Source: a virus
Taxonomy: Duplodnaviria > Caudoviricetes
Length of the DNA stretch: 64,000 nt
Direction: 5' to 3' (one strand)
Virus record (IMG/VR): IMGVR_UViG_3300032247_000581
Span: 1 to 64,000 of that record
Numbering within the stretch: position 1 is the stretch's first letter; each line of letters begins with the position of its first letter. The position numbers and the translations under genes were made by a program. Shown here one piece after another: positions 1 through 64,000 of this stretch. The notes beneath the pieces were generated by a model. It saw nothing but the letters and a program-made list of their open reading frames with translations, was not told where the DNA came from and made no database searches.

Positions 1-71
1 ACATCATCAAATCCCATGTGCATCTCTACTGTGGTGTCGCATAGTAAACACGTAAAATCATACTTTGGCAT
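1..71 (-). CDS. FmdB-like zinc-ribbon protein, 5' part (runs off window start)
   Basis: Not in ORF track; reads MPKYDFTCLLCDTTVEMHMGFDD, MP-Y-x-x-x-CxxC pattern; ATG overlaps stop of upstream gene. Confidence 0.65.
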   Translation of the reverse strand, partial: MPKYDFTCLLCDTTVEMHMGFDD

Positions 72-418
72 CAGTCTTTATCTCCGTATCCTGCTTCTCG
101 TAATAAGTGTACAAAGTCTTCAAGCCTGAGTAACGTAACCCACTCGCCGATGTTTGCTTCACCTTGACCATTAAGACGTAAGACCGCAACTGGTAAATCT
201 TTTCCATTGTGTCGTTCCTTTAGTTGTTTAATAGCAGCACTTGGGTTAAAACCTGTACGGGATTTTACTTCCCAGTCTATACCTATTGTTCCTGTTACAT
301 CACTACCGCTACGACCAGCGCCAGCGCTTTCTGCAAAGGGGAATCCATGTTCAGCTAAATACATGGCTAATACTTTTTGACTTCTATAGCCTCTATGTTT
401 ACGTGATTGACTTGGCAT
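71..418 (-). CDS. Hjc-like Holliday junction resolvase / PD-(D/E)XK nuclease
   Basis: N-terminal KHRG, SD...WEVK catalytic motif, C-terminal PVAVLR strand. Confidence 0.7.
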   Translation of the reverse strand: MPSQSRKHRGYRSQKVLAMYLAEHGFPFAESAGAGRSGSDVTGTIGIDWEVKSRTGFNPSAAIKQLKERHNGKDLPVAVLRLNGQGEANIGEWVTLLRLEDFVHLLREAGYGDKD

Positions 419-921
419 TAAGGAGTAAACCTGTTCATCCGCATACGGTCACGGTCACTTGAAGTACGGCGAGTAAGCTCTCGACTTACCAATCCATAGT
501 AACGCTCCATATTGTCTTGTGTAGTCTCCATCAGTTTACGGTAGGCATACGTGTAATTTTTTGCTTTTAACTTCTCTTGTATATCAGGGGTAGCAAGGAC
601 GGCAGCTTTTAATAGCCCAGCCTTCTCTGTACTTTTACCTGTTGAAGTAGCAAGCAACGCTCTAGCCTCAGCTAAGTCGTAAGCATTTTCTGCCTCTAAC
701 TCTGCAATCTGAGCACAAGCAGTTTGAGTACGCATCATGTTGTAGTTTTCCATGTATTTAGAAGCCATAACCATCAACTCTTGGTCATCTACCAAAGTAA
801 TATCGGTTGGAAAATCTGGCATATTTACATCTAAAGTCTGCCTAATTGCTAAACCTTGTTTTTCTAAAACTGCAATGATGGACTCGCTTATTCCTGTAGC
901 CTCAAGCTTGAACATCGTCAT
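418..921 (-). CDS. helical protein, possibly UvsY-like recombination mediator
   Basis: Start reassigned to MTMFKL (921 or 915) behind AAGGGG; long amphipathic helices, in RecA/nuclease block. Confidence 0.45.
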   Translation of the reverse strand: MTMFKLEATGISESIIAVLEKQGLAIRQTLDVNMPDFPTDITLVDDQELMVMASKYMENYNMMRTQTACAQIAELEAENAYDLAEARALLATSTGKSTEKAGLLKAAVLATPDIQEKLKAKNYTYAYRKLMETTQDNMERYYGLVSRELTRRTSSDRDRMRMNRFTP

Positions 922-1783
922 ACCCCTTACATTGATAACACCTAGCGTTGGCGTCAATATTACAGGTAGGCGCCTCATGCTTGTCAACTGCGGCAACAAT
1001 GGCTGCAGCCTCTTCAAGTATGTGCGAGATGCCAAAATCACTTTTAGCAACTACAAACTCTTTGTGTGTTTGATTAGATTTGTTTTCATACAAAAACAAA
1101 GCTTCTTGGGGCTGATGCTCAAGTCCAATAAGTTCAGCTAACTTCATATACATTTGTGCTTGTTTAATGTGGCTCATAAAAGGGGCGTTTAAAGCCTTCC
1201 ACATATCATCAAGGTTTCCGCCGTGCTCAGCCATAAGTTGAGGGGCTTCAAACCTAAATGTTCCAGCACCAATGGATTTAATTTCAAGCATAAGTGGCTC
1301 ACCAAAACCAAGAAGAATTCCATCTGCATGGCCTGCAATACGCAAAGATTCGTAGTTTAAAGATACTTCATCATATCTAAGATGCTTTGGGTCAACTTTG
1401 TGGTTTGAAGGAATGCCTACAAAAGTGTCGTTGCAATCATTACAAAAATACCGACCCCATAAAGTATCCATATCTCTAAATATATTTTGCCAACCAGCAT
1501 GGATATCGTGACCTGTTTGAAAAACACGCTTTTGGCTAAGGGTTACACGATACTTGCTGGGCGGTGGTGGAAAGCCCAACAATTGAAAGTAGGAGCTGCG
1601 GTGGCACCAATCATCTTTAACCATCGCTGAAGGGTGTAGTACATCAGAGCGTCTATCAGTGGGTGCTGGCTTAGTAATTAAATGTCGTTCAACGGTAGTA
1701 AGGACGCGAGATTCTTTCTTACCTGCTTCTAGAAACTTCTTTAACGTTCCTTCAGGTTTAAACTTGTCGTCTTTTACCGCCAT
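902..1783 (-). CDS. Cas4-like PD-(D/E)XK exonuclease
   Basis: PS...C-R motif, G-x-x-x-H, GHADG...LEIKS, Q-x-x-x-Y, C-terminal C...CxxC. Confidence 0.8.
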   Translation of the reverse strand: MAVKDDKFKPEGTLKKFLEAGKKESRVLTTVERHLITKPAPTDRRSDVLHPSAMVKDDWCHRSSYFQLLGFPPPPSKYRVTLSQKRVFQTGHDIHAGWQNIFRDMDTLWGRYFCNDCNDTFVGIPSNHKVDPKHLRYDEVSLNYESLRIAGHADGILLGFGEPLMLEIKSIGAGTFRFEAPQLMAEHGGNLDDMWKALNAPFMSHIKQAQMYMKLAELIGLEHQPQEALFLYENKSNQTHKEFVVAKSDFGISHILEEAAAIVAAVDKHEAPTCNIDANARCYQCKGYDDVQA

Positions 1784-2099
1784 TTTTATTTACCCATTCT
1801 TCAAGTGTGAGGCCTACCTTAGCAGCTTTTCTACTTAAAGCGTTACGCTCTCGGTGACTTAAGCCGCCCCAAATTCCATGTTGTTCATCCATTTTTTCTG
1901 AATACAACAGACATTGCAGACGAACTGGACACTCTGGAGAACCGTCTTTACCAAAACATACGGCTTTAGATTTATCTGCAATATTTTTATATTTTGCTTT
2001 ATCTCTGGGTGGATACCAAAGCTCAGTATCCATACCGCGACATTTAGCTGTGTAACGCCAATCTTCTACGTCGCCTGAGCCTTCGTATGACAAGTGCAC
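1758..2099 (-). CDS. whiB: WhiB-family Fe-S transcription factor
   Basis: AKC...ELWYP...C...CPVRLQCL...GIWGGLSHRER. Confidence 0.92.
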   Translation of the reverse strand: MHLSYEGSGDVEDWRYTAKCRGMDTELWYPPRDKAKYKNIADKSKAVCFGKDGSPECPVRLQCLLYSEKMDEQHGIWGGLSHRERNALSRKAAKVGLTLEEWVNKNGGKRRQV

Positions 2100-2410
2100 T
2101 CCATGAGGGTTTGGCGCATTTCTAGAAAATCATCCTCAAGTAGCATTATGTAATTATTCTCGTTAAGACTTACACCCAGTACAGGCATTCGGCTATCAAG
2201 AATTGCTTCATTGACAATTTTTTCCAAAACTGCGGCTTTAACAGTAAAGGAGGCTTTGCCCGTCCACTTGTGCTCTATTAAAAGCTCATTGGTGCGAACA
2301 TCGCCTTTACGATTCCAAAAAGCTCCACTGGCTGCTGTTCGTTTGCCATCAAACTTTTTTGCTAATCGTGCCTCATGCTTCTTAGACTGCTTTTGTCCTT
2401 CACTCCTCAT
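2066..2410 (-). CDS. second Hjc-like resolvase / PD-(D/E)XK nuclease
   Basis: HE-x-R-LA, SGA...KGDV...IEHK motif. Confidence 0.7.
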   Translation of the reverse strand: MRSEGQKQSKKHEARLAKKFDGKRTAASGAFWNRKGDVRTNELLIEHKWTGKASFTVKAAVLEKIVNEAILDSRMPVLGVSLNENNYIMLLEDDFLEMRQTLMECTCHTKAQAT

Positions 2411-3476
2411 CGGAGTCTTCTGCTACAAACTTTGAGCCCGCTTTAATCGAGTCTAGTACGTCGCGTTCTAAGGTTTCTTTCAGGTCTATCTCTTCCCGTA
2501 TAGAGGCAAGCATAGCATCTGCCCCCTGCCACTGACGAGTCTCGCCATTGATGTCGTAACGGTAATAAGCACCTGCTCTAGTGACTACCTTATTAATGAT
2601 TCCCATAGCCACAATTTCTTTAGCAAAGTCATAGTTACCACGGTCTACAGTCCCTCCAGGGGCAAAATAAAAGTCTACAAATGCTGTCTGAGAAGGTGGG
2701 GCAGACTTGTTCTTTAAAGTGCGAATTTTAATAGTCTGACCTACACGATGCTTTTCTTGACCTGTACCTATCTCAATCCAGTCGTCTCTTTTAACTTCTA
2801 TACGGGTAAAGAAGGCGTAGTCCTTGCCTAAACCACCTGGAGTAGTGCGGGGGTCACCGTACATCACGCCAATTTTAGAACGCCATTGATTCACCATGAT
2901 GCCAATAAAAGGCCGCTCAGCCTCTACTAAGGAGCGTTTAGAAGCTTTGCCAACCTTACGAAAGAACTTGTTAGTAAGTAAAGCTGTACGCCCTACTGTT
3001 GATTCTTCCATTTGTTTCTCGTCCTCTGAACTAGGAACGAGGGCAGGAAGGCTATCAATAACAACGCAATCCACGGCTTTACTTTCAACGATTTCAATGA
3101 CAGCTTCATAGGCATCCTCCATAATATTTGTAGAAATTACATAAACGCGGGATAAATCAACACCACACATCTCTGCATATGCTGGTACCCATTCTTCTGC
3201 AGCAACCCATACAGCAGTAAACTGCGGGTCTTTTGCTTGGTTAGCGGCAATAGTTTTTAATGCAATTGCAGTTTTACCATTACTAGCTTCACCAATAAGT
3301 TCATGCCACTGGTTAACAGGCCACCCACCACCTAATGCAACGTCAAATGCAAGTGAGCCCGTAGTCATACGACCATTAGTGTCAACAATGTCCTCACCAA
3401 GAACTACAGTATCTGCGCCCATCTTCTTGTTAATTTTATTGATAACTTTGAGAAGCTCTACATTTGCTAATGCCAT
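2400..3476 (-). CDS. recA: RecA recombinase
   Basis: TGSLAFDVALGGG, Walker A GEASNGKT, VIDS, NQWR..IGVMYGDP.TTPGG, KNK. Confidence 0.95.
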   Translation of the reverse strand: MALANVELLKVINKINKKMGADTVVLGEDIVDTNGRMTTGSLAFDVALGGGWPVNQWHELIGEASNGKTAIALKTIAANQAKDPQFTAVWVAAEEWVPAYAEMCGVDLSRVYVISTNIMEDAYEAVIEIVESKAVDCVVIDSLPALVPSSEDEKQMEESTVGRTALLTNKFFRKVGKASKRSLVEAERPFIGIMVNQWRSKIGVMYGDPRTTPGGLGKDYAFFTRIEVKRDDWIEIGTGQEKHRVGQTIKIRTLKNKSAPPSQTAFVDFYFAPGGTVDRGNYDFAKEIVAMGIINKVVTRAGAYYRYDINGETRQWQGADAMLASIREEIDLKETLERDVLDSIKAGSKFVAEDSDEE

Positions 3477-3853
3477 TAAATATGTCCAATGATTGTCTGT
3501 GGGTTAAATCCGCCTGATGCAACTTGTCGTGCTGCTTGCGGTGGTCCTGATGCTTGTGGTCCACCAACGATTCCTTTACCAACCCCTGAACCTGATTGCT
3601 GAATTGGGTAGCCGCAGTCGTAACAACGAGCGCGAGAACCTTCTCCACCTACATAATTACCACTACCGCAGCCAGGACAACGAGGTGTTGTCGCAATGTT
3701 TTGACTTGGTGGGTAGTACTGCGTAGGAGCAGGTTGCGGAGGATACGAGGGTTGTTGGGGAACGTAATTTTGTGGCACAGGAGCCATGGGTGGCTGAGGC
3801 TGTGCAGGTTGTTGGGGCGCACCTAATTTATTTGCCCACCAGTTGTTACTCAT
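3476..3853 (-). CDS. Pro/Gln-rich protein with zinc ribbon
   Basis: CPGC...CYDC; coupled to recA. Confidence 0.7.
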   Translation of the reverse strand: MSNNWWANKLGAPQQPAQPQPPMAPVPQNYVPQQPSYPPQPAPTQYYPPSQNIATTPRCPGCGSGNYVGGEGSRARCYDCGYPIQQSGSGVGKGIVGGPQASGPPQAARQVASGGFNPQTIIGHI

Positions 3854-4313
3854 ATTCCTCCTTATAGTAGTCCCCAGTGCTTACTGCATGGGGATGGATA
3901 ATATCAAGTTCTATACCAGATGAAAAGGCGGTTACAAGGGCCGAAAATCCAATAGATTTATAAAACTCTGTCATGTGTTGTAGTTCATCTGGGCCAAATT
4001 CTCCCTCTTCTATAAGACCTTCTTTAGTCATATCACGCATCTGCACAGCAACAATAATCTTGGCGTTAAGTTCGCTAATGATGTCCATGAAAGGAAGTAA
4101 ATCTTCTACATATTCTAAACGGTCTTCACTATCTTCAGCCTCTTTTTTATCGCCCTCTTCACTGACAGGGTTTAATCCAAGAAGTACTGCAATTTCATTT
4201 GGGTACTCAACACTTAAATCATATAAAGACCAACGTGTAATGGTGCTAAATGGAATTTCTTTCTTTTCAATTTCAGGGGAAAAACTTTCAAATATGCGTC
4301 GAAACCAATTCAT
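3846..4313 (-). CDS. hypothetical acidic protein
   Basis: ORF overlapping both neighbours in operon. Confidence 0.65.
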   Translation of the reverse strand: MNWFRRIFESFSPEIEKKEIPFSTITRWSLYDLSVEYPNEIAVLLGLNPVSEEGDKKEAEDSEDRLEYVEDLLPFMDIISELNAKIIVAVQMRDMTKEGLIEEGEFGPDELQHMTEFYKSIGFSALVTAFSSGIELDIIHPHAVSTGDYYKEEYE

Positions 4314-6310
4314 TTAGCTTGGCCCCATTTCTGAACAGTCGTAATGTCTGCTATCAATGGTACATCAAGAAGATTGATACCCTCCATAGCCTCACGGATG
4401 GCTTCAGCGGTTTCTTCCGCTTTATTATCAGGTGTAAGAGTTACAAGCTCATCATGCACTGTTAAAAGCAGTTTAGCCTCTTTAGGAATCATGTCGTAAG
4501 CGCGAACCATAGCAAGTTTAATAATGTCGGCTGCTGAGCCTTGTATACGTGTGTTAAATGCTTGACGCTCTGCTCCAGATTTTTCACCAAAATTCCTAGA
4601 ATTAATCTCTGGAAGATATCTACGGCGTCCCAAAATAGTGGTGACATATCCACGTTGACGGGTACTTCCTACAACCATAATTCGATATTTATTAACGGCG
4701 TTAAATTTTTCTGAAAAGTCATCAAGTAATTTTTTAGCTTCGGTAAGCGAGCAACCTATAGAAGCTGCAATTTTGTCTGGACCCACGCCATATGCCATAG
4801 CCAATACTAATACTTTTCCCGCCTTACGATTTACGCCCATAGTGTCACCCACAGTTGTATAAATATCTCTACGGTTTAAATAGTTGTCTAACATAATAGG
4901 GTCTTTAGCCATTGAAGCAATTACTCTAGGCTCAATCTGTGAATAGTCGGCAACTACAAGTTTATATCCTTCAGGGGCGGCAAATAAATTACGAAGCATA
5001 CGACCATACTGTTTATCTTCAGGAACTTTTTCTGGGTCTTCTGGTGCAGGAATGTTTTGAAGATTTGGGTTACGGCTAGAAAAACGCCCAGTCTCAGCGC
5101 CATGTTGTACAAAATCGCAATGAATTTTGCCTTCAATAAGAAGACTTTCTTTATGCTGAATCTTAGACTTACCGTTGCTGGTTCTAGTAATTTCTCCACC
5201 TAAATATGGAATGATATAAGTAGTAAGCAATTTATTAAGGTCTGCATATTCTAAAAGGGCAGCAACTAACTCATTACTTTCACGGTAAAGCTCCAGTGCT
5301 GGTCCTGATACTGAATAATCTGATACCTCTAACGCGGTACCTTCGGCATCTTTAGCCTTACCTTTGTCAGTTAATACTTTTGGTTTTAACCCTTGCCCAC
5401 CATCGGCTTTACTGCTAAATAAAAGCACCTGTTTTTCAGGGTTAGAGTTAATGTTAAATACTTTGCCAGCAATGCGGTAAACATTAGAACGAGCTTTTTC
5501 AATTCCAATTTCTAACTTATCGTGAAGTATTTGTAACTGGTCAGTATCTATCGGGGCGCCAGCAAGCTTCATAGCGCACAAAACTTTTAAAACGCTCATT
5601 TCTAACTTCATTACGTTAGTTAGCTGTCCTTCTTCTAACTTTTTTTGTAAAACATTTTTATAAAGCATAAAGGTGTATTTAGCATCTAAATAAGCATATT
5701 TAGCTACAGTACTGAAAGCATACTTTTCAACTTCTTTACCTACACCTTTGACCATGTGGTAATTAAATTCACGGGCAAGGCAGTCATCTAAGCCGCACTT
5801 ATTCTTGTTTCGATTGTCATAAAGAAATGAGGCAATCATTGTGTCAAAGTAAGGTCCTGTTGGTACTTCTCCGTTGTAATACTTAGCAACAGAAGTTAAA
5901 TCAAATACAAGATTGTGACCTACTAGCGTTCTGCCTGTACCAAACATTAAAGGGTGCAAAGCGGCAAAAACTTCAGCAGGAAATAATTGTTCTGGAGGTG
6001 GGCCGTATGTAGTAACGGCCTTTCTTTTATCTTTTGAATAATCAGATTCTCTAATGGATAAACCTTCATCTTGGCGCTTTTGACCAGTGGGAGTTAAGGG
6101 GAATGCTTCACCTTCAAACTCTCCGTTGGGATGACCCATAGGAATAACATCACCACGACCAAGTGTTGCTAAGGAAATCCACAGCACTTCGTTAACCACG
6201 GTAACTCCACGTTGTGGCCCAACGGTTTCTACGTCGTAGGCAAACGAATCTTGTTGTAAGTAATATGCAACTAATTCATCTAACTGTTCTTTAGTCGTAA
6301 TGATATTCAT
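4310..6310 (-). CDS. polA: DNA polymerase family A (3'-5' exonuclease + polymerase)
   Basis: ExoI YDVET, ExoII GHNLVFD, ExoIII YAYLD, TGRFSSRNPNLQNIP, motif A DYSQIEPR, motif B RKAGKVLVLAMAYG, motif C VHDE. Confidence 0.96.
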   Translation of the reverse strand: MNIITTKEQLDELVAYYLQQDSFAYDVETVGPQRGVTVVNEVLWISLATLGRGDVIPMGHPNGEFEGEAFPLTPTGQKRQDEGLSIRESDYSKDKRKAVTTYGPPPEQLFPAEVFAALHPLMFGTGRTLVGHNLVFDLTSVAKYYNGEVPTGPYFDTMIASFLYDNRNKNKCGLDDCLAREFNYHMVKGVGKEVEKYAFSTVAKYAYLDAKYTFMLYKNVLQKKLEEGQLTNVMKLEMSVLKVLCAMKLAGAPIDTDQLQILHDKLEIGIEKARSNVYRIAGKVFNINSNPEKQVLLFSSKADGGQGLKPKVLTDKGKAKDAEGTALEVSDYSVSGPALELYRESNELVAALLEYADLNKLLTTYIIPYLGGEITRTSNGKSKIQHKESLLIEGKIHCDFVQHGAETGRFSSRNPNLQNIPAPEDPEKVPEDKQYGRMLRNLFAAPEGYKLVVADYSQIEPRVIASMAKDPIMLDNYLNRRDIYTTVGDTMGVNRKAGKVLVLAMAYGVGPDKIAASIGCSLTEAKKLLDDFSEKFNAVNKYRIMVVGSTRQRGYVTTILGRRRYLPEINSRNFGEKSGAERQAFNTRIQGSAADIIKLAMVRAYDMIPKEAKLLLTVHDELVTLTPDNKAEETAEAIREAMEGINLLDVPLIADITTVQKWGQAK

Positions 6311-6326
6311 ATAGTCCCCTTAAGGC

Positions 6327-6367
6327 AGAAAGGCCAGGGCAAGGGGTGTTGGCAACCTGGCCTTTCT
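6327..6367 (-). promoter_or_regulatory. 12-bp hairpin between SSB and polymerase (terminator or translational operator)
   Basis: AGAAAGGCCAGG-N17-CCTGGCCTTTCT; loop contains CCCCTT, complementary to the polymerase RBS AAGGGG. Confidence 0.6.
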
Positions 6368-6377
6368 ACATCTATTG

Positions 6378-7037
6378 TTAGATTAAGGCGTTAGCAATTT
6401 CTTCTAATTCAGAAACACTTAGCTTTCGAATTGAGTCTTCGCCAAACACTTTCATCTCTGCGATTGCGGCTTCAACTTTAGCCTCATCTACGCCCCAGTC
6501 TTCACCAAGGTCACGACCCTTTACAGGGTTAAGTGTGTAAGTTGTAAACTGCATTTGACCACTACGAGAAACGGCCCAATAGTTTTTAGACAATGGTCCT
6601 GCAGGTGAGTGGTGTGCTGCAAATAGAGATTTAAAGAAAAGGGGAGAGGCAACAAGCTTTGTTAATGTTGTCTCTGTTGGTGTAAGAACAGCGATTGAGA
6701 ATAGGTACTTCTTCTCAGGCTTGTGGTTTAACTTAATGCAAAGTGGGCATCCACTACCTAGACATACGTAAGAACGTTGTCCTTCTTTCTTTTCAGTAAG
6801 GAAGTGTTGTCCGTATTTGATTGGTTCTGCTGCGCCTAAAAACTTGATGACTTGCAAGGTTTCACTAAGCTTGAAATCCTTAGTGTATTCCTTAGGCTTA
6901 ACGTCATCTGCGACGGCATCCCAACCTGACTTAATTGCATCACTCGTATCTGCAATCCCTGCAGGGCGAGCTTCGATATTTTCCATTGAGAAATCGTCCG
7001 TTGCTGGTACGAATTCATCTGTGCTTTGAACTGCCAT
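6378..7037 (-). CDS. single-stranded DNA-binding protein (gp32-like)
   Basis: IKFL, QHF, YVC..GCPLC zinc motif, VSRSG...TTYTL, next to polymerase. Confidence 0.7.
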   Translation of the reverse strand: MAVQSTDEFVPATDDFSMENIEARPAGIADTSDAIKSGWDAVADDVKPKEYTKDFKLSETLQVIKFLGAAEPIKYGQHFLTEKKEGQRSYVCLGSGCPLCIKLNHKPEKKYLFSIAVLTPTETTLTKLVASPLFFKSLFAAHHSPAGPLSKNYWAVSRSGQMQFTTYTLNPVKGRDLGEDWGVDEAKVEAAIAEMKVFGEDSIRKLSVSELEEIANALI

Positions 7038-7069
7038 TTGTACTGCTCCTTTGTAGTATGTTTGAACTG

Positions 7070-7549
7070 CTAGTTTTGAACTGCTTGAGTTTCTTTTTCA
7101 AGGATTTTACTCCAAGTCTCAGCAAGCTCAATTGATACCTGCTGATGTAACGACCATTCTATACGCTTGACCTGTAAAAGTCCAGCTTTGTCAAAGATTG
7201 CTACAGCAGCTTCAATCATGGCTCGGCTATAAAGGCGTCTTCCTTTATGTTCTTCGCCATGTTTATTCTTCTTAGTGGGTAGCCGATAAGGGGCTTTAGG
7301 AAGATAGCCGTTTTCGTTCCAAACCCGTATTGAAACAAATGGTCTTCCTAGAGCTTGAGCTAGTGCACCAACAGTAAATAGTTCCACATCCTTTCCATTC
7401 GGAAGTGTCTTTAACTGCGGTTTAGAATCCCATTGCTGTTCTTGCACGTGTTGAATTGCTTTGGGTTCATCTGCACGTCGCTTTCTTTTACTGCCTGGAT
7501 AATAGACGTCTAGGTCAGCAAAAGTTGAATCAATAAAATCATCGGCCAT
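7070..7549 (-). CDS. MerR-like helix-turn-helix DNA-binding protein
   Basis: FTVGALAQALGR..VSIRVW.ENGYLP...GRRLYS. Confidence 0.75.
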   Translation of the reverse strand: MADDFIDSTFADLDVYYPGSKRKRRADEPKAIQHVQEQQWDSKPQLKTLPNGKDVELFTVGALAQALGRPFVSIRVWNENGYLPKAPYRLPTKKNKHGEEHKGRRLYSRAMIEAAVAIFDKAGLLQVKRIEWSLHQQVSIELAETWSKILEKETQAVQN

Positions 7550-7926
7550 TATTTAACCACAAATGCATAACTTATTTTTTCAGGCAACATATCCATAATT
7601 TCTTGCTCCGTAAATTCTTTTCTATAAAATGCAGCCATAATTGCTTCTTGGTCTAAACGGCGAACTAAAGGCATACAAGTATCTAACAAACCTTTTTCGG
7701 TAATAAGTTTTTCTGCTAATTCAGCGTTTAATGGATTAGAAACTTTACGCTGGTGAGTTAGGGTAATGCCATCTACCTCAAGTTTAATGTGGCCTTTGCC
7801 ATCTACTTCACCTAATTTTTCAAGAGCTTCTACAAGACTCTTTTTTAATTCTAATTCACGTTCTGAAAGAAATTTTATTTGCTCTTTAAGAGCTACATAC
7901 TGCTTTACTGTTGCTTCTAGTTCCAC
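7549..7926 (-). CDS. hypothetical coiled-coil protein
   Basis: GTG start with GGGGG RBS; N-terminal coiled coil. Confidence 0.7.
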   Translation of the reverse strand: MELEATVKQYVALKEQIKFLSERELELKKSLVEALEKLGEVDGKGHIKLEVDGITLTHQRKVSNPLNAELAEKLITEKGLLDTCMPLVRRLDQEAIMAAFYRKEFTEQEIMDMLPEKISYAFVVK

Positions 7927-7951
7927 ACATCCCCCTATGGTTTATACCAGG

Positions 7952-7980
7952 AGGTTAATGCCTTACTTAGGGGTTGTCAA
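7952..7980 (-). promoter_or_regulatory. sigma70/SigA-type promoter
   Basis: TTGACA-N17-TAACCT upstream of the 7926 gene and SSB/polymerase operon. Confidence 0.7.
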
Positions 7981-8112
7981 ATAAGACTCTAAAGCTTTTA
8001 TAATAATGCTAGTAACGGTTACGTTTTCAGAAGCCGCTTTCTTTTGGACAGCTTTCCACAGGTCATCTGGAACTCTAATGGTACGAGTAGGTGTTTTAGG
8101 CGCGTTTGGCAT
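7963..8112 (-). CDS. ribbon-helix-helix DNA-binding protein (49 aa)
   Basis: Not in ORF track; MPNAPKTPTRTIRVPDDLWKAVQKKAASENVTVTSIIIKALESYLTTPK. Confidence 0.85.
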   Translation of the reverse strand: MPNAPKTPTRTIRVPDDLWKAVQKKAASENVTVTSIIIKALESYLTTPK

Positions 8113-8121
8113 CCGTTAAGT

Positions 8122-9711
8122 CTACACCGAAGCCAGGTTTAGAAATTGCTTTAAAGTGCCTACAGTAAGCGGAACACCGCCTTTATCATCAATTCCTTCA
8201 CCATCTATAATGGCATTTGCTACCGAACTTTTTTGTTGTAAGGCGTCGTACTGGCGTTCCTCAATCGAGCCCCCAATAAGTAAATCTTGAATGACAATTG
8301 TTTTCCACGTAGACGACGCTCTTTTAATGCGACCATTGCGCTGAATAGCAGCACCGCTACTCCATGGTAAATCATAATTAATAAGCAAATTCGCAGCAGG
8401 TAAATCCACCCCATATCCGCCTGCGTCAGAAGAAACAAGAACTCTAATATTAGGAAGAGTATTAAACGCAATTTTATTCTCCTCTTTAGTTTTTGCATCC
8501 AATTTGCCTGAATATAGGCGACATTGGTCTTTACCAAGTGCTTCTGCAATTTTATCGAGCATATCAACATAAGTAGCAAAAATGACTACCTTGTTCTCAT
8601 CACTTTGGTCTAAGAAATCTTTTATGTACTCTATTAATGTGTCTAACTTATTAGAGGTAGATAAGTTGTCTAGGGCGCCATTATTTAATAGGTCATTGGC
8701 ATAAGAAGAGCCTTCACCATTTAAAGATAAATACTTGGTAGCACTTGTGCGTAAAAGGTCTGGGTGCGAGCATAACATTTTAAGGCAACCAATCTTAGAC
8801 ATGATTTTTCCACGCATCTCGTCTTCAGGACCATTACGAGAACTTTCTACGCCGTAATGGGCAAGGATGTTAAATGAGCTACCAAACTTTGCCTGTGCGT
8901 CATCTAAATCTTGTAAAAGGTCTTTTCTAATTTGTTCATACAATTTTGCAGATTTTCTATCAAAAACAACTTTGATAGGGTCTTTATGAATTGATTCTGG
9001 AAGATAGGGAGCAACATCTGGGTCTTTTTGTGCTTTACGAACTGCTGCTTCTTTCATTACTTGATGAAGAGTGGGCAGATTAATGTATCGCTCTACTCCA
9101 CCCCAAGTGTTACGAATAATAAACGTCTTGTCAAAATATTCAAATTTTCCTAATACATCTGAATCTACAAATTGCATAATGGAATAGAGTTCTTCTGGCT
9201 TTCCATTTTCAATAGGGGTGCCTGTAAGGGCAAATTTAAAAGGGGCATTAGATAAGCGTTTAGTATATTTAGAACGTTTAGAACGAAACGACTTAATAGC
9301 TGTCGCTTCGTCTAATACTACAAATCCTCGTGGAAGCTTCTTGACTTTATCCCAGTCGTTAACAATTTGCTCGTAATTAAGGATGATGTAATCAACCTTT
9401 GAATCCCGCCAGTTGTAGGCTTCTTCGTATTGTTGAGCTCGTTTTGCTGGCGTTCCATCAATGACCAGAGCTTTTGAAGTGTCATCCGTAAATTTCCTAA
9501 TCTGATTAGCCCATTGATATTTAAGGCTAGATAGACAGATTACCAAACCTGGCTCTTTAATTTCCCGTGAATCCATGAGACGTTCAACCGCTGCAATGGT
9601 TAACACAGTTTTACCTAACCCTAGGTCGTAGGCCACAAGCATCTTTTTTCGCTCGCACATGCGCTCTACTGCCTCTGGTTGGTAAGGAAGTAACGTACCT
9701 TTAAAGGACAT
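8122..9711 (-). CDS. SNF2-family helicase/ATPase
   Basis: LLPYQ, DLGLGKT, LDEA, LTGTPIEN, GYGVDL, QRNGRIKR. Confidence 0.93.
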   Translation of the reverse strand: MSFKGTLLPYQPEAVERMCERKKMLVAYDLGLGKTVLTIAAVERLMDSREIKEPGLVICLSSLKYQWANQIRKFTDDTSKALVIDGTPAKRAQQYEEAYNWRDSKVDYIILNYEQIVNDWDKVKKLPRGFVVLDEATAIKSFRSKRSKYTKRLSNAPFKFALTGTPIENGKPEELYSIMQFVDSDVLGKFEYFDKTFIIRNTWGGVERYINLPTLHQVMKEAAVRKAQKDPDVAPYLPESIHKDPIKVVFDRKSAKLYEQIRKDLLQDLDDAQAKFGSSFNILAHYGVESSRNGPEDEMRGKIMSKIGCLKMLCSHPDLLRTSATKYLSLNGEGSSYANDLLNNGALDNLSTSNKLDTLIEYIKDFLDQSDENKVVIFATYVDMLDKIAEALGKDQCRLYSGKLDAKTKEENKIAFNTLPNIRVLVSSDAGGYGVDLPAANLLINYDLPWSSGAAIQRNGRIKRASSTWKTIVIQDLLIGGSIEERQYDALQQKSSVANAIIDGEGIDDKGGVPLTVGTLKQFLNLASV

Positions 9712-10249
9712 TAATATCTTCCATATTGTGTTTAATTTGCGCCTTTAAAGACTCTAACCCTGAGTTATTCATAATGACTTTATCAAAAGCCCAATCATCC
9801 ATAGCAGACTCTGACGGATGGTCATTGACGGGAGAATATCCAGGGCGAATAACTCGCCATACTTGACCGTTAAAATCTTTAACCATCTGTGCCTCATTAG
9901 GAAAACGAACATCTGTAAAAACAATTTTGTCGTCTATAGAAATTCCTTTAAAAGCTTGCTTTACCCAAAAATCTTCTCCAAACATCTTGCGTCCAACTTC
10001 TGTGCCAATTACCTGCATAAGACGACGGGCATCTGTGTATTTCTTTGCATACTCCCAACCGTGTTCATCAACAATGTGTTGCAAACGGTCTTGTCCTCCA
10101 AGGTCTGAAATGACTATGGGGTTTAAAACGTAAAGGGCTTCTCGCATTGGATTAGCAAAAGCACGGTTGTTATATCCGTGTAGACCTATAAGCATTCCTG
10201 CAACAGTATCTTTGCCAGATTGTGCGTATCCTGAAAGCCCGATTATCAT
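9701..10249 (-). CDS. deoxynucleoside monophosphate kinase
   Basis: IIGLSGYAQSGKDT, R..MQ.IGTE.GR, DVRFPNEA, HPSE. Confidence 0.92.
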   Translation of the reverse strand: MIIGLSGYAQSGKDTVAGMLIGLHGYNNRAFANPMREALYVLNPIVISDLGGQDRLQHIVDEHGWEYAKKYTDARRLMQVIGTEVGRKMFGEDFWVKQAFKGISIDDKIVFTDVRFPNEAQMVKDFNGQVWRVIRPGYSPVNDHPSESAMDDWAFDKVIMNNSGLESLKAQIKHNMEDINVL

Positions 10250-11175
10250 AAAAATGCTCTCTTTCCATGTAGTGAGTGTTTAGCGTTTTCTAGTCCGTAC
10301 ATTATCTCAGCCTTGCTCATAGCGCCAATATCTTTCATGTCTGTCTTATCATAGTTAAAAAACCAACATTCAAAACCCATAAGATTTGCGTACTCTAATA
10401 GGGTCGATGAAGAACTTAACCCAGCTTGGTCGTTATCCATAGCAAAAATTATATGTTCTGCGCTTCTAATAAGGTTAATTTGTTCTCTAGATACTGAAGA
10501 ACCACAGACTGCAACCCCTCCTAAAACTCCAACAGATGCTAAACGAACAACATCTAACGGAGACTCAACAACAATCATTGAAGATTGCTCATAGCGCATA
10601 TAACCAAATAAAGTTGACGATTTACTTATCTTAGGTGGGTAGTTATTAAATCGGCGCTCTTTAAACCATTTCTCCTGCCAACCAATAAGTTTATTAGTGT
10701 AGGGGTCTCTCATTGGAAGTATCCAACTGCTGTTAGCGGCATTCCATAAAATCTCGTAATAATCGGCAGCTACAGTAGTTATCCCACGAGATTTAAGAGC
10801 AAACTCTGGTGGCATCACAAAAGCACTTAACATTGATTCAGTTATAGGAATGCTTTGCTCTTGTAGTGGCGTAGGCATAGTTAATTTCTCAAATGCTTTT
10901 GTTAAATTGCGCTCGCCGCTATTGACCCACTGCTTAGCCATTGCAGAGTCAACGCCCTGGACATACTCAACAAGTGAGCCAACGCTTCCTTTAAAGTGAC
11001 AAGAAAAACAGTTATGAACTCCAGTATCAGCATTGATATACCAAGACGGGTTAGTGTCTTCTCTTCCTTTGCGTTCTAAGTGAGCGGGACAGTGAGCCTT
11101 AATCTCATCTCCATGTATGGAAACAATCTCAATACCCAAACGTTCTAATAGGTCTTCCATCTCAGTTACTGTCAT
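10246..11175 (-). CDS. dnaG: DNA primase (CHC2 zinc finger + TOPRIM)
   Basis: CPAH...CFSC; VVESPLDV, DNDQAG, KDIG. Confidence 0.9.
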   Translation of the reverse strand: MTVTEMEDLLERLGIEIVSIHGDEIKAHCPAHLERKGREDTNPSWYINADTGVHNCFSCHFKGSVGSLVEYVQGVDSAMAKQWVNSGERNLTKAFEKLTMPTPLQEQSIPITESMLSAFVMPPEFALKSRGITTVAADYYEILWNAANSSWILPMRDPYTNKLIGWQEKWFKERRFNNYPPKISKSSTLFGYMRYEQSSMIVVESPLDVVRLASVGVLGGVAVCGSSVSREQINLIRSAEHIIFAMDNDQAGLSSSSTLLEYANLMGFECWFFNYDKTDMKDIGAMSKAEIMYGLENAKHSLHGKRAFL

Positions 11176-12398
11176 AGGTCTTCTGCCGTAATCTCTCTAA
11201 AAGCTCCTGTATTCCAATCCCACAACATTGATACCTCTGCTGGTCCAGAGTTACGAGAGGCGATAACTTTTAATAAACGAGTGTCATCTACATTTTCATC
11301 TTCGCGTTGAAGGCCAAAAATAACATCTGCATCTTGGTGGAAAGAAGAAGAGTAACCAATAGCGTCGGTAGTGACTTGACCATTACGCATTTTATTTTCC
11401 AAAACTTGAGTAGAAATTACAACGGGTTTATTTACTCGCTGAGCAAGGCGTTTAAGGGAACGAGTGATGTTGGTTAATGCTTGTGGGCTGCCTGGCTTCT
11501 CTCCGTTTTCATCAATCATCAAATACATACCATCAATAAATACAACGTCTGGTTGGTGTATCTGAATCTTGCTAGCAATAGCAGAAACTGTTGCCCCTTC
11601 CGTTGCTCCAATAAGCCAAAACTTTTCTCGCATTTGACTAACTGCCTGAAGCTTAGATTTAACACGAGACTCTTCTGCCTCTGTAAGTGCGCCTACTTGA
11701 TACCGAGTATGCGAAACACGGGCACGCATAGCAACGTATCTAGAAAGCTGTTCTTGATTAGTCATCTCAAAAGATTGAAACATTGGTGTGCTTCCCTTTA
11801 AGTGAACGTTTTGGGCAATCTGTAAAGCAAGTGTTGACTTACCAGTTTTAGGTGGAGCAACAATAATAATTAATTGACCGTTTTGCAATCCGTTAGTTGC
11901 GGCATCAATAGTAGGAAACCCTGTAGGAACTCCTAATAGACCTGGATTGTTTTTGCGATAAAGGTAATCGTCCCATAACTGCATAGGGTTTTCTGTAATA
12001 TCAACATCGGAAGATTTTGTCAGACCATCTTGCTCTAACTTTACAATTCCCTTTTGTATCTCAATTAACGCGCCTTCGTGGTCGCGTTGTTTTTCAATCT
12101 TTTCAATTGCCTCACCAATCATGGTGATTGTGGCTGACTTACGACGAGCTGCAATTAACTCATCAAGAAGATACTCAACGCTGTCTACAACTTCTACAAA
12201 TCTATAAGAAGGAAAATTCTCTGTTACAACATCAAGACTTGGACACTCGCCATACTTAGTAAAATGGGATTTAAGTAAGGACCAAACTTTTCTATCTTCA
12301 TTATCTAAAAACCATGAGTCATTAACGTTGCGTTGAAATAGCTGCGTAAGGTCTCGGTCTTGTATGACCTTACTAAGAAGCAACGTCTCTTTGTTCAT
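11172..12398 (-). CDS. dnaB: DnaB-like replicative helicase
   Basis: GVPTGF..ID..TNG, APPKTGKS, SFEM, FIDG, QDAD; start moved to ATG 12398 overlapping upstream stop. Confidence 0.93.
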   Translation of the reverse strand: MNKETLLLSKVIQDRDLTQLFQRNVNDSWFLDNEDRKVWSLLKSHFTKYGECPSLDVVTENFPSYRFVEVVDSVEYLLDELIAARRKSATITMIGEAIEKIEKQRDHEGALIEIQKGIVKLEQDGLTKSSDVDITENPMQLWDDYLYRKNNPGLLGVPTGFPTIDAATNGLQNGQLIIIVAPPKTGKSTLALQIAQNVHLKGSTPMFQSFEMTNQEQLSRYVAMRARVSHTRYQVGALTEAEESRVKSKLQAVSQMREKFWLIGATEGATVSAIASKIQIHQPDVVFIDGMYLMIDENGEKPGSPQALTNITRSLKRLAQRVNKPVVISTQVLENKMRNGQVTTDAIGYSSSFHQDADVIFGLQREDENVDDTRLLKVIASRNSGPAEVSMLWDWNTGAFREITAEDL

Positions 12399-12802
12399 AG
12401 TTGTGTGAAGTCCAATCCCCAATGTCCGTAACGTAGCATCCTAGAAGGTAAATCTAAAACTCCAACAACTTCTGGTCTGTAGGGAAGCTCTGAGACTAAA
12501 TGTTCTACAGATTCGTATGAGGTAAAGTATCTAAACGGATTGGTGCCCATTCTGTCAAGTTTGTCCACCATGACTTGTAAATCAGAATCATTTAACGTAA
12601 ACGAAGCTAATTCCATTGTGTACCCAATGTTTTGAGCAAAAACGTATAATCGGCTTAGTAAAGCTCGGTTGTATTTAATATCTTTAGAGGTCACTGGAAA
12701 TATTTTAAACTTTTTGGATATCTTAATATCGTAGTCTAAAAAAGTATCTGCTATTACTACGATGCGTTTAGGTAGGTCGTTACTTATATCCCCCTTACGC
12801 AT
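12395..12802 (-). CDS. hypothetical protein of replication module
   Basis: ORF coupled to dnaB. Confidence 0.65.
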   Translation of the reverse strand: MRKGDISNDLPKRIVVIADTFLDYDIKISKKFKIFPVTSKDIKYNRALLSRLYVFAQNIGYTMELASFTLNDSDLQVMVDKLDRMGTNPFRYFTSYESVEHLVSELPYRPEVVGVLDLPSRMLRYGHWGLDFTQL

Positions 12803-12803
12803 T

Positions 12804-13118
12804 TTAAATTACCTCTGGTATTCCAAATTTAATAATAAATTCTCTACTGTGTTTATTAGAAAGATGAGCTTGAGCAATATCTTCATCTGTTACATCTGGG
12901 GATAGTACAGGAACATAGACACCGTTGTTAAACTCCATCCGTATCTTAACAAGTTTTGAATGTTTACAAGAAGCTCGGCCTTTAAAACCTGGGCAATTAC
13001 AAATGACTTTTCCTTCATTTGAAATCCCAACCTCATAAATGCTGGGACCTGGAATTTGTGTGTCGTTAAGAAACATTTGAACCAGTTTTACCTCGGTGTT
13101 CAAAGTCTCCTCCATCAT
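12804..13118 (-). CDS. SWIM-type zinc-finger protein
   Basis: YEV...CNCPGF..R..CKH. Confidence 0.75.
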   Translation of the reverse strand: MMEETLNTEVKLVQMFLNDTQIPGPSIYEVGISNEGKVICNCPGFKGRASCKHSKLVKIRMEFNNGVYVPVLSPDVTDEDIAQAHLSNKHSREFIIKFGIPEVI

Positions 13119-13798
13119 CGTAAGTCCTTAGCGCCATCTACGGGAACGTAGACAAAAGCTTCTTTAATAAAACTACCCGTAGCCTCTCCATAAGAGGCTG
13201 CCCAGTCTTGCTTCTCAATGTTACTAGTAACGATAGTGGGAAGTCCGTTATTAAATCGTGTTCTTAAAATGTGGTGAAGCATATTGCTTTGCCAACCTGA
13301 AAGGCTGGTGTGTTCTTTGCCTATGTCATCAATTATTAAAACTCTAATGTTGTAGGCATCATCTCTACACTCCCCCAAAATACCTGCGTATAGAGTTTCT
13401 TCTGCCTCTGTTGGACTATCCATTAATTTTCCCTTTAAATCTAAAATTCCGTTAAAGGTCGAAAAATAACAAGGGCGAACAATTACCTTCCCTTCCTGAG
13501 GCACAAAAGCCTCTATGGGGAAAGTCGTCAGTATCTCTTGAATGACGGCTAGGGCAAGGGTGGTTTTTCCCCTACCTGGCTCCCCATAAAAAAGGATTCC
13601 ACGGCCGCATTTAGCCCCTCCAGCCTTCAAAATGTATTCTCCCTCAAGGGCTAGCTTCAACCAGCCCCTAACGGGCTTGAGCGCCGTTTCTGGGGCATCT
13701 GTACAGTCACCTAAGGTCCACCCAAGACGGGCTTTTGGAATAGCGGCAGTTTGCACCCACGTTCTACGTCGAACAGGCAGCTTGGCTAACTCAAACAT
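13115..13798 (-). CDS. DnaC/IstB-like helicase loader ATPase
   Basis: GEPGRGKT, LIIDDIGKE, R-F-N..LPTIVTSN; start moved to ATG 13798 behind GGAGG. Confidence 0.88.
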   Translation of the reverse strand: MFELAKLPVRRRTWVQTAAIPKARLGWTLGDCTDAPETALKPVRGWLKLALEGEYILKAGGAKCGRGILFYGEPGRGKTTLALAVIQEILTTFPIEAFVPQEGKVIVRPCYFSTFNGILDLKGKLMDSPTEAEETLYAGILGECRDDAYNIRVLIIDDIGKEHTSLSGWQSNMLHHILRTRFNNGLPTIVTSNIEKQDWAASYGEATGSFIKEAFVYVPVDGAKDLR

Positions 13799-14678
13799 CA
13801 AAATCCTCCCCAAACTCTTTCTTCCATTGTTCCTCAGCAGATGCCTTGGCTCTAGCCATAATCTCAGGGGAAGTAATTCGTAGCCTAGCTTGATTAGATA
13901 GTTCTGAAAAGCGCGAAATAAACAACTTCCACAACTTCTCGCCATCTGTCTCTTTGTTTACTTTTAACTGTGTAAAAAACAAATTCATCATTTCAAGTTC
14001 AATGAGGCCGTTAGTATCATATTTTTTACGGGCTGATGCAAGTGCAATATAAAACTTACTGCCTGAAAGCTTCCAAGGTTTAATATCCCACATCTCAGTC
14101 ATACGCTGTTCAAACTCAAGGGCTGATTGATTAACATTCCAATCCTCAGGTTTTCTATTGGAGCGGGTCTCTAGCCGTTCTGCTTGCGCCTTAGTTTTTT
14201 GCTCTTGATAAACCTTCTTGCGTTCTGCAACCGCCTTTAAACGCTCGGACTCTTGCTCACTGCCATCTGCGCTGGAAGTGTCTTTAAAAAACTCATATCC
14301 CATTTTTTCCCCCAATCGCTCGTCGATTGTTGTTTTATTTATATTATTAGCAGAATAAGCTAATACTTGTATTATGTTATTCTGCACATTGTGCTGTATC
14401 AGAAGTTCCTTTTGTGGACTCCACATATTAGCTTTCACACCCCAGGAGTTGGCCTCTAAAGCGCCACTCTCTGTCACATAACTGACGGTTCTAACCCCTC
14501 TTGGAGTCCGTTCTTTACGGGTAACTATGTACCCTGCTTCCCTCAGCTCTTTTAGAGCCGTTAGTATTGCTTTTCTATTTTCACGTACCTCTTCAGCCAA
14601 ACGGTCAGCGCTAATAGACATATCGCTGTTGGCAAAGTAATAAAGGGCTGCTCTAGCCCTGAGTGAGAGCTTAGGCAT
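13791..14678 (-). CDS. replication initiator with N-terminal winged HTH
   Basis: LSLRARA...LAE....I..ALKEL.EAGYI; precedes DnaC-like loader. Confidence 0.7.
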   Translation of the reverse strand: MPKLSLRARAALYYFANSDMSISADRLAEEVRENRKAILTALKELREAGYIVTRKERTPRGVRTVSYVTESGALEANSWGVKANMWSPQKELLIQHNVQNNIIQVLAYSANNINKTTIDERLGEKMGYEFFKDTSSADGSEQESERLKAVAERKKVYQEQKTKAQAERLETRSNRKPEDWNVNQSALEFEQRMTEMWDIKPWKLSGSKFYIALASARKKYDTNGLIELEMMNLFFTQLKVNKETDGEKLWKLFISRFSELSNQARLRITSPEIMARAKASAEEQWKKEFGEDFDV

Positions 14679-15204
14679 TGAGCCTCTTGAGTAATTCCTG
14701 TGAGTTCTTAATATGCGCCTCTAGGAGCTCTTTAAAATCTAACTCAGGCTGTACATGCTTAGGTGTTTCTACTTTAACTTCTTGAATGGGTTTAAGGGCG
14801 GAAATTTCATTAAGGGGAACTAGGCCATCGCAAAGATTGACTGCTGATATTTCGGCGTTTTTGCACTCTACCAAAATATCTACATCGTCTTCTGTCCATA
14901 AAAGAAATGCAACAGCATCCTGTCCTTTTAAAAATGCAACAGCATCTTTTACTGGTTGAGCAGTTGGAGATTGAGAAGCGCCAGGAATTCCTGTGGTCTG
15001 AGCATCCTCATTACAAAAAACCATAATGTCTTTGTTATTTTCTTTAGCGTACTGGGCTGCAAAAATGTGGCTCTTGGTAGGTTGCTTGTCATATGCAAGA
15101 ACCAAAGTTCCCTCTGCACCTTTGGCGTAATAATGGTCTTCCATAAGGGCCTCAGTATTTGCCCTACTGCTCTCACCGTTGCCCGCAACTAATACAAAAT
15201 ACAT
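14671..15204 (-). CDS. hypothetical alpha/beta protein
   Basis: Strong RBS AAGGAGG and upstream TAGTAT; first gene of replication operon. Confidence 0.7.
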   Translation of the reverse strand: MYFVLVAGNGESSRANTEALMEDHYYAKGAEGTLVLAYDKQPTKSHIFAAQYAKENNKDIMVFCNEDAQTTGIPGASQSPTAQPVKDAVAFLKGQDAVAFLLWTEDDVDILVECKNAEISAVNLCDGLVPLNEISALKPIQEVKVETPKHVQPELDFKELLEAHIKNSQELLKRLNA

Positions 15205-15243
15205 GGGTCCTCCTTATCGATGGAGGCACATACTACACACAGC

Positions 15244-15528
15244 TTAGCGGTCTTGACCAACCGCCCTAATAACGGCTGCTTGGTAGGTAGTAACGCGTTC
15301 CGCTACTAAATTTAAGAAAGAACCAAGAAAAGAGCCTGCAACCACTTTAACAATAAGCTTTGTATTAAATTCTGGCTCTAAAATGAATGTTGAGGTAAAA
15401 GAAAATAAAACAAAGAAGAAAACATTAGCGGCGCGTCTAGAAAGAACAATAGTAAGTAAGTCCCTTACAGGTTCTACAAGGGCGATAAAAAATGCGGTAA
15501 ACATCCCTACGAGTAATAGATTAAACAT
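15244..15528 (-). CDS. small membrane protein (about 3 hydrophobic segments)
   Basis: Hydrophobic stretches; TAGGAT-N6-ATG leaderless-type start. Confidence 0.65.
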   Translation of the reverse strand: MFNLLLVGMFTAFFIALVEPVRDLLTIVLSRRAANVFFFVLFSFTSTFILEPEFNTKLIVKVVAGSFLGSFLNLVAERVTTYQAAVIRAVGQDR

Positions 15529-15540
15529 AGGGCTATCCTA

Positions 15541-17550
15541 CTACGTTCCTGGCTGTGCGAACAACAGTTCGAAAGTGCTCCCTAGAGTTATCCAGTTGGG
15601 TAGGGTATTAATAAGGCGGCTTTGTACAGCAAAACGGTTGACGTAGTAGTGGCTTCTGGCCGCATTAGGGGAGTTACCTTCCCAAAATAGGTCAGCAAGC
15701 TGGGCTACACCGTTGCTGCCATCAAAGTATGAGTTAACAAATGAAGATTTTTCAAATAGAGCAGCATCTAAATAAATTTCATGCACAGCAACTGAGGCCG
15801 TCCAAGTAATTCCTACTTTTGCAGTAACAGCTGTGGCTGGAGCAGTATGAGTAACAAAAGTTCTAGTCCAGTTATCGTAAGAAGTAAATGGTGTGCCATA
15901 GTGAGTAGATATAAGAGTATTTGAGCTGTTATACCAAGAAATAAAAGGTGTTAAAGGATAACTAGAACTATCATCATAAGCATAAATACTAAAAGTGTAA
16001 TCGTTGTTTGCAAAAATAGGCATGGCACTAGAGGTTACAGTTACTGCACCAGCAACTGTTGGAGAAACTTTTATAGAACCACCACTTATAGGCACTGAAG
16101 GTGCAGCTGGGTCAACTCCTACTTCGTCAACAGCAAGGGAGGCTGTTCCATTTGTAAAAGTCCAATTACTTGTATTAGTTTCAAAATTAGGATTTAAAAG
16201 CTCATTAATTCTACTTGCTATAAGAGTAATTTCAATTTGTCGTGCATCTTGAAATGCTGTAGCAGAAGAACCTAATTCAAATTGAAAAGCGTCAAAATAA
16301 TGTTTTTCTGAAGAAACAGTGCTAGCAATTTTAACGTGAGGAACTGCAAAATAAGCGTTTGCAGGAGATGTTGCAGTTTTACTAAAACGATGCCAACTTC
16401 CCGCAGTGTTTGTAACTCCAGAACCAGCACTAGAGGTACTTAATAAAGTTCCTTTAGAGTCATACCACGCAATTAAAGCTGTAACAGAACGAGCAGTTGT
16501 TGCAGCTTGAGAGTATCCACTAAATGTATAGGCTGTGGAAGCAGAGATGGGAATTCCATAATGAATAGGAGTATCACCATATAAAGCAAACTCTGCAGTT
16601 GCACTTGCCGTCCCAGTAACTTGAAGAGTTGCAGTTTGTAAATTTGGAAAGTTAGCTTGAGCAGTAGGTTCTGCATAAGGAACAATAGTTGGGCTATCAG
16701 TTGTTGAGTGTCTAGCTAAAGAACAGCTACCTATAGATGCCCAAGAACCAATAGAGTTTTCAAAAGAAGAGTCATTACTATCTAACATAAGGTTCTTACC
16801 CATAGAAACTACGTTGTCATAACCCGCATAAGCTTTTACATACTCTTTTACGCCCAGTTTGCTGCCTTTATTTTTATACAAACGAATTGCATTATTAAGA
16901 AGAATACGAGACTGTTTAAGGCCAAGTTCTGGTTCATATTTAAGACCAAATTGGCGCATAAATACAGGTACAAGTAAGCCATTTAGATTTGTAATGTCAT
17001 ATCGGTTAGATATGTTTTCTGTTTGAGTTTTATAAAGGTCTAGGTTTAAAGCAAATAACTTTAAAAACCTTTGTAAAAAGTCGTTATCTTGTTCAACAGA
17101 AGAGTCGTATGGAACTTGAGAAGCATCAATAGTTGGAAGGTAGTTGTACATATCGGTAGAGGTGTTATAGTTTTTAACAGAAACCCCGATAGCATTACCA
17201 GCTATTTTCCACGTTGAATGCACAGTTTCACGAACAAAAACACTGTAATAGTATGCATGACCTTCTTTTAACCCAATATTATTTGGCACAGACCCAGTAT
17301 CAAAATAAGAAGTACGTGATGTAGAAGCTGCATCCTCAAATAAAACATCCCCATCATCTGCGGTTACAGGAAACCCATATGAGTTTCTAATAAGACGAAG
17401 ATAATCCCATGAGCCCGTTGGGGTTGCCCAAGTTAATCTAATAGCAGAGTAGTCGTACGGCACAGCTAAAAATGGTGAAGCATTAAAAGTTACGAATGTA
17501 TTAGACCCGTAATACGCTGCACCATAGTAATCAATACCGTACTTAGACAA
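15541..17550 (-). CDS. baseplate wedge / tail protein I-like with carbohydrate-binding-like domains
   Basis: YNYLP...FLQRFLKLF...A.RLYKNKGS wedge motif; two N..FE...W beta-sandwich repeats. Confidence 0.75.
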   Translation of the reverse strand: MSKYGIDYYGAAYYGSNTFVTFNASPFLAVPYDYSAIRLTWATPTGSWDYLRLIRNSYGFPVTADDGDVLFEDAASTSRTSYFDTGSVPNNIGLKEGHAYYYSVFVRETVHSTWKIAGNAIGVSVKNYNTSTDMYNYLPTIDASQVPYDSSVEQDNDFLQRFLKLFALNLDLYKTQTENISNRYDITNLNGLLVPVFMRQFGLKYEPELGLKQSRILLNNAIRLYKNKGSKLGVKEYVKAYAGYDNVVSMGKNLMLDSNDSSFENSIGSWASIGSCSLARHSTTDSPTIVPYAEPTAQANFPNLQTATLQVTGTASATAEFALYGDTPIHYGIPISASTAYTFSGYSQAATTARSVTALIAWYDSKGTLLSTSSAGSGVTNTAGSWHRFSKTATSPANAYFAVPHVKIASTVSSEKHYFDAFQFELGSSATAFQDARQIEITLIASRINELLNPNFETNTSNWTFTNGTASLAVDEVGVDPAAPSVPISGGSIKVSPTVAGAVTVTSSAMPIFANNDYTFSIYAYDDSSSYPLTPFISWYNSSNTLISTHYGTPFTSYDNWTRTFVTHTAPATAVTAKVGITWTASVAVHEIYLDAALFEKSSFVNSYFDGSNGVAQLADLFWEGNSPNAARSHYYVNRFAVQSRLINTLPNWITLGSTFELLFAQPGT

Positions 17551-18027
17551 TTACATACCGCCCATAAGAAAAGTGGCTGTAAAGTCTGTTCCAGAACCTA
17601 CCTGTCCCCCAGCAGCATACAAAATTCCATCGGGACCAACTCTAGTTACTACAGTTCCAGAAGAATCTTTCCATTGCATAAGGTCAGCACTTTGACTTGT
17701 AGCTGCTGTAATAGCTAAACCAACAACGGCAGCAGAGTTAATAATGATTTCACTTCCGCCAACTTTTTTAACATATTGAGTATGGGTATCTGCAACAATT
17801 CCTTTTTCAATATTGGCAAGGCGTCCATTAAGGGTGGTGTAATCAGTAGCGGTGTTTGCCCAACCACTAGAGGTTGCAGCGGTAGCTACTGAAGGAGTAG
17901 TACCTATGACTGATTCAATAGCGGTGACCTCATCAAAGAGCGAGTTTGGGTCTGCTGCTTGAATAAGGTCTACAACATTTACTTTGGGAGTAAATGATTT
18001 AACGTTATTTGGATACGAGGCTGCCAT
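17551..18027 (-). CDS. tail/baseplate-associated structural protein
   Basis: ASYP...N.L.DEV.AIE..IG motif; ends FLMGGM. Confidence 0.6.
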   Translation of the reverse strand: MAASYPNNVKSFTPKVNVVDLIQAADPNSLFDEVTAIESVIGTTPSVATAATSSGWANTATDYTTLNGRLANIEKGIVADTHTQYVKKVGGSEIIINSAAVVGLAITAATSQSADLMQWKDSSGTVVTRVGPDGILYAAGGQVGSGTDFTATFLMGGM

Positions 18028-18035
18028 ATTTATCC

Positions 18036-19751
18036 TTAACTTAAGATTCCGCCGTATGGAGTAACTGTAATTACTCCTACTTTTGGAATTTCATTGGTTG
18101 CGCATTGAATATTACTAATTCCTGTTGTAGAAAGAGAAGATGTAAACAACGATGTTCCAGTAACAGAGCTAGTACCACCAGCAGGAGCTGACAAGGTAAT
18201 AGTTTTTGCTACTGAATCAAATGCGGAGATTGTTGTCCCAGAAGGAATAGTTACTGTTCCTATAGCCCCTGTTTGTAACGCTACTTTTTGCCCTACTGCC
18301 ACATTAAGAAATGATGAAACATTGCTTATAGTGCTACTTGTTGCTGTTAAATCTCCTGTAAAAGAAGCGTCGGCACGAGCCAAAAGAGTAACGTCGGCAT
18401 AAGAGACTCCTTCAACAGTAGAAATTGCTGAAAGTACATACTGAAGAACAAAATTTTCAGCAAAAATAACATTATCTATGTTTAAAATATCTTGCAATAC
18501 TGCATAAACAGCGTCTTGAACTACGCTTTGTTTGTATTGAGCAGCAATATGTAAATTTAAATCAATATTAATTGGCACATATTTTGGGGGCAAAATAGTT
18601 AACGTAGTTGTTGCAGGAGCTTTATCGGTAAAAAACGTTACAACATCAGAAGAAGTATTAGTAAATATCGCTGTAGAATTGCCGTTTGCATCCAGTCCAG
18701 GAGTTCCTAAACTAGTATCTCCGTAAGGTGCCACGTACAAAGTGATATTGTTATAAACAGTGCCATCAGCAACTGCTTTAGACACTGAAGGTATCTGCAC
18801 AGCAAGTGCCGCGTAGTCTGATAAAGAAACCGCTCTGTTTAAAGCTGTTAATGCAAATGGAGCATTAAATCTAATGCTATCTGTTGATTCTGGGTCAGCA
18901 CCGCCAGTGGCAGACTGCTGGTTGTTTACAGTAAGACCAGCAACTACGTTAGTAAGAAGATAATTTAATGTGTTGGGGCCAACATTTCCATAAACTCCTC
19001 CACCAACACGGTAAGTAACATACACAGCACCAGTTGGAGGGATACGACCACTAATATTATCTCCAAAAGTAATTGAAGAAATATACTCAGCATTAGTCAA
19101 TACTGTGTAAACAGGGTCATTGTATCCAGCATCAATAAGGTAGTTAATTTGATTGTAAGAGACTCCATTAGCAACTACTTGTGTAGTTTTGCTAATAACT
19201 GGGTTTTGTGACAAAGTAAATGTTTGATAAGCAGTTCCGTTTGAGTCACCTAAATATTCATTTGAAACTGTAACTCCTTGAGTAGCAGTCACTGCGGCAG
19301 AGCCTTTAACCGCTCCCGCAGCTGCTGGAACTGAAACTGCGGTGTTGGTTTCAAAAATAATTTGCGTACTAACACCATTGACCGTAGTTGTTGTTGCTAC
19401 CTGGGTTAATGCTGGAACGGTAATTATTGAGGCTGTTGAGTTTTGAAACGTCAATGTGACCGTAGCTGGTGCTCCAGTACTTGGGGTGTAATTTAAAGTA
19501 TTTGCTAAAGACAATACTGAGGCTCTTTGAGTAGCCGTAGCTATAAAGCCCTCATTAGCAGAACGGTCAATATAGTAGTTAAGCATGTCTCCCATATAGG
19601 CAAACAGCTCTATCAGAGTAATACCAAAATCAGAAGGGTCTGTGGAAGTCCATTCAGGCAAAAGATTTGGAATAAGAGCAATTAAGTCATCACGAATAGC
19701 CGCGTAGTCACGGGAGGTGTAATCTACTTGCGGTATGTAGTTAGATGCCAT
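18036..19751 (-). CDS. baseplate J-like wedge protein
   Basis: DYTSRDY, PEWT..DPSDFG, YRVGGG..GNV, GGADPES, RAVSLSDY. Confidence 0.92.
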   Translation of the reverse strand: MASNYIPQVDYTSRDYAAIRDDLIALIPNLLPEWTSTDPSDFGITLIELFAYMGDMLNYYIDRSANEGFIATATQRASVLSLANTLNYTPSTGAPATVTLTFQNSTASIITVPALTQVATTTTVNGVSTQIIFETNTAVSVPAAAGAVKGSAAVTATQGVTVSNEYLGDSNGTAYQTFTLSQNPVISKTTQVVANGVSYNQINYLIDAGYNDPVYTVLTNAEYISSITFGDNISGRIPPTGAVYVTYRVGGGVYGNVGPNTLNYLLTNVVAGLTVNNQQSATGGADPESTDSIRFNAPFALTALNRAVSLSDYAALAVQIPSVSKAVADGTVYNNITLYVAPYGDTSLGTPGLDANGNSTAIFTNTSSDVVTFFTDKAPATTTLTILPPKYVPINIDLNLHIAAQYKQSVVQDAVYAVLQDILNIDNVIFAENFVLQYVLSAISTVEGVSYADVTLLARADASFTGDLTATSSTISNVSSFLNVAVGQKVALQTGAIGTVTIPSGTTISAFDSVAKTITLSAPAGGTSSVTGTSLFTSSLSTTGISNIQCATNEIPKVGVITVTPYGGILS

Positions 19752-20146
19752 TAGTACTCCTGAATAACGTCGCCAGAACGGTTTAGAATGCCAGTTTTTA
19801 TAGAAACTTGGTCAGACTCACCATTGGGCAGTTGATAGTAAATTGTAACGCTTAGAGTACCTAATTGTGAGTCCATAGCGGTTTTGATATCTATAAGGCT
19901 TAATTGTTTAAGGTAGGAAGTAAAAGTTGTCTTTACACTAGTGCGTATCAAAGAGTCAGCAGAATCGGCGGTCTCAAAAAGGGCAGATTTTATAGTGCCA
20001 CCATATTTTGGGCGAAAAACTCTTTCTCCCATATTGGTCATTACCGCTTTTAATACGCGGGTTTTCCAAATTTTTGCTGGGTCATTAGAGGAAAGAATAG
20101 ACCCTGATGCGTCAACTGAAAAAGGAAGGATAATAGCGCGTTCCAT
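19751..20146 (-). CDS. baseplate wedge gp25/gpW-like
   Basis: T..GERVFRP.YG...LFE. Confidence 0.88.
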   Translation of the reverse strand: MERAIILPFSVDASGSILSSNDPAKIWKTRVLKAVMTNMGERVFRPKYGGTIKSALFETADSADSLIRTSVKTTFTSYLKQLSLIDIKTAMDSQLGTLSVTIYYQLPNGESDQVSIKTGILNRSGDVIQEY

Positions 20147-20658
20147 TAAATAGCTCCTGTCGTTTTAGTATAAACACCAACCCATACTGGGAAGTTTGGG
20201 TCACCGCCCTCAAACATAACCCACACACCTTGGTTAATATTGGGAACTTCTCTGTGAGGTGTGTGCTCTGTTCCGTTTGTTTCTAAAAGGTCTGTGCTGT
20301 CTTGGTGAGCGTGTGTTAATGTTCCAGAATTTCCTGCGTGGGCTGCGTGAGAAAGAGTTTGTGTTGCACTAAAAGTGTGGGTATGACTAGGAGAGCCTCC
20401 GCTGCCTGTATTTCCAGACACTGAAACACTATGGCTTGTATGTGTATTAAGGAGCGCAGCTACTTCTGATGCCAGATGTGGTAAATGGTCAGGGTGTTGT
20501 GCGTTACTTGTTACAGGCAAACATGGATAAGCCCAGTTTGTGATATTAGTGTGCAAAACTTGAGGAACTTTTAATCTAATACGGTTAGCATTTTCAGGGT
20601 CTTCATTGTCTATGCAGATGCCTCTGTATATCCCATAAAATTTATTTTCTGTTGTCAT
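20146..20658 (-). CDS. baseplate spike gp5/gpV-like OB-fold protein with His-rich insert
   Basis: YRG.C.DNEDP...RI.LKVPQV...WA.P and P...QGVWVMFEGGDP.FPVWVG. Confidence 0.85.
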   Translation of the reverse strand: MTTENKFYGIYRGICIDNEDPENANRIRLKVPQVLHTNITNWAYPCLPVTSNAQHPDHLPHLASEVAALLNTHTSHSVSVSGNTGSGGSPSHTHTFSATQTLSHAAHAGNSGTLTHAHQDSTDLLETNGTEHTPHREVPNINQGVWVMFEGGDPNFPVWVGVYTKTTGAI

Positions 20659-21962
20659 TTTAACAATTTTCCTATTACTACAGCAGGCATTCTTTTATCC
20701 ACAATAGAGGGTTTTTTAAGGTTTCCACTGGTTCCAACCCATTTGTAAGATGGAGCAGCTTTAATCTGTGTTTTAGGCAAATTTTTAACAACAGAATGTT
20801 GGGATGAAGCTCCTTTTTTAATAACATTTCCAGTTCTTTGTAAAGAAGTCTTTGGAATAATATTTTTTTGTCTAATTCCTGGAGTTATAACCCTTTTAAC
20901 AGTCTGCTCTGGAACAAGGACGTCTTTATTATCTGTCCATTTAGCGGCTAATCCTAAAGAGTCTGTTCCAATTTCTAAAGTTGTTGTATAAACTTCTTGG
21001 TTAACATAGTTTTCAGTAGATAAAACAGTCCAAAAGCCTGTGTAAGTGTTTCCAATACCATCTAAATAAACAGTAGAATCTGGTAATAATGTTGGATTTC
21101 CAATAATAACTACGCTTCCACGATAGGCATAACGATTGCGTTCATCGGCAGCATTGGATTCATATTTTGCTATCTGAAAACTTGGCGCCACTACATCAGT
21201 ATGATAAGTGTCAAAAGCTGCTGGGGCAGATTTTACTCGTGTATTTTTTATAGAAGTTTGATTAGTATTAGCATGGTCAACTGCAGTAGTTCTATCTACA
21301 CCGCTAATAGCTACTGTTGCTTTTTTAGCATCCATATAAGGAATAGAATCACCAATTAAAGGTTTAAATGAATAAATACCCGTAGATTTATTATCTAGAT
21401 TACTCATAGAGTACAAAGCAGCTTTTTCTCTAAAATCAGTAAACTCTTGAGTAAGAGGTTGAAAAATTATAGAAGTATTGTCAGCTTTTAAAGAATATCC
21501 ATTTTGTTTGGCAAGTTTGACCATTAATTCCCAGTCAGACATTCCAGCTTGTGATATTTGGTCATACACACGTTCTGTTGGTGTAGCAATGTATGAAAAG
21601 TTGTTTTTAGTAGCAATATCTGCAATTACTTGGTCAGCAGTAGCATTTGCCCACACTCTTTGAGATTGTTGTTTTAGTAAATAAGAAGCACCAATAACAG
21701 TAACTTTTACATAGTTTTTGCTTGGAGATATATCTGGGCTAATATGGTGAATATACCCATTCATTGTTCTTGTGCTACCAATTCCAACCATCGTTATATT
21801 TACAGGTGTGCCCGTAACAATAGTGTCGTAGGGAACTGCCCAATCACCAAAGTATATGTCAGCCAACTCATGCTCATACCTAGCATGGGTATGGGTAAAC
21901 TCGGCAGCTCTAGAAAGAGGTACCTCAAGGGTGGGAAATTGAATATCTAAATAATTAAACAT
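20655..21962 (-). CDS. baseplate hub (gpD/gp27-like)
   Basis: Q..MSDWEL..KLA..NGY, G.P.L.P...V.LDGIG...G.W.V. Confidence 0.82.
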   Translation of the reverse strand: MFNYLDIQFPTLEVPLSRAAEFTHTHARYEHELADIYFGDWAVPYDTIVTGTPVNITMVGIGSTRTMNGYIHHISPDISPSKNYVKVTVIGASYLLKQQSQRVWANATADQVIADIATKNNFSYIATPTERVYDQISQAGMSDWELMVKLAKQNGYSLKADNTSIIFQPLTQEFTDFREKAALYSMSNLDNKSTGIYSFKPLIGDSIPYMDAKKATVAISGVDRTTAVDHANTNQTSIKNTRVKSAPAAFDTYHTDVVAPSFQIAKYESNAADERNRYAYRGSVVIIGNPTLLPDSTVYLDGIGNTYTGFWTVLSTENYVNQEVYTTTLEIGTDSLGLAAKWTDNKDVLVPEQTVKRVITPGIRQKNIIPKTSLQRTGNVIKKGASSQHSVVKNLPKTQIKAAPSYKWVGTSGNLKKPSIVDKRMPAVVIGKLLK

Positions 21963-22233
21963 TTGGAATCTTCAATATTGTTCCAGGAGCAATGTTATTA
22001 AAATCAGAAATTCCAGGGTTGTATTCTGGAATTAACCACCATAAATCTGGTCTAAAATAATAGTTTTGAGAAATTTGGTCCAAACGTTCTCCCTCAGAGT
22101 AAACATGCTCAGACCATTTTGTGTTTCCTGGCGCGTCAAACTCATAAAATACAACAGGGTAGTTATCTCCACTAGTAGAAAAAGAAATATAATCAATTAA
22201 TTGATTATAATACCTAGATGTTTGGTATATCAA
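21955..22233 (-). CDS. LysM / tail-X-like baseplate protein
   Basis: EGERLD.IS..YY..PDLWWLI..YNP...PG..LKIP. Confidence 0.85.
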   Translation of the reverse strand: MIYQTSRYYNQLIDYISFSTSGDNYPVVFYEFDAPGNTKWSEHVYSEGERLDQISQNYYFRPDLWWLIPEYNPGISDFNNIAPGTILKIPNV

Positions 22234-23480
22234 AATGCAGCTCCTGAAGTAGTAGAGGCTGAAGCATTGCTTGGCAAGAAAGACGTTGCTGTACGTAAAT
22301 CAATAGATAACGTAACATCTGTACGAATAGGTATAAGTTCACGAGTAAATGCTAAATGATTAACATTGACGCTTTGAACCATTCCAATAAGCTTTTGCGG
22401 GCCAAGGTCAAGTCTAACAATAGTAGGTTTTAAAAAGCTAATGTTAGAGGTATTTTCTCCCAATAATTGATATCCATCACCATTAATAGTTCTGTATAAA
22501 AACTCAAGGTCAGCTTCAGTTCCTCGTCTTAAAAGGTCATTAATTTTTGTATTAATATTGGTAGAAAAATCTAAAGCGCTGCTTGGTGCTTGCCCTTGAG
22601 TGTAATACTTAGCAAGTTCAGCAGAAGAAATTTGTGAGGAAGCTGCAATACCAGCAAGTGTTGTTGTATTAACTTGAGTGGTAAGTCCAGGATTATTTCG
22701 ATAATAGGCTTTAGCTGCAGCAAAGTCATTAGTTCTGTCAATACGAAGAGTAAAATCTATGGTTGAGTTAGCGGTTACTAAGCCCGTTAATACGGCAGTT
22801 TGGTCATTTTGATTTGGAGTAACTCCCCAGTTAACTGAGGTACTTTGGCTAAAAGTTTCAGGATTCCATAAAAATTGAAATCCGTAATGATTGTTAAAAT
22901 ACGGGTTAGCGTCTTTAATTTTTTTATTTGTTTTTGGGTCAACAGTTGAAGTAGTTCCTGGATGCTTTAAAGCAGTAAATATCATTCCTCGACGTTTTGT
23001 ATGAATGTCTGAAGAAGGAGAAGCTACACTGTTTGAAATTGAACTAGGGTCTACTGGAAGACTCCATTTATGAGGGGGTAAGTTCCAACTATATGTATTA
23101 TCTGGGTGTTGGTTAATTGTGGCACTAGTTTGTTCTGTGCCAATAGAACTAACTTTTGAAGTAGATTGAACTTTTTGTTTACCAAAATCTTTGTATTTTG
23201 TATTAGAAGATTGGTTAGTAACTGAAGAGCCGTTATAAGGCTTATTTGGATTGGTGTTAAGCCATTTGTAGGCGTCGCTAATGGCTGGACTTACAATAGT
23301 AGAACCAACGTGCGCAATAGAAATAGGGGCTCTTAAAACCTCAGTAAACCCTTTATTAAGTGCGTTTTCTATGCGACCAACAACACGTGTTAAACGACTA
23401 CCAGTATTTGTAGGGACCAACGGAAGTCCACCAAATCCATTTGAAGTTCTTTTTCCAGCAGTATTAGTTATGTTAGCCAT
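22230..23480 (-). CDS. tail tube initiator-like protein
   Basis: FQFLWNPE, G.V.SV.V.H..F...IPIR motif; between tape measure and LysM. Confidence 0.65.
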   Translation of the reverse strand: MANITNTAGKRTSNGFGGLPLVPTNTGSRLTRVVGRIENALNKGFTEVLRAPISIAHVGSTIVSPAISDAYKWLNTNPNKPYNGSSVTNQSSNTKYKDFGKQKVQSTSKVSSIGTEQTSATINQHPDNTYSWNLPPHKWSLPVDPSSISNSVASPSSDIHTKRRGMIFTALKHPGTTSTVDPKTNKKIKDANPYFNNHYGFQFLWNPETFSQSTSVNWGVTPNQNDQTAVLTGLVTANSTIDFTLRIDRTNDFAAAKAYYRNNPGLTTQVNTTTLAGIAASSQISSAELAKYYTQGQAPSSALDFSTNINTKINDLLRRGTEADLEFLYRTINGDGYQLLGENTSNISFLKPTIVRLDLGPQKLIGMVQSVNVNHLAFTRELIPIRTDVTLSIDLRTATSFLPSNASASTTSGAAF

Positions 23481-25729
23481 TATTTGGTAGCCACCTTTGC
23501 AGAGATATTAAGGGATTTAAGTTCGTCTTTAACCGCTTTAGCAACATCTTTTGCAGTAAGTTGTGTTCCTTGGGGTACCTTAACGTCAACCGTAACTCCG
23601 CCGTAGTTTATTACCGTCCCACCAGCGTTGTTAGATGTCTCTAGTATACCAGTCTTAGGATTGATGAACATGTATCTTTGTGAGGAAGAGTGGCCTGTAG
23701 AAGCGCCAGAATATATAGAAGTAGATTCTCCAAGACCTAAACCAGAACTAGAAACTACTCCTCCAGACATGGCATCTTGAGCTGTATTTCCTCTAAGTGC
23801 GGAGACTGATACTTGAGCTGCCATTGAACTAGCGCTAGTTGAATTGTCATAACCTCCAGCAACATTAAGGAGGTTGTTTAAAGAAGCAGTGCCAGTAGCC
23901 CCGTCAATTACACGAGAACAACTAGTAACTGTTTTTAAATCAACACCAGTTCTTTTTACAACATCTCCTGTGTGTGGAGCTTCAATCATAATTCCATTAC
24001 CCGCGTAAATGGCTACGTGATGAGCAGGATTTCCCCAAAATAATAAATCACCAGGTTGAGCATTTTGTGGGTCAATTTGTGTTCCACATTTTTGTTGCTC
24101 TTGAGATGTTCTTGGAAGAACTACTCCAAGTTTTGACATTACAAATTTAACAAAAGATGAACAATCAAACCCAGCTGTATTGGCGCCTCTACCCATACCT
24201 GTTGTAGGCCCATTATTATTTCCACCACCCCAAGAGTAAGGAACTCCTTGTTGTGTTAATGCAATAGCAACAGCTACGTTTCCAGCTAAAAGGTTAGGTG
24301 AGCTAACTGCAGGGCCAGAAGTTTTTGCTCCAAGGCCGAGACCCCCAGCTACTCCAAGTAGACCTCCTACAAGAGCTCCAACACCAGTTCCAATTCCAGG
24401 AATAATTGAACCAATTGTTGCGCCCATGGCACCATATTGAATAGCGCTACCTAATTTACTGCGTGTGCTTCCTTGAATGGCTCCATGTGCAATGGCACCA
24501 CCAGCAAGAGAAGCGCCAATTCCAAGAATCCCAACTTTTCCAATACCCACTACCCCACCAGATTTTCCTAGTGAGGAGCCAGTTTTTCCAAGTAAAGCGC
24601 CCCCTATACCACTAGCAAGTAGAACAGACATCACGCTAATAGCTGCTTGACCAATTTGGTCAGCAGCAATTGTTTCTGCTTTAGCTAATTGCTTTACAGC
24701 ATCATTAGCTAATTTGCTATTTGCAAGAGTGTCTTGCATACTTTGATTAAATTTTATAAGAAGATTTGCGCCCTCAATAAAACCTTGAGACATAGCAGGC
24801 GCGGCAGCGGCTTGTGTTCCAAGTTGAGCTGCAAATAAATTTGATTGCGCACTTTGTGCCGCTGTAGTAGCACCTGTTTTGTTTGTGCTGGCACGAGTTA
24901 AATCTCCGCCTTGAGCGTACTGTTGCGCAGCTAATTGTAAAGCGTTTCTAAGGTCTGAGTTACCACCTGCGGCAGCATCCAAAAAGTTTGCAAAACCATT
25001 TCCAGGTTGAAGTCCAATTGCTAACTCTTGTGGAGTTAATTTATGACCCACTTGAGAAGAAGCAAAATTATAAATTTCTTTAAATACTTCTTGTGGTGGA
25101 CGAGCAGCACCATTAGCACCACGAGCTTGAATTCCAAACATACGTAAAGTGTTTACACTTTGAGCGCTATTAAGCCCTACAGCAGCTCTCATCGCCGAAG
25201 TTCCGCTACCAGTTAAGTTAGAAACTTGAGAGACGCCATTGAGCACGCCACCGTAACCAGGAAGAGCTCCTGTCAGCCCCCCTTGATTACCTAGTTGAAT
25301 AGCTTGAAGATAATCAGTTGGGCTAGTAGCTTGTCCCCCACGCATAGCAGCAGTGGCTGAGGCAATAGGGTTAGCAACGCCAGAAAAACGTGCTTGAGAA
25401 GTGAGTAGTTGAGTTCCAAGTACTTCTTGAACACCAGGAAGTGCTTGCGCAGCACCTGCAGCAACACCAAGAGCAGTTGATGCAACTCGTCCGATAGTGC
25501 TACCAATTGCACCGCCAATACCACCATTAGTAAAAGTTCCAGACGTGGTTAGGCTTCCGCCCCCTGCTCCACCACCCGCGCCCATTTGAGGCATACCAAA
25601 AGCTTTAAGAATGCCATTGGCTTTTTGAAGCGTTACTTCAAGTTCTTTATTAAATGCTTTTTGTTTAGCGGTGTTCTTTTCAATATTTCCACCCAGTGTT
25701 TGACCAGAAGAAGGCCCAGTATCTACCAT
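23480..25729 (-). CDS. tape measure protein with NlpC/P60 peptidase domain
   Basis: Ala/Gly-rich helical body; GVPYSWGGG...GFDCS...LPRTS...PGDLLF...HVAIY...MIEA. Confidence 0.88.
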   Translation of the reverse strand: MVDTGPSSGQTLGGNIEKNTAKQKAFNKELEVTLQKANGILKAFGMPQMGAGGGAGGGSLTTSGTFTNGGIGGAIGSTIGRVASTALGVAAGAAQALPGVQEVLGTQLLTSQARFSGVANPIASATAAMRGGQATSPTDYLQAIQLGNQGGLTGALPGYGGVLNGVSQVSNLTGSGTSAMRAAVGLNSAQSVNTLRMFGIQARGANGAARPPQEVFKEIYNFASSQVGHKLTPQELAIGLQPGNGFANFLDAAAGGNSDLRNALQLAAQQYAQGGDLTRASTNKTGATTAAQSAQSNLFAAQLGTQAAAAPAMSQGFIEGANLLIKFNQSMQDTLANSKLANDAVKQLAKAETIAADQIGQAAISVMSVLLASGIGGALLGKTGSSLGKSGGVVGIGKVGILGIGASLAGGAIAHGAIQGSTRSKLGSAIQYGAMGATIGSIIPGIGTGVGALVGGLLGVAGGLGLGAKTSGPAVSSPNLLAGNVAVAIALTQQGVPYSWGGGNNNGPTTGMGRGANTAGFDCSSFVKFVMSKLGVVLPRTSQEQQKCGTQIDPQNAQPGDLLFWGNPAHHVAIYAGNGIMIEAPHTGDVVKRTGVDLKTVTSCSRVIDGATGTASLNNLLNVAGGYDNSTSASSMAAQVSVSALRGNTAQDAMSGGVVSSSGLGLGESTSIYSGASTGHSSSQRYMFINPKTGILETSNNAGGTVINYGGVTVDVKVPQGTQLTAKDVAKAVKDELKSLNISAKVATK

Positions 25730-25731
25730 GA

Positions 25732-25854
25732 CTAACCTCTCCTATATCTCTGGGCTCTTTCAAGCCAGTTCTGTCGTTCTCTTACTGACAATGAGCGAAT
25801 ATCGCTTAATGTCCAACCAGTAAACTCTCTAGTTAAGAGTTCGTACTGGTCCAT
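25732..25854 (-). CDS. tail assembly chaperone downstream ORF (probably reached by frameshift)
   Basis: Not in ORF track; MDQYELLTREFTGWTLSDIRSLSVRERQNWLERAQRYRRG between chaperone and tape measure; frame open back into the chaperone 3' end. Confidence 0.75.
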   Translation of the reverse strand: MDQYELLTREFTGWTLSDIRSLSVRERQNWLERAQRYRRG

Positions 25855-25873
25855 AATAAATTCGTAGTCCTCA

Positions 25874-26668
25874 TCACTGTAGGCGAAACAAAGCAACGAG
25901 ACTTAATGGGGTCTCAATAGATTCTCCACATGCCTCGCAGGTCTTGCTCACCTCCCCAAGGCGTGGGCCTGGGTTCTTTTCTACAATCTCTTCAATAAGC
26001 TTTTCACGGTCAGCCATTCCAAGTTTAAGGACTGCAGTAGCTCCTGTTGAAATTTTGCCGTCAATAGATTGAACACACCCTGAAAGTAAAATTGTTCCTA
26101 ATTCAGCAGTAGTCTTATCTGTAGCTTCAATTAATCGCTTTTGAGTTACTCCTGTAGGTAGTGCTAAGACAACTTCTCCAGCTTTTGTGTTTACTGTCCA
26201 TACTCGGTCAGTGATTGGATTATCAAGTTCTTTTACTGGGATATCGTTAACTAAATCAATTTCAAGTAGTTGTTCTGCACCACAGGCGCAGAAGGCGCGA
26301 TATTCAACAGTATTACCAAAAGTAACGCGACGGATTGCCAATAGCAATGCATCACGGTCTGCAGATAGCATGTCATCAAGAGTATCTTTTCCTAGCTTTT
26401 CTTCACCAACGCTAAGAACTCCTCGTTGAAGAATAGTAGTAAGAGATTTGCCTAAAGAACCAGCTCGTGAAATAGCCTCTTCATCAGAGCCATTAAGCTC
26501 CTTTACCTCTGCGTACTTAGCAAGGATTCCTCCTGGTGAGATATACCCACCAGGAAGAATAACCTCGTTATTAGATGGTGCCACTGTTTCTACCTTTACA
26601 GGGGCTTCTTTAAGCGCCTCAGATATAACAGCGTTAACTACCTTTGTGTCTGAACTAAGTGTGGTCAC
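25874..26668 (-). CDS. tail assembly chaperone / T4 gp26-like
   Basis: V.LPGG, EL.G.DEE, DRD.LLLAIRRVTFG, two Cys pairs; follows tail tube. Confidence 0.8.
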   Translation of the reverse strand: MTTLSSDTKVVNAVISEALKEAPVKVETVAPSNNEVILPGGYISPGGILAKYAEVKELNGSDEEAISRAGSLGKSLTTILQRGVLSVGEEKLGKDTLDDMLSADRDALLLAIRRVTFGNTVEYRAFCACGAEQLLEIDLVNDIPVKELDNPITDRVWTVNTKAGEVVLALPTGVTQKRLIEATDKTTAELGTILLSGCVQSIDGKISTGATAVLKLGMADREKLIEEIVEKNPGPRLGEVSKTCEACGESIETPLSLVALFRLQ

Positions 26669-26690
26669 GAATTATGCTCCTTATTTAGGG

Positions 26691-27293
26691 TTATAGAACT
26701 TGTGTTGCGGCGTCGCCTACGAAACCAGCAGAAAGACCTTCATGTACTAAAGTCATTTGCTCGAACAAAATGTTCTGGTCTCCAGCGTTTAAGTCTGAGT
26801 ATTGTAGTGTAGTAATCCATGCATTGTGAAGCTTGAAGTGCATCTTTGCATTAGCCACAAGGTCGGTGTTATCTGCAATAACTGCTGGGTGGTCAAGAAC
26901 GTAGATATCTACGTTGCAACGAAAATCCTGTCCAGATGTCAAAGCAACTCCTTCACCAGAGGCAGCAGCAAAAAGCTGGCGCATCCAGACAAGGCCTTGT
27001 GTGTTAGTTGTAAGTGTTCCGCGTTGGAATGTTACGGGTGAGAAAGTTGTCATTCCAGGAATTTGGTGAATAGTGGTGTTGTAGCCACCTTCACGGTATG
27101 GAATGGACTGTGTGTTAATAGCCAAGCCAGTAACGCTGGTAAACCCACCAGTAATCTTAGTGATTGCTGCGTTAGGTGTTGCAGGCGCAACATCGGTTGG
27201 TCCATTAGTTGTATTGCTAAATTCTACGTAAAACTTAAAATTACGTAGCGGGTCTGTCGCAATGGATGAGAAGCGACTGATATTTGTTGCCAT
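26691..27293 (-). CDS. tail tube protein (T4 gp19-like)
   Basis: DPLRNFKF, GF..V.GL, YREGG, PG...F...T..RG, NAW, L.HEG. Confidence 0.93.
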   Translation of the reverse strand: MATNISRFSSIATDPLRNFKFYVEFSNTTNGPTDVAPATPNAAITKITGGFTSVTGLAINTQSIPYREGGYNTTIHQIPGMTTFSPVTFQRGTLTTNTQGLVWMRQLFAAASGEGVALTSGQDFRCNVDIYVLDHPAVIADNTDLVANAKMHFKLHNAWITTLQYSDLNAGDQNILFEQMTLVHEGLSAGFVGDAATQVL

Positions 27294-27305
27294 GTATTGG
27301 GCTCC

Positions 27306-28796
27306 TTACGCCACTGTGACGGTTGCGCCGCCATCGAACTGACCGATATTGATTACTACGAACTCAGCTGGACGTTGCAGAGCAACTCCCACCTGAATGT
27401 TAACTTGACCAGCTTCTACTGTGCTTAGTGGGTTGTTAGTAGAGTTACAAAGCACAAAGAAAGCTTGGTCTGGAGTTGCTCCACGAAGACCACCCTGTGA
27501 CCAGAAGTTAGTCAAGAATGCTGTAAGCGTTGCTGTAATTTGACGATAAAGAACAGTGTCATTTGGTTCAAATACAGCAAAGTTGGTAAGGTCAACAAGT
27601 GCCTTTTCCAAGAAGATAAGCGAACGACGTACTGGGACATACATATCTGCATATCCACCCTTAAGTGTACGAGCGCCCATAATTACAATTCCAGAGCCTG
27701 GAATGAAACGAATTGCGTTTACTGGTGCTGCCGCTGAGTTAAGTGCATCTAGGTTTGCATTTGTTAATGAAGGAACAGAGACTGCTCCAGCTACACGAAC
27801 ACCAAGACCTGCAGGAGCTTTGAAAACTCCACGAGACTTATCTGTTGCAGCGTACTTTCCAACAACTGCTCCACCTGGGTTTGCAGCTGCAATAACTGTT
27901 CCTGGTGTTGAATTAGTTGGGTCATTGATTGTAATTGTTGGGTAGTACACAGCTGCATATGAGCTCTGTGTATAAGAAGCAGCAAGGGTAAGTTGATTTG
28001 CAACTGTATCGTTAATTGGGTCTACAACTACAAACGCATCTTTACGAGCCTCTGCATATGCAATGATTGGATTAATTCCAGCTGAAGTAGTAACTCCTGG
28101 GGCGTTAATAATCAATGAGTTAAGTACTGAATCAAAGGCAGTAATTCCAGCAGCAATTTGAGCTTCTGTAGGAGTTGTTCCTGCAGCTCCGCCAGCTAGG
28201 GATTGACCAGTAATTGCAGCAACATACTTACTTACTCCAGTAGAGGCTGAAGCTAAATCTGTTGCAACAACCCAGTTTGATTGTGAGTTAATAACAGAGA
28301 CTGCGTAACGAGCATCTGTTGAATCCATAGTTAAATTAGGGAAAGACTCCACCTTGTATGGGGCAGTTGTTCCTCCATAGTAGATAACTAAGTCAAAGTA
28401 TGCAGCAGCACCAGGGGATGCCTGTGTAGTAATAGCGATGCTATTTCCCCAAGCTCCTGGGTTTGCAGCAGAAAGAGTGAGCGTATTAACATCGCCAGCA
28501 TCTTTAAGCGTACGTGTTGCAGTAGCGGGTGAGCCTGCTGTTACACGTTGAATGTATGCAGCGTTGCCGCCATTTGAAAAATAAAGAAATACAGCAAGAG
28601 CCAAAGTATTATTTGCGCTCCAAGAACCGTACTTATTAATATACTCGCTCCATGATGTAACGAGTGTAGGTGTAACAGGTCCACGAGCGTTGCCGCCAAT
28701 GAATGCTGCTACAGAGTTGGAGTTTGCTCCAACAACAGGAGGTACTGGATTCAGGGTTTCCTGAACATATACTCCTGGACGTAGATAAGCTGCCAT
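27306..28796 (-). CDS. contractile tail sheath protein
   Basis: Y.RPGVYVQE, RGVFKAPAG, GARTL, YVPVRR, VFEPND, PAEFV. Confidence 0.96.
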   Translation of the reverse strand: MAAYLRPGVYVQETLNPVPPVVGANSNSVAAFIGGNARGPVTPTLVTSWSEYINKYGSWSANNTLALAVFLYFSNGGNAAYIQRVTAGSPATATRTLKDAGDVNTLTLSAANPGAWGNSIAITTQASPGAAAYFDLVIYYGGTTAPYKVESFPNLTMDSTDARYAVSVINSQSNWVVATDLASASTGVSKYVAAITGQSLAGGAAGTTPTEAQIAAGITAFDSVLNSLIINAPGVTTSAGINPIIAYAEARKDAFVVVDPINDTVANQLTLAASYTQSSYAAVYYPTITINDPTNSTPGTVIAAANPGGAVVGKYAATDKSRGVFKAPAGLGVRVAGAVSVPSLTNANLDALNSAAAPVNAIRFIPGSGIVIMGARTLKGGYADMYVPVRRSLIFLEKALVDLTNFAVFEPNDTVLYRQITATLTAFLTNFWSQGGLRGATPDQAFFVLCNSTNNPLSTVEAGQVNIQVGVALQRPAEFVVINIGQFDGGATVTVA

Positions 28797-28798
28797 TA

Positions 28799-29431
28799 TT
28801 AACTTCCTTTAGTTAGGTGTGAAACGGGTCTGAGACCATTTGGTATAGCGGTTTTAATTCGATTTATTTCAACGGTTTGTACTTTGGATAGGGCGTTGTT
28901 AGCTGTGACAGGTGTCATTTCACTAACAACTCTTATTGTGTGAACGTTTCTAAATAAACGTTTACCATCCTCGATTTGGTCCCTTTTAATGAACCCATCA
29001 AGAAACATATGTCTTTTTGCAATCTCTGTTCCTAAATCATTTGGCACTTCTAATGTTCCATATTGACTTGGAAACTTTTGTTGAAGCTGAAATAAAATAG
29101 CTCTGTCGTGTCTAGGGTGACGAGAGTAAGAAGTTACTTGATATACCAAGTCATAAGGAAGCGGAACTGAGTATCTGTATGTGACCCCAGCAGCAGGGGC
29201 AATAGTTCCTCTATTGTCTGAGTCATAGAAAATACCTGAGGATTGGCGTTCTTTTGCCGCTCTAATATCTATTAACTCTATAATCAGATAAGGATAGGAC
29301 TGGGTGCGAATTTCAACATCTGGATAGCCAAACCAAACTTTAACAGGGCGAACAGGTGCCTTTTCATCTGCAACGGTAAGCCCTTGTAGGAAGTTCTTAA
29401 TAGCGGCATCTTCTGCAAGAATAAAACTCAT
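28799..29431 (-). CDS. tail terminator / neck protein
   Basis: Position just upstream of sheath; YPY, P.PYDL.YQV motifs. Confidence 0.6.
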   Translation of the reverse strand: MSFILAEDAAIKNFLQGLTVADEKAPVRPVKVWFGYPDVEIRTQSYPYLIIELIDIRAAKERQSSGIFYDSDNRGTIAPAAGVTYRYSVPLPYDLVYQVTSYSRHPRHDRAILFQLQQKFPSQYGTLEVPNDLGTEIAKRHMFLDGFIKRDQIEDGKRLFRNVHTIRVVSEMTPVTANNALSKVQTVEINRIKTAIPNGLRPVSHLTKGS

Positions 29432-29748
29432 TTGAAAGCCCCCAAACTTACTGTTACATCTTCAAAGGCTGTTTCAAAGATATCTTGAACACCGTCTGAG
29501 TGGCGAAACATAAAGTTGCGAATAAGGGCTGTAGGTACAGTCTCAGGGGTTCCGTACTCCAAGTCTTCTACCTCAGAGCTAATGTTTTCTGGGTATTGAA
29601 CGGAAAGTTCGCCATCAACCTCTTCAACGGTTAACTGCATGACAATTTGTGCGGGCCAACCAGCATCAAGTGCCTCTTGTCTAAAATCTGGTGTGAGTCT
29701 TTCAGCAGCTCTTTTAAGTGCGTCAGATGCAGCTTTGTCAATATTCAT
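29428..29748 (-). CDS. putative neck / tail-completion protein
   Basis: LEYGT motif; coupled in structural operon. Confidence 0.55.
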   Translation of the reverse strand: MNIDKAASDALKRAAERLTPDFRQEALDAGWPAQIVMQLTVEEVDGELSVQYPENISSEVEDLEYGTPETVPTALIRNFMFRHSDGVQDIFETAFEDVTVSLGAFK

Positions 29749-29870
29749 TTGCGTAGTAACCGCCAGAGTGCTGCTGCGAGAATACCTGTTGCAAGCTTGT
29801 GGTCTTTAGGTGCAGAAGAAAATGCGCCGTCAACGAACTCTTTTTCAGAGGGCTTATCGATTTCAGCCAT
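29745..29870 (-). CDS. hypothetical 41-aa protein
   Basis: Not in ORF track; MAEIDKPSEKEFVDGAFSSAPKDHKLATGILAAALWRLLRK, GGAG RBS, ATGA overlap with next gene. Confidence 0.7.
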   Translation of the reverse strand: MAEIDKPSEKEFVDGAFSSAPKDHKLATGILAAALWRLLRK

Positions 29871-29937
29871 GGCAAACTCCAAGGGTATTTCGCAAGGGTA
29901 AAACTTGAGTCCCGCACAGGACTCCCCTAAAGTATAA

Positions 29938-29963
29938 AGGGCCCCCTATCTCTAGGAGGCCCT
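29938..29963 (-). terminator. hairpin after the basic-peptide cluster
   Basis: AGGGCCTCCTA-GAGA-TAGGGGGCCCT then TTAT. Confidence 0.6.
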
Positions 29964-29977
29964 AACTACTTATTACT

Positions 29978-30169
29978 TTACTTCTTCTTAATCTTCTTTG
30001 CTAGCGCTTTGTCCATCTTCATATCTGCCTTAGCTGATGGCTTCTTTTTGTCCATCTTCTTATCTTCAGCTTTGAACTTGCCCTTTTGAGCAGGTGTCAT
30101 GCCCTTCATAATTTTTGCGTCTTGCTTCTTATCAGCTTTCTTTTTCATACATCCACAGGTAGCACACAT
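29978..30169 (-). CDS. Lys-rich microprotein with MCATCGC N-terminus
   Basis: 63 aa; TAATG coupling to upstream gene. Confidence 0.8.
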   Translation of the reverse strand: MCATCGCMKKKADKKQDAKIMKGMTPAQKGKFKAEDKKMDKKKPSAKADMKMDKALAKKIKKK

Positions 30170-30309
30170 TACATGCCTTTCTTTCTATTCATTGATGTTG
30201 GCTTAGACTTACCTTTTTTAAGTGCCTTAAAATCGGCACCAGTAATCTTTCCTTTAGGAGCAGCAGCTCCAGCAATCTTCTTTTGCTTAGGTGATAATTC
30301 CTTAGCCAT
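30169..30309 (-). CDS. Lys-rich microprotein (46 aa)
   Basis: Not in ORF track; MAKELSPKQKKIAGAAAPKGKITGADFKALKKGKSKPTSMNRKKGM; TAATG overlaps at both ends. Confidence 0.8.
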   Translation of the reverse strand: MAKELSPKQKKIAGAAAPKGKITGADFKALKKGKSKPTSMNRKKGM

Positions 30310-30410
30310 TACTTCTTAGCTTTCTTAGCAGATTTGCAAGTTGCACATGTGCACTTGCATCCCTTTGCTGGCTTACCAGCCTTGCAACCACAACCACATT
30401 TAGCACACAT
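30309..30410 (-). CDS. metallothionein-like Cys/Lys-rich peptide (33 aa)
   Basis: Not in ORF track; MCAKCGCGCKAGKPAKGCKCTCATCKSAKKAKK, 8 Cys; TAATG overlaps at both ends. Confidence 0.78.
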   Translation of the reverse strand: MCAKCGCGCKAGKPAKGCKCTCATCKSAKKAKK

Positions 30411-30583
30411 TACTTACCTGCTTTCTTGCCTTTAACGGCTAGTTTTGTCATTTTCTTAGCGCCATACTTTTTGCGTCCAATAGCAGCGGCTACAGCTGCT
30501 GGGTCACTGACGTCACCCTTGGCGGCAATGCTCTTTTCAAGCTTCTTGAATCTAGTTCCTGTACCGAGCTTTGGTTTAGTCAT
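30410..30583 (-). CDS. Lys-rich microprotein (57 aa)
   Basis: Not in ORF track; MTKPKLGTGTRFKKLEKSIAAKGDVSDPAAVAAAIGRKKYGAKKMTKLAVKGKKAGK. Confidence 0.8.
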   Translation of the reverse strand: MTKPKLGTGTRFKKLEKSIAAKGDVSDPAAVAAAIGRKKYGAKKMTKLAVKGKKAGK

Positions 30584-30717
30584 TTTTTCTTTGCCTTTGT
30601 TTTCTTTACCTTGGTAGGTAATTTTTTGCCTTTGGGTGTCTTATCTTCCCACTCTTTAGCCATTTCTGGGTGCTGGGAATACATAAATTTTCTTTGAGAA
30701 GTAGATTTAAATGGCAT
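30580..30717 (-). CDS. Lys-rich microprotein (45 aa)
   Basis: Not in ORF track; MPFKSTSQRKFMYSQHPEMAKEWEDKTPKGKKLPTKVKKTKAKKK; TAATG and ATGA overlaps. Confidence 0.8.
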   Translation of the reverse strand: MPFKSTSQRKFMYSQHPEMAKEWEDKTPKGKKLPTKVKKTKAKKK

Positions 30718-31331
30718 TAAGGAGTTCCACCATCTAAAGAGTTAAATGGTGGCGTAGGGTTTATCGCCGCTGGGTACGGTGGATAAGTAATAACGTTTGG
30801 AGATTCCCATGTGTCAGGCACAGCTGTAGCATAGGCTAGGAATTGGTGGTCGTTTATCATCTCATCGGGCATTACCTGCATACAGTCAATAACTACCAGG
30901 GTATAGCGCTCTCCAATAATTCCTCTTTGTTGAATTCCTTGAGGGCGATAAATTTGATTTTTCCATAGGATACGACCGCGAGATTCAATATCAGGATTGT
31001 TTAAAACGTTGTTATCAATCTTTTCAATATCTCGCCCTAAAACCGTAAGATGCAAAGTATCTGCGCTATAGAAACCACGCTCACTTTGTGGAATAGCTCC
31101 CTGTCCCCAGAGAGCACGAACGATAGGAAGCTTATAAGGACCACGCCAAGATTTACCATAATCCATATAACCAACATCATAAGTTGGGTCTACAGTAGTT
31201 GTTGTAGGGTCATATACCCACCACAGAGCTTGTGTTCCTACAGGGTTCTTTAAATCGCGCTCTATACCATCTTCAACTAAATCGGTCTCAAAATCAGAGG
31301 AGAACCTGCCTAGAGGAGAGTATGAACGCAT
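30717..31331 (-). CDS. putative head-closure / head-tail joining protein
   Basis: Position upstream of neck genes; beta-rich, DP.YD...W..P, GFY..D.L motifs. Confidence 0.55.
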   Translation of the reverse strand: MRSYSPLGRFSSDFETDLVEDGIERDLKNPVGTQALWWVYDPTTTTVDPTYDVGYMDYGKSWRGPYKLPIVRALWGQGAIPQSERGFYSADTLHLTVLGRDIEKIDNNVLNNPDIESRGRILWKNQIYRPQGIQQRGIIGERYTLVVIDCMQVMPDEMINDHQFLAYATAVPDTWESPNVITYPPYPAAINPTPPFNSLDGGTP

Positions 31332-31338
31332 GGTAAAG

Positions 31339-31382
31339 ATTATCCCCTATCAGTACTAGAAAAATTGGTTAAGCGCCGATTT
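31339..31382 (-). repeat. cassette-boundary repeat, copy 1
   Basis: plus strand ATTATCCCCTATCAGTACTAGAAAAATTGGTTAAGCGCCGATTT. Confidence 0.85.
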
Positions 31383-31630
31383 TAGATAATAAGGGTGGCT
31401 GCTTCTTCTTCAGTAAGGGGAGTGCCTGCTACTAACTTGGCTTTAGCAGATACTTTCAAAGCAACAAGGGCTGCAGCTTCTGCTTCTGCTGTTGCACGCT
31501 GTTCGGCCTGTGCTACTGCCTCGGCCTCCATAGCTATAACCTCTGCAGCAGTTAGTTCAATAACTTGCTGAACATTGTGGTTTTCACATGCTGGGTCGCA
31601 GCATACTTCGACGCGGGTTGGGTTTGTCAT
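31382..31630 (-). CDS. small fibre-associated protein / chaperone (cassette D)
   Basis: ELT..E helical motif, SAKAKL C-terminus; last gene of cassette. Confidence 0.6.
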   Translation of the reverse strand: MTNPTRVEVCCDPACENHNVQQVIELTAAEVIAMEAEAVAQAEQRATAEAEAAALVALKVSAKAKLVAGTPLTEEEAATLII

Positions 31631-31639
31631 ATTGTCTCC

Positions 31640-32167
31640 TTAGTTTTTCTTGATTCCGTAAAGATAAAGGGTTGAGCCAGTGGTGAATACATCTGCCCCA
31701 CCTACAGTTCGAACTAGGATGCTAGTAATAGCAGATGTTCCTCGGTATAGGTTTGATAGAGCACCCACTGAGTTTTGAGTTGTAGAAGTGTTGTGTTCGG
31801 TTGCTCCAAGGTTAATAACTGATTTGACACCAGTAGCGGTGTAGTTTGGTATGTACGCCTCAGTATTTCCAAAAGTATTTGCTAAAGAGGTAGCGTAGTT
31901 CATACCAATAAATGATGCACCATTTTGAGAAACTTGTTCAAATCCATTGGCATTAGCGCCGCTTCCATATAGTCCCACGCTAGAGTAGTTAGTAGCGGTA
32001 TCGCCGTTATATCTAATTAGGAAGTTCTGTGTGTAACCAGACTGTGTTGAACGTGCCGATATTCTTAACACTAAATCCGTGTAGGTTTGAGGGATGGAAG
32101 AAAATATAAATGAGGTTTCACTTCCAGTAGAGGTAGCACTTGAAACCAAAACATATGTATTTGCCAT
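31640..32167 (-). CDS. fibre tip beta-sandwich protein (FSSIP.TY...LYGIK family)
   Basis: Paralog of 32168..32668 and of C-terminus of 32670..34097. Confidence 0.65.
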   Translation of the reverse strand: MANTYVLVSSATSTGSETSFIFSSIPQTYTDLVLRISARSTQSGYTQNFLIRYNGDTATNYSSVGLYGSGANANGFEQVSQNGASFIGMNYATSLANTFGNTEAYIPNYTATGVKSVINLGATEHNTSTTQNSVGALSNLYRGTSAITSILVRTVGGADVFTTGSTLYLYGIKKN

Positions 32168-32668
32168 CTATGCCGCCTTAATTCCGTAGAGAGTTGCAAC
32201 TGTTCCAGCATTGTAATTTCCAGAGTTGTAAACAAATAATCGAATACTTGTTATAGCAGCAGTGCTTCTCCATAACCCAGAAGTAAGAGAAATTTGTCCA
32301 ACAATATTTGTATCAGAAGACTCTGCGGTAAAAATGGTTTTGTTAGTAGAACCTGCGTATGAAAAAATATTAATATCAACAGTTGAATCTAAAGTATTAC
32401 TTGATTCAAACCCCAACCAAAATTGAGGTTGAGAGGTTAAAGTAAAAGTGCCTACAGCAGGTCCATGATTACCATAAAGAATAGTTGAAGAGTAGGTGGT
32501 TGTAGTAATCCCATTAAATTGCATATAAAAGTTTGAACCATCAACGCTTGGTGTTCCAGTAAGGATTAGTCTCAAATCAGTATATGTTGCTGGAATACTA
32601 GAAAAAGTAATGGATGCAGCAGCAGTTCCTAATGTTTGAGTACCAATTGGTTCATAAGTTGTTGCCAT
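32168..32668 (-). CDS. fibre tip beta-sandwich protein (same family)
   Basis: TYEPI...ITFSSIPATYTDL...W.STAAITSI...LYGIK. Confidence 0.65.
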   Translation of the reverse strand: MATTYEPIGTQTLGTAAASITFSSIPATYTDLRLILTGTPSVDGSNFYMQFNGITTTTYSSTILYGNHGPAVGTFTLTSQPQFWLGFESSNTLDSTVDINIFSYAGSTNKTIFTAESSDTNIVGQISLTSGLWRSTAAITSIRLFVYNSGNYNAGTVATLYGIKAA

Positions 32669-32669
32669 A

Positions 32670-34097
32670 TTATTTCACCCCGTATAGTGCAAAAGTAGAT
32701 GCAGTTGTATAGTTGCCAAGTTCTGAGGTCAAAGTAATTGAATTAAGTGCAGATGTTGATGCCCAGGCGCCTGAATTAAGTCGAATTTGTTCTGGAGCAG
32801 CGCCAGCATTTGAGTTGTAAACATTAGAGGAACGTAATGTTTTGTTCTTGCTAGTGGAGGAGTAATCCATAATATCTATAATCAATCCAGCCATTGTATT
32901 TGCAGGTTCATTAGCCATCGGTGTTGTCATGTCTATTAAAATTCCAGATTGACTAAAGTTAGCATTAGCATTTACTGCTGTACCATTTCCCCAAATGTTG
33001 TGCCAAGTGTAGTTACCAGCAGTATCACCATTAAATTGAACTTTAGTATTTCCTGCACCTGTGCTCGGATAAGTACTTCTAGACATCACTCTAATCTGTA
33101 ATGACTTGTAGGTGCTAGGAATACTAGAAAATGTAATTGTTCCAGATGAGCCCGTACCAGTTATAGTAGCAATAGACTCAAAAGAGGTAGGGGTTAAGAC
33201 TGTTCCGCTAACTCCGCTAGATGCAGCAGAATCTCCATTAGTATTAACCGCTTTAATATAATAGGTAGCAGTACCAACAGATAATCCTGTTAAAGATAAT
33301 GGGCTTGATGTTTGTGTTGGAGACAGTGCTGTGTACGTAATGTTGTCAGTAGAAATTTTGTAGTTAGTAATAGCAGAGCCACCTGTGGCTCCTGCTGTAA
33401 ATGAAAGCGTTCCAGTTGTTCCTGTGCCACCATCTGTAAATGTTCCGATAGTAGGGGCAGCAGGAACCGTAGTTGCAGTTACTGAGCTAGAGGCGGATGA
33501 GGCAGAGCCTGTACCGTTAGCATTTGTAGCAGTTACGGTATAGGTATAGGCAGTTGCAGATTGCTGTCCTGTTACAGTAATTGGGCTTACAGAACCAGTT
33601 CCAGTAAAATAGCCTGGGCTAGATGTGACTATGTAAGAAGATATGGCTGAACCGCCAGTTGCTGGTGTTGTAAAGGCAATAGATGCAGAACCATTATTAA
33701 ATGCACGTCCAGAGCCAGAGTTGGTTGCAGTTGGAGCAGAAGGTGCATCAGGGACAGTAGTTGCTGTAATAGAAGCAGATGAAGAAGAGGAAGGACCAGT
33801 TGCAGTCGCATTAGAAGGTCTTACTGTAAAGGTATAAGAAGTTGCGCTTTGTAGACCCGTAACAGTAATAGGGGAAGTACCAGTACCAGTAAAAGAACCA
33901 GGGGTAGAGGTCGCGGTAAAAGATGCTGCCGCCCCACCTGTGTCGGCAGCGGTGTAGGCCACGGTAGCTGCGCCGCTATTAAAAGCGCGGGAAGTTCCGA
34001 CATTAGTAGCTGCACCAACGGTGGGAGAATCAGGAACGTCAGGGATAGCCGTGACGTTATTATTGAGTCCCTCTTGGCTTATGTAACGGACGCTCAT
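32670..34097 (-). CDS. FN3-repeat adhesin D (3 FN3 + FSSIP.TY tip domain)
   Basis: P.AP...GG....Y...GL...T.YTFTV FN3 repeats. Confidence 0.8.
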   Translation of the reverse strand: MSVRYISQEGLNNNVTAIPDVPDSPTVGAATNVGTSRAFNSGAATVAYTAADTGGAAASFTATSTPGSFTGTGTSPITVTGLQSATSYTFTVRPSNATATGPSSSSSASITATTVPDAPSAPTATNSGSGRAFNNGSASIAFTTPATGGSAISSYIVTSSPGYFTGTGSVSPITVTGQQSATAYTYTVTATNANGTGSASSASSSVTATTVPAAPTIGTFTDGGTGTTGTLSFTAGATGGSAITNYKISTDNITYTALSPTQTSSPLSLTGLSVGTATYYIKAVNTNGDSAASSGVSGTVLTPTSFESIATITGTGSSGTITFSSIPSTYKSLQIRVMSRSTYPSTGAGNTKVQFNGDTAGNYTWHNIWGNGTAVNANANFSQSGILIDMTTPMANEPANTMAGLIIDIMDYSSTSKNKTLRSSNVYNSNAGAAPEQIRLNSGAWASTSALNSITLTSELGNYTTASTFALYGVK

Positions 34098-34147
34098 TTA
34101 GCTGGCCCGACACTGCTTGAAAGCATAGCAAAAAGCGCTATTTTCAT
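34094..34147 (-). pseudogene. 17-codon ORF, gene remnant or leader peptide
   Basis: MKIALFAMLSSSVGPAK with AAGGA RBS; TGA overlaps ATG of adhesin D. Confidence 0.4.
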
Positions 34148-34254
34148 CTACTAATTCCTTAATCTGGTAAGAGATTGAGAGGTCGTATGACCAGTCCTAT
34201 TAAACCATATTAAGTAGATAAAACGGGGTGTAAAACCCTAAAATTTAAAACGCC

Positions 34255-34941
34255 TTATTTGTACTCTTTTTTGTTCCACCAAAAGCGCTTATACCTGTCA
34301 AAAAACACAGTACTCATTTTCTGAGTTATCTTTTTCATATCTTTTAATTCGTTTTCGTTACCAAAATCGTGTTCCCAAGACTCTCTTTTGATAGGGATAA
34401 TTTGAACTATTGGAGTCCCAGCAGGTATTAAACCTTCGTAGTTGGGGTCTTTTAATGTAAAAGGAAAATTGATTGGGGCGGTGTAGGTGTCAGTGTCTAC
34501 TATCCCAGGAAGGATAGTAAAGACTGAATCTCGGTGTGCTGGCTGCATAATCAAAACTGACCAACCTTTGGGAGTTTTAATACTCCAAGGGTTTATGAAT
34601 TTAGGGGATGCATAATCTTTATTAGTTGCAGGATGTCCAGTAGTTTGGTCTGGTCCGTGAAATTCTATTAAATCAAAACCTGACCATTTAAAATATGGAG
34701 CACCATCTTTGGGCTCTACATAAATATCAGCAATTGTTGTAATTATGTAGCCTGCTGTAATCATATCAAAAACAGGCATACATCTTTTAATGGTTGCTAG
34801 AGCAGTCCCGTCATCAGAAGGCCTTTTCTTTTTCCCCATATATGAATCTATTTTTTTATACCAATCAGGAATGTAATTACTAGCAGGTTTAGGTTTTTCT
34901 AAGATTGTTGCTGAATAAGTATTTGTAAAAATAATTTTCAT
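34255..34941 (-). CDS. conserved phage hypothetical protein (possible dUTPase-like beta-clip fold)
   Basis: IPDWYK, TIKRCMP..D....GY, KFINPW.IKTP.G, PG.VDTD, GTP..Q.IP.KRE. Confidence 0.7.
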   Translation of the reverse strand: MKIIFTNTYSATILEKPKPASNYIPDWYKKIDSYMGKKKRPSDDGTALATIKRCMPVFDMITAGYIITTIADIYVEPKDGAPYFKWSGFDLIEFHGPDQTTGHPATNKDYASPKFINPWSIKTPKGWSVLIMQPAHRDSVFTILPGIVDTDTYTAPINFPFTLKDPNYEGLIPAGTPIVQIIPIKRESWEHDFGNENELKDMKKITQKMSTVFFDRYKRFWWNKKEYK

Positions 34942-34988
34942 TGTACTCCATCATTAATAGTCCTATTGAGTAAGCCTACATTACAAAA

Positions 34989-35210
34989 CTACTTTTTCCA
35001 ATTTTGAATTTCATCACTCCAGATAAAGGTATCTTTTAAATTAGGTTTAGGTGGATACCATTTGTCGTTTTCTTTAAACCATCCTACACCAAGAGTGCTA
35101 CCACTTAAATCAAATGGTTCGCAATCAGGAAAAAATGCTTGAGCGTCAGTTAATGAATCGCATACAACTGCATTTACAACTGTATTGTTTTTAATTAAAC
35201 CAATGTCCAT
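34989..35210 (-). CDS. small fibre-associated protein (cassette C)
   Basis: I.NN.VVN.VV...GVGW...PPKP...W.W; start moved to ATG 35210. Confidence 0.65.
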   Translation of the reverse strand: MDIGLIKNNTVVNAVVCDSLTDAQAFFPDCEPFDLSGSTLGVGWFKENDKWYPPKPNLKDTFIWSDEIQNWKK

Positions 35211-35220
35211 TATGTCTTCC

Positions 35221-36684
35221 TTACTTAACATAGATGTCTATGAATCCACCAGAGCCATTACCGCCACCTTTGCCAGTAAAACTTGTGTTACCAGTGTAGT
35301 TTGAACCTGCTCCACCACCGCCACCTGAACCTAATGATATTGCAGATGCTCCAGCATTTCCAGCATTTATTGTTTCGTTAAATCCGCCAGTACCACCGCC
35401 ACTAGCAGAACCGCCTGAACGCACACCTGGATTTGTTTGGTTAGGAGTAGTTCCTGGAGCACCACCACCACCACCTGACATAGTAGTAGCGCTAGAGTAA
35501 ACAGTTCCTAACCCAGTTAAATTCATTGTAAAGTTTGCGGCATTTCCTGCGGCTGTTGCATTACCGTTTTGGTTTGTAAAACCAGCACCGCCACTACCAC
35601 CTCTGTAATTGCCTTCACCATAACTTGTTGTGTAAGCAGAAATGTTATTCACCGCTGTATTGCCTGAGTAACCGCCGCCTGCATAAGTTCCGCAGTTATT
35701 TGTAGCTGCTTCACCACCATTTGTAGTTAGAAGGTTTGAAAACGATGTTCCACCACCAGCATTACCTCTATTTCCATAACTGCCATTGTTTGCTGCACCA
35801 CCAGTACCAGCGTTACCACCTGCTCCAATAGTAAGCAAGTATGTCGCTCCAGGCGTAACAGGATAATCTTGAACCCTGACTAATACTCCCGCACCGCCTG
35901 CACCACCACCAGAGCTTCCTGATGGACCACCTGCGTAACTTTGGCCACCCGCTCCACCACCGCCACCGCTAGCAACAAACAAAGAAAGAAGATTTTTTCC
36001 AGCAGGGATTGTGTAGTTTTGTGTGTTGGTAATAGTTCCAACAAATGAGTAGACCGCAATTGGAGTTACCGAGTTAGATGCAGACGAAGCAGTTGAAGTT
36101 CCATTTGCATTAGTTGCTGTAACTGTAAACGTGTAAGCAGTCCCTGGAGTTAATCCAGAAACAGAAATTGGGCTTGAAGCACCTGTTCCTGTTATAGAAC
36201 CAGGGGAAGAAGTTACTGTGTAGCCAGTGATGGCAGAACCACCTGTAGCTCCTGCTGTAAATGTAACAGAAGCAGTTGTAGAGGTAGGAGATGTTGCAGT
36301 ACCAATAGTCGGGGCTGCTGGAACTGTTGTAGCTGTAATAGAATTTGAGGCGCCAGATTGAATACCAGCTACGCTAGTAGAGGTAACACCAGTGGCTTGA
36401 AAAGTATAAGCAGTAGCAGATTGTAGACCAGTAACTGTTACAGGAGATGCGCCAGAGGCGGTAAAAGAACCTGGGCTTGAAATAACGTTATAGGTAGAAG
36501 GAGTACCACCAGTTGCAGCTGCTGTAACTGTGACTGTTGCTGAACCATTGTTGTAGGCACGTGAGGTACCCACATTTGCCGCTGAAATTGATGGTGCATC
36601 TGGAAAGTCCATAATCTCAGTTAAAGCTGCGAGACCGTCGGGTGTTCCTTCAATGCGCTCATCTTGAGCTCTGCGTACAGACAT
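35221..36684 (-). CDS. FN3-repeat adhesin C (2 FN3 + Gly-rich tip)
   Basis: FN3 repeats, then GGGGG-rich domain ending GG.GSGG...IY. Confidence 0.8.
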   Translation of the reverse strand: MSVRRAQDERIEGTPDGLAALTEIMDFPDAPSISAANVGTSRAYNNGSATVTVTAAATGGTPSTYNVISSPGSFTASGASPVTVTGLQSATAYTFQATGVTSTSVAGIQSGASNSITATTVPAAPTIGTATSPTSTTASVTFTAGATGGSAITGYTVTSSPGSITGTGASSPISVSGLTPGTAYTFTVTATNANGTSTASSASNSVTPIAVYSFVGTITNTQNYTIPAGKNLLSLFVASGGGGGAGGQSYAGGPSGSSGGGAGGAGVLVRVQDYPVTPGATYLLTIGAGGNAGTGGAANNGSYGNRGNAGGGTSFSNLLTTNGGEAATNNCGTYAGGGYSGNTAVNNISAYTTSYGEGNYRGGSGGAGFTNQNGNATAAGNAANFTMNLTGLGTVYSSATTMSGGGGGAPGTTPNQTNPGVRSGGSASGGGTGGFNETINAGNAGASAISLGSGGGGGAGSNYTGNTSFTGKGGGNGSGGFIDIYVK

Positions 36685-36691
36685 GTTGTCT

Positions 36692-36736
36692 AGTATCTCC
36701 TATCATTACTGGAAAAAATTGATTAAGCGCCGAATT
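36692..36736 (-). repeat. cassette-boundary repeat, copy 2
   Basis: plus strand AGTATCTCCTATCATTACTGGAAAAAATTGATTAAGCGCCGAATT. Confidence 0.85.
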
Positions 36737-36738
36737 TT

Positions 36739-37029
36739 TTAAGGTAATCTTTCTTCTAAAGGTACAAAAGCCACATAATTTAAAGCGGCTTCAATTTCTG
36801 CATTAGAAAGTTCTTTTTGTCCCCAGGTAACTTTCCACACACCATCTTGTAGTGTTGGACGTTTCATAACAGGAACATAAGGAAGTTCTAAAGTTTCTGG
36901 TTCTGTGTGCATAACCTCCACCCATGGCTCAAGCAGAGGCGTGCCTGGTACCCAAGTTGGGTCAATAAGAAGAATGTCCCCATCGTGACGAGGAAACTCA
37001 TGTGTCTCAGTGTTGTAATACATAGCCAT
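36739..37029 (-). CDS. small fibre-associated protein (cassette B)
   Basis: Start moved to ATG 37029 (TAATG coupling); EFPRH.GD...DG.W...W...LS..E. Confidence 0.65.
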   Translation of the reverse strand: MAMYYNTETHEFPRHDGDILLIDPTWVPGTPLLEPWVEVMHTEPETLELPYVPVMKRPTLQDGVWKVTWGQKELSNAEIEAALNYVAFVPLEERLP

Positions 37030-39215
37030 TATAGAACCGCCGTTTCCGCAGTAAATCCAGATGCCTGCTCTGTAGCAGAATATGTACCAGCCGTGTAAGA
37101 ACTGGTGCTGGACCATGTAGCAGAGATTCCAATTGCACTTAAATCACCCGCTGCTTCTGAAAGACTTGATGCCTCATAAATTACCGAACGACTTGCAAGA
37201 GTATACGTTCCAGTTTTTGAACCATCAACAGGAAGTTTAAGGTACGCAGGGGTAACAGGAGAGCCTGAAAGCCTTACCCCCACTAACACAAAATCATTAC
37301 TACAAGAAATGCTGTCAAATTTTGTATAACCAGATGAACCCGAAACACTTACTTGTCTTTGCCATTGAATAGTTCCAGAAGAGTTATATTTAGCAACATA
37401 CGCATACTGAGAATTAACATCAGTAAACCCAACAAATACATCACCATTAGAGTTTGTTGAAACAACTTGAATACTTCCACCAACATTGGCGGATGCATTA
37501 TATAGACGTCTTTGCCATTGAAGAGTTCCGCTAGAATTAAACTTAAATAAAATAACCCTATTATAGTATGGGCTTGCTGTTTGTGCGGAGGTACCTACTG
37601 CGTACACATTTCCCGAAGAATCTGTTGTAGAACCTTGAAAATAACTAGACCTTGTTACTGAATAAGCCGTCTGCCATTGAATTGTTCCAGCATTATTCAT
37701 TTTCATTAGATATGCTCCTTGGTATGAGCCATTAGTCATATTTCCAACACCGATTATATTTCCAGAAGAATCTACACTTCCTGAGTAACAAACAGCACTT
37801 GTAATAGGGGCAATATACACCCACTGAACAGTTCCAGAAGAGTTATATTTAATAACGTAAGTAGACTGAGCAGGGGTTCCGCTGTTATTAGCCCACCCTA
37901 TTGAATACACATTACCTGATGAATCTGCCCCACCGCCAGAATTGTACATGGAGCTGCCGTTTCCAAGAATAAAACTCTTAATCCATTGTAATGTTCCAGA
38001 AGAGTTCCATTTTGTTGTAATTCCATAATATGTTGAACCAGAATCGTTTGTTCCATAACCAAATTGATAATAGTTAAAAGAAGAGTCTAAGGCACCGTAC
38101 TCTGCTCCTTGATTTTGATTATATATATTGTTTGTATAAATTTCACGAGAAACAGTTACAGTTCCACTTCCATTTTGTTTATAGAAAAACGCACGTAAAC
38201 CACCATTTCCAGTTCTTATATTTTCTCCACCAACATAAATATTTCCACTTGTATCAATACCTCCTACGGCTTTTCCATACCCAGTTCCAGTTCCAGTAAC
38301 TGTCAATGCGGTTGCTGGGTAAGTGGTAGTAGTTGAATTAGATGCAGAAGAAGCAGCAGATGTTCCTTGAGAGTTTGTTGCAGTAACTGTAAATGTATAT
38401 GCAGTTCCTGCTGTAAGACCTGAGACAGTAATAGGGGAGGCACCTGTTCCTGTCAATCCTCCAGGAGATGAGGTTGCAGTGTAGGTAGATACTGCAGCAC
38501 CACCAGTGGCGTTTGCTGTATAAGCAACTGTTGCAGTTGTAGAACCTGTTGCAGTAGCAGTACCAATAGTTGGCGCCTGAGGAACAGATGAAGGAGTTGT
38601 AGAAGCAGATGCAGAAGATGCAGTAGAGGTTCCATTAGCATTTGTTGCTGTGACTGTGTAGGTACGAGCAGTTCCTACAGTGTCAGAAATAGTAATTGGT
38701 GAAGAAGAACTTGAACCAGTTGTTCCTGAAGATGAAGTGACTGTGTAACTAGAAATTGCAGAACCACCAGTTGCCCCAGCAGTAAATGGTACAGATACGT
38801 TTGCAGAGCCAGTGTATGACTGACCAGTAGCAACGGTAGGTGTACCAATAGTAGGCGCATTAGGAACAGTGGTTGCAGTTATAGAAGACGAAGCGCTAGA
38901 TGCAGGACCAGTTGCAGTTGTATTAGTAGCGGTAACAGCAAATGTATAAGAGGTAGCAGATTGTAATCCAGTAACAGTCAATGGTGAACCAGCACCAGAG
39001 GCAGTAAAAGAGCCAGGAGTAGAGGTAGCTGTATAGGAGGTAGGAGTACCACCTGTGGCAGCGGCAGTAAAAGCAACAGTTGCAGAGCCATTGTTATAGG
39101 CCCTGGATGTGCCTACATTTGTGGCAGCGCCAATAGTGGGTGCATCAGGTACATCAGGGATAGCAACACCGCTCTTGGTGATGCCTGATGTATTAGCACG
39201 CTTGATATTAGCCAT
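37029..39215 (-). CDS. FN3-repeat adhesin B (3 FN3 + SBBP-like beta-propeller)
   Basis: DSSGNVY..G and KYNSSGT.QW blade repeats. Confidence 0.82.
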   Translation of the reverse strand: MANIKRANTSGITKSGVAIPDVPDAPTIGAATNVGTSRAYNNGSATVAFTAAATGGTPTSYTATSTPGSFTASGAGSPLTVTGLQSATSYTFAVTATNTTATGPASSASSSITATTVPNAPTIGTPTVATGQSYTGSANVSVPFTAGATGGSAISSYTVTSSSGTTGSSSSSPITISDTVGTARTYTVTATNANGTSTASSASASTTPSSVPQAPTIGTATATGSTTATVAYTANATGGAAVSTYTATSSPGGLTGTGASPITVSGLTAGTAYTFTVTATNSQGTSAASSASNSTTTTYPATALTVTGTGTGYGKAVGGIDTSGNIYVGGENIRTGNGGLRAFFYKQNGSGTVTVSREIYTNNIYNQNQGAEYGALDSSFNYYQFGYGTNDSGSTYYGITTKWNSSGTLQWIKSFILGNGSSMYNSGGGADSSGNVYSIGWANNSGTPAQSTYVIKYNSSGTVQWVYIAPITSAVCYSGSVDSSGNIIGVGNMTNGSYQGAYLMKMNNAGTIQWQTAYSVTRSSYFQGSTTDSSGNVYAVGTSAQTASPYYNRVILFKFNSSGTLQWQRRLYNASANVGGSIQVVSTNSNGDVFVGFTDVNSQYAYVAKYNSSGTIQWQRQVSVSGSSGYTKFDSISCSNDFVLVGVRLSGSPVTPAYLKLPVDGSKTGTYTLASRSVIYEASSLSEAAGDLSAIGISATWSSTSSYTAGTYSATEQASGFTAETAVL

Positions 39216-39222
39216 GTTGCCT

Positions 39223-39266
39223 ATTGTCTCCTATGGTTACTGGAAAAATGTATTAAGCGCCGAATT
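39223..39266 (-). repeat. cassette-boundary repeat, copy 3
   Basis: plus strand ATTGTCTCCTATGGTTACTGGAAAAATGTATTAAGCGCCGAATT. Confidence 0.85.
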
Positions 39267-39585
39267 AAAGGTTTAGAAGCAATCTTAAGTCTTCTACTGT
39301 TAAACCTGTTGCACCTAACTTGTTTAGTGCAGCCTCTAAAGGCGTTGGTTTTGCTCGGCGTTCTTGACCAGGACCTCCTGCAGCATACGGTGCAGCAGAG
39401 TCAACGAGGGATTCAATGTGGTCCTCAATCCAAGTCTGAGCATCACTGCGTGAACCCCAAGCATCACCTGAAGGCCAGTGCGGTTGCAGCATCCAAGGCT
39501 CTTCTTGACCTACATGCCAGCAACGAATTGCAAATCCATCATTGTCGTCAATTTCATAGCGAAAATCAAATGCAGATACGTCCAT
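39265..39585 (-). CDS. small fibre-associated protein (cassette A)
   Basis: QP.WP.G..W....A..W; C-terminal KL...GLTVEDLR.LL. Confidence 0.65.
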   Translation of the reverse strand: MDVSAFDFRYEIDDNDGFAIRCWHVGQEEPWMLQPHWPSGDAWGSRSDAQTWIEDHIESLVDSAAPYAAGGPGQERRAKPTPLEAALNKLGATGLTVEDLRLLLNL

Positions 39586-39603
39586 TATTTATTTTCCTTT
39601 ACT

Positions 39604-41406
39604 TTATCCATTATTAGTTGAGAACATTACAGCAGTTCCATTACTCATAGCGCCTCCGCCAATGCTTACGTTTGTTAATGAAGTTCCATTAGTTGAGTAG
39701 TACACGTTACTATTTCCACTGATACCAAATACCCAAGTTCCAGCATTATTGTAAGCCGCTGATTTGTACATTTGATTACCTCGTGTAAAATTTGGACTAC
39801 CAGTAGAGGCCCATGTACCAGATAAACCAGTTGTTGTGTAATAAGCAGGTCTGTATGTGTCTCCACCAGAGTCGTATCCTGTTGCTATATAGTTATTGCC
39901 GCTTCCAGCAATTCCAGTCATAGAAAAAGTACTACCCCAAGAAGCAGGGCCAGTTGTAGAAGTAGACATATTTGTTGTATATCTAAAACTTCCTTGATAT
40001 CCAGCAATAGTAGTTCCATTAGCCAAAGTAATACTAGATTGAAAACCTTGTAACGGCGATGTGCGTGACCACGTAACACCATCATCTGTTGATATATGGC
40101 TGTTGGCATAAGCATTATTGTTTAAAGTGTAAAAAGTGCTGCCTACAAATACAACTTTATATTGTGTATAATAAGTAGAGTCAACGCTATCTATTTGATA
40201 GTTGGTCCACGTAGTTCCGTTTGTGGAACGGGTAACGTAAGCACTTGCTGAGTCGTACTTAACTCCAACAAATGCAGTTCCATTATATGCCATGGAAGTG
40301 ATATTGTCTAAAGGCGCGGAAACTGATGACCAGGTAGCGCCATCAGCAGAATAATAATAAGCGGTAGAAGAAGGAATAACATATTTATTTGCTCCGTATG
40401 TTCCTGAAAAACCAGCAACATTGCTTGTTGTATATGCAGAGGTTGTCCAAGAAGAGCCATTATCAGAGTAAGCAATTGGAACACTATTGCCTGGACCATA
40501 CGCAACAAAACGTGCTAACTGTGGAGTTACAGAGTTAGATGCAGAGGAGGCCGTAGATGTTCCTTGTGCATTAGTAGCGGTAATTGTAAATGTATAAGCA
40601 GTTCCCGCTGTAAGTCCTGAAACAGTAATTGGGCTTGTTGCACTCGTTCCTGTAAGTGACCCAGGAGAAGATGTTGCTGTGTAGGTAGAGACTGCAGAGC
40701 CTCCAGTAGCACCCGCTGTAAAAGTAATAGATGCTGATGTAGAAGTTGGAGAAGTAGCAGTTCCTATAGTAGGAGCCTGAGGAACAGAAACTGGCGTAGT
40801 TGAAGCAGATGCACTAGAAGCAGAACTTGTGCCGTTAGTATTAGTTGCGGTTACTGTATAAGTTCTTGCGGTTCCTACTGCGTCAGAAATAGATATTGGA
40901 CTTCCAGCACCCGTCGCAGTTCCACCACCAGAAGAGGTAACTGTGTAAGTAGAGACAGATGCTCCACCTGTTGCACCAGCAGTAAATGGGACAGACACAG
41001 ATGCAGTTCCTGAGTAAGCCTGTCCTGATGCAACAGTCGGAGTTCCAATAGTAGGAGCATTAGGAACGGTAGTGGCAGTAATAGAAGAAGAAGTACCAGC
41101 AGGACCTGTTGCTGTTGTATTTGTTCCAGTAACTGCAAAGGTGTAAGAAGTAGCACTTTGCAAACCTGTAACAGTCAGAGGAGATGTTCCTGTTGCAGTA
41201 AATGAACCAGGAGTAGATGTAGCGGTAAATGAAGTAGGTGTTCCACCAGTAGCAGCCGCTGTCACAGTGACTGTCGCAGAGCCGTTGTTATAGGCACGGC
41301 TTGTGCCAACGTTTGCAGCACTTACTGTAGGCGCATCAGGAACGTCGGCAATAGGCGTGACGCCTGCCATGACGCTCTTTAATGAAACCTTGTTAGTGAT
41401 AGTCAC
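39604..41406 (-). CDS. FN3-repeat adhesin A (3 FN3 + Asp-box/BNR propeller)
   Basis: YS.DG..W, STNGTTW, STDDGVTW repeats. Confidence 0.82.
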   Translation of the reverse strand: MTITNKVSLKSVMAGVTPIADVPDAPTVSAANVGTSRAYNNGSATVTVTAAATGGTPTSFTATSTPGSFTATGTSPLTVTGLQSATSYTFAVTGTNTTATGPAGTSSSITATTVPNAPTIGTPTVASGQAYSGTASVSVPFTAGATGGASVSTYTVTSSGGGTATGAGSPISISDAVGTARTYTVTATNTNGTSSASSASASTTPVSVPQAPTIGTATSPTSTSASITFTAGATGGSAVSTYTATSSPGSLTGTSATSPITVSGLTAGTAYTFTITATNAQGTSTASSASNSVTPQLARFVAYGPGNSVPIAYSDNGSSWTTSAYTTSNVAGFSGTYGANKYVIPSSTAYYYSADGATWSSVSAPLDNITSMAYNGTAFVGVKYDSASAYVTRSTNGTTWTNYQIDSVDSTYYTQYKVVFVGSTFYTLNNNAYANSHISTDDGVTWSRTSPLQGFQSSITLANGTTIAGYQGSFRYTTNMSTSTTGPASWGSTFSMTGIAGSGNNYIATGYDSGGDTYRPAYYTTTGLSGTWASTGSPNFTRGNQMYKSAAYNNAGTWVFGISGNSNVYYSTNGTSLTNVSIGGGAMSNGTAVMFSTNNG

Positions 41407-41429
41407 TGAAGTTACCTCTAACTAGTTAA

Positions 41430-41759
41430 TTAGGAGATTTCGCTGCCAAAGAGTGAGAATGAAAGGTTTGCAGAAGAAGCATAAATGCGAACGACATCTG
41501 TTGTGGCTAATGTCAATCCTAATGTCAATGCTGTTGTATCAGAGGCAGCAACGGTGGCACCATAAACAATGTAGTGCTTAGGGTCAACTGCTGCACCCGC
41601 TGGGCTTACCGCGATACGGTAGGTAGCAGCAGAGGCTGTCTGGTTGCAGATAGTAATAGTAGAGACCACAGCTGAGGTGCTTGCACCTACTGTGTATAAA
41701 GTTGTGAGAGTAGTGGCAGCGGGGTTATTTTGCGCCAAAACTTTGTATGTTGTTGCCAT
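41430..41759 (-). CDS. small beta-rich virion adaptor-like protein
   Basis: MATTYKVL.Q..P...TTLYTV...SFSLFGSEIS; heads the adhesin array. Confidence 0.6.
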   Translation of the reverse strand: MATTYKVLAQNNPAATTLTTLYTVGASTSAVVSTITICNQTASAATYRIAVSPAGAAVDPKHYIVYGATVAASDTTALTLGLTLATTDVVRIYASSANLSFSLFGSEIS

Positions 41760-41793
41760 GGGACTCCTTCGAAGGGGATAGTGAAATTATGCC

Positions 41794-43068
41794 CTATAAC
41801 TCAGGGGTTGTAGGGGTAAAACACTCTTTGTTACGGGTAACTAACTCTGGGTTTACCCATATCTGGTCTTGCATCTTATCTCCCCATTCATGGGAAGTAT
41901 CTACCAACACAAACCCATGGGAGCGCATAAATTCAGCTATCTTTTCACCTGTTACATGCTCTGGGTGTAGTTGGATGCTTTCAGTCTCTAGGTGGAAAAT
42001 TTTTACATCTTTGAGTCTATCTCCAAAGCCTTGGAGTACTTGCCATGAGTAGCCTTCAGTATCAATCTTGACTACATCAATAGTTCCCATATCCCCTGTC
42101 TTTACTAGAAGGGTATCTAAGCGAGATGTAGGAACGGTAATCTCTTTGGTCTTTCCTTCATAAAAGGATGCTGGTGGGTCTATGGAGGTATCTTTACTAA
42201 AGATAGATGAGGTGCCTAAAACCTCTATGTTATCTGTTATTACCTGATTAAAGGTTATCTCCCCATCTGTATCAGTAATGGCGCATTGATATGCATACAT
42301 CCATGGGTAGTTAGTTTTAACAATCTCATAGCATTTAGGGTTTGCATCTACGGCTATAACTTTTGTGCCTTGTAGCTCTTTATAAAGATAGTGCGCATCA
42401 TTTCCATCTCTAGTTCCTATATCAATAACAAGAGGGGCTTTAGCGCCAAAATATTTACGATAGTTGGTTATTACTGGTTCTAGTGGGTTTATATACTCTG
42501 GAGTATCGTCAATAGTATTGAGGTTATTATGAATAGCGTTTCTATACACATAATGAATATCTTCTTTGAGTAGCTCTTTCATTATAGTAATTGAGTCATC
42601 TTTACGACCTACCCACCAACCACTGACTGCTTTTTCAAAGCGCAATCCATACTCACCTGGATAATCTACCCAAACAGGAAGTGGTCCACATTTAATGGCG
42701 CCAAATGATAATCCAACCTCTGCCATAGAGTAGGACTCTTGCCATTTTTGATTTCTTTCATACCAACGAGATAGTAAGAACCATGCTTCAGGTCTAGAAG
42801 GAAGGTATGCAATAGCCTTGAGATAAAGGTTAACTACTGTAGCCTCTCTGTTTTTCTGGCTACTAAAACAATGTGCTGATTTTAATAGAGCAGCGTATAC
42901 ATGCTCTGGGTGTGAGTAATATCCATACTCTGCGGTGCGTAAATAGAAAGAGACAGCAGATGCGGTCTGCCCAATATTTTCATACTCAGTGGCGATATTA
43001 AGGCTTAATACTGGGTTAAAAGGGTCGTTAGAGAGCGTGATAATAAGGCTATTAATACGGTTATACAT
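41794..43068 (-). CDS. TPR + FkbM-family SAM methyltransferase
   Basis: N-terminal TPR helices; VIDIGT..G, VD.NP, IDVVKIDTEG...VL.G. Confidence 0.82.
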   Translation of the reverse strand: MYNRINSLIITLSNDPFNPVLSLNIATEYENIGQTASAVSFYLRTAEYGYYSHPEHVYAALLKSAHCFSSQKNREATVVNLYLKAIAYLPSRPEAWFLLSRWYERNQKWQESYSMAEVGLSFGAIKCGPLPVWVDYPGEYGLRFEKAVSGWWVGRKDDSITIMKELLKEDIHYVYRNAIHNNLNTIDDTPEYINPLEPVITNYRKYFGAKAPLVIDIGTRDGNDAHYLYKELQGTKVIAVDANPKCYEIVKTNYPWMYAYQCAITDTDGEITFNQVITDNIEVLGTSSIFSKDTSIDPPASFYEGKTKEITVPTSRLDTLLVKTGDMGTIDVVKIDTEGYSWQVLQGFGDRLKDVKIFHLETESIQLHPEHVTGEKIAEFMRSHGFVLVDTSHEWGDKMQDQIWVNPELVTRNKECFTPTTPEL

Positions 43069-44059
43069 TAAGCGCCTCTTCAATCATTGTATTAACAACG
43101 TCTTTGGGGACCTCAAGAACAAATGCGGCGTTATCAACAAACCCAAAACTAATAAGAAGGTTTTCATTATGAACAGCAGCTCCTGCAGCAAACTCAATTT
43201 GACCATCTAAAAAAGACCAAGACTCAGGAGAGACTCCAACAAGGTTAAACTCTTTATCCCATACGCATAGACGGTGACGATAAGTGCCGTTTTTTTGCTT
43301 TAAATAATTTTTAAATAAAACAACTTCATGTGTAATAGCAAGGTAGTAATCTCCCCAGTTAACAAGTTGAGAACCGCCACGTTGGTCAGCGTTTACAACC
43401 TTACCTGGGGTAACAACAACCTGTTCACACACAGGATTATCTGGGTTAGCTTTTACTACCTCTGTAGGAGATGTCCATTTGATGTAGTGAAACTCTTTAT
43501 CAAGGACAGGCATCCAGTTTTTTTCACAATATGAATTCTCATCTATTGGAGCTGGGATACGGGTGCGCTTAACTTCTTTAGCAGTCCACTTCTTCTTATC
43601 AATTTTTAGCTCTGATAACTCCATACGGCCTTGACCGTTGGTAGTGGTATCTCTACGAACACCTGTGGCATAGTATTTTCCGCCCCATTTAACTAGGCGT
43701 GCATCTTCTTCTCCTACAAATGTCCATATAGGTTTAACATCTAATTTAGTAGTGTCAATAAGAGTGTAATTAATAATATTGTAATCTTTATCAAGGCGGC
43801 AAAAATAATTAGCAGTAACTAGGCGCTGGTCTTCTTCTGGGTGTAGATAAGATAACGGCCCCCAAATACTGGGAAAACGTTGGTCATTTTCTGAGTGATA
43901 AAGCGTATAATTTATGTGGCGCAGAATACAAAGAATATCCCCATCTTCATCTATAAAGATGGAAGGGTTCATTAAGCCAGTGCCGTTAGTAACTTCTGCA
44001 GGAATGATAAGCGGTCTTAATTTACCGCCGTTTTGCACCGATTTTTGAACCAAATTCAT
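43061..44059 (-). CDS. five-bladed beta-propeller, glycoside-hydrolase-like
   Basis: NPSI, G.EDARL, EKNWMP, RGGS, IEF..G, ISFG..D; start moved to ATG 44059. Confidence 0.7.
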   Translation of the reverse strand: MNLVQKSVQNGGKLRPLIIPAEVTNGTGLMNPSIFIDEDGDILCILRHINYTLYHSENDQRFPSIWGPLSYLHPEEDQRLVTANYFCRLDKDYNIINYTLIDTTKLDVKPIWTFVGEEDARLVKWGGKYYATGVRRDTTTNGQGRMELSELKIDKKKWTAKEVKRTRIPAPIDENSYCEKNWMPVLDKEFHYIKWTSPTEVVKANPDNPVCEQVVVTPGKVVNADQRGGSQLVNWGDYYLAITHEVVLFKNYLKQKNGTYRHRLCVWDKEFNLVGVSPESWSFLDGQIEFAAGAAVHNENLLISFGFVDNAAFVLEVPKDVVNTMIEEALNV

Positions 44060-44073
44060 AAACGAATTGTAGC

Positions 44074-46467
44074 CTACATTCCACCTAACATGAAGACAGT
44101 AGGAGTCGCGTCGGCTGCTGCTGCTGCCCATTGAGTACCAGAACCTGTAGAGGTCAATACATATCCGTTAGTACCTGCTGAACCACCTGCTGTCAGAGTT
44201 CCTGTAACAGTAAGGTTAGAGATTGTTGGGGCAGTAAGAGTCTTATTGGTGAGAGTCTGTGACGCTGTAAGAGTTGCGATAGTGTCAGAGCCGACCTTTG
44301 CTGCTCCACCAGTTGCTGTGATAGTTACATCACCTGTTGCAGTAAGGTTGAGTGGGTAGCCGCTTGTAAGAGTTACCGCTCCTGTAGTTCCGTTAACATC
44401 GATAGTATTGTTAGAACCACCAGCACCGCTTCCGCTCTGGAAGTAGACAGGACCTTTAAGTGTTGGGCTTGTACCAAATACTAGAGAACCAGAACCAGTT
44501 TCATCTGTAACCGCTGTTGTTAAGTTTGCAGATGTTGGAGTAGTTAAGAAATTTTGTACACCTGTACCTAAAGCAAATGAGAATCCGCCTTGAGTACCCT
44601 GGGTTCCCTGAGAACCTGTAGCGCCTTGAGTTCCAGTTGCACCTTGTGTGCCTGTTGTGCCCTGAGCACCTGTAGTACCTTGAGCACCAGTAGTTCCTGT
44701 GGTTCCCTGTGTACCAATAGAGCCTTGAATACCTTGTGCACCTGTTGTACCAGTAGTTCCCTGAGTTCCAGTAGAGCCTTGAGTACCTGTAGCGCCCTGT
44801 GTACCAGTAGTACCAGTGGCTCCTTGAGCTCCAGTGGTGCCTTGAGCACCGATAGTGCCTTGTGCACCAGTTGTACCCTGTGTACCAGTAGTTCCTTGTG
44901 TACCTGTTGCGCCTTGTGTACCAGTGTTTCCTTGTGTACCTGTAGAACCTTGTGTTCCTTGAGCTCCAGTGTTACCAGTAGTGCCTTGTGCACCTGTAGT
45001 GCCCTGTGCTCCTGTTGAACCAGTAGCACCTTGTGCTCCAGTCGTACCTTGTGAGCCAGTGGTACCTTGAACTCCTTGAGGACCAGTATTACCTTGAGTA
45101 CCTTGCGCACCTTGAAGACCAGTTGTAAAAAGAACTAGTTCAAGAGCAGTTCCCCCAGTAAATGAATTGCTTCCAGAACCGCCGTCACCAACGCTAGTTA
45201 CTGGAATCTTTACATAACTGTTAGAAACAACTGTAGGTGAGCCTGTAACTTGAAATGTAATGTAAGTATTTGAATCAGTTCTCTTTTGAATAATAATGTT
45301 GTCATATTGTTTTACAAGTCCCAAATAAACATCAATATCTACGTTTGAATCATTGATGTGGTCTACGTAGAGATATGTTGCAGAGGTTTGTGTTGCATTA
45401 TTAAACCTTAATTGACCACTGCCTGGTTTTGTATCTGAAGTAGTTGCATCAAGTGTGTAATTAAAGTTAGAGGTAGAACCACCAGCAGCACCAGTAGTAC
45501 CTTGTGAACCAGTATTTCCCGTAGTTCCTTGGATACCTTGTGTACCTGTTGCTCCCTGCGTACCAGTTTGACCTGTAGAGCCTTGTGCTCCAGTTGTACC
45601 TTGTGAGCCTGTGATTCCTTGAGTACCCTGGCTACCAGTAGTACCTTGTGAGCCAGTTGTACCTTGGATACCTTGTGTACCCGTAACACCTTGTGCACCT
45701 GTAGAGCCTTGTGTACCAGTGTTACCAGTTGCACCTTGAGCACCAGTGGCACCTTGTGCGCCAGTAGTTCCTTGTGAGCCAGTGGTGCCTTGTGAGCCTG
45801 TGTAGCCCTGAATACCTTGGATACCAGTTGTACCTTGAGAACCTGTTGTGCCTGTTGTTCCTTGGGTTCCAATAGTTCCTTGAATTCCCTGAGCACCAAT
45901 ATTACCTGTTGTGCCTTGCGCCCCTGTGGTTCCTTGAGCTCCTGTGGAGCCTTGTGTACCAGTAGTTCCTTGTGGGCTTTGAATACCCTGAGTTCCTTGA
46001 ACTCCCTGTGTTCCTTGTGCACCAGTACTGCCCTGTGTGCCAGTTGCACCTTGTGTACCAGTAGTGCCTTGGCGTCCTTGTACACCTTGTGTACCTTGCG
46101 CTCCTGTTGTTCCTTGAACTGTTGGAACATTAACATCAATAGTTTGGGCGCCAGAATTATATGTAAATGAGATATTTTGTAATGAACCGCTGTTTAGTGC
46201 AGTTGCTACACGTGAATTAGTAAAGTACTTATTGGTTACACCCTCTGATAAATCATCAGTTGTATTGAGAGCAGCACCAGAAATTAAATTGGCAACTGCT
46301 GCTTGGTCAACAAAATACTCTAGTGAACTCCAGTGTGTGCTGCCGCCTACTCCTACTTTAAGTTTTCCAGTGTCGGTTTCAAAACCAATTTCACCTTCAG
46401 AAAGAATAGGATTAGCAGAAGTCCATTGTGAGGATGTGCCTCTGCGAACTTGAAATTTTGTTGCCAT
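44074..46467 (-). CDS. collagen-like fibre with Mtd/hyaluronidase-type N-terminal domain
   Basis: Q.RRGT..QW..ANP.L.EGE.G.ETDTGK.K.G; two long Gly-X-Y tracts; ends FMLGGM. Confidence 0.85.
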   Translation of the reverse strand: MATKFQVRRGTSSQWTSANPILSEGEIGFETDTGKLKVGVGGSTHWSSLEYFVDQAAVANLISGAALNTTDDLSEGVTNKYFTNSRVATALNSGSLQNISFTYNSGAQTIDVNVPTVQGTTGAQGTQGVQGRQGTTGTQGATGTQGSTGAQGTQGVQGTQGIQSPQGTTGTQGSTGAQGTTGAQGTTGNIGAQGIQGTIGTQGTTGTTGSQGTTGIQGIQGYTGSQGTTGSQGTTGAQGATGAQGATGNTGTQGSTGAQGVTGTQGIQGTTGSQGTTGSQGTQGITGSQGTTGAQGSTGQTGTQGATGTQGIQGTTGNTGSQGTTGAAGGSTSNFNYTLDATTSDTKPGSGQLRFNNATQTSATYLYVDHINDSNVDIDVYLGLVKQYDNIIIQKRTDSNTYITFQVTGSPTVVSNSYVKIPVTSVGDGGSGSNSFTGGTALELVLFTTGLQGAQGTQGNTGPQGVQGTTGSQGTTGAQGATGSTGAQGTTGAQGTTGNTGAQGTQGSTGTQGNTGTQGATGTQGTTGTQGTTGAQGTIGAQGTTGAQGATGTTGTQGATGTQGSTGTQGTTGTTGAQGIQGSIGTQGTTGTTGAQGTTGAQGTTGTQGATGTQGATGSQGTQGTQGGFSFALGTGVQNFLTTPTSANLTTAVTDETGSGSLVFGTSPTLKGPVYFQSGSGAGGSNNTIDVNGTTGAVTLTSGYPLNLTATGDVTITATGGAAKVGSDTIATLTASQTLTNKTLTAPTISNLTVTGTLTAGGSAGTNGYVLTSTGSGTQWAAAAADATPTVFMLGGM
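44588..46115 (-). repeat. Gly-X-Y coding tandem repeats (two tracts, approximate bounds)
   Basis: 9/18-nt periodicity encoding QGTTG(A/S/T). Confidence 0.85.
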
Positions 46468-46682
46468 TATGGAGTTCCTCCACTCATTTCCGTAATACCG
46501 CCGTAATTAGATGTTGGGGTACCACCATCAATATTTCCGTTAGGTATCGCTGTCCAATTACTACCTGTATAAACAAGAACTGATACATCTGAAGTATTAA
46601 AGTATACATCGCCAGCGTACCGACCAGCGGGTTGGACTCCGCTAGCCAGTACGTTAACTGGGACTAATGACTTTTTACTCAT
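46467..46682 (-). CDS. small virion fibre-associated protein
   Basis: GDVYFNT....VY.G.NW, IDGG motifs; TAATG coupling. Confidence 0.65.
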   Translation of the reverse strand: MSKKSLVPVNVLASGVQPAGRYAGDVYFNTSDVSVLVYTGSNWTAIPNGNIDGGTPTSNYGGITEMSGGTP

Positions 46683-46685
46683 CTG

Positions 46686-49514
46686 TTATGCGTGGACTAC
46701 TACTCGATAGGTCTCTCCTGCAGCAGGAGCTACTGCGAATCCAATAGTCACTGTGTTAGTAGTAATGTAAGTTACATCAGTAACAACTTCCATTGCGCTA
46801 GAAATTTCATAGACAGTCACTTGAATGTCTGTGGTTCCTAGGTTGTGAGTAAGAGTAAACTCTGTAGCTGAGTATGGAGATGCTGGGGTTATTGTGGTTG
46901 CATACTTAGTAACAACCTTTGTCTTATCAACTCGAAGTCCAGAGCCATCTTCTGCAAGACCAGAGAATGTTGGGTCAAGTTTTACAGAGATTGCATTAGC
47001 GGTGATATCAATTCCGTTACCAGCGGTATATTCACCAGCGGCTGAGAACTGTGTCCAAGTAGATGCTCCAGCAGCATATGCTGTAACAATCCAACCTTGA
47101 GTAGCGTGGTCACCTTCTGTTGCTAATGTGTACGAGCCCTCTTTAATATCTGCATCTTCAGCATTTGTACTCTTTACAAGAGTTGTTGTTCCAGAGTTGT
47201 AGATATAGATACCGTTTTCAGTAGCTGTAACCTGGTTCTTAAGAAGAACACGGTCATTGTTAGAAAGAGTTACTCCACCAACTGCTGTTACTGAGGTTAG
47301 GTTAGATACGTTTGCGCTAGACATTGTTCGGACTGAACCGATTACAAAGAGTCCCTTAGCAACTGAATCTACATAAGACTTAGAGGCAATTGTTGTAGTA
47401 TCAACAGAAAGCTCTCCGCCACCTGATAGTGATAGACCAGAACCAACGCTTAGAATTCCAGCGTTTTGTCCTTGGATACCCTGTGTACCCTGGGTACCAG
47501 TGGTTCCTTGAGCACCTGTGTAACCTTGGATTCCCTGAGTTCCAGTAGCACCTTGTGCTCCTGTGTAACCCTGGATTCCTTGAATACCTTGAGTACCCTG
47601 AGTTCCTTGAGTACCAGTGGTTCCTTGGCTACCAGTTGTACCTTGAGCGCCTGTGTAACCTTGTAGGCCTTGCTCACCTTGTACGCCTTGTAGACCTTGA
47701 ACTCCTTGTGAACCTGTAGCACCTTGTGTACCAGTTGTTCCCTGGCTACCAGTGGTTCCTTGGCTACCAGTTGTTCCCTGTGTGCCTTGAGTTCCTGTTG
47801 CACCCTGAGTACCAGTTGTACCTTGGCTGCCTGTAGTACCTTGTGAACCAGTAGTACCTTGTGCACCTGTTGTACCCTGTACACCAGTTGCTCCATCAAG
47901 GTTAATTGTCCAATAAGAGTATGTTCCAGAACCTGTTGAATCTTTAACAGTAAAATCAAGCGTTCCATATGTGGAGTTATATCCAGTTACTGTTGCGTGC
48001 ATTAAATGAGTTGCATCATAGGCAACTACAATGTCTTGTCCTACTGAATAAGAAAGACCTGTATCAACTGTAAAGCTAACTGAACCACTACTTACAATAG
48101 CTTGTGAGTTAGCAGATGATGTTTTGTAACGGTCAGATTGGCCCTGGATACCTTGTGTACCTTGTGTTCCATCAAAGCCTTGAGTACCCTGAATACCTTG
48201 GGTTCCCTGGGTTCCCTGTGAGCCAGTATTACCCTGTGTGCCTTGTGTACCTTGAGTACCTTGTGAACCAGTATTACCCTGAGTACCAGTAGTTCCCTGT
48301 GAACCTGTAGTACCTTGGCTTCCTGTTGTACCTTGTGCACCAGTGTAACCCTGGAGACCATCTGTACCTTGAACGCCTTGTAATCCTTGAACACCGTTTG
48401 TACCTTGTGAGCCAGTGTTACCAGTTGCACCTTGTGTACCAGTATTACCTTGTAAACCTTGAATACCTTGTGAACCAGTTGTTCCTTGTGAACCTACTGT
48501 TCCTTGGACACCCTGTAATCCTTGAATACCTTGCGCACCATTGTAGCCTTGAGTACCTTGGCTACCAATAGTTCCTTGTGTACCTTGTGTACCAGTATCA
48601 CCAACGTGACCTTGGATACCTTGTGTACCTTGTACACCTGTAGCACCGTCAAGGTTTACTGTCCAGTCTGCATATGTACCTGAACCAACAACGTCTTTAA
48701 CATCTACAACAAGAGTGTTGGTACCAGATGTATAACTTACTACAGTTGCATGAAGAAGATTTACACTGTCATGTGCAATTACAACATCTTGACCTACTGA
48801 GTATGAAAGGTCTGCGTCAGCTAATACAAATGAAACTCCATTTGCTACTGTAAGTGAGCGTGATGTAGTTGAGGTGGTCTTGTATCGGTCGCTATGTCCT
48901 TGAACACCCTGTGAACCAGTTGTACCTTGAGCACCAGTGGTGCCTTGCGCTCCTGTAGTTCCCTGTGTGCCAGTAGTTCCCTGCGAACCAATTGTTCCTT
49001 GAGTACCTTGGGCACCAGTAGTTCCTTGAGCACCAGTTGTGCCTTGAGTTCCTGTTGTTCCTTGGCTACCTGTTGTTCCTTGAGAACCTGTTGTACCTTG
49101 CGCTCCGTCTGCACCAATGTAACCTGCAGTACCTTGCGCACCTGTTGTACCCTGCGAACCTGTTGTACCTTGCGTTCCAGTAGTACCTTGAGAACCAGTG
49201 GTTCCCTGTGTTCCTGTTGTTCCTTGTGAGCCTGTTGTTCCTTGGGTACCAGTTGTACCTTGCGTACCAGTTGTGCCTTGTGAACCTGTTGTACCCTGGC
49301 TACCAGTTGTGCCTTGAGTACCAGTTGTACCTTGTGCACCTGTGCTTGTGTTAATCCAAGCAGTACCATTCCATGAACGAAGGTATCCAAGTGCTGTGTC
49401 AAAGTAGATTTGACCAACAACGGGTGACGCTGGTGGCGAGGCTAAATTTTGAACGCGAGCATTTTGAAGCTCAAGCTTATTTAAATCAATTGGGGTAAGG
49501 AACTTACGTGCCAT
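46686..49514 (-). CDS. long collagen-like fibre protein
   Basis: Three Gly-X-Y tracts separated by a duplicated globular spacer (SDRYKT...LSYSVGQD...WT.NLDG); C-terminal THNLGT domain. Confidence 0.85.
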   Translation of the reverse strand: MARKFLTPIDLNKLELQNARVQNLASPPASPVVGQIYFDTALGYLRSWNGTAWINTSTGAQGTTGTQGTTGSQGTTGSQGTTGTQGTTGTQGTTGSQGTTGTQGTTGSQGTTGTQGTTGSQGTTGAQGTAGYIGADGAQGTTGSQGTTGSQGTTGTQGTTGAQGTTGAQGTQGTIGSQGTTGTQGTTGAQGTTGAQGTTGSQGVQGHSDRYKTTSTTSRSLTVANGVSFVLADADLSYSVGQDVVIAHDSVNLLHATVVSYTSGTNTLVVDVKDVVGSGTYADWTVNLDGATGVQGTQGIQGHVGDTGTQGTQGTIGSQGTQGYNGAQGIQGLQGVQGTVGSQGTTGSQGIQGLQGNTGTQGATGNTGSQGTNGVQGLQGVQGTDGLQGYTGAQGTTGSQGTTGSQGTTGTQGNTGSQGTQGTQGTQGNTGSQGTQGTQGIQGTQGFDGTQGTQGIQGQSDRYKTSSANSQAIVSSGSVSFTVDTGLSYSVGQDIVVAYDATHLMHATVTGYNSTYGTLDFTVKDSTGSGTYSYWTINLDGATGVQGTTGAQGTTGSQGTTGSQGTTGTQGATGTQGTQGTTGSQGTTGSQGTTGTQGATGSQGVQGLQGVQGEQGLQGYTGAQGTTGSQGTTGTQGTQGTQGIQGIQGYTGAQGATGTQGIQGYTGAQGTTGTQGTQGIQGQNAGILSVGSGLSLSGGGELSVDTTTIASKSYVDSVAKGLFVIGSVRTMSSANVSNLTSVTAVGGVTLSNNDRVLLKNQVTATENGIYIYNSGTTTLVKSTNAEDADIKEGSYTLATEGDHATQGWIVTAYAAGASTWTQFSAAGEYTAGNGIDITANAISVKLDPTFSGLAEDGSGLRVDKTKVVTKYATTITPASPYSATEFTLTHNLGTTDIQVTVYEISSAMEVVTDVTYITTNTVTIGFAVAPAAGETYRVVVHA
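47468..49340 (-). repeat. Gly-X-Y coding tandem repeats (three tracts, approximate bounds)
   Basis: Periodic ccttg..ca.cc pattern on plus strand. Confidence 0.85.
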
Positions 49515-49528
49515 TTATTTTATCTCCT

Positions 49529-50155
49529 TTAAGATAAATATGCTTTCCCAGAGAAAGCGGATGAAAAGGTGACCGTAAGTGAGTCCGAATTAGTGTATGT
49601 AATTTCGCCTTCGTAAATAGTACCAGCGGAATCTTGAACTGTAAGGTTAGGATAAAAACCTAAATTGTGATTTATTGTCCAGGTAGCACTTGAGACTCCC
49701 TGGGTGTGAGTATAGGCAACTCTTGCTGTTGTAAAGTACTTGTTTGTAGTACCTTCAACAAGGTCATCTGTAGAACCGAGGGCAGCGCCTGCAATAGCGT
49801 TTGCTAGTTGTTGAAGAGTTACTCCCCCGCCGTTTGTTCCCTGTACACCTTGGGTACCAGTAGCACCTTGGATACCCTGTGTTCCTTGGATATTGCCAGC
49901 ATTAGTCCAAGTATTTGAGCTCCATACATACAAAGTTCCGCCACCTATGAGGTAAGCATCCCCTTGAGTCCCAGTTGGGTGAGCGGCTACTAAAGCAGAG
50001 TATGTGGCATAAGAACCAAGAATGTTAATTCCTGTACCGATGCGGCCTTGAAGACCTTGTACACCTTGAACACCCTTAGGACCGCCTTGACCAACTCTTA
50101 CAACAATTGGTTGTGCCGTGCAGGTACACGTTCCGATGCAATTACAGTTAGCCAA
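49529..50155 (-). CDS. short collagen-containing structural protein
   Basis: Short Gly-X-Y tracts, GDAYL..G.LYVW, W.INHNLG..P. Confidence 0.75.
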   Translation of the reverse strand: MANCNCIGTCTCTAQPIVVRVGQGGPKGVQGVQGLQGRIGTGINILGSYATYSALVAAHPTGTQGDAYLIGGGTLYVWSSNTWTNAGNIQGTQGIQGATGTQGVQGTNGGGVTLQQLANAIAGAALGSTDDLVEGTTNKYFTTARVAYTHTQGVSSATWTINHNLGFYPNLTVQDSAGTIYEGEITYTNSDSLTVTFSSAFSGKAYLS

Positions 50156-51212
50156 GTGTTACCTCCTGTGTTGTAAATACCTGACCTCTTAAGTATGTTG
50201 CTTCATACGTTGTGTCAGTTGGGTCTGTTGCTTGTAAATCCCAAAAAGCACGAGGAGGCATATATTCTGTATCTTTTTTAGTAAGTGAAAGGCGAACTTT
50301 ACTTAAAGTCTCTGATGTAGAGATAGTGGTAACAGTAAACGTTGCATAAAGTGAAGGTGCATTTGGATAGGTGCGAATTTGCGCCTTAAATACAAGACCA
50401 GTGGTATCAAATGGAAAGTCAATCTCTTCGCTATATGAATCTCCTTGATACAAAGTTATGTCTTGAACAGCAACATAACTAGGAAACGGCGTACGGCCAT
50501 TTAAATCATTTTGAATATAAACGCGCTCTGGTCTGCGTGAGTCATCAATTTCTTGTGCCATATAAACAGGAACAAGTTTATTAGTAATACGAGAAATTCT
50601 GCGTAGGGTACCCATCTCAATACGCCAAAGGCCAATATTAAGAGCAGAGCAAAGCTGATGGTATTGTTCCCATCGCGCTTGAATAGTCTGTGTGAGTTGA
50701 CGATAGCGTTCTGAGCGTGGGATAGAAACTCCATCAGGGGCGTTAATATCAATATCAAATGATGCATCTGTTGCCAACGCCCATAGCGCTTCAATAGTTG
50801 CAAGAATAGCAATTGGATACTCTTCAACAGCTGGAATAAGATTAACTGTCATTTGACTACCTAAACCATTTGTACGGTTATAAGTATGTTGCTCTACCGC
50901 TGTATTAACAAATGTACAAATATCATCATCTGTAAAATATCTAAATGAAATACCTGATATTAAAATTGGAGCGTTTGCAGCTGGAGTATGGACAAAGTGG
51001 ATAACACCTAAATCTGCCTCTACTGTATATCCAGTTGGAAAAGCAACTGGGCTGCCATTAAGATATACCCCTAGAGTATAAACATCGATAGGGTGAATTC
51101 CTAAAGGAAAATCTGAGGTAGAACCGTCGCCAGTAAAAGCCAATGAAAACTGCTTTGGCTGGTCTCCCAGCTCTAAACGAACGCGGGATGTTAGGTCAGA
51201 AAGAACTGCCAC
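50148..51212 (-). CDS. head-tail adaptor-like protein with C-terminal BppU-like domain
   Basis: VRLELGD...FTDD-type adaptor motif; YQGD....KAQIR...WDLQ C-terminus; downstream of capsid. Confidence 0.65.
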   Translation of the reverse strand: MAVLSDLTSRVRLELGDQPKQFSLAFTGDGSTSDFPLGIHPIDVYTLGVYLNGSPVAFPTGYTVEADLGVIHFVHTPAANAPILISGISFRYFTDDDICTFVNTAVEQHTYNRTNGLGSQMTVNLIPAVEEYPIAILATIEALWALATDASFDIDINAPDGVSIPRSERYRQLTQTIQARWEQYHQLCSALNIGLWRIEMGTLRRISRITNKLVPVYMAQEIDDSRRPERVYIQNDLNGRTPFPSYVAVQDITLYQGDSYSEEIDFPFDTTGLVFKAQIRTYPNAPSLYATFTVTTISTSETLSKVRLSLTKKDTEYMPPRAFWDLQATDPTDTTYEATYLRGQVFTTQEVTLG

Positions 51213-51277
51213 ATAAACTCCCTTACTACGGTAGAACTAATGATGGCGCTAAAGGCCAAAAAAATCTCTGTATAACG

Positions 51278-51300
51278 AAAACAGCGGGCACTAGGCCCGC
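51278..51300 (-). terminator. intrinsic terminator
   Basis: GCGGGC-CTAGT-GCCCGC-TGTTTT. Confidence 0.65.
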
Positions 51301-51319
51301 CGCTCCGCCGATAAATAGC

Positions 51320-51682
51320 TTAGATAACTCCAGCTAGATAACCTTTTTCTTGAAGGTGTTGAGCAACATGCTTAGTAACTTTGTACTTTTGTCCTGCTTT
51401 AAAGTTGTAATTATTTCCTGAGCCAAGAGTCATATTTTCAATGTCTTCAATAACTCGAATAACTACTTCAGCATCATCACTTACTACTGTAGGTTCATCT
51501 ACAATAACTGTTTGACGGTCTGGCTTAGTTGCATCAATTACTTCTGTTTCTAACTTAATCTTAGCCTCGGCTGTAGCCATAGACATAGAGTTAGCTTTTT
51601 CTTGCATTTCTTCGAGGTTAGCTGTGACCATAGCATCGCGCTTGCGTCCTGTAACATCGGCGGGCTTTGACTTTGTTGCCAT
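51320..51682 (-). CDS. capsid-associated hypothetical protein
   Basis: Directly after capsid gene; F..G.KYKV...VA.HL..KGY. Confidence 0.7.
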   Translation of the reverse strand: MATKSKPADVTGRKRDAMVTANLEEMQEKANSMSMATAEAKIKLETEVIDATKPDRQTVIVDEPTVVSDDAEVVIRVIEDIENMTLGSGNNYNFKAGQKYKVTKHVAQHLQEKGYLAGVI

Positions 51683-51717
51683 TTAATTTTTCTCCAATTT
51701 AGTAACTCGGTTAATTA

Positions 51718-51739
51718 GAGGGGGGCCGAAGCCCCCCTC
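51718..51739 (-). terminator. hairpin after major capsid gene
   Basis: GAGGGGGGC-TTCG-GCCCCCCTC. Confidence 0.7.
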
Positions 51740-51756
51740 CCTCTGCTAAGTGTTTA

Positions 51757-52827
51757 TTAGTTGGTTTCTGCAATAACAACAGACTGGTCTGTAATTAGAC
51801 CAAGACCGAAGATTGAGTACCAAGCAAGTGCGTGCTCACGACCGAAGTCTAGAATACCGCCATCGCGTAGTTCAACTGGTAGTGAGATTGCGTGACCGAA
51901 TGCGTTATCTCCAATGAAGATAGCTGAATAGCGGTCAGAACCACCGTTACCTGTGTATGTAGCAGGTGTTGTGTATCCTCCACCAGGTGTTACTGTTGGG
52001 TTAGCAACAGCTGTGTCTGCTGAGTAAGAAGAACCAGCACCACCAGCGACCTTAAGGACCTGTGTTGTTTCGATGAATACGCAGTCGTATAGACGACCGA
52101 TTTCACCTAGCATGAAGTTTCCTGGAGCTGCGTACTTTGTTACTTCAATGAACTCTGGATTGTCACGAAGCTTACGTGACTGGTGAGGGTGCACGAATGC
52201 AACATATGTCTCACCTAAGCGAGGGATGTTCTTGGTTGATAGTGTCTCAACTGCATCCTTAACTGTGTGAGTTGTGAGGTTGAAAGTACCTGTCATTGAA
52301 GCACGTGATGTGCCCTTTGTACCATCTGCATACCAGTTGTTAACTGCTGTAAGTGATGAGCGGTCTTCACCGTAGATTGTTGATGTAGCTGCATATAGTG
52401 TGTCACGTGACAATTGGTCAAGGTACACAGCCATGTTGCGGCCTAGAAGACGTGAGGCTGATGCCATTACGTCATCAAATGATGCGTTAAGTAGAAGTTC
52501 TGATACTGCAAGAGCATAACCATGCTCAGCTACAGTAATTGAGAACTGCTGCGCTGTAAGCGCGTTTGTCTGCATACGTACACCTTCAACTAGCGGTGAA
52601 GCAAAGCCTAGGTTGTTGTAACGCATGAAGTTGATTTGAAGACCAGGTGCAACACCTAGTTCTGTCTTCTTGACTGCAAACTGTTCAAAGCGAAGAATTG
52701 GCATGGCCTGGAAAAGAATTTCCTTGGACCAAATCGTCTGAATAGCTTGAGTCAGCTGGGTATTTGTGCCTGAGTAGGCTGTTGGTGCGGCAGCTAAGTT
52801 GCCTGTACCTGTGATACCTGATGCCAT
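51757..52827 (-). CDS. major capsid protein (N4-gp56-like, HK97 fold)
   Basis: G..I.F.RY, L.EG, EHG, YVAFVHP, GEIGRL...FIET, DFGR...AWY; strongly biased codons. Confidence 0.92.
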   Translation of the reverse strand: MASGITGTGNLAAAPTAYSGTNTQLTQAIQTIWSKEILFQAMPILRFEQFAVKKTELGVAPGLQINFMRYNNLGFASPLVEGVRMQTNALTAQQFSITVAEHGYALAVSELLLNASFDDVMASASRLLGRNMAVYLDQLSRDTLYAATSTIYGEDRSSLTAVNNWYADGTKGTSRASMTGTFNLTTHTVKDAVETLSTKNIPRLGETYVAFVHPHQSRKLRDNPEFIEVTKYAAPGNFMLGEIGRLYDCVFIETTQVLKVAGGAGSSYSADTAVANPTVTPGGGYTTPATYTGNGGSDRYSAIFIGDNAFGHAISLPVELRDGGILDFGREHALAWYSIFGLGLITDQSVVIAETN

Positions 52828-52864
52828 TTAAATTGACTCCTTGATTGTAATTGGATTTGGGGGG

Positions 52865-53656
52865 TTAACCGAGTAAGCCGCGAGACTTACCGCGAGCTGC
52901 GTCGCTCATTAATTTGTCTCGCACTTTGGCGTAATCGTTCATCGACATTGACGCAATATCTTGCGCCGTAAACTGACGTGAGTCCATATTAGTTTCCAGT
53001 GGTCCAGCTGCGGGTAGAGTTGCACTCGTACCACGCATTTCTTTTCTAGCATTTTGCATTGCTGCTTGTGCCGATTCAAGAATTTTTGCAGAACGTGCTT
53101 TCAAACTTTCTAAACTTGCAGATACTTCATCTGGAGTATTACCAGATACAAGGTCTACTAATTCAGGAATAATGTTTTCACGTTCTTGCTCTATTAAATT
53201 TTGTTTGTAGTTCTGAAGTTCAGCATATGTACGTTCTTGCTCCAGAAGAGCGAAGGCTCGTTCACGCTCACTGCGCTCACGCTCCAACTGCTCCCGCAGC
53301 TCGTCAGTAGTTAGCTTGATTAAGTCTTTGGCGTCCAAATCCTCAATAAGCTTAGCTTTATCTTTTTCCGCTTTTTCTGCTGCTTTTGCATCAGCTTCTG
53401 CGGCTTTACGAGCTGCCTTTTCTTCTTTGTCTTTCTTTAGTGAAGCAACTTCATTTTTTAGCTGCTCTACAACTGGATAAAGTTTATCTTTTTCCTGTGT
53501 GCGAACTTTTGCTAAATCCTCTTCAGTGTAAAACTTTTGAGTTTGTGTTGGTGCTTCTTCAGTAACAGTAGGTGCGTCAACACCCGACACGTTTACTACT
53601 GGAGCTGTACTAGCTTCTGCTTGAAAAGCATCAGCCATTTGTTCTGCTGTACTCAT
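52865..53656 (-). CDS. capsid scaffolding protein
   Basis: Charged coiled coil, YTEED...R..EK, MSM.DY...R; between portal and capsid. Confidence 0.82.
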   Translation of the reverse strand: MSTAEQMADAFQAEASTAPVVNVSGVDAPTVTEEAPTQTQKFYTEEDLAKVRTQEKDKLYPVVEQLKNEVASLKKDKEEKAARKAAEADAKAAEKAEKDKAKLIEDLDAKDLIKLTTDELREQLERERSERERAFALLEQERTYAELQNYKQNLIEQERENIIPELVDLVSGNTPDEVSASLESLKARSAKILESAQAAMQNARKEMRGTSATLPAAGPLETNMDSRQFTAQDIASMSMNDYAKVRDKLMSDAARGKSRGLLG

Positions 53657-53770
53657 AATTACATCCTTTTGTTCTAGGGGTCGTTGTCCGAAGTGAGAGC
53701 GCGAATGACCTAACGTTGACTTACATATTTAATTTTTCTCTAACAGTGCAAAAATTTCAGCCTAAACGAC

Positions 53771-55487
53771 TTATTTTTCGTACTCTTCTGGTACACGTCG
53801 CTGAGGCAACATGGTTCCATAAGCTTCAGTTACCAACTTGTTTCTCAAGTCAGCTTCGCCCATATCTGCAGCTTGTAAAGCAGCATCAATTGTTGGCGGT
53901 AGTACTGCAGGAGCAGGTTCTCCACCCGTAGGTGCACCAGGTGCACCAGGTGTTGCTTGTCCCACCATTCCAGGAGCAGAACCCGTAAGTTCCATAATTT
54001 CCTGTTCAATTTGAGTCTGTAGCAGTTTAAGTGCGCCATCTGCTGTGGCATCGTCCATAAGTTCTTGACGGATTTCATTGAGCTTTTCAGCTGGGAATTC
54101 TTCACCAAGTACTCGTAGAGCACCTTCTTTAGATTCAAGACCAAGGGACAGTAAGGATTGAATTTCATTAAGGGCGATTAATTTATCTAACGGCAGTGGT
54201 TGTGGGAACTGTACGTAAGAACGGTAGGTAAGTGGGTCATTAGGGTCTAAACGGTCTACTTGACCCTTCTTTAATTTCACATCCGTAGTTGGGTCCCAGA
54301 TAAATGTCTCTGGTTCCTTTACTGCAAGGCTAAGCAGGATGAGTTCGTTAACTCGCTCTAAGCCGTGTGCGTATTGAATAATCTTTTGATGGTAACGGTT
54401 CATCAAAGGTTGGAACTGAATAGATAGGGCTACACCTGAGGTATTAGATATCGGTTGTGCTTGCCCTAAAGCTGTTTCTGGAACACCAATCATTTCGTGC
54501 ATAGACTTCTTGAGCATTGCTAAGAAGTCCATTGCGCCCTTTAATCCTTGAGCGCCTCCTTCAAGATTTTCGACTCTCGCATCTTTTGGTAGACCACCCC
54601 ATACTTTATTGGCGCCCTTTTCGAGTTGGGAAGCTTTCGCTCCAATGATGACTGTAACTGGCGCAGCATGATAGTTAACAATGTCGGCAATATCAGTAGC
54701 AGTCTCATTGTAAGTGCGATTGATACTAATAATGTCATTGCAATCGCTGAGCCCCCAAGGGCTACCGCTAATACGAACATTCGGAATATGAATAACAGGG
54801 ATAACGCCAAGTGGATTAGGGCGCGAGTCAATAAGTTCATCATTGATATATTCCTCAATCATGTCATCCGTCAAAATTTCTGTGTAAGTAAACACTTGAC
54901 GGGTACCTTCTAATGATGTGCCCCAGAAACGATACTTAAGCTTAAAACGAATCAAGCGCTCGCGGTCATGGGGGTGAAACTCTGGAAATGCAAAAGACGA
55001 GTTCAGGGGAAGGATACGAACTCGTCCAGGATGCGTTCTACCAGCTGTGTCTTTGTAACCTTCTTCATAAGCAACTTTAATAAAGCAGTCGCCTGATACT
55101 CCGCCTTGTTGACCAATCTCCCACAGTACTGTGGCTTTATTGTTATCTACTTCCCATACTCGCTCTAGCAAGTCAGGAACAATAGCTTCCGTTTCTTTCG
55201 GGGAACGGAAGGAGACCCCTTTACCAAAAGTAAAATTAAGTACAAAGTCAGTAAAGGCGCGGAAATAATTAATTGCCATCTGTGTTTCGCCAACTTGACG
55301 GCGGTAAGAATAATGATGGCCTAGGTACATTGCCCAGTTAAGGGAGTAACGGTTTAAGCGTGGTCCGTGGACCTCACTATTCGAATTCCTCGTCAGCTAA
55401 TTCAACTAGTCCGAGTGGACTAATGGAAATTGTTAAATCGCTGCTAGCGGCGCGGTATGACGGCGGGCTAAAATCTATGGAACTCAT
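53771..55487 (-). CDS. portal protein (SPP1 gp6-like), interrupted by 7 extra nt at 55373-55379
   Basis: Main ORF 53771..55330 (NPLG.IPV.H.PN, WG.SD, SGVAL); 36-codon 5' ORF 55377..55487 with AGGAGGTGAT RBS joins in frame if 7 nt are skipped. Confidence 0.88.
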
Positions 55488-55588
55488 GGCATCACCTCCT
55501 CTCCGTCGTGAACAGGAAGAACCTGGGGAGTACGTAATGCTCGTACATCTTTAGCAAAAGTTGTGCGCTTGTTAAATATTACTGACAC
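55484..55588 (-). CDS. 34-aa upstream ORF coupled to portal start
   Basis: GGAGG RBS, GTG start, MSVIFNKRTTFAKDVRALRTPQVLPVHDGEEVMP, ATGA overlap. Confidence 0.5.
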   Translation of the reverse strand: MSVIFNKRTTFAKDVRALRTPQVLPVHDGEEVMP

Positions 55589-55617
55589 GCACTTCCCTCC
55601 CAAAACGTAATAGTCAA

Positions 55618-55649
55618 ACCATAACATAAAAGTCGATAAATCTGTAAAT
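55618..55649 (-). promoter_or_regulatory. promoter with 18-bp repeated element, copy 1
   Basis: TTTACA-N19-TATGGT; ATTTACAGATTTATCGAC identical to 58193-58210. Confidence 0.6.
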
Positions 55650-55658
55650 TTTGTTGTG

Positions 55659-55955
55659 CTATTTGGTAACTTTTTTAGTTACCTTTTTTGTAACTATGTG
55701 AGCTTTTGAATTTTCTTCTTCTTTTTTATCCATTGCTTCTTGTGCATAATCACGAAAGCGAGGGTCTACGTCGCGTTTGCTTTTAACAAACTGTCCACCC
55801 AGTTGACCATATTTGGCATGAATCCAGTGCGCCTTTGCAGGAGAGTTTTTGGAAAATCTTGTTCCTGCTTGCATAGTAACCATGTTCCAAAGTTTTGGAT
55901 TTGCAGGAACTTGGTCTGGCGACTCTTGTACTTCTTTACCTCTAATGAGGGCCAT
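55659..55955 (-). CDS. hypothetical basic protein
   Basis: PANPKLW...A..W....Y..LGG.F; AAGGAG RBS. Confidence 0.7.
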   Translation of the reverse strand: MALIRGKEVQESPDQVPANPKLWNMVTMQAGTRFSKNSPAKAHWIHAKYGQLGGQFVKSKRDVDPRFRDYAQEAMDKKEEENSKAHIVTKKVTKKVTK

Positions 55956-55976
55956 GAATACTCCTTAGATAAGGAA

Positions 55977-56015
55977 CCTACCCCCGCAGCATGGTGGATG
56001 CTGAACGGGGGTAGG
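55977..56015. terminator. long intergenic hairpin
   Basis: CCTACCCCCG-CAGCAT-ggtgg-ATGCTG-aa-CGGGGGTAGG. Confidence 0.6.
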
Positions 56016-56023
56016 AAGCTTAA

Positions 56024-56422
56024 TTAATCCTGGACTACTGAGGGGTTAAGACGTTGCTGATGTGAACCGTTACGAATAACTTCTTCGATGCGGTTATCAC
56101 CGTGGTCAGCAAATGCACCATTGGCGAACTCTGTAAGAGTCTCTGGAGCTTCTACCCATGCTGCAGAACCTACGTGAGCACGCTCACGCATTGTTTCTTC
56201 AGCTGGCTTTTCAAATACGTTTGCGTTGCGATTTGGACGACCTGCTGCAGGTGAGTAACCCTGCATAGCGCCCTTTGTGAATTCCTGTGGAACATCTGTA
56301 TCTGTTGCGATACCTTCTTCAAAACGTAGAGGCCCGCGTTGCCCTGGTGTTGCTGGTGACATTTTGCGGTCGTAATTAGTGCCTGGACGTTCTGGGAACT
56401 TTGGGGATGGTGCAATTGTCAT
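56024..56422 (-). CDS. hypothetical protein between terminase and portal
   Basis: RGPLRFEEG.ATDTDVP, RERAHVGSAAW; AAGGAG RBS. Confidence 0.75.
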   Translation of the reverse strand: MTIAPSPKFPERPGTNYDRKMSPATPGQRGPLRFEEGIATDTDVPQEFTKGAMQGYSPAAGRPNRNANVFEKPAEETMRERAHVGSAAWVEAPETLTEFANGAFADHGDNRIEEVIRNGSHQQRLNPSVVQD

Positions 56423-56514
56423 TTAAGACTCCTTATGAATTAGGGAAAAGGCCTTTTTCCTATTGGATAGTTTCTCGCTTTATTGAGACAAAATGTGCCT
56501 AAAGCCCAAAATTT

Positions 56515-58089
56515 TTATCTAAAGAAAACGTTGGACGACACTTCTACAGTAGGCATTGTTAAATCCATAGTTAAAGACACTGCTATAGCCAAGCTATCTG
56601 CATAGTCATCATGTGCATGGGCTTCATCTGGTGCATGGGCTAAAAAGTTTGGCCCCGTAAATTTTGTCTCTAAGTCTGACATTTGCTGATAGAAACGCTT
56701 CCATGTACGAAGGCGACGAGTTTTAGCGTGGGCAGGCCAGCCAACCATACGTCTATCGATAAGAGCCTTTAAGTGCTTCCACCGTTTAGATTGTTCAGAT
56801 TGACTACTACCTATGGAATGAACCTCTGCACGTGGAAGAAGAATCTTAAGGCGCTGGGCTACCGCATCTCCCACACCGTTTGCATCCACGCCTACAGCTA
56901 GAACATCGTAGTTAGAGAGGAATTGCACAATTTGAAAATATTGGTCTTCCCAATCATCGCCTTGTAGTTCAAGCCAATTTAATATTCTATGGTCAAAGTA
57001 ACCAAACTCATCTGGTCTATCCCAGTCAACCCACAACACAGTGACAACAGTAGAGTCGACTTTACGAGCAGGGTCAATGCCCACAACAACAGGGGAGCGA
57101 TGCCAAGCTTTTACAGTCTCTTGAGAAGTATCACCAAGTTCATCTAATATTGTGGAAGTAACAAACATACCTCTATCAAGGAGCCATTTACAGCAATAGG
57201 ACATCTGGAACTCATCTGAATCTTCGCCGATGCGTAACATTTCTTTTTTAATAAACTTTGCATAGTTAGCGTTGTATTTAGATACATCACGGTAATCCCA
57301 CTCAAAGTGGTTTTGTCGTACGCTTCGAGAAGTCTGCCTACGTTTGTTTAATTGAATGGAGCGGTAAAAGTTATTTTTATGTGTAGTTGGTGTGCCTGTC
57401 TTAACCATTGTTCCTGAATAGTAAGCCAACATAGGAGAGATAGATTTAGAGACAGTAAAGTCATCTGCTTCTTGACACTCGTCAATAATAATTAAATGAA
57501 AAGATTTAGATTCAATTTTTGCTCTAGGGTTAGCAGTCATCATCATAAGGGTAGAGCCAGAATTTTTTAATTTAATCTGTCGTGTAACACCAGGGACTTT
57601 ACCTAAAGAGTCATCAATTTCTGGGTCGCCCAAAATCTCTAATGCACGCTCAGATGTAAGGCGGTTAACGGTTCTACCAAAAAGAGTTTCTACCTGTCCT
57701 TCAACAGGTGCAAACATACCTATCCAAATACCATCTTTAAACTTTCCAAGAAGGTCTGGATACATCTTTGCTAAACGTGGAAGCAACACCATAAGCGTAG
57801 CTACGGTGTTAGCAATTGTTTCTGACTTACCTGACTGACGTGCTGCCAAAGCTGTGACTTCTTCACCATCATTAATCAATACTGATTCTATTATTCGTCT
57901 AGCCAAAGGCATTTGATATGGGTGAAGCGGATGTCCTACAAGGGCGTCCATAAATTGAATACAACGGTCAATAAGCTTTTTTACAAACTCTTTGGAGAGC
58001 TCATCTAACTCTTCGTCTTCCTCAAAAGGAAGGTCGCTATCGACGTCTTCTAGCGCTTCATCTTCATCAAAAAATTCTGGTTCGCTCAT
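56515..58089 (-). CDS. terL: terminase large subunit
   Basis: L.PYQ, ARQSGKS, IIIDE, TGTP, GIDPA...D, VDANGVGD, HDDYADS. Confidence 0.95.
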   Translation of the reverse strand: MSEPEFFDEDEALEDVDSDLPFEEDEELDELSKEFVKKLIDRCIQFMDALVGHPLHPYQMPLARRIIESVLINDGEEVTALAARQSGKSETIANTVATLMVLLPRLAKMYPDLLGKFKDGIWIGMFAPVEGQVETLFGRTVNRLTSERALEILGDPEIDDSLGKVPGVTRQIKLKNSGSTLMMMTANPRAKIESKSFHLIIIDECQEADDFTVSKSISPMLAYYSGTMVKTGTPTTHKNNFYRSIQLNKRRQTSRSVRQNHFEWDYRDVSKYNANYAKFIKKEMLRIGEDSDEFQMSYCCKWLLDRGMFVTSTILDELGDTSQETVKAWHRSPVVVGIDPARKVDSTVVTVLWVDWDRPDEFGYFDHRILNWLELQGDDWEDQYFQIVQFLSNYDVLAVGVDANGVGDAVAQRLKILLPRAEVHSIGSSQSEQSKRWKHLKALIDRRMVGWPAHAKTRRLRTWKRFYQQMSDLETKFTGPNFLAHAPDEAHAHDDYADSLAIAVSLTMDLTMPTVEVSSNVFFR

Positions 58090-58106
58090 ATTGACCTTAG
58101 TCTAGT

Positions 58107-58175
58107 AGAAAGCGGAAAGCCTGGGTGATTAACCCAGGCCGACCGTTGCCACACGGGGAGAAGGAAGAGGCAGGC
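58107..58175 (-). ncRNA. candidate small RNA with C/U-rich loop
   Basis: Own promoter upstream; stem TGCC..GGCA around TTCCTTCTCCCC; terminator-like GCCTGGGT-TAATC-ACCCAGGC-TTT. Confidence 0.45.
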
Positions 58176-58178
58176 GTA

Positions 58179-58210
58179 ATCATACTACAAATGTCGATAA
58201 ATCTGTAAAT
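58179..58210 (-). promoter_or_regulatory. promoter with 18-bp repeated element, copy 2
   Basis: TTTACA-N19-TATGAT. Confidence 0.6.
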
Positions 58211-58214
58211 CTCT

Positions 58215-58451
58215 TTAGCGTGTTGCTCTTTGTTTTAATTCGTCAACAACAGCGTGCAAAGCTTCGGCCCCTAAAAGAGCTTCCTCTAAATAGGTGGTCT
58301 CTCGTGATTTAGAGTACAAGGACATGCAGCGACCCACTTCGTAAACGGATTGGTCAATCCACATCTCTAACTCTGAAGTAGGTATCTTTACTACCCTTTT
58401 AGCCACTTTCTCTGAAAATGGCTTCACCCACGGTTCTTTTTTCTTAAACAT
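58215..58451 (-). CDS. hypothetical helical protein
   Basis: TAATG coupling at 58451. Confidence 0.65.
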   Translation of the reverse strand: MFKKKEPWVKPFSEKVAKRVVKIPTSELEMWIDQSVYEVGRCMSLYSKSRETTYLEEALLGAEALHAVVDELKQRATR

Positions 58452-58732
58452 TACCACTCCCGTACATCTTTTGGCTCTAGGTTCATATCACGTAACCCAA
58501 TAGCAGCAGCTAATAAATCATCTGCATCTTCGTCAAATACATAAGTAGTAGGCTTAGTCCATATTCCCAACACAAACCCAGGGTGTGTAAAAGGCGCCCT
58601 AAATACAAGACAGAGTTTACTTTTACGATAAGGGAATTCAGTTTCTTGAGTCCAGCCCTTTTCAATAATAGGAAGAGCCTTGCGGTGATAGTACTGAATA
58701 ACATCCGCGTATAGTGGTCCGATAGATTTCAT
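58451..58732 (-). CDS. hypothetical protein
   Basis: TAATG coupling. Confidence 0.65.
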   Translation of the reverse strand: MKSIGPLYADVIQYYHRKALPIIEKGWTQETEFPYRKSKLCLVFRAPFTHPGFVLGIWTKPTTYVFDEDADDLLAAAIGLRDMNLEPKDVREW

Positions 58733-59145
58733 TATGCGTTAAATAGTACCCTAGTTTCCTCTGTCATTTCATTAGGGTTAAAGGGCCCCATGTCATCGTG
58801 GGTATCTAGACCAGAGGCAGCTAAATACTTGCCTGTTGAATTACTGGCTTTAAGGTCATCCCACATATCAACAGGAATGTCGTTGTACTCCCACCAAGTG
58901 CCGTCTCTAAATTTAACCACTAGCTTTTGTGCTTGCCTACTATAGGCAAGCTTTAACGCCCTTGGTTTAGGAGAATTTGTGGTTGGAGCGGTCATTGTTT
59001 GATAAGTGGGGATAGGCTCTCTAGTATTGGCAATTTCAAAATCGTCGTAAACTTTTTCTTGTGCACGAAGGGCAATATTAAGCTTTTTATTTGCTACATC
59101 GGATGTACGGCTATAGTAGGTATCTACTCGATTTCTCTTAGCCAT
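58732..59145 (-). CDS. KTSC-domain protein
   Basis: AY......L.V.FRDG..WEY..IP...W..L..S.STGKY. Confidence 0.8.
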   Translation of the reverse strand: MAKRNRVDTYYSRTSDVANKKLNIALRAQEKVYDDFEIANTREPIPTYQTMTAPTTNSPKPRALKLAYSRQAQKLVVKFRDGTWWEYNDIPVDMWDDLKASNSTGKYLAASGLDTHDDMGPFNPNEMTEETRVLFNA

Positions 59146-59408
59146 TATTCCTCACAGACGTGATTCTCTGTCTCATTCTCCATAACTCTAGCAAAGCAAG
59201 TACCACAGCGTAATGCTTTAGGTGGAGAGTAGTTATTTTGAGCAGTACTACCTGGGGCAAATCCACTGCCGTCTTCTGCAAAAGAAGGTTCGTAATCTGA
59301 AACTATCTCAGATTCACGAAAGAGTTCTCTGGGAAAAGGTCCTTGCGGGTTCTGTACTTTATCTGGTACTGGATGAATTTGAACCGCTTGATAGCGGGTT
59401 ACTTTCAT
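59145..59408 (-). CDS. hypothetical protein with C-terminal CxxC...HxC
   Basis: CGTC...NHVC. Confidence 0.65.
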   Translation of the reverse strand: MKVTRYQAVQIHPVPDKVQNPQGPFPRELFRESEIVSDYEPSFAEDGSGFAPGSTAQNNYSPPKALRCGTCFARVMENETENHVCEE

Positions 59409-59602
59409 TCTTCGCTCTTAGTAGTCTTTTTCTTAGGTGGTGTTAGTTCTTCTACCACTGGTTCTACTAATGGGAAATGCCCTGCAGCAGCTCTTTGACG
59501 TAACCAAGAAGGAAGGCAAGAAGCGCAATAATTTACAGGGTTAATCCCTGGGTCAGCGGTTGTGTAATCCGCTTTACTTTCACAGTTAGCACACTTAATC
59601 AT
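59405..59602 (-). CDS. small zinc-binding protein
   Basis: CANC...YCASC; AAGGAG RBS. Confidence 0.7.
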   Translation of the reverse strand: MIKCANCESKADYTTADPGINPVNYCASCLPSWLRQRAAAGHFPLVEPVVEELTPPKKKTTKSEE

Positions 59603-59647
59603 ACGTACTCCTTAATAGGGCTTAATGATACCCCAATAAACGCCAAA

Positions 59648-59670
59648 GAGGGAGGCACAAAGCCTCCCTC
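59648..59670 (-). terminator. intrinsic terminator
   Basis: GAGGGAGGC-N5-GCCTCCCTC-TTT. Confidence 0.65.
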
Positions 59671-59686
59671 TCCAACGTACTCTTAA

Positions 59687-59881
59687 TTACTTAGAAGCAC
59701 CGATTCCGTAAGACTTGTCTTTTGGATTAAGGGCTTTAGCTAGTGGGCCAACAAGACCTGCAACAAATGCGTTAGCCAAAGTCTTAGGGTCTGAAATCCC
59801 GCTCATGTATAGGGCGGCAACTGATGCTGCTGATGCACGAAGCCAAGTAGCTCCTGCACTCTTTAACATATTCATATCCAT
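59687..59881 (-). CDS. holin-like membrane protein
   Basis: Start moved to ATG 59881; W.RA..A..AALY..G..DP..L..A......P....LNPKD. Confidence 0.6.
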   Translation of the reverse strand: MDMNMLKSAGATWLRASAASVAALYMSGISDPKTLANAFVAGLVGPLAKALNPKDKSYGIGASK

Positions 59882-59927
59882 ACGTTCCTTCTTTCGTGCG
59901 GAACTTCCGCCTAATAAGGGTAGCAGA

Positions 59928-60182
59928 TTATTCTTCCTCGTCAACGTGTTGTTCAAAACGACCTTCCAGTTTTGCAACCTTCTCCCCGATAGCAATCTGG
60001 TCAGTACGCAACTCTATAAGCATGGGAATAACTTCTTTATTAATTTTATCGTGAATAGATGAGCCGCCATTAGGACGCAACTCAGATAAGTACTTTTTAA
60101 CTAACCATTTAATTCCAGCAACACACGCTGCAATAATGCCAATTTCAGCTGAAGTTATGCCAATCCATGTGTCTATGCTCAT
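59928..60182 (-). CDS. membrane-anchored coiled-coil protein (lysis-associated type)
   Basis: N-terminal TM, ELRPNGGSS..D, coiled coil ending F..H. Confidence 0.65.
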   Translation of the reverse strand: MSIDTWIGITSAEIGIIAACVAGIKWLVKKYLSELRPNGGSSIHDKINKEVIPMLIELRTDQIAIGEKVAKLEGRFEQHVDEEE

Positions 60183-60313
60183 TACGCAACCATTCTTCTA
60201 TGTTTATTTTAGTAGATAGAATAGTTGTCCGTATAAAAATCACGTATTTACATAGCTATTTATACATTATTATCAGCATGTTTGTATGTGTAAAAAATAA
60301 TATTTTGTTCAAC

Positions 60314-60344
60314 TTGACTTAATGCGTAACGCATATGCTACTGT
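60314..60344 (+). promoter_or_regulatory. promoter for plus-strand island with palindrome in spacer
   Basis: TTGACT-N19-TACTGT (TGn extension); ATGCGT-A-ACGCAT in spacer. Confidence 0.55.
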
Positions 60345-60398
60345 TGAGTAAGAGACAGGCACCCACAAGGTGCCTTTTTCCAACTGAGAGGAGCAGAA

Positions 60399-60938
60399 AT
60401 GCTTAATATCAGAATCAACTTCAATGTTGACTTAAAGAAGGTTGGGATTATATGGGCGACATTCGTCTTAGTATTCTCGCAACTAGCGCTGCCTCCAACT
60501 GCGGAAGCGTTAACTGTGCCTGCACCTGCGGAGAAACCTATAACAGTCAGCTTGACGTATCTGAAAGTAACGACGACAAAAACACAAGCCGCGAAATCCG
60601 TGGCTAGCCCAGACGCCAAATACTTTGACGCTGAGGCGCTTGCATTTCTTACTACATACTCCCAAGGATGGAGTATGAAAGAGTGGAACTGCCTTCGTTC
60701 TATCTGGCAACGAGAAAGCCATTTCAACCCAAAGGCGCTCAATATGAGTTCCCACGCTTTTGGAATCGCACAGTTCTTGCCTTCTACCTGGGGAAACTAT
60801 AAGGTAGTTCAAACAGCTGAAGCGAAATTACAAATCAAATACGGATTACGTTATATAAAAATGAGATATGGGAGCGTGAATGAGCCTACAGGCGCATGTG
60901 CAGCATGGAGATTTTGGCAAAAGAAAGGCTGGTATTAA
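60399..60938 (+). CDS. secreted/anchored lytic transglycosylase (SLT-like)
   Basis: N-terminal hydrophobic segment; EW.CL..IW.RES.FNP.A.N.SS.A.GIAQ, QI..GL.YI..RYG...C.AW. Confidence 0.85.
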   Translation: MLNIRINFNVDLKKVGIIWATFVLVFSQLALPPTAEALTVPAPAEKPITVSLTYLKVTTTKTQAAKSVASPDAKYFDAEALAFLTTYSQGWSMKEWNCLRSIWQRESHFNPKALNMSSHAFGIAQFLPSTWGNYKVVQTAEAKLQIKYGLRYIKMRYGSVNEPTGACAAWRFWQKKGWY

Positions 60939-61173
60939 GGCGCCATATTTTGATGGTACCCAACCGTGCGCACAAACAGACCCAGAACTCTTTTTCCCTG
61001 AGAATGCTGGAGAAGCCAATAAAACTAAACGAGTTGTTAAACAAATATGTGGACACTGTGAATTTCAAGCCGATTGTTTGGAATACGCGTTAACACATGA
61101 TGTATTTGGAATCTGGGGAGGAATGTTAGATTCTGAACGTAGAATGATGAGGCGTAAACGATTATCTGCTTAA
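60880..61173 (+). CDS. whiB: second WhiB-family transcription factor
   Basis: CAQTDPELFFP...C.HC....DCLEYAL....GIWGG....ER. Confidence 0.92.
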   Translation: MSLQAHVQHGDFGKRKAGIKAPYFDGTQPCAQTDPELFFPENAGEANKTKRVVKQICGHCEFQADCLEYALTHDVFGIWGGMLDSERRMMRRKRLSA

Positions 61174-61176
61174 AGT

Positions 61177-61208
61177 AAAAAGCCCCAGCCAATTGGCTGG
61201 GGCTTTTT
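61177..61208. terminator. bidirectional intrinsic terminator
   Basis: AAAAA-GCCCCAGCC-AATT-GGCTGGGGC-TTTTT between convergent genes. Confidence 0.88.
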
Positions 61209-61220
61209 CTATTGAGAAGC

Positions 61221-62294
61221 TTATGAAGCTGCTGCCCAAGGTGTAATTGTGATTGCTGCGCCTGCTGAAACTGAAGAGGCACCTGCTGCACGTGATTGTG
61301 TCTTGATTGTTCCTGGAACACCGATTACTGAGCCAGTTCCTGTAGACAAAGCGGTGCTTGCATTTGTGACAAAGTAAACCTTGTCAGTGCTTTCGTTTGC
61401 AGTTACAGTCCAAGTTCCATCAACAGTTCCTGTTGATGCAACTGTAATCTTTGTGCCAACTGGGTATGCTGCAGTTGCACCTGTTGCTGTAATGCGAGCA
61501 GTTGTTGAGCCATCAGCACGGTCAACGTCTGTAATTGATTTAGCAGCGTTTGTTGCCCCTGCTGCAGTTGTAACAACAAGCTCTGCATCTGTCAAAGCAT
61601 CTACAGCCAAAGCTGTTGTAAGCCCAAGAACTGATGGAACTACTACATAGTCAACGCCAGAGATATAGGCACCATCATTTGCAGTGACTTCATCTGTATA
61701 ACGAGCTGTACCTGAGATATTAATGTAATCTCCAGTACCAGATGCTGTTACTGTAAATGTGTAGCGGTTTGCTGATGCTACAGTTAGATTTGTTCCATCA
61801 AGACCTGTTCCAGCAATATTTACTGTGTCTCCAGCCTTAAGGAAGTTATTTGGAGCTGTGTAAGTCTGTGTAGTGCCATCACCAGATGCCTGTGTAATAC
61901 GGTAGACAGCTTGGTGTGTGCTTGCAAATCGAGGATAAGAAGCCCAACCAGATTCTGCACGAACGTGGTTATCTGAAGGAACGTTGAAAGTAAGTGCGTT
62001 TGCAAATGTTGTTGTTAGAGCTCCGTAAGCAAGGTTACCGCTTGCTACCTGAGTAGTAGCTGCCCATTGACGGTCATAATCTGAACCACCAATATTTGTT
62101 ACTGAACCACGACGTTCATCGTTTGGTTGTAGTGGGTTCATTCCACCCCATACGTAATCTACAACAATGTTTCCTGCTGAGTCGGTTGCGTGACCGTCAT
62201 TATTTGTTCCGCCTGCTTGGGCTGCAATAGCAACTGAATATGCTCCAGTAGCTTGGTCAGACCCCACGGCTGCGGGTGATGAATAACTTGACAT
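61221..62294 (-). CDS. Ala/Thr/Gly-rich probable virion protein with split PASTA-like motif
   Basis: VPSVLGL...A..AL..A.L ... TQS.AAG......ITIT; beta-rich inserts. Confidence 0.6.
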   Translation of the reverse strand: MSSYSSPAAVGSDQATGAYSVAIAAQAGGTNNDGHATDSAGNIVVDYVWGGMNPLQPNDERRGSVTNIGGSDYDRQWAATTQVASGNLAYGALTTTFANALTFNVPSDNHVRAESGWASYPRFASTHQAVYRITQASGDGTTQTYTAPNNFLKAGDTVNIAGTGLDGTNLTVASANRYTFTVTASGTGDYINISGTARYTDEVTANDGAYISGVDYVVVPSVLGLTTALAVDALTDAELVVTTAAGATNAAKSITDVDRADGSTTARITATGATAAYPVGTKITVASTGTVDGTWTVTANESTDKVYFVTNASTALSTGTGSVIGVPGTIKTQSRAAGASSVSAGAAITITPWAAAS

Positions 62295-62318
62295 TGATAA
62301 TACCTCTCTAGAGTTTGG

Positions 62319-62573
62319 TTAGCAGTCCCATGCGCGTAGGGACTTATTAATTCTACTGTTTGGGTCATTAGCTGTCTTACTAGACGTATTAGCCCTTTTC
62401 ATTCCAGTCATTCGAGCGCAAAAAGATTTGTGCCTTGCATTCTGATGGTCTTTACTTGGAGCTTTTAAATTACTGCCTGGGTGAGCTGACTCATAAGATT
62501 TGCGCCCTTTTTCATTAAGGCCACCATTTTTATTTTTGCCAGCTTTACGTTGCCATGCTTCTGAACTAGCCAT
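62319..62573 (-). CDS. basic phage protein (DUF6321-like)
   Basis: AWQRK.GKN..GGLN.KGR.SY...LK.P...SFCARM.GMK...SRINKSLR.W.C. Confidence 0.7.
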   Translation of the reverse strand: MASSEAWQRKAGKNKNGGLNEKGRKSYESAHPGSNLKAPSKDHQNARHKSFCARMTGMKRANTSSKTANDPNSRINKSLRAWDC

Positions 62574-62727
62574 TTGATTCTCCGTTCGCGCCTCTACCTG
62601 GATTCATGTAGACACCTGTCTTTGCTTTTTCTTGGTCCCTTAGAAAGAATTTTCTAAGACCAAATCTAGAGTCATTAATAGTTGTAGGGCGCAAATTTGC
62701 CTCTTTAAAAGATTTATTGCGCTTCAT
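62566..62727 (-). CDS. hypothetical 53-aa basic protein
   Basis: Not in ORF track; MKRNKSFKEA...GESNG; ATGA coupling. Confidence 0.6.
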   Translation of the reverse strand: MKRNKSFKEANLRPTTINDSRFGLRKFFLRDQEKAKTGVYMNPGRGANGESNG

Positions 62728-62903
62728 ACTTTCCAACGATTCCACTGTGCACTTTGAGTCTTTACTCCAACCACAGAACCACTTGCCCTAGTAAGGGCGT
62801 CACGAAATTCTCGCTCTCCCATACGGGTGCGGTTAATATTCATCTGAGTCAAAGACTGAGTAGCGTAGTCTTCTTTAGGCTCAAGATTTTTTCTTTTAGA
62901 CAT
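62724..62903 (-). CDS. hypothetical 59-aa protein
   Basis: Not in ORF track; MSKRKNLEPK...QWNRWKV; TAATG coupling. Confidence 0.6.
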   Translation of the reverse strand: MSKRKNLEPKEDYATQSLTQMNINRTRMGEREFRDALTRASGSVVGVKTQSAQWNRWKV

Positions 62904-63343
62904 TAGTCGTCTAAGTTAACAGAGTCTGGTTTTGGTTGAGACTTGTAAGTTCCGCTAACGCCACTCTTTCCAACGTTAAGGTTAGAAAATTGTCCTGACG
63001 AACCCATACGTTCAAAGTGGTCAATAATATGAGTTGTTGCAGCAATATCGCGTTGATGCCCTGCTTCAGCTGCTGCTTGTCCAAGTCTGTGTGTTTGACG
63101 CCCTTGATTTAATGTGCGCTTATGTGCAGCATCTGCAGCTGATTCTCCAAGAACATGCTTGACAACCGACTGCTGCACGTTCTGTGTGTGCTGTTGGTTA
63201 GATAGAGCAGATGCTTGTTGAGCATTAACGCCGCCTTTTCCACCAAAAGCATTTTTACCAACCATTACAGCAGCAATTTGACGAGAAAGACCGCGAATAC
63301 CACCAGTACCTGATGGGGCGCTTGAAAAAGGATTAGTTGCCAT
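62903..63343 (-). CDS. hypothetical His/Gln-rich protein
   Basis: 146-aa ORF with AGGAGACCAT motif upstream. Confidence 0.65.
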   Translation of the reverse strand: MATNPFSSAPSGTGGIRGLSRQIAAVMVGKNAFGGKGGVNAQQASALSNQQHTQNVQQSVVKHVLGESAADAAHKRTLNQGRQTHRLGQAAAEAGHQRDIAATTHIIDHFERMGSSGQFSNLNVGKSGVSGTYKSQPKPDSVNLDD

Positions 63344-63379
63344 GGGTAAATGGTCTCCTAAAAGAGAAGTGTTTTCTGT

Positions 63380-63484
63380 CTAAGCAAGATGCTTTTCTTC
63401 ACAACTTCGTGCTAATTCTGGGACTACAAATACCTTGTCGCAGAAAGCGCATGTATAGAGCTTTCTGCGTTCGGCATCAGTCAC
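63380..63484 (-). CDS. 34-aa zinc-finger microprotein
   Basis: Not in ORF track; MTDAERRKLYTCAFCDKVFVVPELARSCEEKHLA; GTG overlaps endolysin stop. Confidence 0.65.
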   Translation of the reverse strand: MTDAERRKLYTCAFCDKVFVVPELARSCEEKHLA

Positions 63485-64000
63485 TAAATAAGGTCCATCA
63501 ATGCTGCCCAAGTTTTTGGGCCTACGATTCCATTAGAGTCTAAATTGTCGTGGTTATCTTGGAAAGCAATAACTTTAGCTTTTGTAGCTGGTCCAAAATC
63601 ACCATCTTCAACTAATGTTAAAGCGTGTTGAATAAGTTTGACAGATTCATTTTTATCACCAGGGCGAATTTGACCTGGAAATGCAGGTTTTTCTGCTGGA
63701 ACTACTGTGGCTGTTACTTCATTGCCTTTATAATTAGGGCGTCCAAATCCAACAATAAAACTTGGGATTCCCTTAGCGTTACGCTTGTAGGCACGAATTT
63801 TCTTTACAGCTTCACCGCCGTTAGCTTGTGAACCAGATTTTTTCTTATCACCAGAGGTGTTTCCCTCCATAGTTGTTACCGTGCCATCTCCGTTGTTTTT
63901 AACAACAATCCCAACATGTTCAATAGGAGCTCCACCTGCAACAAAATCAAAGTAGACAATATCGCCTGGTTGTGGGTCGGCTTTTTCTGCATCTGTCCAA
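63484..64000 (-). CDS. endolysin (CHAP amidase + peptidoglycan-binding domain), 5' end outside window
   Basis: Frame open to window end: PQPGDIVYFDF...HVGIV...EGNT; DGDFGPAT...V..FQ...GIVG..TW. Confidence 0.9.
   Translation of the reverse strand, partial: WTDAEKADPQPGDIVYFDFVAGGAPIEHVGIVVKNNGDGTVTTMEGNTSGDKKKSGSQANGGEAVKKIRAYKRNAKGIPSFIVGFGRPNYKGNEVTATVVPAEKPAFPGQIRPGDKNESVKLIQHALTLVEDGDFGPATKAKVIAFQDNHDNLDSNGIVGPKTWAALMDLI

Follow-up and report, generated by a model that had tools for sequence, protein, structure and literature searches.

The array between the collagen-like fiber genes and the sheath gene of this phage is best explained as the variable fiber (receptor-binding) locus of a lytic myovirus that infects low-GC freshwater Actinobacteria. 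Fiber tips are replaced among relatives together with small partner genes, and a short junction element resembling an expression signal probably supplies, with the fiber stalk, the homology for this recombinational exchange of cassettes. We analyzed a window of 64,000 nt from a complete genome of 95,920 bp (~96 kb), in which the genes follow the order terminase, portal, capsid, collagen-like fibers, array, sheath, and tube. The genome carries two WhiB genes. The array proteins match PHROG minor tail and tail fiber families, and a tailspike gene is annotated at the corresponding position in Streptomyces phage LuckySocke. The tips are predicted to bind receptors.

Table 1. Features of the fiber array, in the direction of transcription (window coordinates)
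Feature	Position	Strand	Description
g109	41430..41759	-	Conserved 109-aa protein, opens the array
FN3a	39604..41406	-	600 aa; A-type N terminus (MTITNKVS), three FN3 repeats, tip A
p106	39265..39585	-	Tip A partner gene
Junction repeat copy 3	39223..39266	-	Between p106 stop and FN3b start; 3' half of B type
FN3b	37029..39215	-	728 aa; B-type N terminus (MANIKRAN), three FN3 repeats, beta-propeller tip B
p125	36739..37029	-	Tip B partner gene; ~96 aa from probable start
Junction repeat copy 2	36692..36736	-	Between p125 stop and FN3c start; 3' half of C type
FN3c	35221..36684	-	487 aa; C-type N terminus (MSVRRAQD), two FN3 repeats, tip C (putatively glycine rich)
p80	34989..35231	-	Small gene after tip C; ORF only
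p228	34255..34941	-	Conserved accessory gene (phrog_7084)
Spacer before FN3d	34098..34254	-	157 nt, without repeat
FN3d	32670..34097	-	475 aa; C-like N terminus (MSVRYISQ), three FN3 repeats, lectin-like beta-sandwich tip D
p166 and p175	31640..32668	-	Tip D domain paralogues, two free-standing genes
p82	31382..31630	-	Last gene of the D cassette
Junction repeat copy 1	31339..31382	-	Between p82 stop and g204 start; 3' half of g204 type
g204	30717..31331	-	Conserved; last gene of the array, first of the neck/tail block

The preliminary description of this DNA had recognized four paralogues with a common FN3 stalk and unrelated tips, and these are indeed present as minus-strand ORFs (Table 1). 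All four proteins score 33 to 53 bits against Pfam fn3 (PF00041; cut-off, 25 bits). They align, with many invariant columns, over two to three FN3 repeats, beyond which they diverge totally; only 20 to 30 aa lie N-terminal to the first of these repeats. Two of the proposed tip identities were supported. Tip B matches the CylK beta-propeller (E = 1e-5) and contains five GT(L/V/I)QW repeats, and tip D gave a confident AF2 beta-sandwich model (pLDDT, 89.8), with BFVD matches at TM scores of 0.8 to 0.9. The other two were not secured: tip A has four Asp-box-like motifs and a structure model without a usable fold (pLDDT, 36), and tip C scores 23.5 bits against Gly_rich_2, below the cut-off of 24.3. 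The array opens with g109, which is separated from the first FN3 gene by a 23-nt gap without a repeat. It has 364 relatives in IMG/VR and matches the N termini of tail fiber proteins in PHROG, and Pfam and PDB sequence searches gave no match.

The small genes behind the tips proved to be true companions, as had been suggested. Each tip family always has its own partner family behind it (10 of 10, 5 of 5, and 3 of 3 cases); homologues of p125 follow tip-B-like tips in relatives L091, L021, L126, and L123, p106-like genes stand behind other tips in L054, L108, and L124, and p82 is kept behind the D-domain trios. The claim that the partners are all unrelated did not hold, since p166 and p175 are paralogous to the tip domain of FN3d itself, and single-linkage phmmer clustering places p106 and p82 in one family (with no direct BLAST alignment between them). 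Pfam and PHROG searches revealed no detectable similarity of the partner families to Tfa or gp38, no match for p106, and no family match for p80. From their linkage with the tips, the partners may be tip-specific assembly or accessory factors or chaperones. Translation of p125 most likely starts at position 37029, where its ATG and the FN3b stop codon overlap (TAATG). In most relatives, the accessory gene p228 lies immediately before g204.

The junction repeat noted earlier is real and was found only in the array. An exact 11-nt core, TCGGCGCTTAA, is common to all three copies, occurs three times in the window, always at the described junctions, and has no further occurrence in the whole 95,920-bp genome; the repeat is thus not a genome-wide late promoter. 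On the coding strand, each copy begins at the stop codon of the upstream gene and ends 7 nt short of the following ATG, and a profile built from the relatives' copies scores the three at E values of 1e-11 to 1e-17. The same profile did not recover a candidate fourth copy (34940 to 34983; 61% identity). The copies are direct repeats in one orientation. We found 24 distinct copies in IMG/VR relatives and further ones in metagenomes, and about 12 related metagenomic phages carry the element. Every one of the 24 IMG/VR copies immediately precedes the start codon of an FN3 gene (B type or C type) or of g204, the last being preceded by the repeat in seven of the eight repeat-bearing genomes in which it was seen (the exception is G001).

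The element is composite. Variants of its 5' half (a GC-rich word and TTAA) track the upstream cassette or partner family, and identical variants occur combined with all three downstream types; the 3' half (a T-run, CAGTA, and ATAGGRGA, with a further 12 nt up to the ATG) varies strictly with the downstream gene. Relatives do not conserve the core word. Mean pairwise identity is 0.93 to 0.94 from about -30 to the ATG, 0.7 to 0.8 in the stalk, and 0.3 upstream of -45, conservation being highest from 30 nt upstream of the ATG to ~95 nt into the coding sequence. All 24 IMG/VR copies have 7 nt between the GAYAMT box and the ATG. The 3' half is most likely the conserved 5' leader of the downstream gene, acting as a putative translation-initiation signal; alternatively, it may be a -10-like box for a leaderless transcript. 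The translation-signal reading is not clean, because AGGAG lies 12 nt from the ATG, compared to 6 to 9 nt in other late genes of this phage. The promoter function first proposed for the repeat was not borne out: a sigma-70 consensus scan found no site in any of the three copies, and the sole sigma-70-like match in the intergenic spacers of the array (TTTACA-16-TAATAT) lies in the repeat-free spacer before FN3d. There is also no terminator-like site at the copies. The element lacks dyad symmetry and a conserved fold (RNAalifold on 24 copies, -1.26 kcal/mol, no conserved helix), and Rfam 15 covariance models gave no match at E <= 1 between 30500 and 42500.

We next consider how the array differs among relatives. 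The cassette sets are not fixed, and the breakpoints coincide with the repeat and the FN3 stalk, as the cassette idea needs. In comparisons with six relatives, blastn blocks begin within about 15 nt of the 5' edge of the element and end 475 to 700 nt into the stalk (near codon 207 in every C-type case). What lies between the stalk and element breakpoints, namely, the tip and its small partner gene(s), is replaced as a unit. Stalk types A, B, and C are 60 to 87% identical across genomes, and at least 10 tip families are distributed over 31 stalk genes. The large tip families sit on two or three stalk types: tip family 0 and the D domain are each found on A-, B-, and C-type stalks, and propeller tip B is on a B stalk here and on an A stalk in L091. 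The D cassette is last here and first in G001, where one junction is a chimera of the 5' half of copy 1 and the 3' half of copy 3 of this genome. In L091, a scar consists of the element, a 10-codon FN3 remnant, p82, and the element again. In three metagenome contigs, the element is joined to a terminator-like hairpin and not to a gene. The expected "accordion" mode of gain and loss was not the main one; slots A, B, and C are positionally conserved, cassette copy number varies only between 2 and 4, and tip-plus-partner replacement dominates. The nearest relative is ~80% identical in nucleotide sequence, too distant for dating the events.

A possible but unlikely alternative is that the element is an expression signal only, either a translation-initiation region or a leaderless promoter, with no special part in recombination. 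A host or phage factor would read it and co-regulate the second and third fiber genes and g204, and it would mark cassette boundaries merely through its place at gene starts. The conservation peak around the ATG, the fixed 7-nt spacing, and the strict tie of the 3' half to the downstream gene fit this explanation. So do the relatives without the element (L021, L078, L080, and L083), whose arrays have ordinary Shine-Dalgarno junctions and are equally variable. Because of these relatives, the element is neither necessary nor clearly causal, and the idea that the repeat is required had to be dropped. The coincidence of breakpoints with the element may arise merely because selection tolerates junctions at gene boundaries. 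An expression signal alone does not readily explain why homology blocks start at the 5' edge of the element rather than at the ATG, why the 5'-half variants follow the upstream partner family and pair with all three downstream types, why the G001 junction is chimeric, or why the element persists without a downstream gene in three contigs. The missing sigma-70 consensus also speaks against it.

The explanation that we favor combines the two roles of the junction. Each of the four fiber proteins consists of a short type-specific N-terminal peptide, a stalk of two or three FN3 repeats, and an unrelated distal tip, and behind each fiber gene lie one to three small genes that always travel with that tip. 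The 3' half of the element would be the leader of the downstream gene and the 5' half the 3' flank of the upstream cassette. As such a junction stands before several genes, in this genome and in co-occurring related phages, with several hundred bases of stalk behind it, junction and stalk could offer homology for general recombination by phage RecA or the host. Two crossovers, the first within the stalk and the second within the junction, would swap a tip with its partner(s) as a unit, and crossovers between different copies of the element would relocate, insert, or remove entire cassettes. The genome encodes a RecA homologue. Both the recombination mechanism and the expression role of the element are inferred. 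Of the cassette system first proposed, the variable cassette sets, the breakpoints at the repeat and stalk, and the tip-plus-partner units are supported; the attachment site, a mainly accordion-like mode, a promoter function, and a requirement for the repeat are not.

Could the FN3 proteins be head or neck decoration fibers (of the Hoc or whisker kind) instead of tail receptor-binding fibers? Their variable ends would then give loose adherence to surfaces or particles, which fits either account of the repeat. The array does lie between the capsid/collagen fiber genes and the neck/sheath genes, and a tail anchor would be expected to be longer than the 20 to 30 aa that precede the first FN3 repeat. 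In 2006, Fraser et al. reportedly described FN3 and Ig-like domains as common on decoration proteins. We nevertheless regard this as quite improbable, given the PHROG matches to minor tail and tail fiber families, the tailspike annotated at the matching position in LuckySocke, the BFVD look-alikes of the D domain that are fused to tail fiber repeats and collagen, and the tip-specific partner genes, which are typical of tail fibers.

More speculative still is a version in which the element is a dedicated cis-acting hotspot (chi-like or nuclease targeted, with phage RecA), phage populations constantly redistribute a common pool of tips with their partners among three or four fixed fiber slots, and the three D-domain paralogues form a heterotrimeric tip; we give it little credence. 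If true, it would mean recombinase-independent, population-level diversification of host range in abundant uncultured freshwater actinophages.

An attachment site duplicated on each insertion, as once suggested, was not supported. The reported absence of invertase, integrase, and reverse transcriptase from the window extends to the complete genome, which lacks resolvases/invertases (PF00239), tyrosine integrases/recombinases (PF00589, including IntI), and the reverse transcriptase (PF00078) of a diversity-generating retroelement. The composite halves of the element fit ordinary homologous crossovers and not an attachment site. Invertible segments of the shufflon type were rejected, as the copies are direct repeats and the genome has neither PF00239 nor PF00589. 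That the element is the target of dedicated machinery for inserting, excising, or reordering cassettes at specific sites (of the integron, shufflon, or homing kind) is hardly credible even though the copies share an exact core, lie in one orientation at cassette boundaries, and delimit cassettes without promoters of their own, given that the complete genome encodes no resolvase/invertase, tyrosine integrase, or reverse transcriptase, the element has neither dyad symmetry nor a conserved fold, the core word is not kept among relatives, and left-hand breakpoints fall inside the FN3 stalk and not at a second copy of the site.

Among the closest known parallels are PeSL (promoter-early stem-loop) cassettes of T4-type phages (Arbiol et al. 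2010, PMC2839356; Comeau et al. 2014, PMC4122927). Like the element described here, PeSLs are short, conserved, intergenic, and in one orientation, flank variable genes, and lie at insertion, deletion, or replacement breakpoints between related phages, with homologous recombination thought to be responsible; here, such breakpoints are seen as blocks starting within ~15 nt of the element in six comparisons and as chimeric copies. A PeSL consists of a strong sigma-70-like early promoter and a terminator stem-loop and occurs in many copies in hyperplastic regions that hold early accessory genes (PMC2839356, PMC4122927), whereas this element has no sigma-70 promoter or hairpin and occurs in three copies only, in a late structural fiber locus of actinophages.

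In tailspike genes of lytic coliphages (Kutter-, Gamaleya-, Kaguna-, and Kayfunaviruses and others), conserved DNA motifs flank the receptor-binding domain (PMC10408124). Both there and here, genes in tandem encode an N-terminal anchor that is conserved and a C-terminal domain that can be exchanged, one motif ends the conserved coding part and another lies in noncoding DNA behind the gene, and the motifs are more conserved than their surroundings and proposed as recombination hotspots. The downstream motif of the coliphages is 20 nt long and terminator-like; its counterpart here, ~45 bp long and leader-like, abuts the start codon of the following gene and is also found before a nonfiber gene, g204. 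In addition, the stalk of the present fibers is built from FN3 repeats, and separate partner genes form part of what is exchanged. Tip-plus-chaperone units are known from T-even, Mu, and P2-type phages (gp37/gp38, S/U, and H/G), as are adhesin mosaics from the T4 family (PMC3157838). The distal fiber part and the small gene behind it are likewise co-inherited and swapped between phages, but no resemblance of the partners here to Tfa/gp38 was detected, there is no invertible segment or invertase, and four fibers are involved instead of one. Integron gene cassettes (attC/IntI) share with this array promoterless units in one orientation with a repeated element between them and differ in that this genome has no integrase and no attC-like imperfect palindrome and the left unit boundary lies inside a coding region. 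As in modular receptor-binding proteins generally, the N-terminal part is conserved in the lineage and the C-terminal part is replaced by unrelated domains.

Few lake bacteria are as abundant as the low-GC freshwater Actinobacteria, and hardly any of their phages have been cultured. The locus provides a concrete map of how such phages would vary their predicted host recognition apparatus, with a fixed set of three or four stalk slots, a pool of 10 or more tip families with their own helper genes, and a recognizable DNA joint at the places where the units would be exchanged. It reveals no new recombination principle and is a clear new example of a known phage route for changing (here, predicted) host recognition. 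The joint and the stalk types could be used as anchors for retrieving fiber tip diversity from metagenomes, an approach likewise proposed for coliphage tailspikes. The tip-partner pairs are candidates for new fiber-chaperone families; for p82, a language model gave XkdW as a weak lead (score, 0.87).

Aligned by blastn with six relatives, the array fell into blocks of homology that began no more than about 15 nt from the 5' edge of the element (the ~45-bp repeat at three of its junctions) and stopped 475 to 700 nt into the stalk, the short N-terminal peptide plus FN3 repeats of each fiber gene. In the C type of stalk (the others being A and B), the blocks always stopped near codon 207, where the stalk meets the tip. 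All DNA between the blocks was nonhomologous. What remained of 31 FN3 genes in 12 genomes after removal of the stalk clustered into at least 10 tip families. The largest family occurred on A-, B-, and C-type stalks, as did the D domain (the tip of FN3d), and the propeller tip B was carried by a B stalk here and by an A stalk in the relative L091. Behind tip family 0 came small-protein family 2 (10/10), behind tip family 2 a two-gene pair (5/5), behind the tip B propeller relatives of p125 (3/3), and behind the D domain its paralogues and p82. Since the follower is specific to the tip family and the breakpoints lie in the stalk and at the element, the exchanged unit is the 3' part of the fiber gene together with the partner gene or genes behind it. 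The proposal in the preliminary description that tip and partner move as a unit is borne out.

On the coding strand, the element starts at or just 3' of the upstream stop codon and consists of a GC-rich word (here TCGGCGC), TTAA, 3 nt, a T-run, CYAGTA, 2 to 3 nt, ATAGGRGAYAMT, and 7 nt before the ATG. Pattern and profile searches located it in around 12 more contigs from IMG/VR and metagenomes. These belong to the 364 contigs that encode a relative of g109 (the gene ahead of the array); of the 80 loci fetched, 10 carry the element. All 24 IMG/VR copies stand directly before one of three gene types: B-type FN3 genes (MANIKR), C-type FN3 genes (MS(V/I)RRA), and homologues of g204, the gene behind the array. 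The A-type FN3 gene (MTITNK), first of the array, always lies ~23 nt after g109 and has no element. Mean pairwise identity of orthologous junctions was 0.93 to 0.94 over the last 30 nt 5' of the ATG, 0.87 to 0.91 over the first ~95 coding nt, and 0.7 to 0.8 in the stalk; 5' of position -45 it was 0.3, as for random sequence.

Neither the 11-nt core nor any sub-motif tested was found outside the three junctions in the whole 95,920-bp genome, and the element is therefore not a general promoter. It also lacks a sigma-70-type match, and the promoter function first ascribed to the repeat is not supported. We found no intrinsic terminator or terminator-like hairpin in the element, no Rfam match, and no conserved RNA fold in an alignment of 24 copies. 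A candidate degenerate fourth copy at 34940-34983 was rejected (the profile does not recover it). It is possible, if rather unlikely, that the element acts as an expression signal and nothing else. Its GAYAMT box lies 7 nt from the ATG in 24 out of 24 IMG/VR copies and would also fit the -10 box of a leaderless transcript; leaderless transcripts are common in Actinobacteria. The distance from AGGAG to the ATG is 12 nt at the element and 6 to 9 nt at other late genes of the phage.

Several observations point to crossovers within the element, whose two halves have different associations. The 3' half tracks the downstream gene in all copies, and the 5'-half variant tracks the upstream partner family: family 2 occurs with AATACTTTTTT (4/4) and p82 with AACCAATTTTT (4/6). 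No 5' variant was confined to one downstream type, each being found with all three. At the end of the array in this genome lies the D cassette (FN3d to p82); in the related genome G001 it comes first, and the element behind p82 there equals our copy 1 in its 5' half and our copy 3 in its 3' half and following codons. One stretch of L091 holds a deletion scar (see the table). In three metagenome contigs (L124, L130, and L132), the place of the gene behind the element is taken by a strong, GC-rich, terminator-like hairpin that has a T-tail, together with DNA that looks non-coding. The join is 6 nt 5' of the ATG position in two of them, and first-codon fragments are left in the third; in L132, the join shows a tandem duplication of the first bases of the C-type ORF.

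We consider it reasonably likely that cassettes are exchanged by general homologous recombination between conserved blocks, which would comprise the junction, the N-terminal region, and the FN3 stalk. The recombining partners would be co-infecting relatives or copies within one genome. The genome encodes a RecA homologue. We prefer this reading to the dedicated attachment site suggested initially because the element is composite and without dyad symmetry and the left breakpoints lie within stalk coding DNA. A site-specific system targeting the element is highly improbable, as no resolvase/invertase, tyrosine integrase, or reverse transcriptase is present in the complete genome, to which the absence already reported for the window extends.

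The element is not required for variability, since arrays also vary in loci without it (L021, L078, L080, and L083). The two FN3 genes of L021 have junctions of the ordinary Shine-Dalgarno kind, and the other three loci have duplicated D-domain units, with a short degenerate version of the element behind p82. Depending on the relative, g109 and g204 lie 2.3 to 10.4 kb apart. Accordion-like gain and loss had been proposed. Arrays hold only 2 to 4 FN3 genes, and the A-B-C order is mostly kept; replacement is the dominant change, ahead of the accordion-like kind. The FN3 paralogues within this genome are old (43 to 53% identical), and no recent duplication was visible among them. The nearest relative is ~80% identical in DNA.

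The closest known systems are the PeSL regulatory cassettes in phages of the T4 type (PMC2839356, PMC4122927) and, in lytic coliphages with tandem tailspike genes, the conserved motifs on either side of the receptor-binding domain (PMC10408124). As here, both place a conserved joint at replacement breakpoints. The element is not a PeSL, because the defining sigma-70 promoter and stem-loop were looked for in it and neither was found. In contrast to both systems, the element is leader-like, ~45 bp long, and abuts the next start codon; it also precedes a nonfiber gene, the second homology arm is provided by the FN3 stalks, the exchanged unit includes separate partner genes, and the lineage is that of an actinophage.

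Features of the array region, the tips, and selected loci of relatives
Feature	Sequence	Coordinates	Description
Element copy 1	window	31339-31382	p82/g204 junction
Element copy 2	window	36692-36736	p125/FN3c junction
Element copy 3	window	39223-39266	p106/FN3b junction
D-domain paralogues	window	31640-33185	three consecutive copies of the domain
Spacer ahead of FN3d	window	34098-34254	157 nt; sigma-70-like promoter match TTTACA-16-TAATAT; 16-codon mini-ORF ending in TAAATG overlap with FN3d start
p228	window	34255-34941	phrog_7084; weak DUF6065 match; conserved in relatives
g109	window	41430-41759	
g429-g356	window	41794-44131	FkbM methyltransferase/TPR and GH130-like genes
WhiB-family gene	window	1836-2060	
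WhiB-family gene	window	60964-61149	
Tip A	FN3a		four Asp-box-like motifs, ~40 residues apart
Tip B	FN3b		five GT(L/V/I)QW repeats; CylK beta-propeller match, E 1e-5
Tip C	FN3c		scores slightly below Gly_rich_2 cutoff
Tip D	FN3d		predicted beta-sandwich, confident (pLDDT 89.8)
Deletion scar	L091	3243-3620	element, 10-codon B-type remnant ORF (MANIKRAKDK), p82, second element
Element then hairpin	L124	1396-1560	
Element then hairpin	L130	2938-3117	
Element then hairpin	L132	2347-2540	
Duplicated D trio	L078	7579-10833 and 11515-14782	

All four fiber ORFs scored above the Pfam fn3 cutoff, in agreement with their first description as FN3 paralogues. They align over a 20- to 30-aa N-terminal peptide and the FN3 repeats (two in FN3c and three in the others) and are unalignable thereafter. 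An AF2 model of tip A from the single sequence was unusable (pLDDT 36), and PDB sequence searches with tip A, g109, and g204 gave nothing useful. The near structural look-alikes of tip D were viral proteins with fused FN3, collagen, glycine-rich, or lambda Stf repeats. PDB fold searches with the D domain gave no family assignment, only a generic beta-sandwich likeness (Z ≤ 8.2) to lectins, GH32 C-domains, C1q/TNF, and one archaeal virus tail fiber. The small partner genes had been regarded as all unrelated, which is incorrect for p166 and p175, both paralogues of tip D. For p106 and p82 the claim stands in direct BLAST, which gives no alignment, and fails by linkage through intermediates, which places them in one family. 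The D domain is always present as a run of three adjacent paralogues. The three-gene unit recurs in more distant relatives with the D domain N-terminal in 420- to 470-aa proteins, of which the second and third have ~270-aa C-terminal extensions ending in a conserved GGSG(L/I)(V/I)(I/V)VRY-like motif; the whole trio is duplicated in L078, L080, and L083. One idea is that the paralogues might assemble as a heterotrimer. Separately, the near-complete relative on contig Ga0214917_10000111 (92,844 bp; L108 and L126, two element copies), read in short pieces only, seems from weak similarity to have these units in the opposite order to that here, a tip-B-like propeller with a p125-like gene occupying the first slot and an Asp-box-like tip with a p106-like gene the second.

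The virus record is complete (95,920 bp with direct terminal repeats), the window being its first 64 kb. Every gene of the array region is on the minus strand, in the order (5' to 3') terminase, portal, major capsid protein, two collagen-like fiber genes, a GH130-like gene, an FkbM-methyltransferase/TPR gene, g109, the array, g204, several microproteins, tail sheath, and tail tube. The major capsid protein shares 73% identity with its counterparts in Streptomyces phages LuckySocke and BRock and 44% with the one in Bacillus phage BCD7; in LuckySocke, the matching position between capsid and sheath is occupied by a gene annotated as a tailspike. Low-GC freshwater Actinobacteria as hosts would agree with the two WhiB genes and the genomic G+C content of 42%. 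The 364 IMG/VR relatives of g109, on contigs of 4 kb to 367 kb, regularly precede variable fiber-like genes, and g109, which has no Pfam family, may represent a widespread type of adaptor or anchor. In relatives, p228 is usually located directly before the element and g204; here it lies mid-array. The g429-g356 module has the orientation of the structural genes here and in 8 fetched relatives; in 27 others, both genes are inverted together (loci L021-L094). Beyond short chance-like pairs, no inverted repeats flank the module. Because orientation tracks sequence divergence (76 to 89% versus 60 to 67% identity), this looks like an old fixed inversion and not a switch. The predicted functions of the two genes suggest a role in modifying glycans, with virion proteins as possible targets.

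Follow-up and report, generated by a model that had tools for sequence, protein, structure and literature searches.

A predicted seven-nucleotide stop-hop in the portal gene of a freshwater phage, with an insert probably derived from an HNH homing cassette

How does a phage make its portal protein when the only portal gene in its genome is broken by a stop codon and a change of frame? The question is raised by the window analyzed here, a stretch of 64,000 nucleotides of phage DNA in which the portal gene lies on the minus strand. A perfect Shine-Dalgarno sequence (AGGAGGTGAT, 55500-55491) stands 3 nt before an ATG at 55487, from which 36 codons (MSS...LVELADEEFE, 55380..55487) lead to a GAA (55382-55380) followed directly by the stop codon TAG (55377..55379), a single T (55376) and the Glu codon GAG (55373..55375). 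Beyond this GAG the sequence reads GTC CAC GGA CCA... in the +1 frame, so that portal codons 37-569, beginning with GTC (Val), and the terminal TAA (53773-53771) occupy 53771..55372. An earlier note on this DNA had described the ribosome binding site, the ATG, the 36 codons, GAA-TAG-T-GAG (55382-55373) and the +1 continuation, all of which are present on the minus strand, and had proposed that ribosomes hop over 7 nt from GAA to GAG.

The downstream ORF encodes an SPP1-type portal (PF05133, E 1.8e-22, 80.4 bits against a curated cut-off of 25.5), and the Pfam match reaches upstream of the ATG at 55330 once the open frame is used. That ATG, which begins a 519-aa ORF, has no Shine-Dalgarno sequence before it in the window, as the note had stated, and no ATG, GTG or TTG precedes it in the downstream frame of the window sequence. 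The same frame is shut on its 5' side, again as described, by a TAG at 55399-55397, so that any switch of frame is confined to about 20 nt. The hop-joined portal would be 569 aa long, the length that the note had given.

The genome to which the window belongs is a single contig of 95,920 bp with a GC content of 42.4%, and its two ends overlap by ~123 bp, so that it is probably complete. ORFs are tightly packed and intact along the genome in the ORF map, which was used in place of a genome-wide screen for a codon, a stop and a synonymous codon that returned 189 hits, mostly noise. There is one portal gene, and no tRNA genes were found in the genome, hence none to account for special decoding. 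The phage is a freshwater phage, and its nearest GenBank relatives are the Streptomyces phages GiJojo, BRock, Alone3, LuckySocke and pSt2308, at ~56% amino acid identity; the hosts of these freshwater phages are probably Actinomycetota.

Comparison with relatives defines what is extra in the window. The annotated portals of the Streptomyces phages read SDEEF-EMHGPRLNRY without interruption, against which the window has a surplus of one stop, one base and one Glu codon, and a Terracoccus prophage, reading ADEEFEVHGPRLNRY, is also insert-free. The earlier note had stated that related actinophage portals are unbroken, and this was borne out by GiJojo and BRock as well as by the IMG/VR relatives, which number >590: among the best 80 of these (84-96% amino acid identity), 79 loci have GAR GAR TTY GAR GTN CAY GG, encoding EEFEVHG, and only L023 carries the insert. 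Two unbiased samples of 80 IMG/VR loci each gave 153 intact and 7 insert-bearing loci, so that the length of the junction EEFE|VHGPRLNRY is fixed in the Streptomyces phages, the Terracoccus prophage and 153 of the 160 unbiased loci. Since the insert-free relatives are unbroken at EEFE-VHGPRLNRY, the window carries exactly 7 extra nt.

A search with the pattern TTY GAR TRR N GAR GTN, in which TRR was allowed at the stop, recovered 11 IMG/VR contigs, each from a different metagenome and each with GAA TAG Y GAR. In the 12 sequences of this design (type A) the trigger is always TAG though the pattern permitted TRR, the base after it is always T or C, and the landing codon of the relatives is GAA in 9 and GAG in 3. 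The flanks of the 11 contigs have diverged at many synonymous sites, and those of L090 at many residues as well. Contigs identical to the window are found in the probable source run, and a run of an independent study (X7) holds a 151-nt record, covering 55351-55501, that is identical with the 7 nt included, its short side being only 25 nt; run X5 and run X20, the one labelled metatranscriptomic, do not span the junction. The recurrence of the insert in independent assemblies and in an unrelated study's record excludes the assembly error against which the note had warned. A metagenome scan returned mostly the IMG/VR contigs again, along with many unrelated DEEFE...HGPR matches, and blastn of the junction against GenBank phages gave no match. 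The 7 nt, whether written as TAG-T-GAG or equally as GAA-TAG-T, are a genuine and inherited insertion in the portal gene.

The window's insert is also one of a series. Variable-gap pattern scans and tblastn with an intact portal identified 21 insert designs of 4-10 nt in ~40 contigs, at six neighboring junctions and a seventh further in; the insert, whose occurrence in relatives the note had wanted tabulated, is not unique, and the window's genome is otherwise intact. At the window's own junction, E36|V37, the window type GAA TAG Y GAR (7 nt) is accompanied by GAA T GAA (4 nt), the in-frame GAA TAA TAA (6 nt), GAA TTA T GAA, GAG TAA G TAG, GAA TAG T GTA and GAA TAG T GTT (7 nt each), GAA TTA CC GAA, GAG TTA GG TAG, GAA TTA GC GAG and GAA TAG CT GAA (8 nt each), and the in-frame GAA TAG CCC GAA (9 nt). 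The neighboring junctions have GAA TAG CCCC GAA (10 nt, E34|F35), TTC TGA CTC (6 nt, F35|E36), GTT TAG C GTA (7 nt, V37|H38), TAT TAG G TAC (7 nt), TAT TAG TT TAC (8 nt), TAT TAA C and TAT TGA C (4 nt each; all four at Y52|L53) and GGT TGA ATA GGT (9 nt, G54|H55), and CGA TTA C CGC (7 nt) is found in high-GC contigs at about residue 175. One design-bearing contig, L103, has a further 1-nt frame change in a T run, and some contigs may therefore carry errors or be defective.

Across the designs the frame offsets are +1, +2 and 0, and the first codon of the insert is in every case a stop in low-GC contigs and TTA in contigs of 64-67% GC; TTA-headed inserts occur at the window's junction in the high-GC L094, L097, L098 and L100. 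Take-off and landing codons are synonymous in 13 of the 21 designs, for Glu and, at other junctions, for Tyr, Gly, Val and Arg; six designs match at codon positions 2 and 3 only (TAA, TAG, TAG, CTC, AAC, GAC), and in the remaining two (GAA TAG T GTA and GAA TAG T GTT) the landing position is a Val codon. In L104 (GAG TAA G TAG GTT) and in L098 a stop stands in the target frame directly before the codon at which decoding must resume, and no simple frameshift works there. Every E36|V37 design is restored to EEFEVHG by a hop onto the codon directly preceding GTN. Judged by these sequences, a hop of the peptidyl-tRNA is the only single event that fits all the designs and would yield the family's invariant protein; the GAA-to-GAG hop that the note had put forward is thus supported as the only reading that accommodates inserts of 4, 6, 7, 8 and 9 nt at the same junction.

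In the proposed mechanism, a ribosome that started at ATG 55487 would reach GAA with TAG in its A site, where termination would be slow, and in a fraction of ribosomes the peptidyl-tRNA(Glu) would release GAA. The mRNA would then slide by 7 nt, the tRNA would re-pair with GAG, and decoding would restart at GTC. The product, ...ADEEFE-VHGPR..., would be the same portal of 569 aa as that of the insert-free relatives, and a tryptic junction peptide specific to the hop would end ...ELADEEFEVHGPR. We infer the hop itself from sequence; taken as a whole, the reading of the locus as a 7-nt stop-hop portal whose insert derives from an HNH homing cassette that has since lost its nuclease has in our estimate a probability of about 0.78.

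Both sides of the gap are maintained as protein. Across 13 low-GC insert-bearing sequences, synonymous sites are almost saturated (pS 0.60 and 0.74). The pN/pS ratio is 0.14 over the upstream 36 codons and 0.086 over the 15 that separate the gap from the first ATG (VHGPRLNRYSLNWA), and both flanks are under purifying selection. The VHGPRLNRYSLNWA codons, conserved and with no start of their own, must be read by ribosomes that come from ATG 55487.

These data bear on three other explanations. A +1 frameshift at GAA-TAG-T, in which a Ser-tRNA would read AGT at the slow stop in the manner of Ty3 and give ...EEFE-S-E-VHG... with two extra residues, would draw on the fact that TAG is always followed by T or C, which makes the +1 codon of type A always AGY (Ser); the designs GAA TAG T GTA and GAA TAG T GTT, read as Ser-Val in +1, fit it at least as well as they fit a hop, and another gene of the same genome has a prfB-like candidate (GGAG TAT CCC TGA C). 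The prfB type of +1 frameshift uses CUU UGA C with a Shine-Dalgarno sequence 3 nt upstream, and the window resembles it in its A-site stop, its upstream SD-like element and its net change of +1. However, the P-site codon of the window cannot re-pair in +1, where tRNA(Glu) moving from GAA to AAU would form one pair at most, and its SD-like GAGG lies 5 nt upstream and not 3. Relatives of the window need frame changes of +2 or 0 at the same site, and a +1 shift can decode neither the 8-nt designs nor the 6- and 9-nt in-frame designs with their stops, nor L104 and L098, which have TAG in the target frame immediately before GTN. The duplicated Glu codon, needless for such a shift, is yet the commonest feature of the series, and the invariance of junction length in >150 relatives also argues against two added residues. 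We consider a +1 frameshift improbable.

Much less credence still is given to the view that the gene is dead or misassembled, the genome being defective or the portal being made in two pieces, a 36-aa peptide and a protein begun at ATG 55330. The window does come from a metagenome assembly with no isolate behind it, and the additional frame change in L103 speaks for such a view; but 11 further assemblies, from 11 metagenomes, and another study's run have the same insert, the proteins on both sides are conserved, including the 15 startless codons, at saturated synonymous divergence, and the genome is otherwise intact with its single portal gene. A two-piece portal would begin at an ATG with no Shine-Dalgarno sequence and would lose HGPRLNRY, which is invariant out to the Streptomyces phages. 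The least probable account, by a small measure, is removal of the 7 nt from the RNA before translation, by a tiny intron or by editing, since the inserts vary from 4 to 10 nt and share neither sequence nor structure, and since the pattern of the sites, in which the take-off codon is followed by a stop or TTA and the landing codon is matched to it, is the mark of translation and not of splicing; to our knowledge, no splicing system removes pieces of 4-10 nt.

If a hop takes place, the sequence around it might be expected to hold stimulatory signals, and several candidates were considered. The earlier note had pointed to an SD-like GAGGA before the take-off codon, and this is present (55387..55391, minus strand), with GAGG ending 5 nt before take-off, as a candidate stimulator. 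GAGGA is found in 10 of 11 unique insert-bearing sequences as against 3 of 40 insert-free ones, and GAG at the corresponding codon in 18 of 20 as against 10 of 100, in both cases with counts that are not phylogenetically independent; the enrichment may reflect linkage or shared ancestry within the cassette, and the element may equally have hitch-hiked with the cassette as have acted in stimulation. A candidate weak 5' stem-loop, TTGAATT-(11 nt)-AATTCGA (55381..55405, minus strand), has a 3' arm that reaches into the take-off codon and takes up its first two bases. Its predicted energy of -4.4 kcal/mol (z -1.55) is not significant as a fold, and its 7 pairs can all form in 9 of 11 insert-bearing as against 11 of 40 insert-free unique sequences, ancestry being uncorrected, so that as a signal it is suggestive only. 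The hairpin GGTC-CACG-GACC (55362..55373, minus strand), which the note had placed at the landing site, is real in the window and peculiar to it, for the relatives read GAAGTTCACGGCCCTCG and similar, and a role for it was not upheld. A long-range helix around the gap, CGAGG/CCUCG, is possible in 14 of 20 insert-bearing as against 2 of 100 intact unique sequences; it was given no weight as a signal, being broken in the window itself (CCA). Predicted hairpins are in general weak (z about -1.6 or worse) and differ between members, and no stimulatory signal common to all designs was found, GAGGA and the 5' stem being missing at the other junctions.

The distribution of the inserts is tied to another gene. 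Most insert-bearing contigs, including most of those from the pattern search, have a full HNH-motif ORF of 209-226 aa (PF01844, E 1e-9 to 1e-12) that ends ...EVMP, with its stop overlapping the portal ATG; HNH ORFs of this kind lie at 6136-6768 in L088 and, on the minus strand, at 3112-3753 in L096 and 10202-10882 in L104. In the two unbiased samples such a full ORF abuts the portal ATG at 4 of the 7 insert-bearing loci and at none of the 153 intact ones, and the remaining 3 insert-bearing loci have HNH relics. The HNH ORF provides the portal start GGAGGTGATGCC-ATG, and GGAGGTGATGCCATG is common to the insert-bearing contigs and absent from the insert-free ones, in whose genomes the portal starts with GGGAGGG-N6-GTG; the cassette swaps a GTG start for an ATG behind a perfect Shine-Dalgarno sequence. 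The earlier note had supposed that the hop serves to limit portal copy number or to release the 36-aa peptide. Nothing was found in support of either purpose, and the fact that the inserts travel with an HNH homing endonuclease indicates a selfish-element origin.

The window itself retains traces of the cassette. Its AGGAGGTGAT is the 3' end of what was once an HNH ORF, with ...E V M P as the last residues and a stop that overlaps the ATG. A 47-codon ORF upstream of the portal (55484..55627, minus strand), which has no Pfam hit, contains, in this order, the ancestral start context of the portal (GGGAGGGAAGTgcGTG, 55601-55586), ~37 nt of filler, and ~65 nt from the 3' end of an HNH gene of the L104 type (about 55567-55490 by alignment; residues 194-221 of the L104 HNH protein match 55567-55490 in tblastn at 54% identity). 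With this composition of relics, the 47-codon "ORF" at 55627-55484 is debris. In a tree of the portal body the window adjoins the insert-free L003-L006 and L072, with 96% amino acid identity to L003, whereas its codons 1-36 and insert are 87-93% identical to those of other insert-bearers and the segment just upstream of its portal is unrelated to that of L003. The insert allele is a mosaic relative to the portal body.

On this evidence the insert most probably came with a homing cassette in which an HNH gene, joined to the start of the portal gene, was accompanied by a copy of portal codons 1-36 and by the small insert. The insert would break up the site in the portal gene on which the nuclease acts and would leave the protein unchanged. 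In the window the nuclease gene would later have been deleted, which leaves the hop site as an orphan. The efficiency of the hop might be low; a virion needs only 12 copies of the portal, and with so few copies sufficient and a stronger ATG and Shine-Dalgarno start in place, a low-yield hop would be compensated.

Natural bypassing has been documented experimentally in T4 gene 60 and its homologs and in yeast mitochondria. The likeness of the portal locus to T4 gene 60 and MobA is considerable in arrangement: an HNH endonuclease gene adjoins the start of an ORF that carries the insert ~36-46 codons in, the element brings an N-terminal segment unlike the native one, close relatives are free of the element, and some genomes have lost the nuclease and kept the bypass. 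Take-off and landing codons are moreover read by the same tRNA (GAA/GAG), with a stop directly 3' of the take-off codon. In T4, a genome that has the element is shielded from the nuclease by the bypass insert, which some genomes retain after loss of the nuclease (bioRxiv 10.1101/2022.08.31.505936). The portal inserts are by analogy probably marks of immunity, and the nuclease target probably lies in the portal gene, with cutting of insert-free alleles predicted near codons 34-55. The two systems differ in that the gap is 50 nt in T4 and 7 nt here (4-10 nt in relatives), and neither the gene 60 cassette nor its nascent-peptide signal has a homolog in the portal locus. Here, too, the target is a portal and not a topoisomerase, the target gene is not split into two ORFs, the portal series has many designs at several junctions, and the hosts are probably Actinomycetota, where those of the T4 system are Gammaproteobacteria.

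Another parallel is found in Streptomyces phage phiHau3 and two prophages, in whose large terminase a short, UUA-led bypass has been proposed (PMC10732093). That case also involves inserts of 7-10 nt in an essential packaging gene whose flanks are adjacent in insert-free relatives, a slow codon at the head of the insert, and an SD-like element and stem-loop proposed upstream. The window differs in having a natural stop, TAG, as its trigger, in a phage of 42% GC where TTA is not rare, and the gene here is the portal, with a linkage to an HNH cassette that PMC10732093 does not mention. The window has no UUA-headed insert, while its high-GC relatives use TTA at the very same junction. When UUA was exchanged for UAA in the phiHau3 terminase, the bypass product was still made in E. 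coli and its junction peptide was confirmed (PMC10732093), and the occurrence of a stop in low-GC and TTA in high-GC contigs at one junction matches UUA and UAA as interchangeable triggers. Synthetic stop hops, in which a codon, a stop, a few nucleotides and a synonymous codon likewise allow the peptidyl-tRNA to re-pair, were described in E. coli at low efficiency (Weiss et al. 1987, as reviewed in PMC5009743). Those constructs were engineered, whereas the portal sites are natural, conserved and in an essential gene; natural in-frame stop hops were not known at the time of that review, in 2016 (PMC5009743). In the published work that we found, no hop in a portal gene is described, only the UUA-led terminase hops and T4 gene 60. 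Judging from the sequences, it is rather likely that the 21 designs at seven junctions of one essential gene form the first large natural series of stop-triggered short hops, spread as scars of HNH immunity and working with no elaborate shared signal.

Such portals will be split or given a wrong start by gene callers, which would make of the window's gene a 36-aa ORF and a 519-aa ORF. The allelic series in a single gene, with its different gap lengths and frames, its triggers TAG, TGA, TAA and TTA, and its perfect and imperfect landing sites, makes the rules of short hops directly testable with reporters. If the reading is true, re-pairing of a peptidyl-tRNA a few bases downstream would be efficient enough to sustain an essential gene, and pairing at codon positions 2 and 3 would often be enough for landing. 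It would also generalize the T4 gene 60/MobA paradigm by adding a second, independent mobile unit that couples a homing endonuclease to a bypass insert, and it points to a general strategy by which selfish nucleases could mark essential genes with the protein left unchanged.

The small inserts of 4-10 nt that interrupt the portal gene in related portal-locus contigs are associated with particular types of HNH gene according to the portal junction at which they lie. Inserts at the junction between E36 and V37 are accompanied by HNH genes of the type found in contigs L088 and L096, and contigs with inserts at Y52 or G54 contain an HNH gene of the L104 type, which in L160, L163 and L168 is reduced to a remnant. 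In several relatives (L160, L163, L168, L104, L111, L112 and L167) two candidate hops, i.e. sites where the ribosome would bypass the insert, are found no more than 20 codons apart on a single portal mRNA, as in the example of GAA TAG CCCC GAA followed by GGT TGA ATA GGT. The high-GC relatives L097 and L098 have a third portal interruption near residue 175 (at about 6424 and 12596, respectively), where the 7-nt arrangement CGA TTA C CGC leads from Arg to Arg. In addition to its GAA TAA TAA, L103 contains a 1-nt frame change within a T run (CGT TTT GTA; 5010-5025), which reflects a sequencing error in the homopolymer or slippage by -1 at this site, or else marks the genome as defective.

Positions 1-123 of the window are repeated at 95798-95920 of the whole 95,920-bp contig, so that its final ~123 bases equal its initial ~123, and the phage genome is therefore probably complete, either as a circular assembly or with a short terminal repeat. 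Outside the window, this contig carries a plus-strand ORF of 354 codons with an HNH motif (72491-73555), 39% identical over 55 amino acids to the portal-linked HNH of L088; this ORF is a second HNH endonuclease gene of this genome, and a free-standing one. Also outside the window, on the minus strand at about 92,640-92,700, a 51-codon ORF ends in GCG GAG TAT CCC TGA C, and the +1 frame that follows is open for ~137 codons, the first 76 of which contain no start codon. An SD-like GGAG lies 3 nt upstream of the CCC, which is able to re-pair on CCU, and the layout of this candidate site resembles that of the prfB +1 frameshift.

Whereas the native portal start, as seen in the insert-free relative L003, is GGGAGGG-N6-GTG (2875-2891), the window has a perfect SD and an ATG (55485-55500). 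Replacement of the native start by the SD and ATG of the proposed cassette (HNH homing-endonuclease gene, portal codons 1-36 and small insert) may boost initiation and so compensate for losses at the hop.
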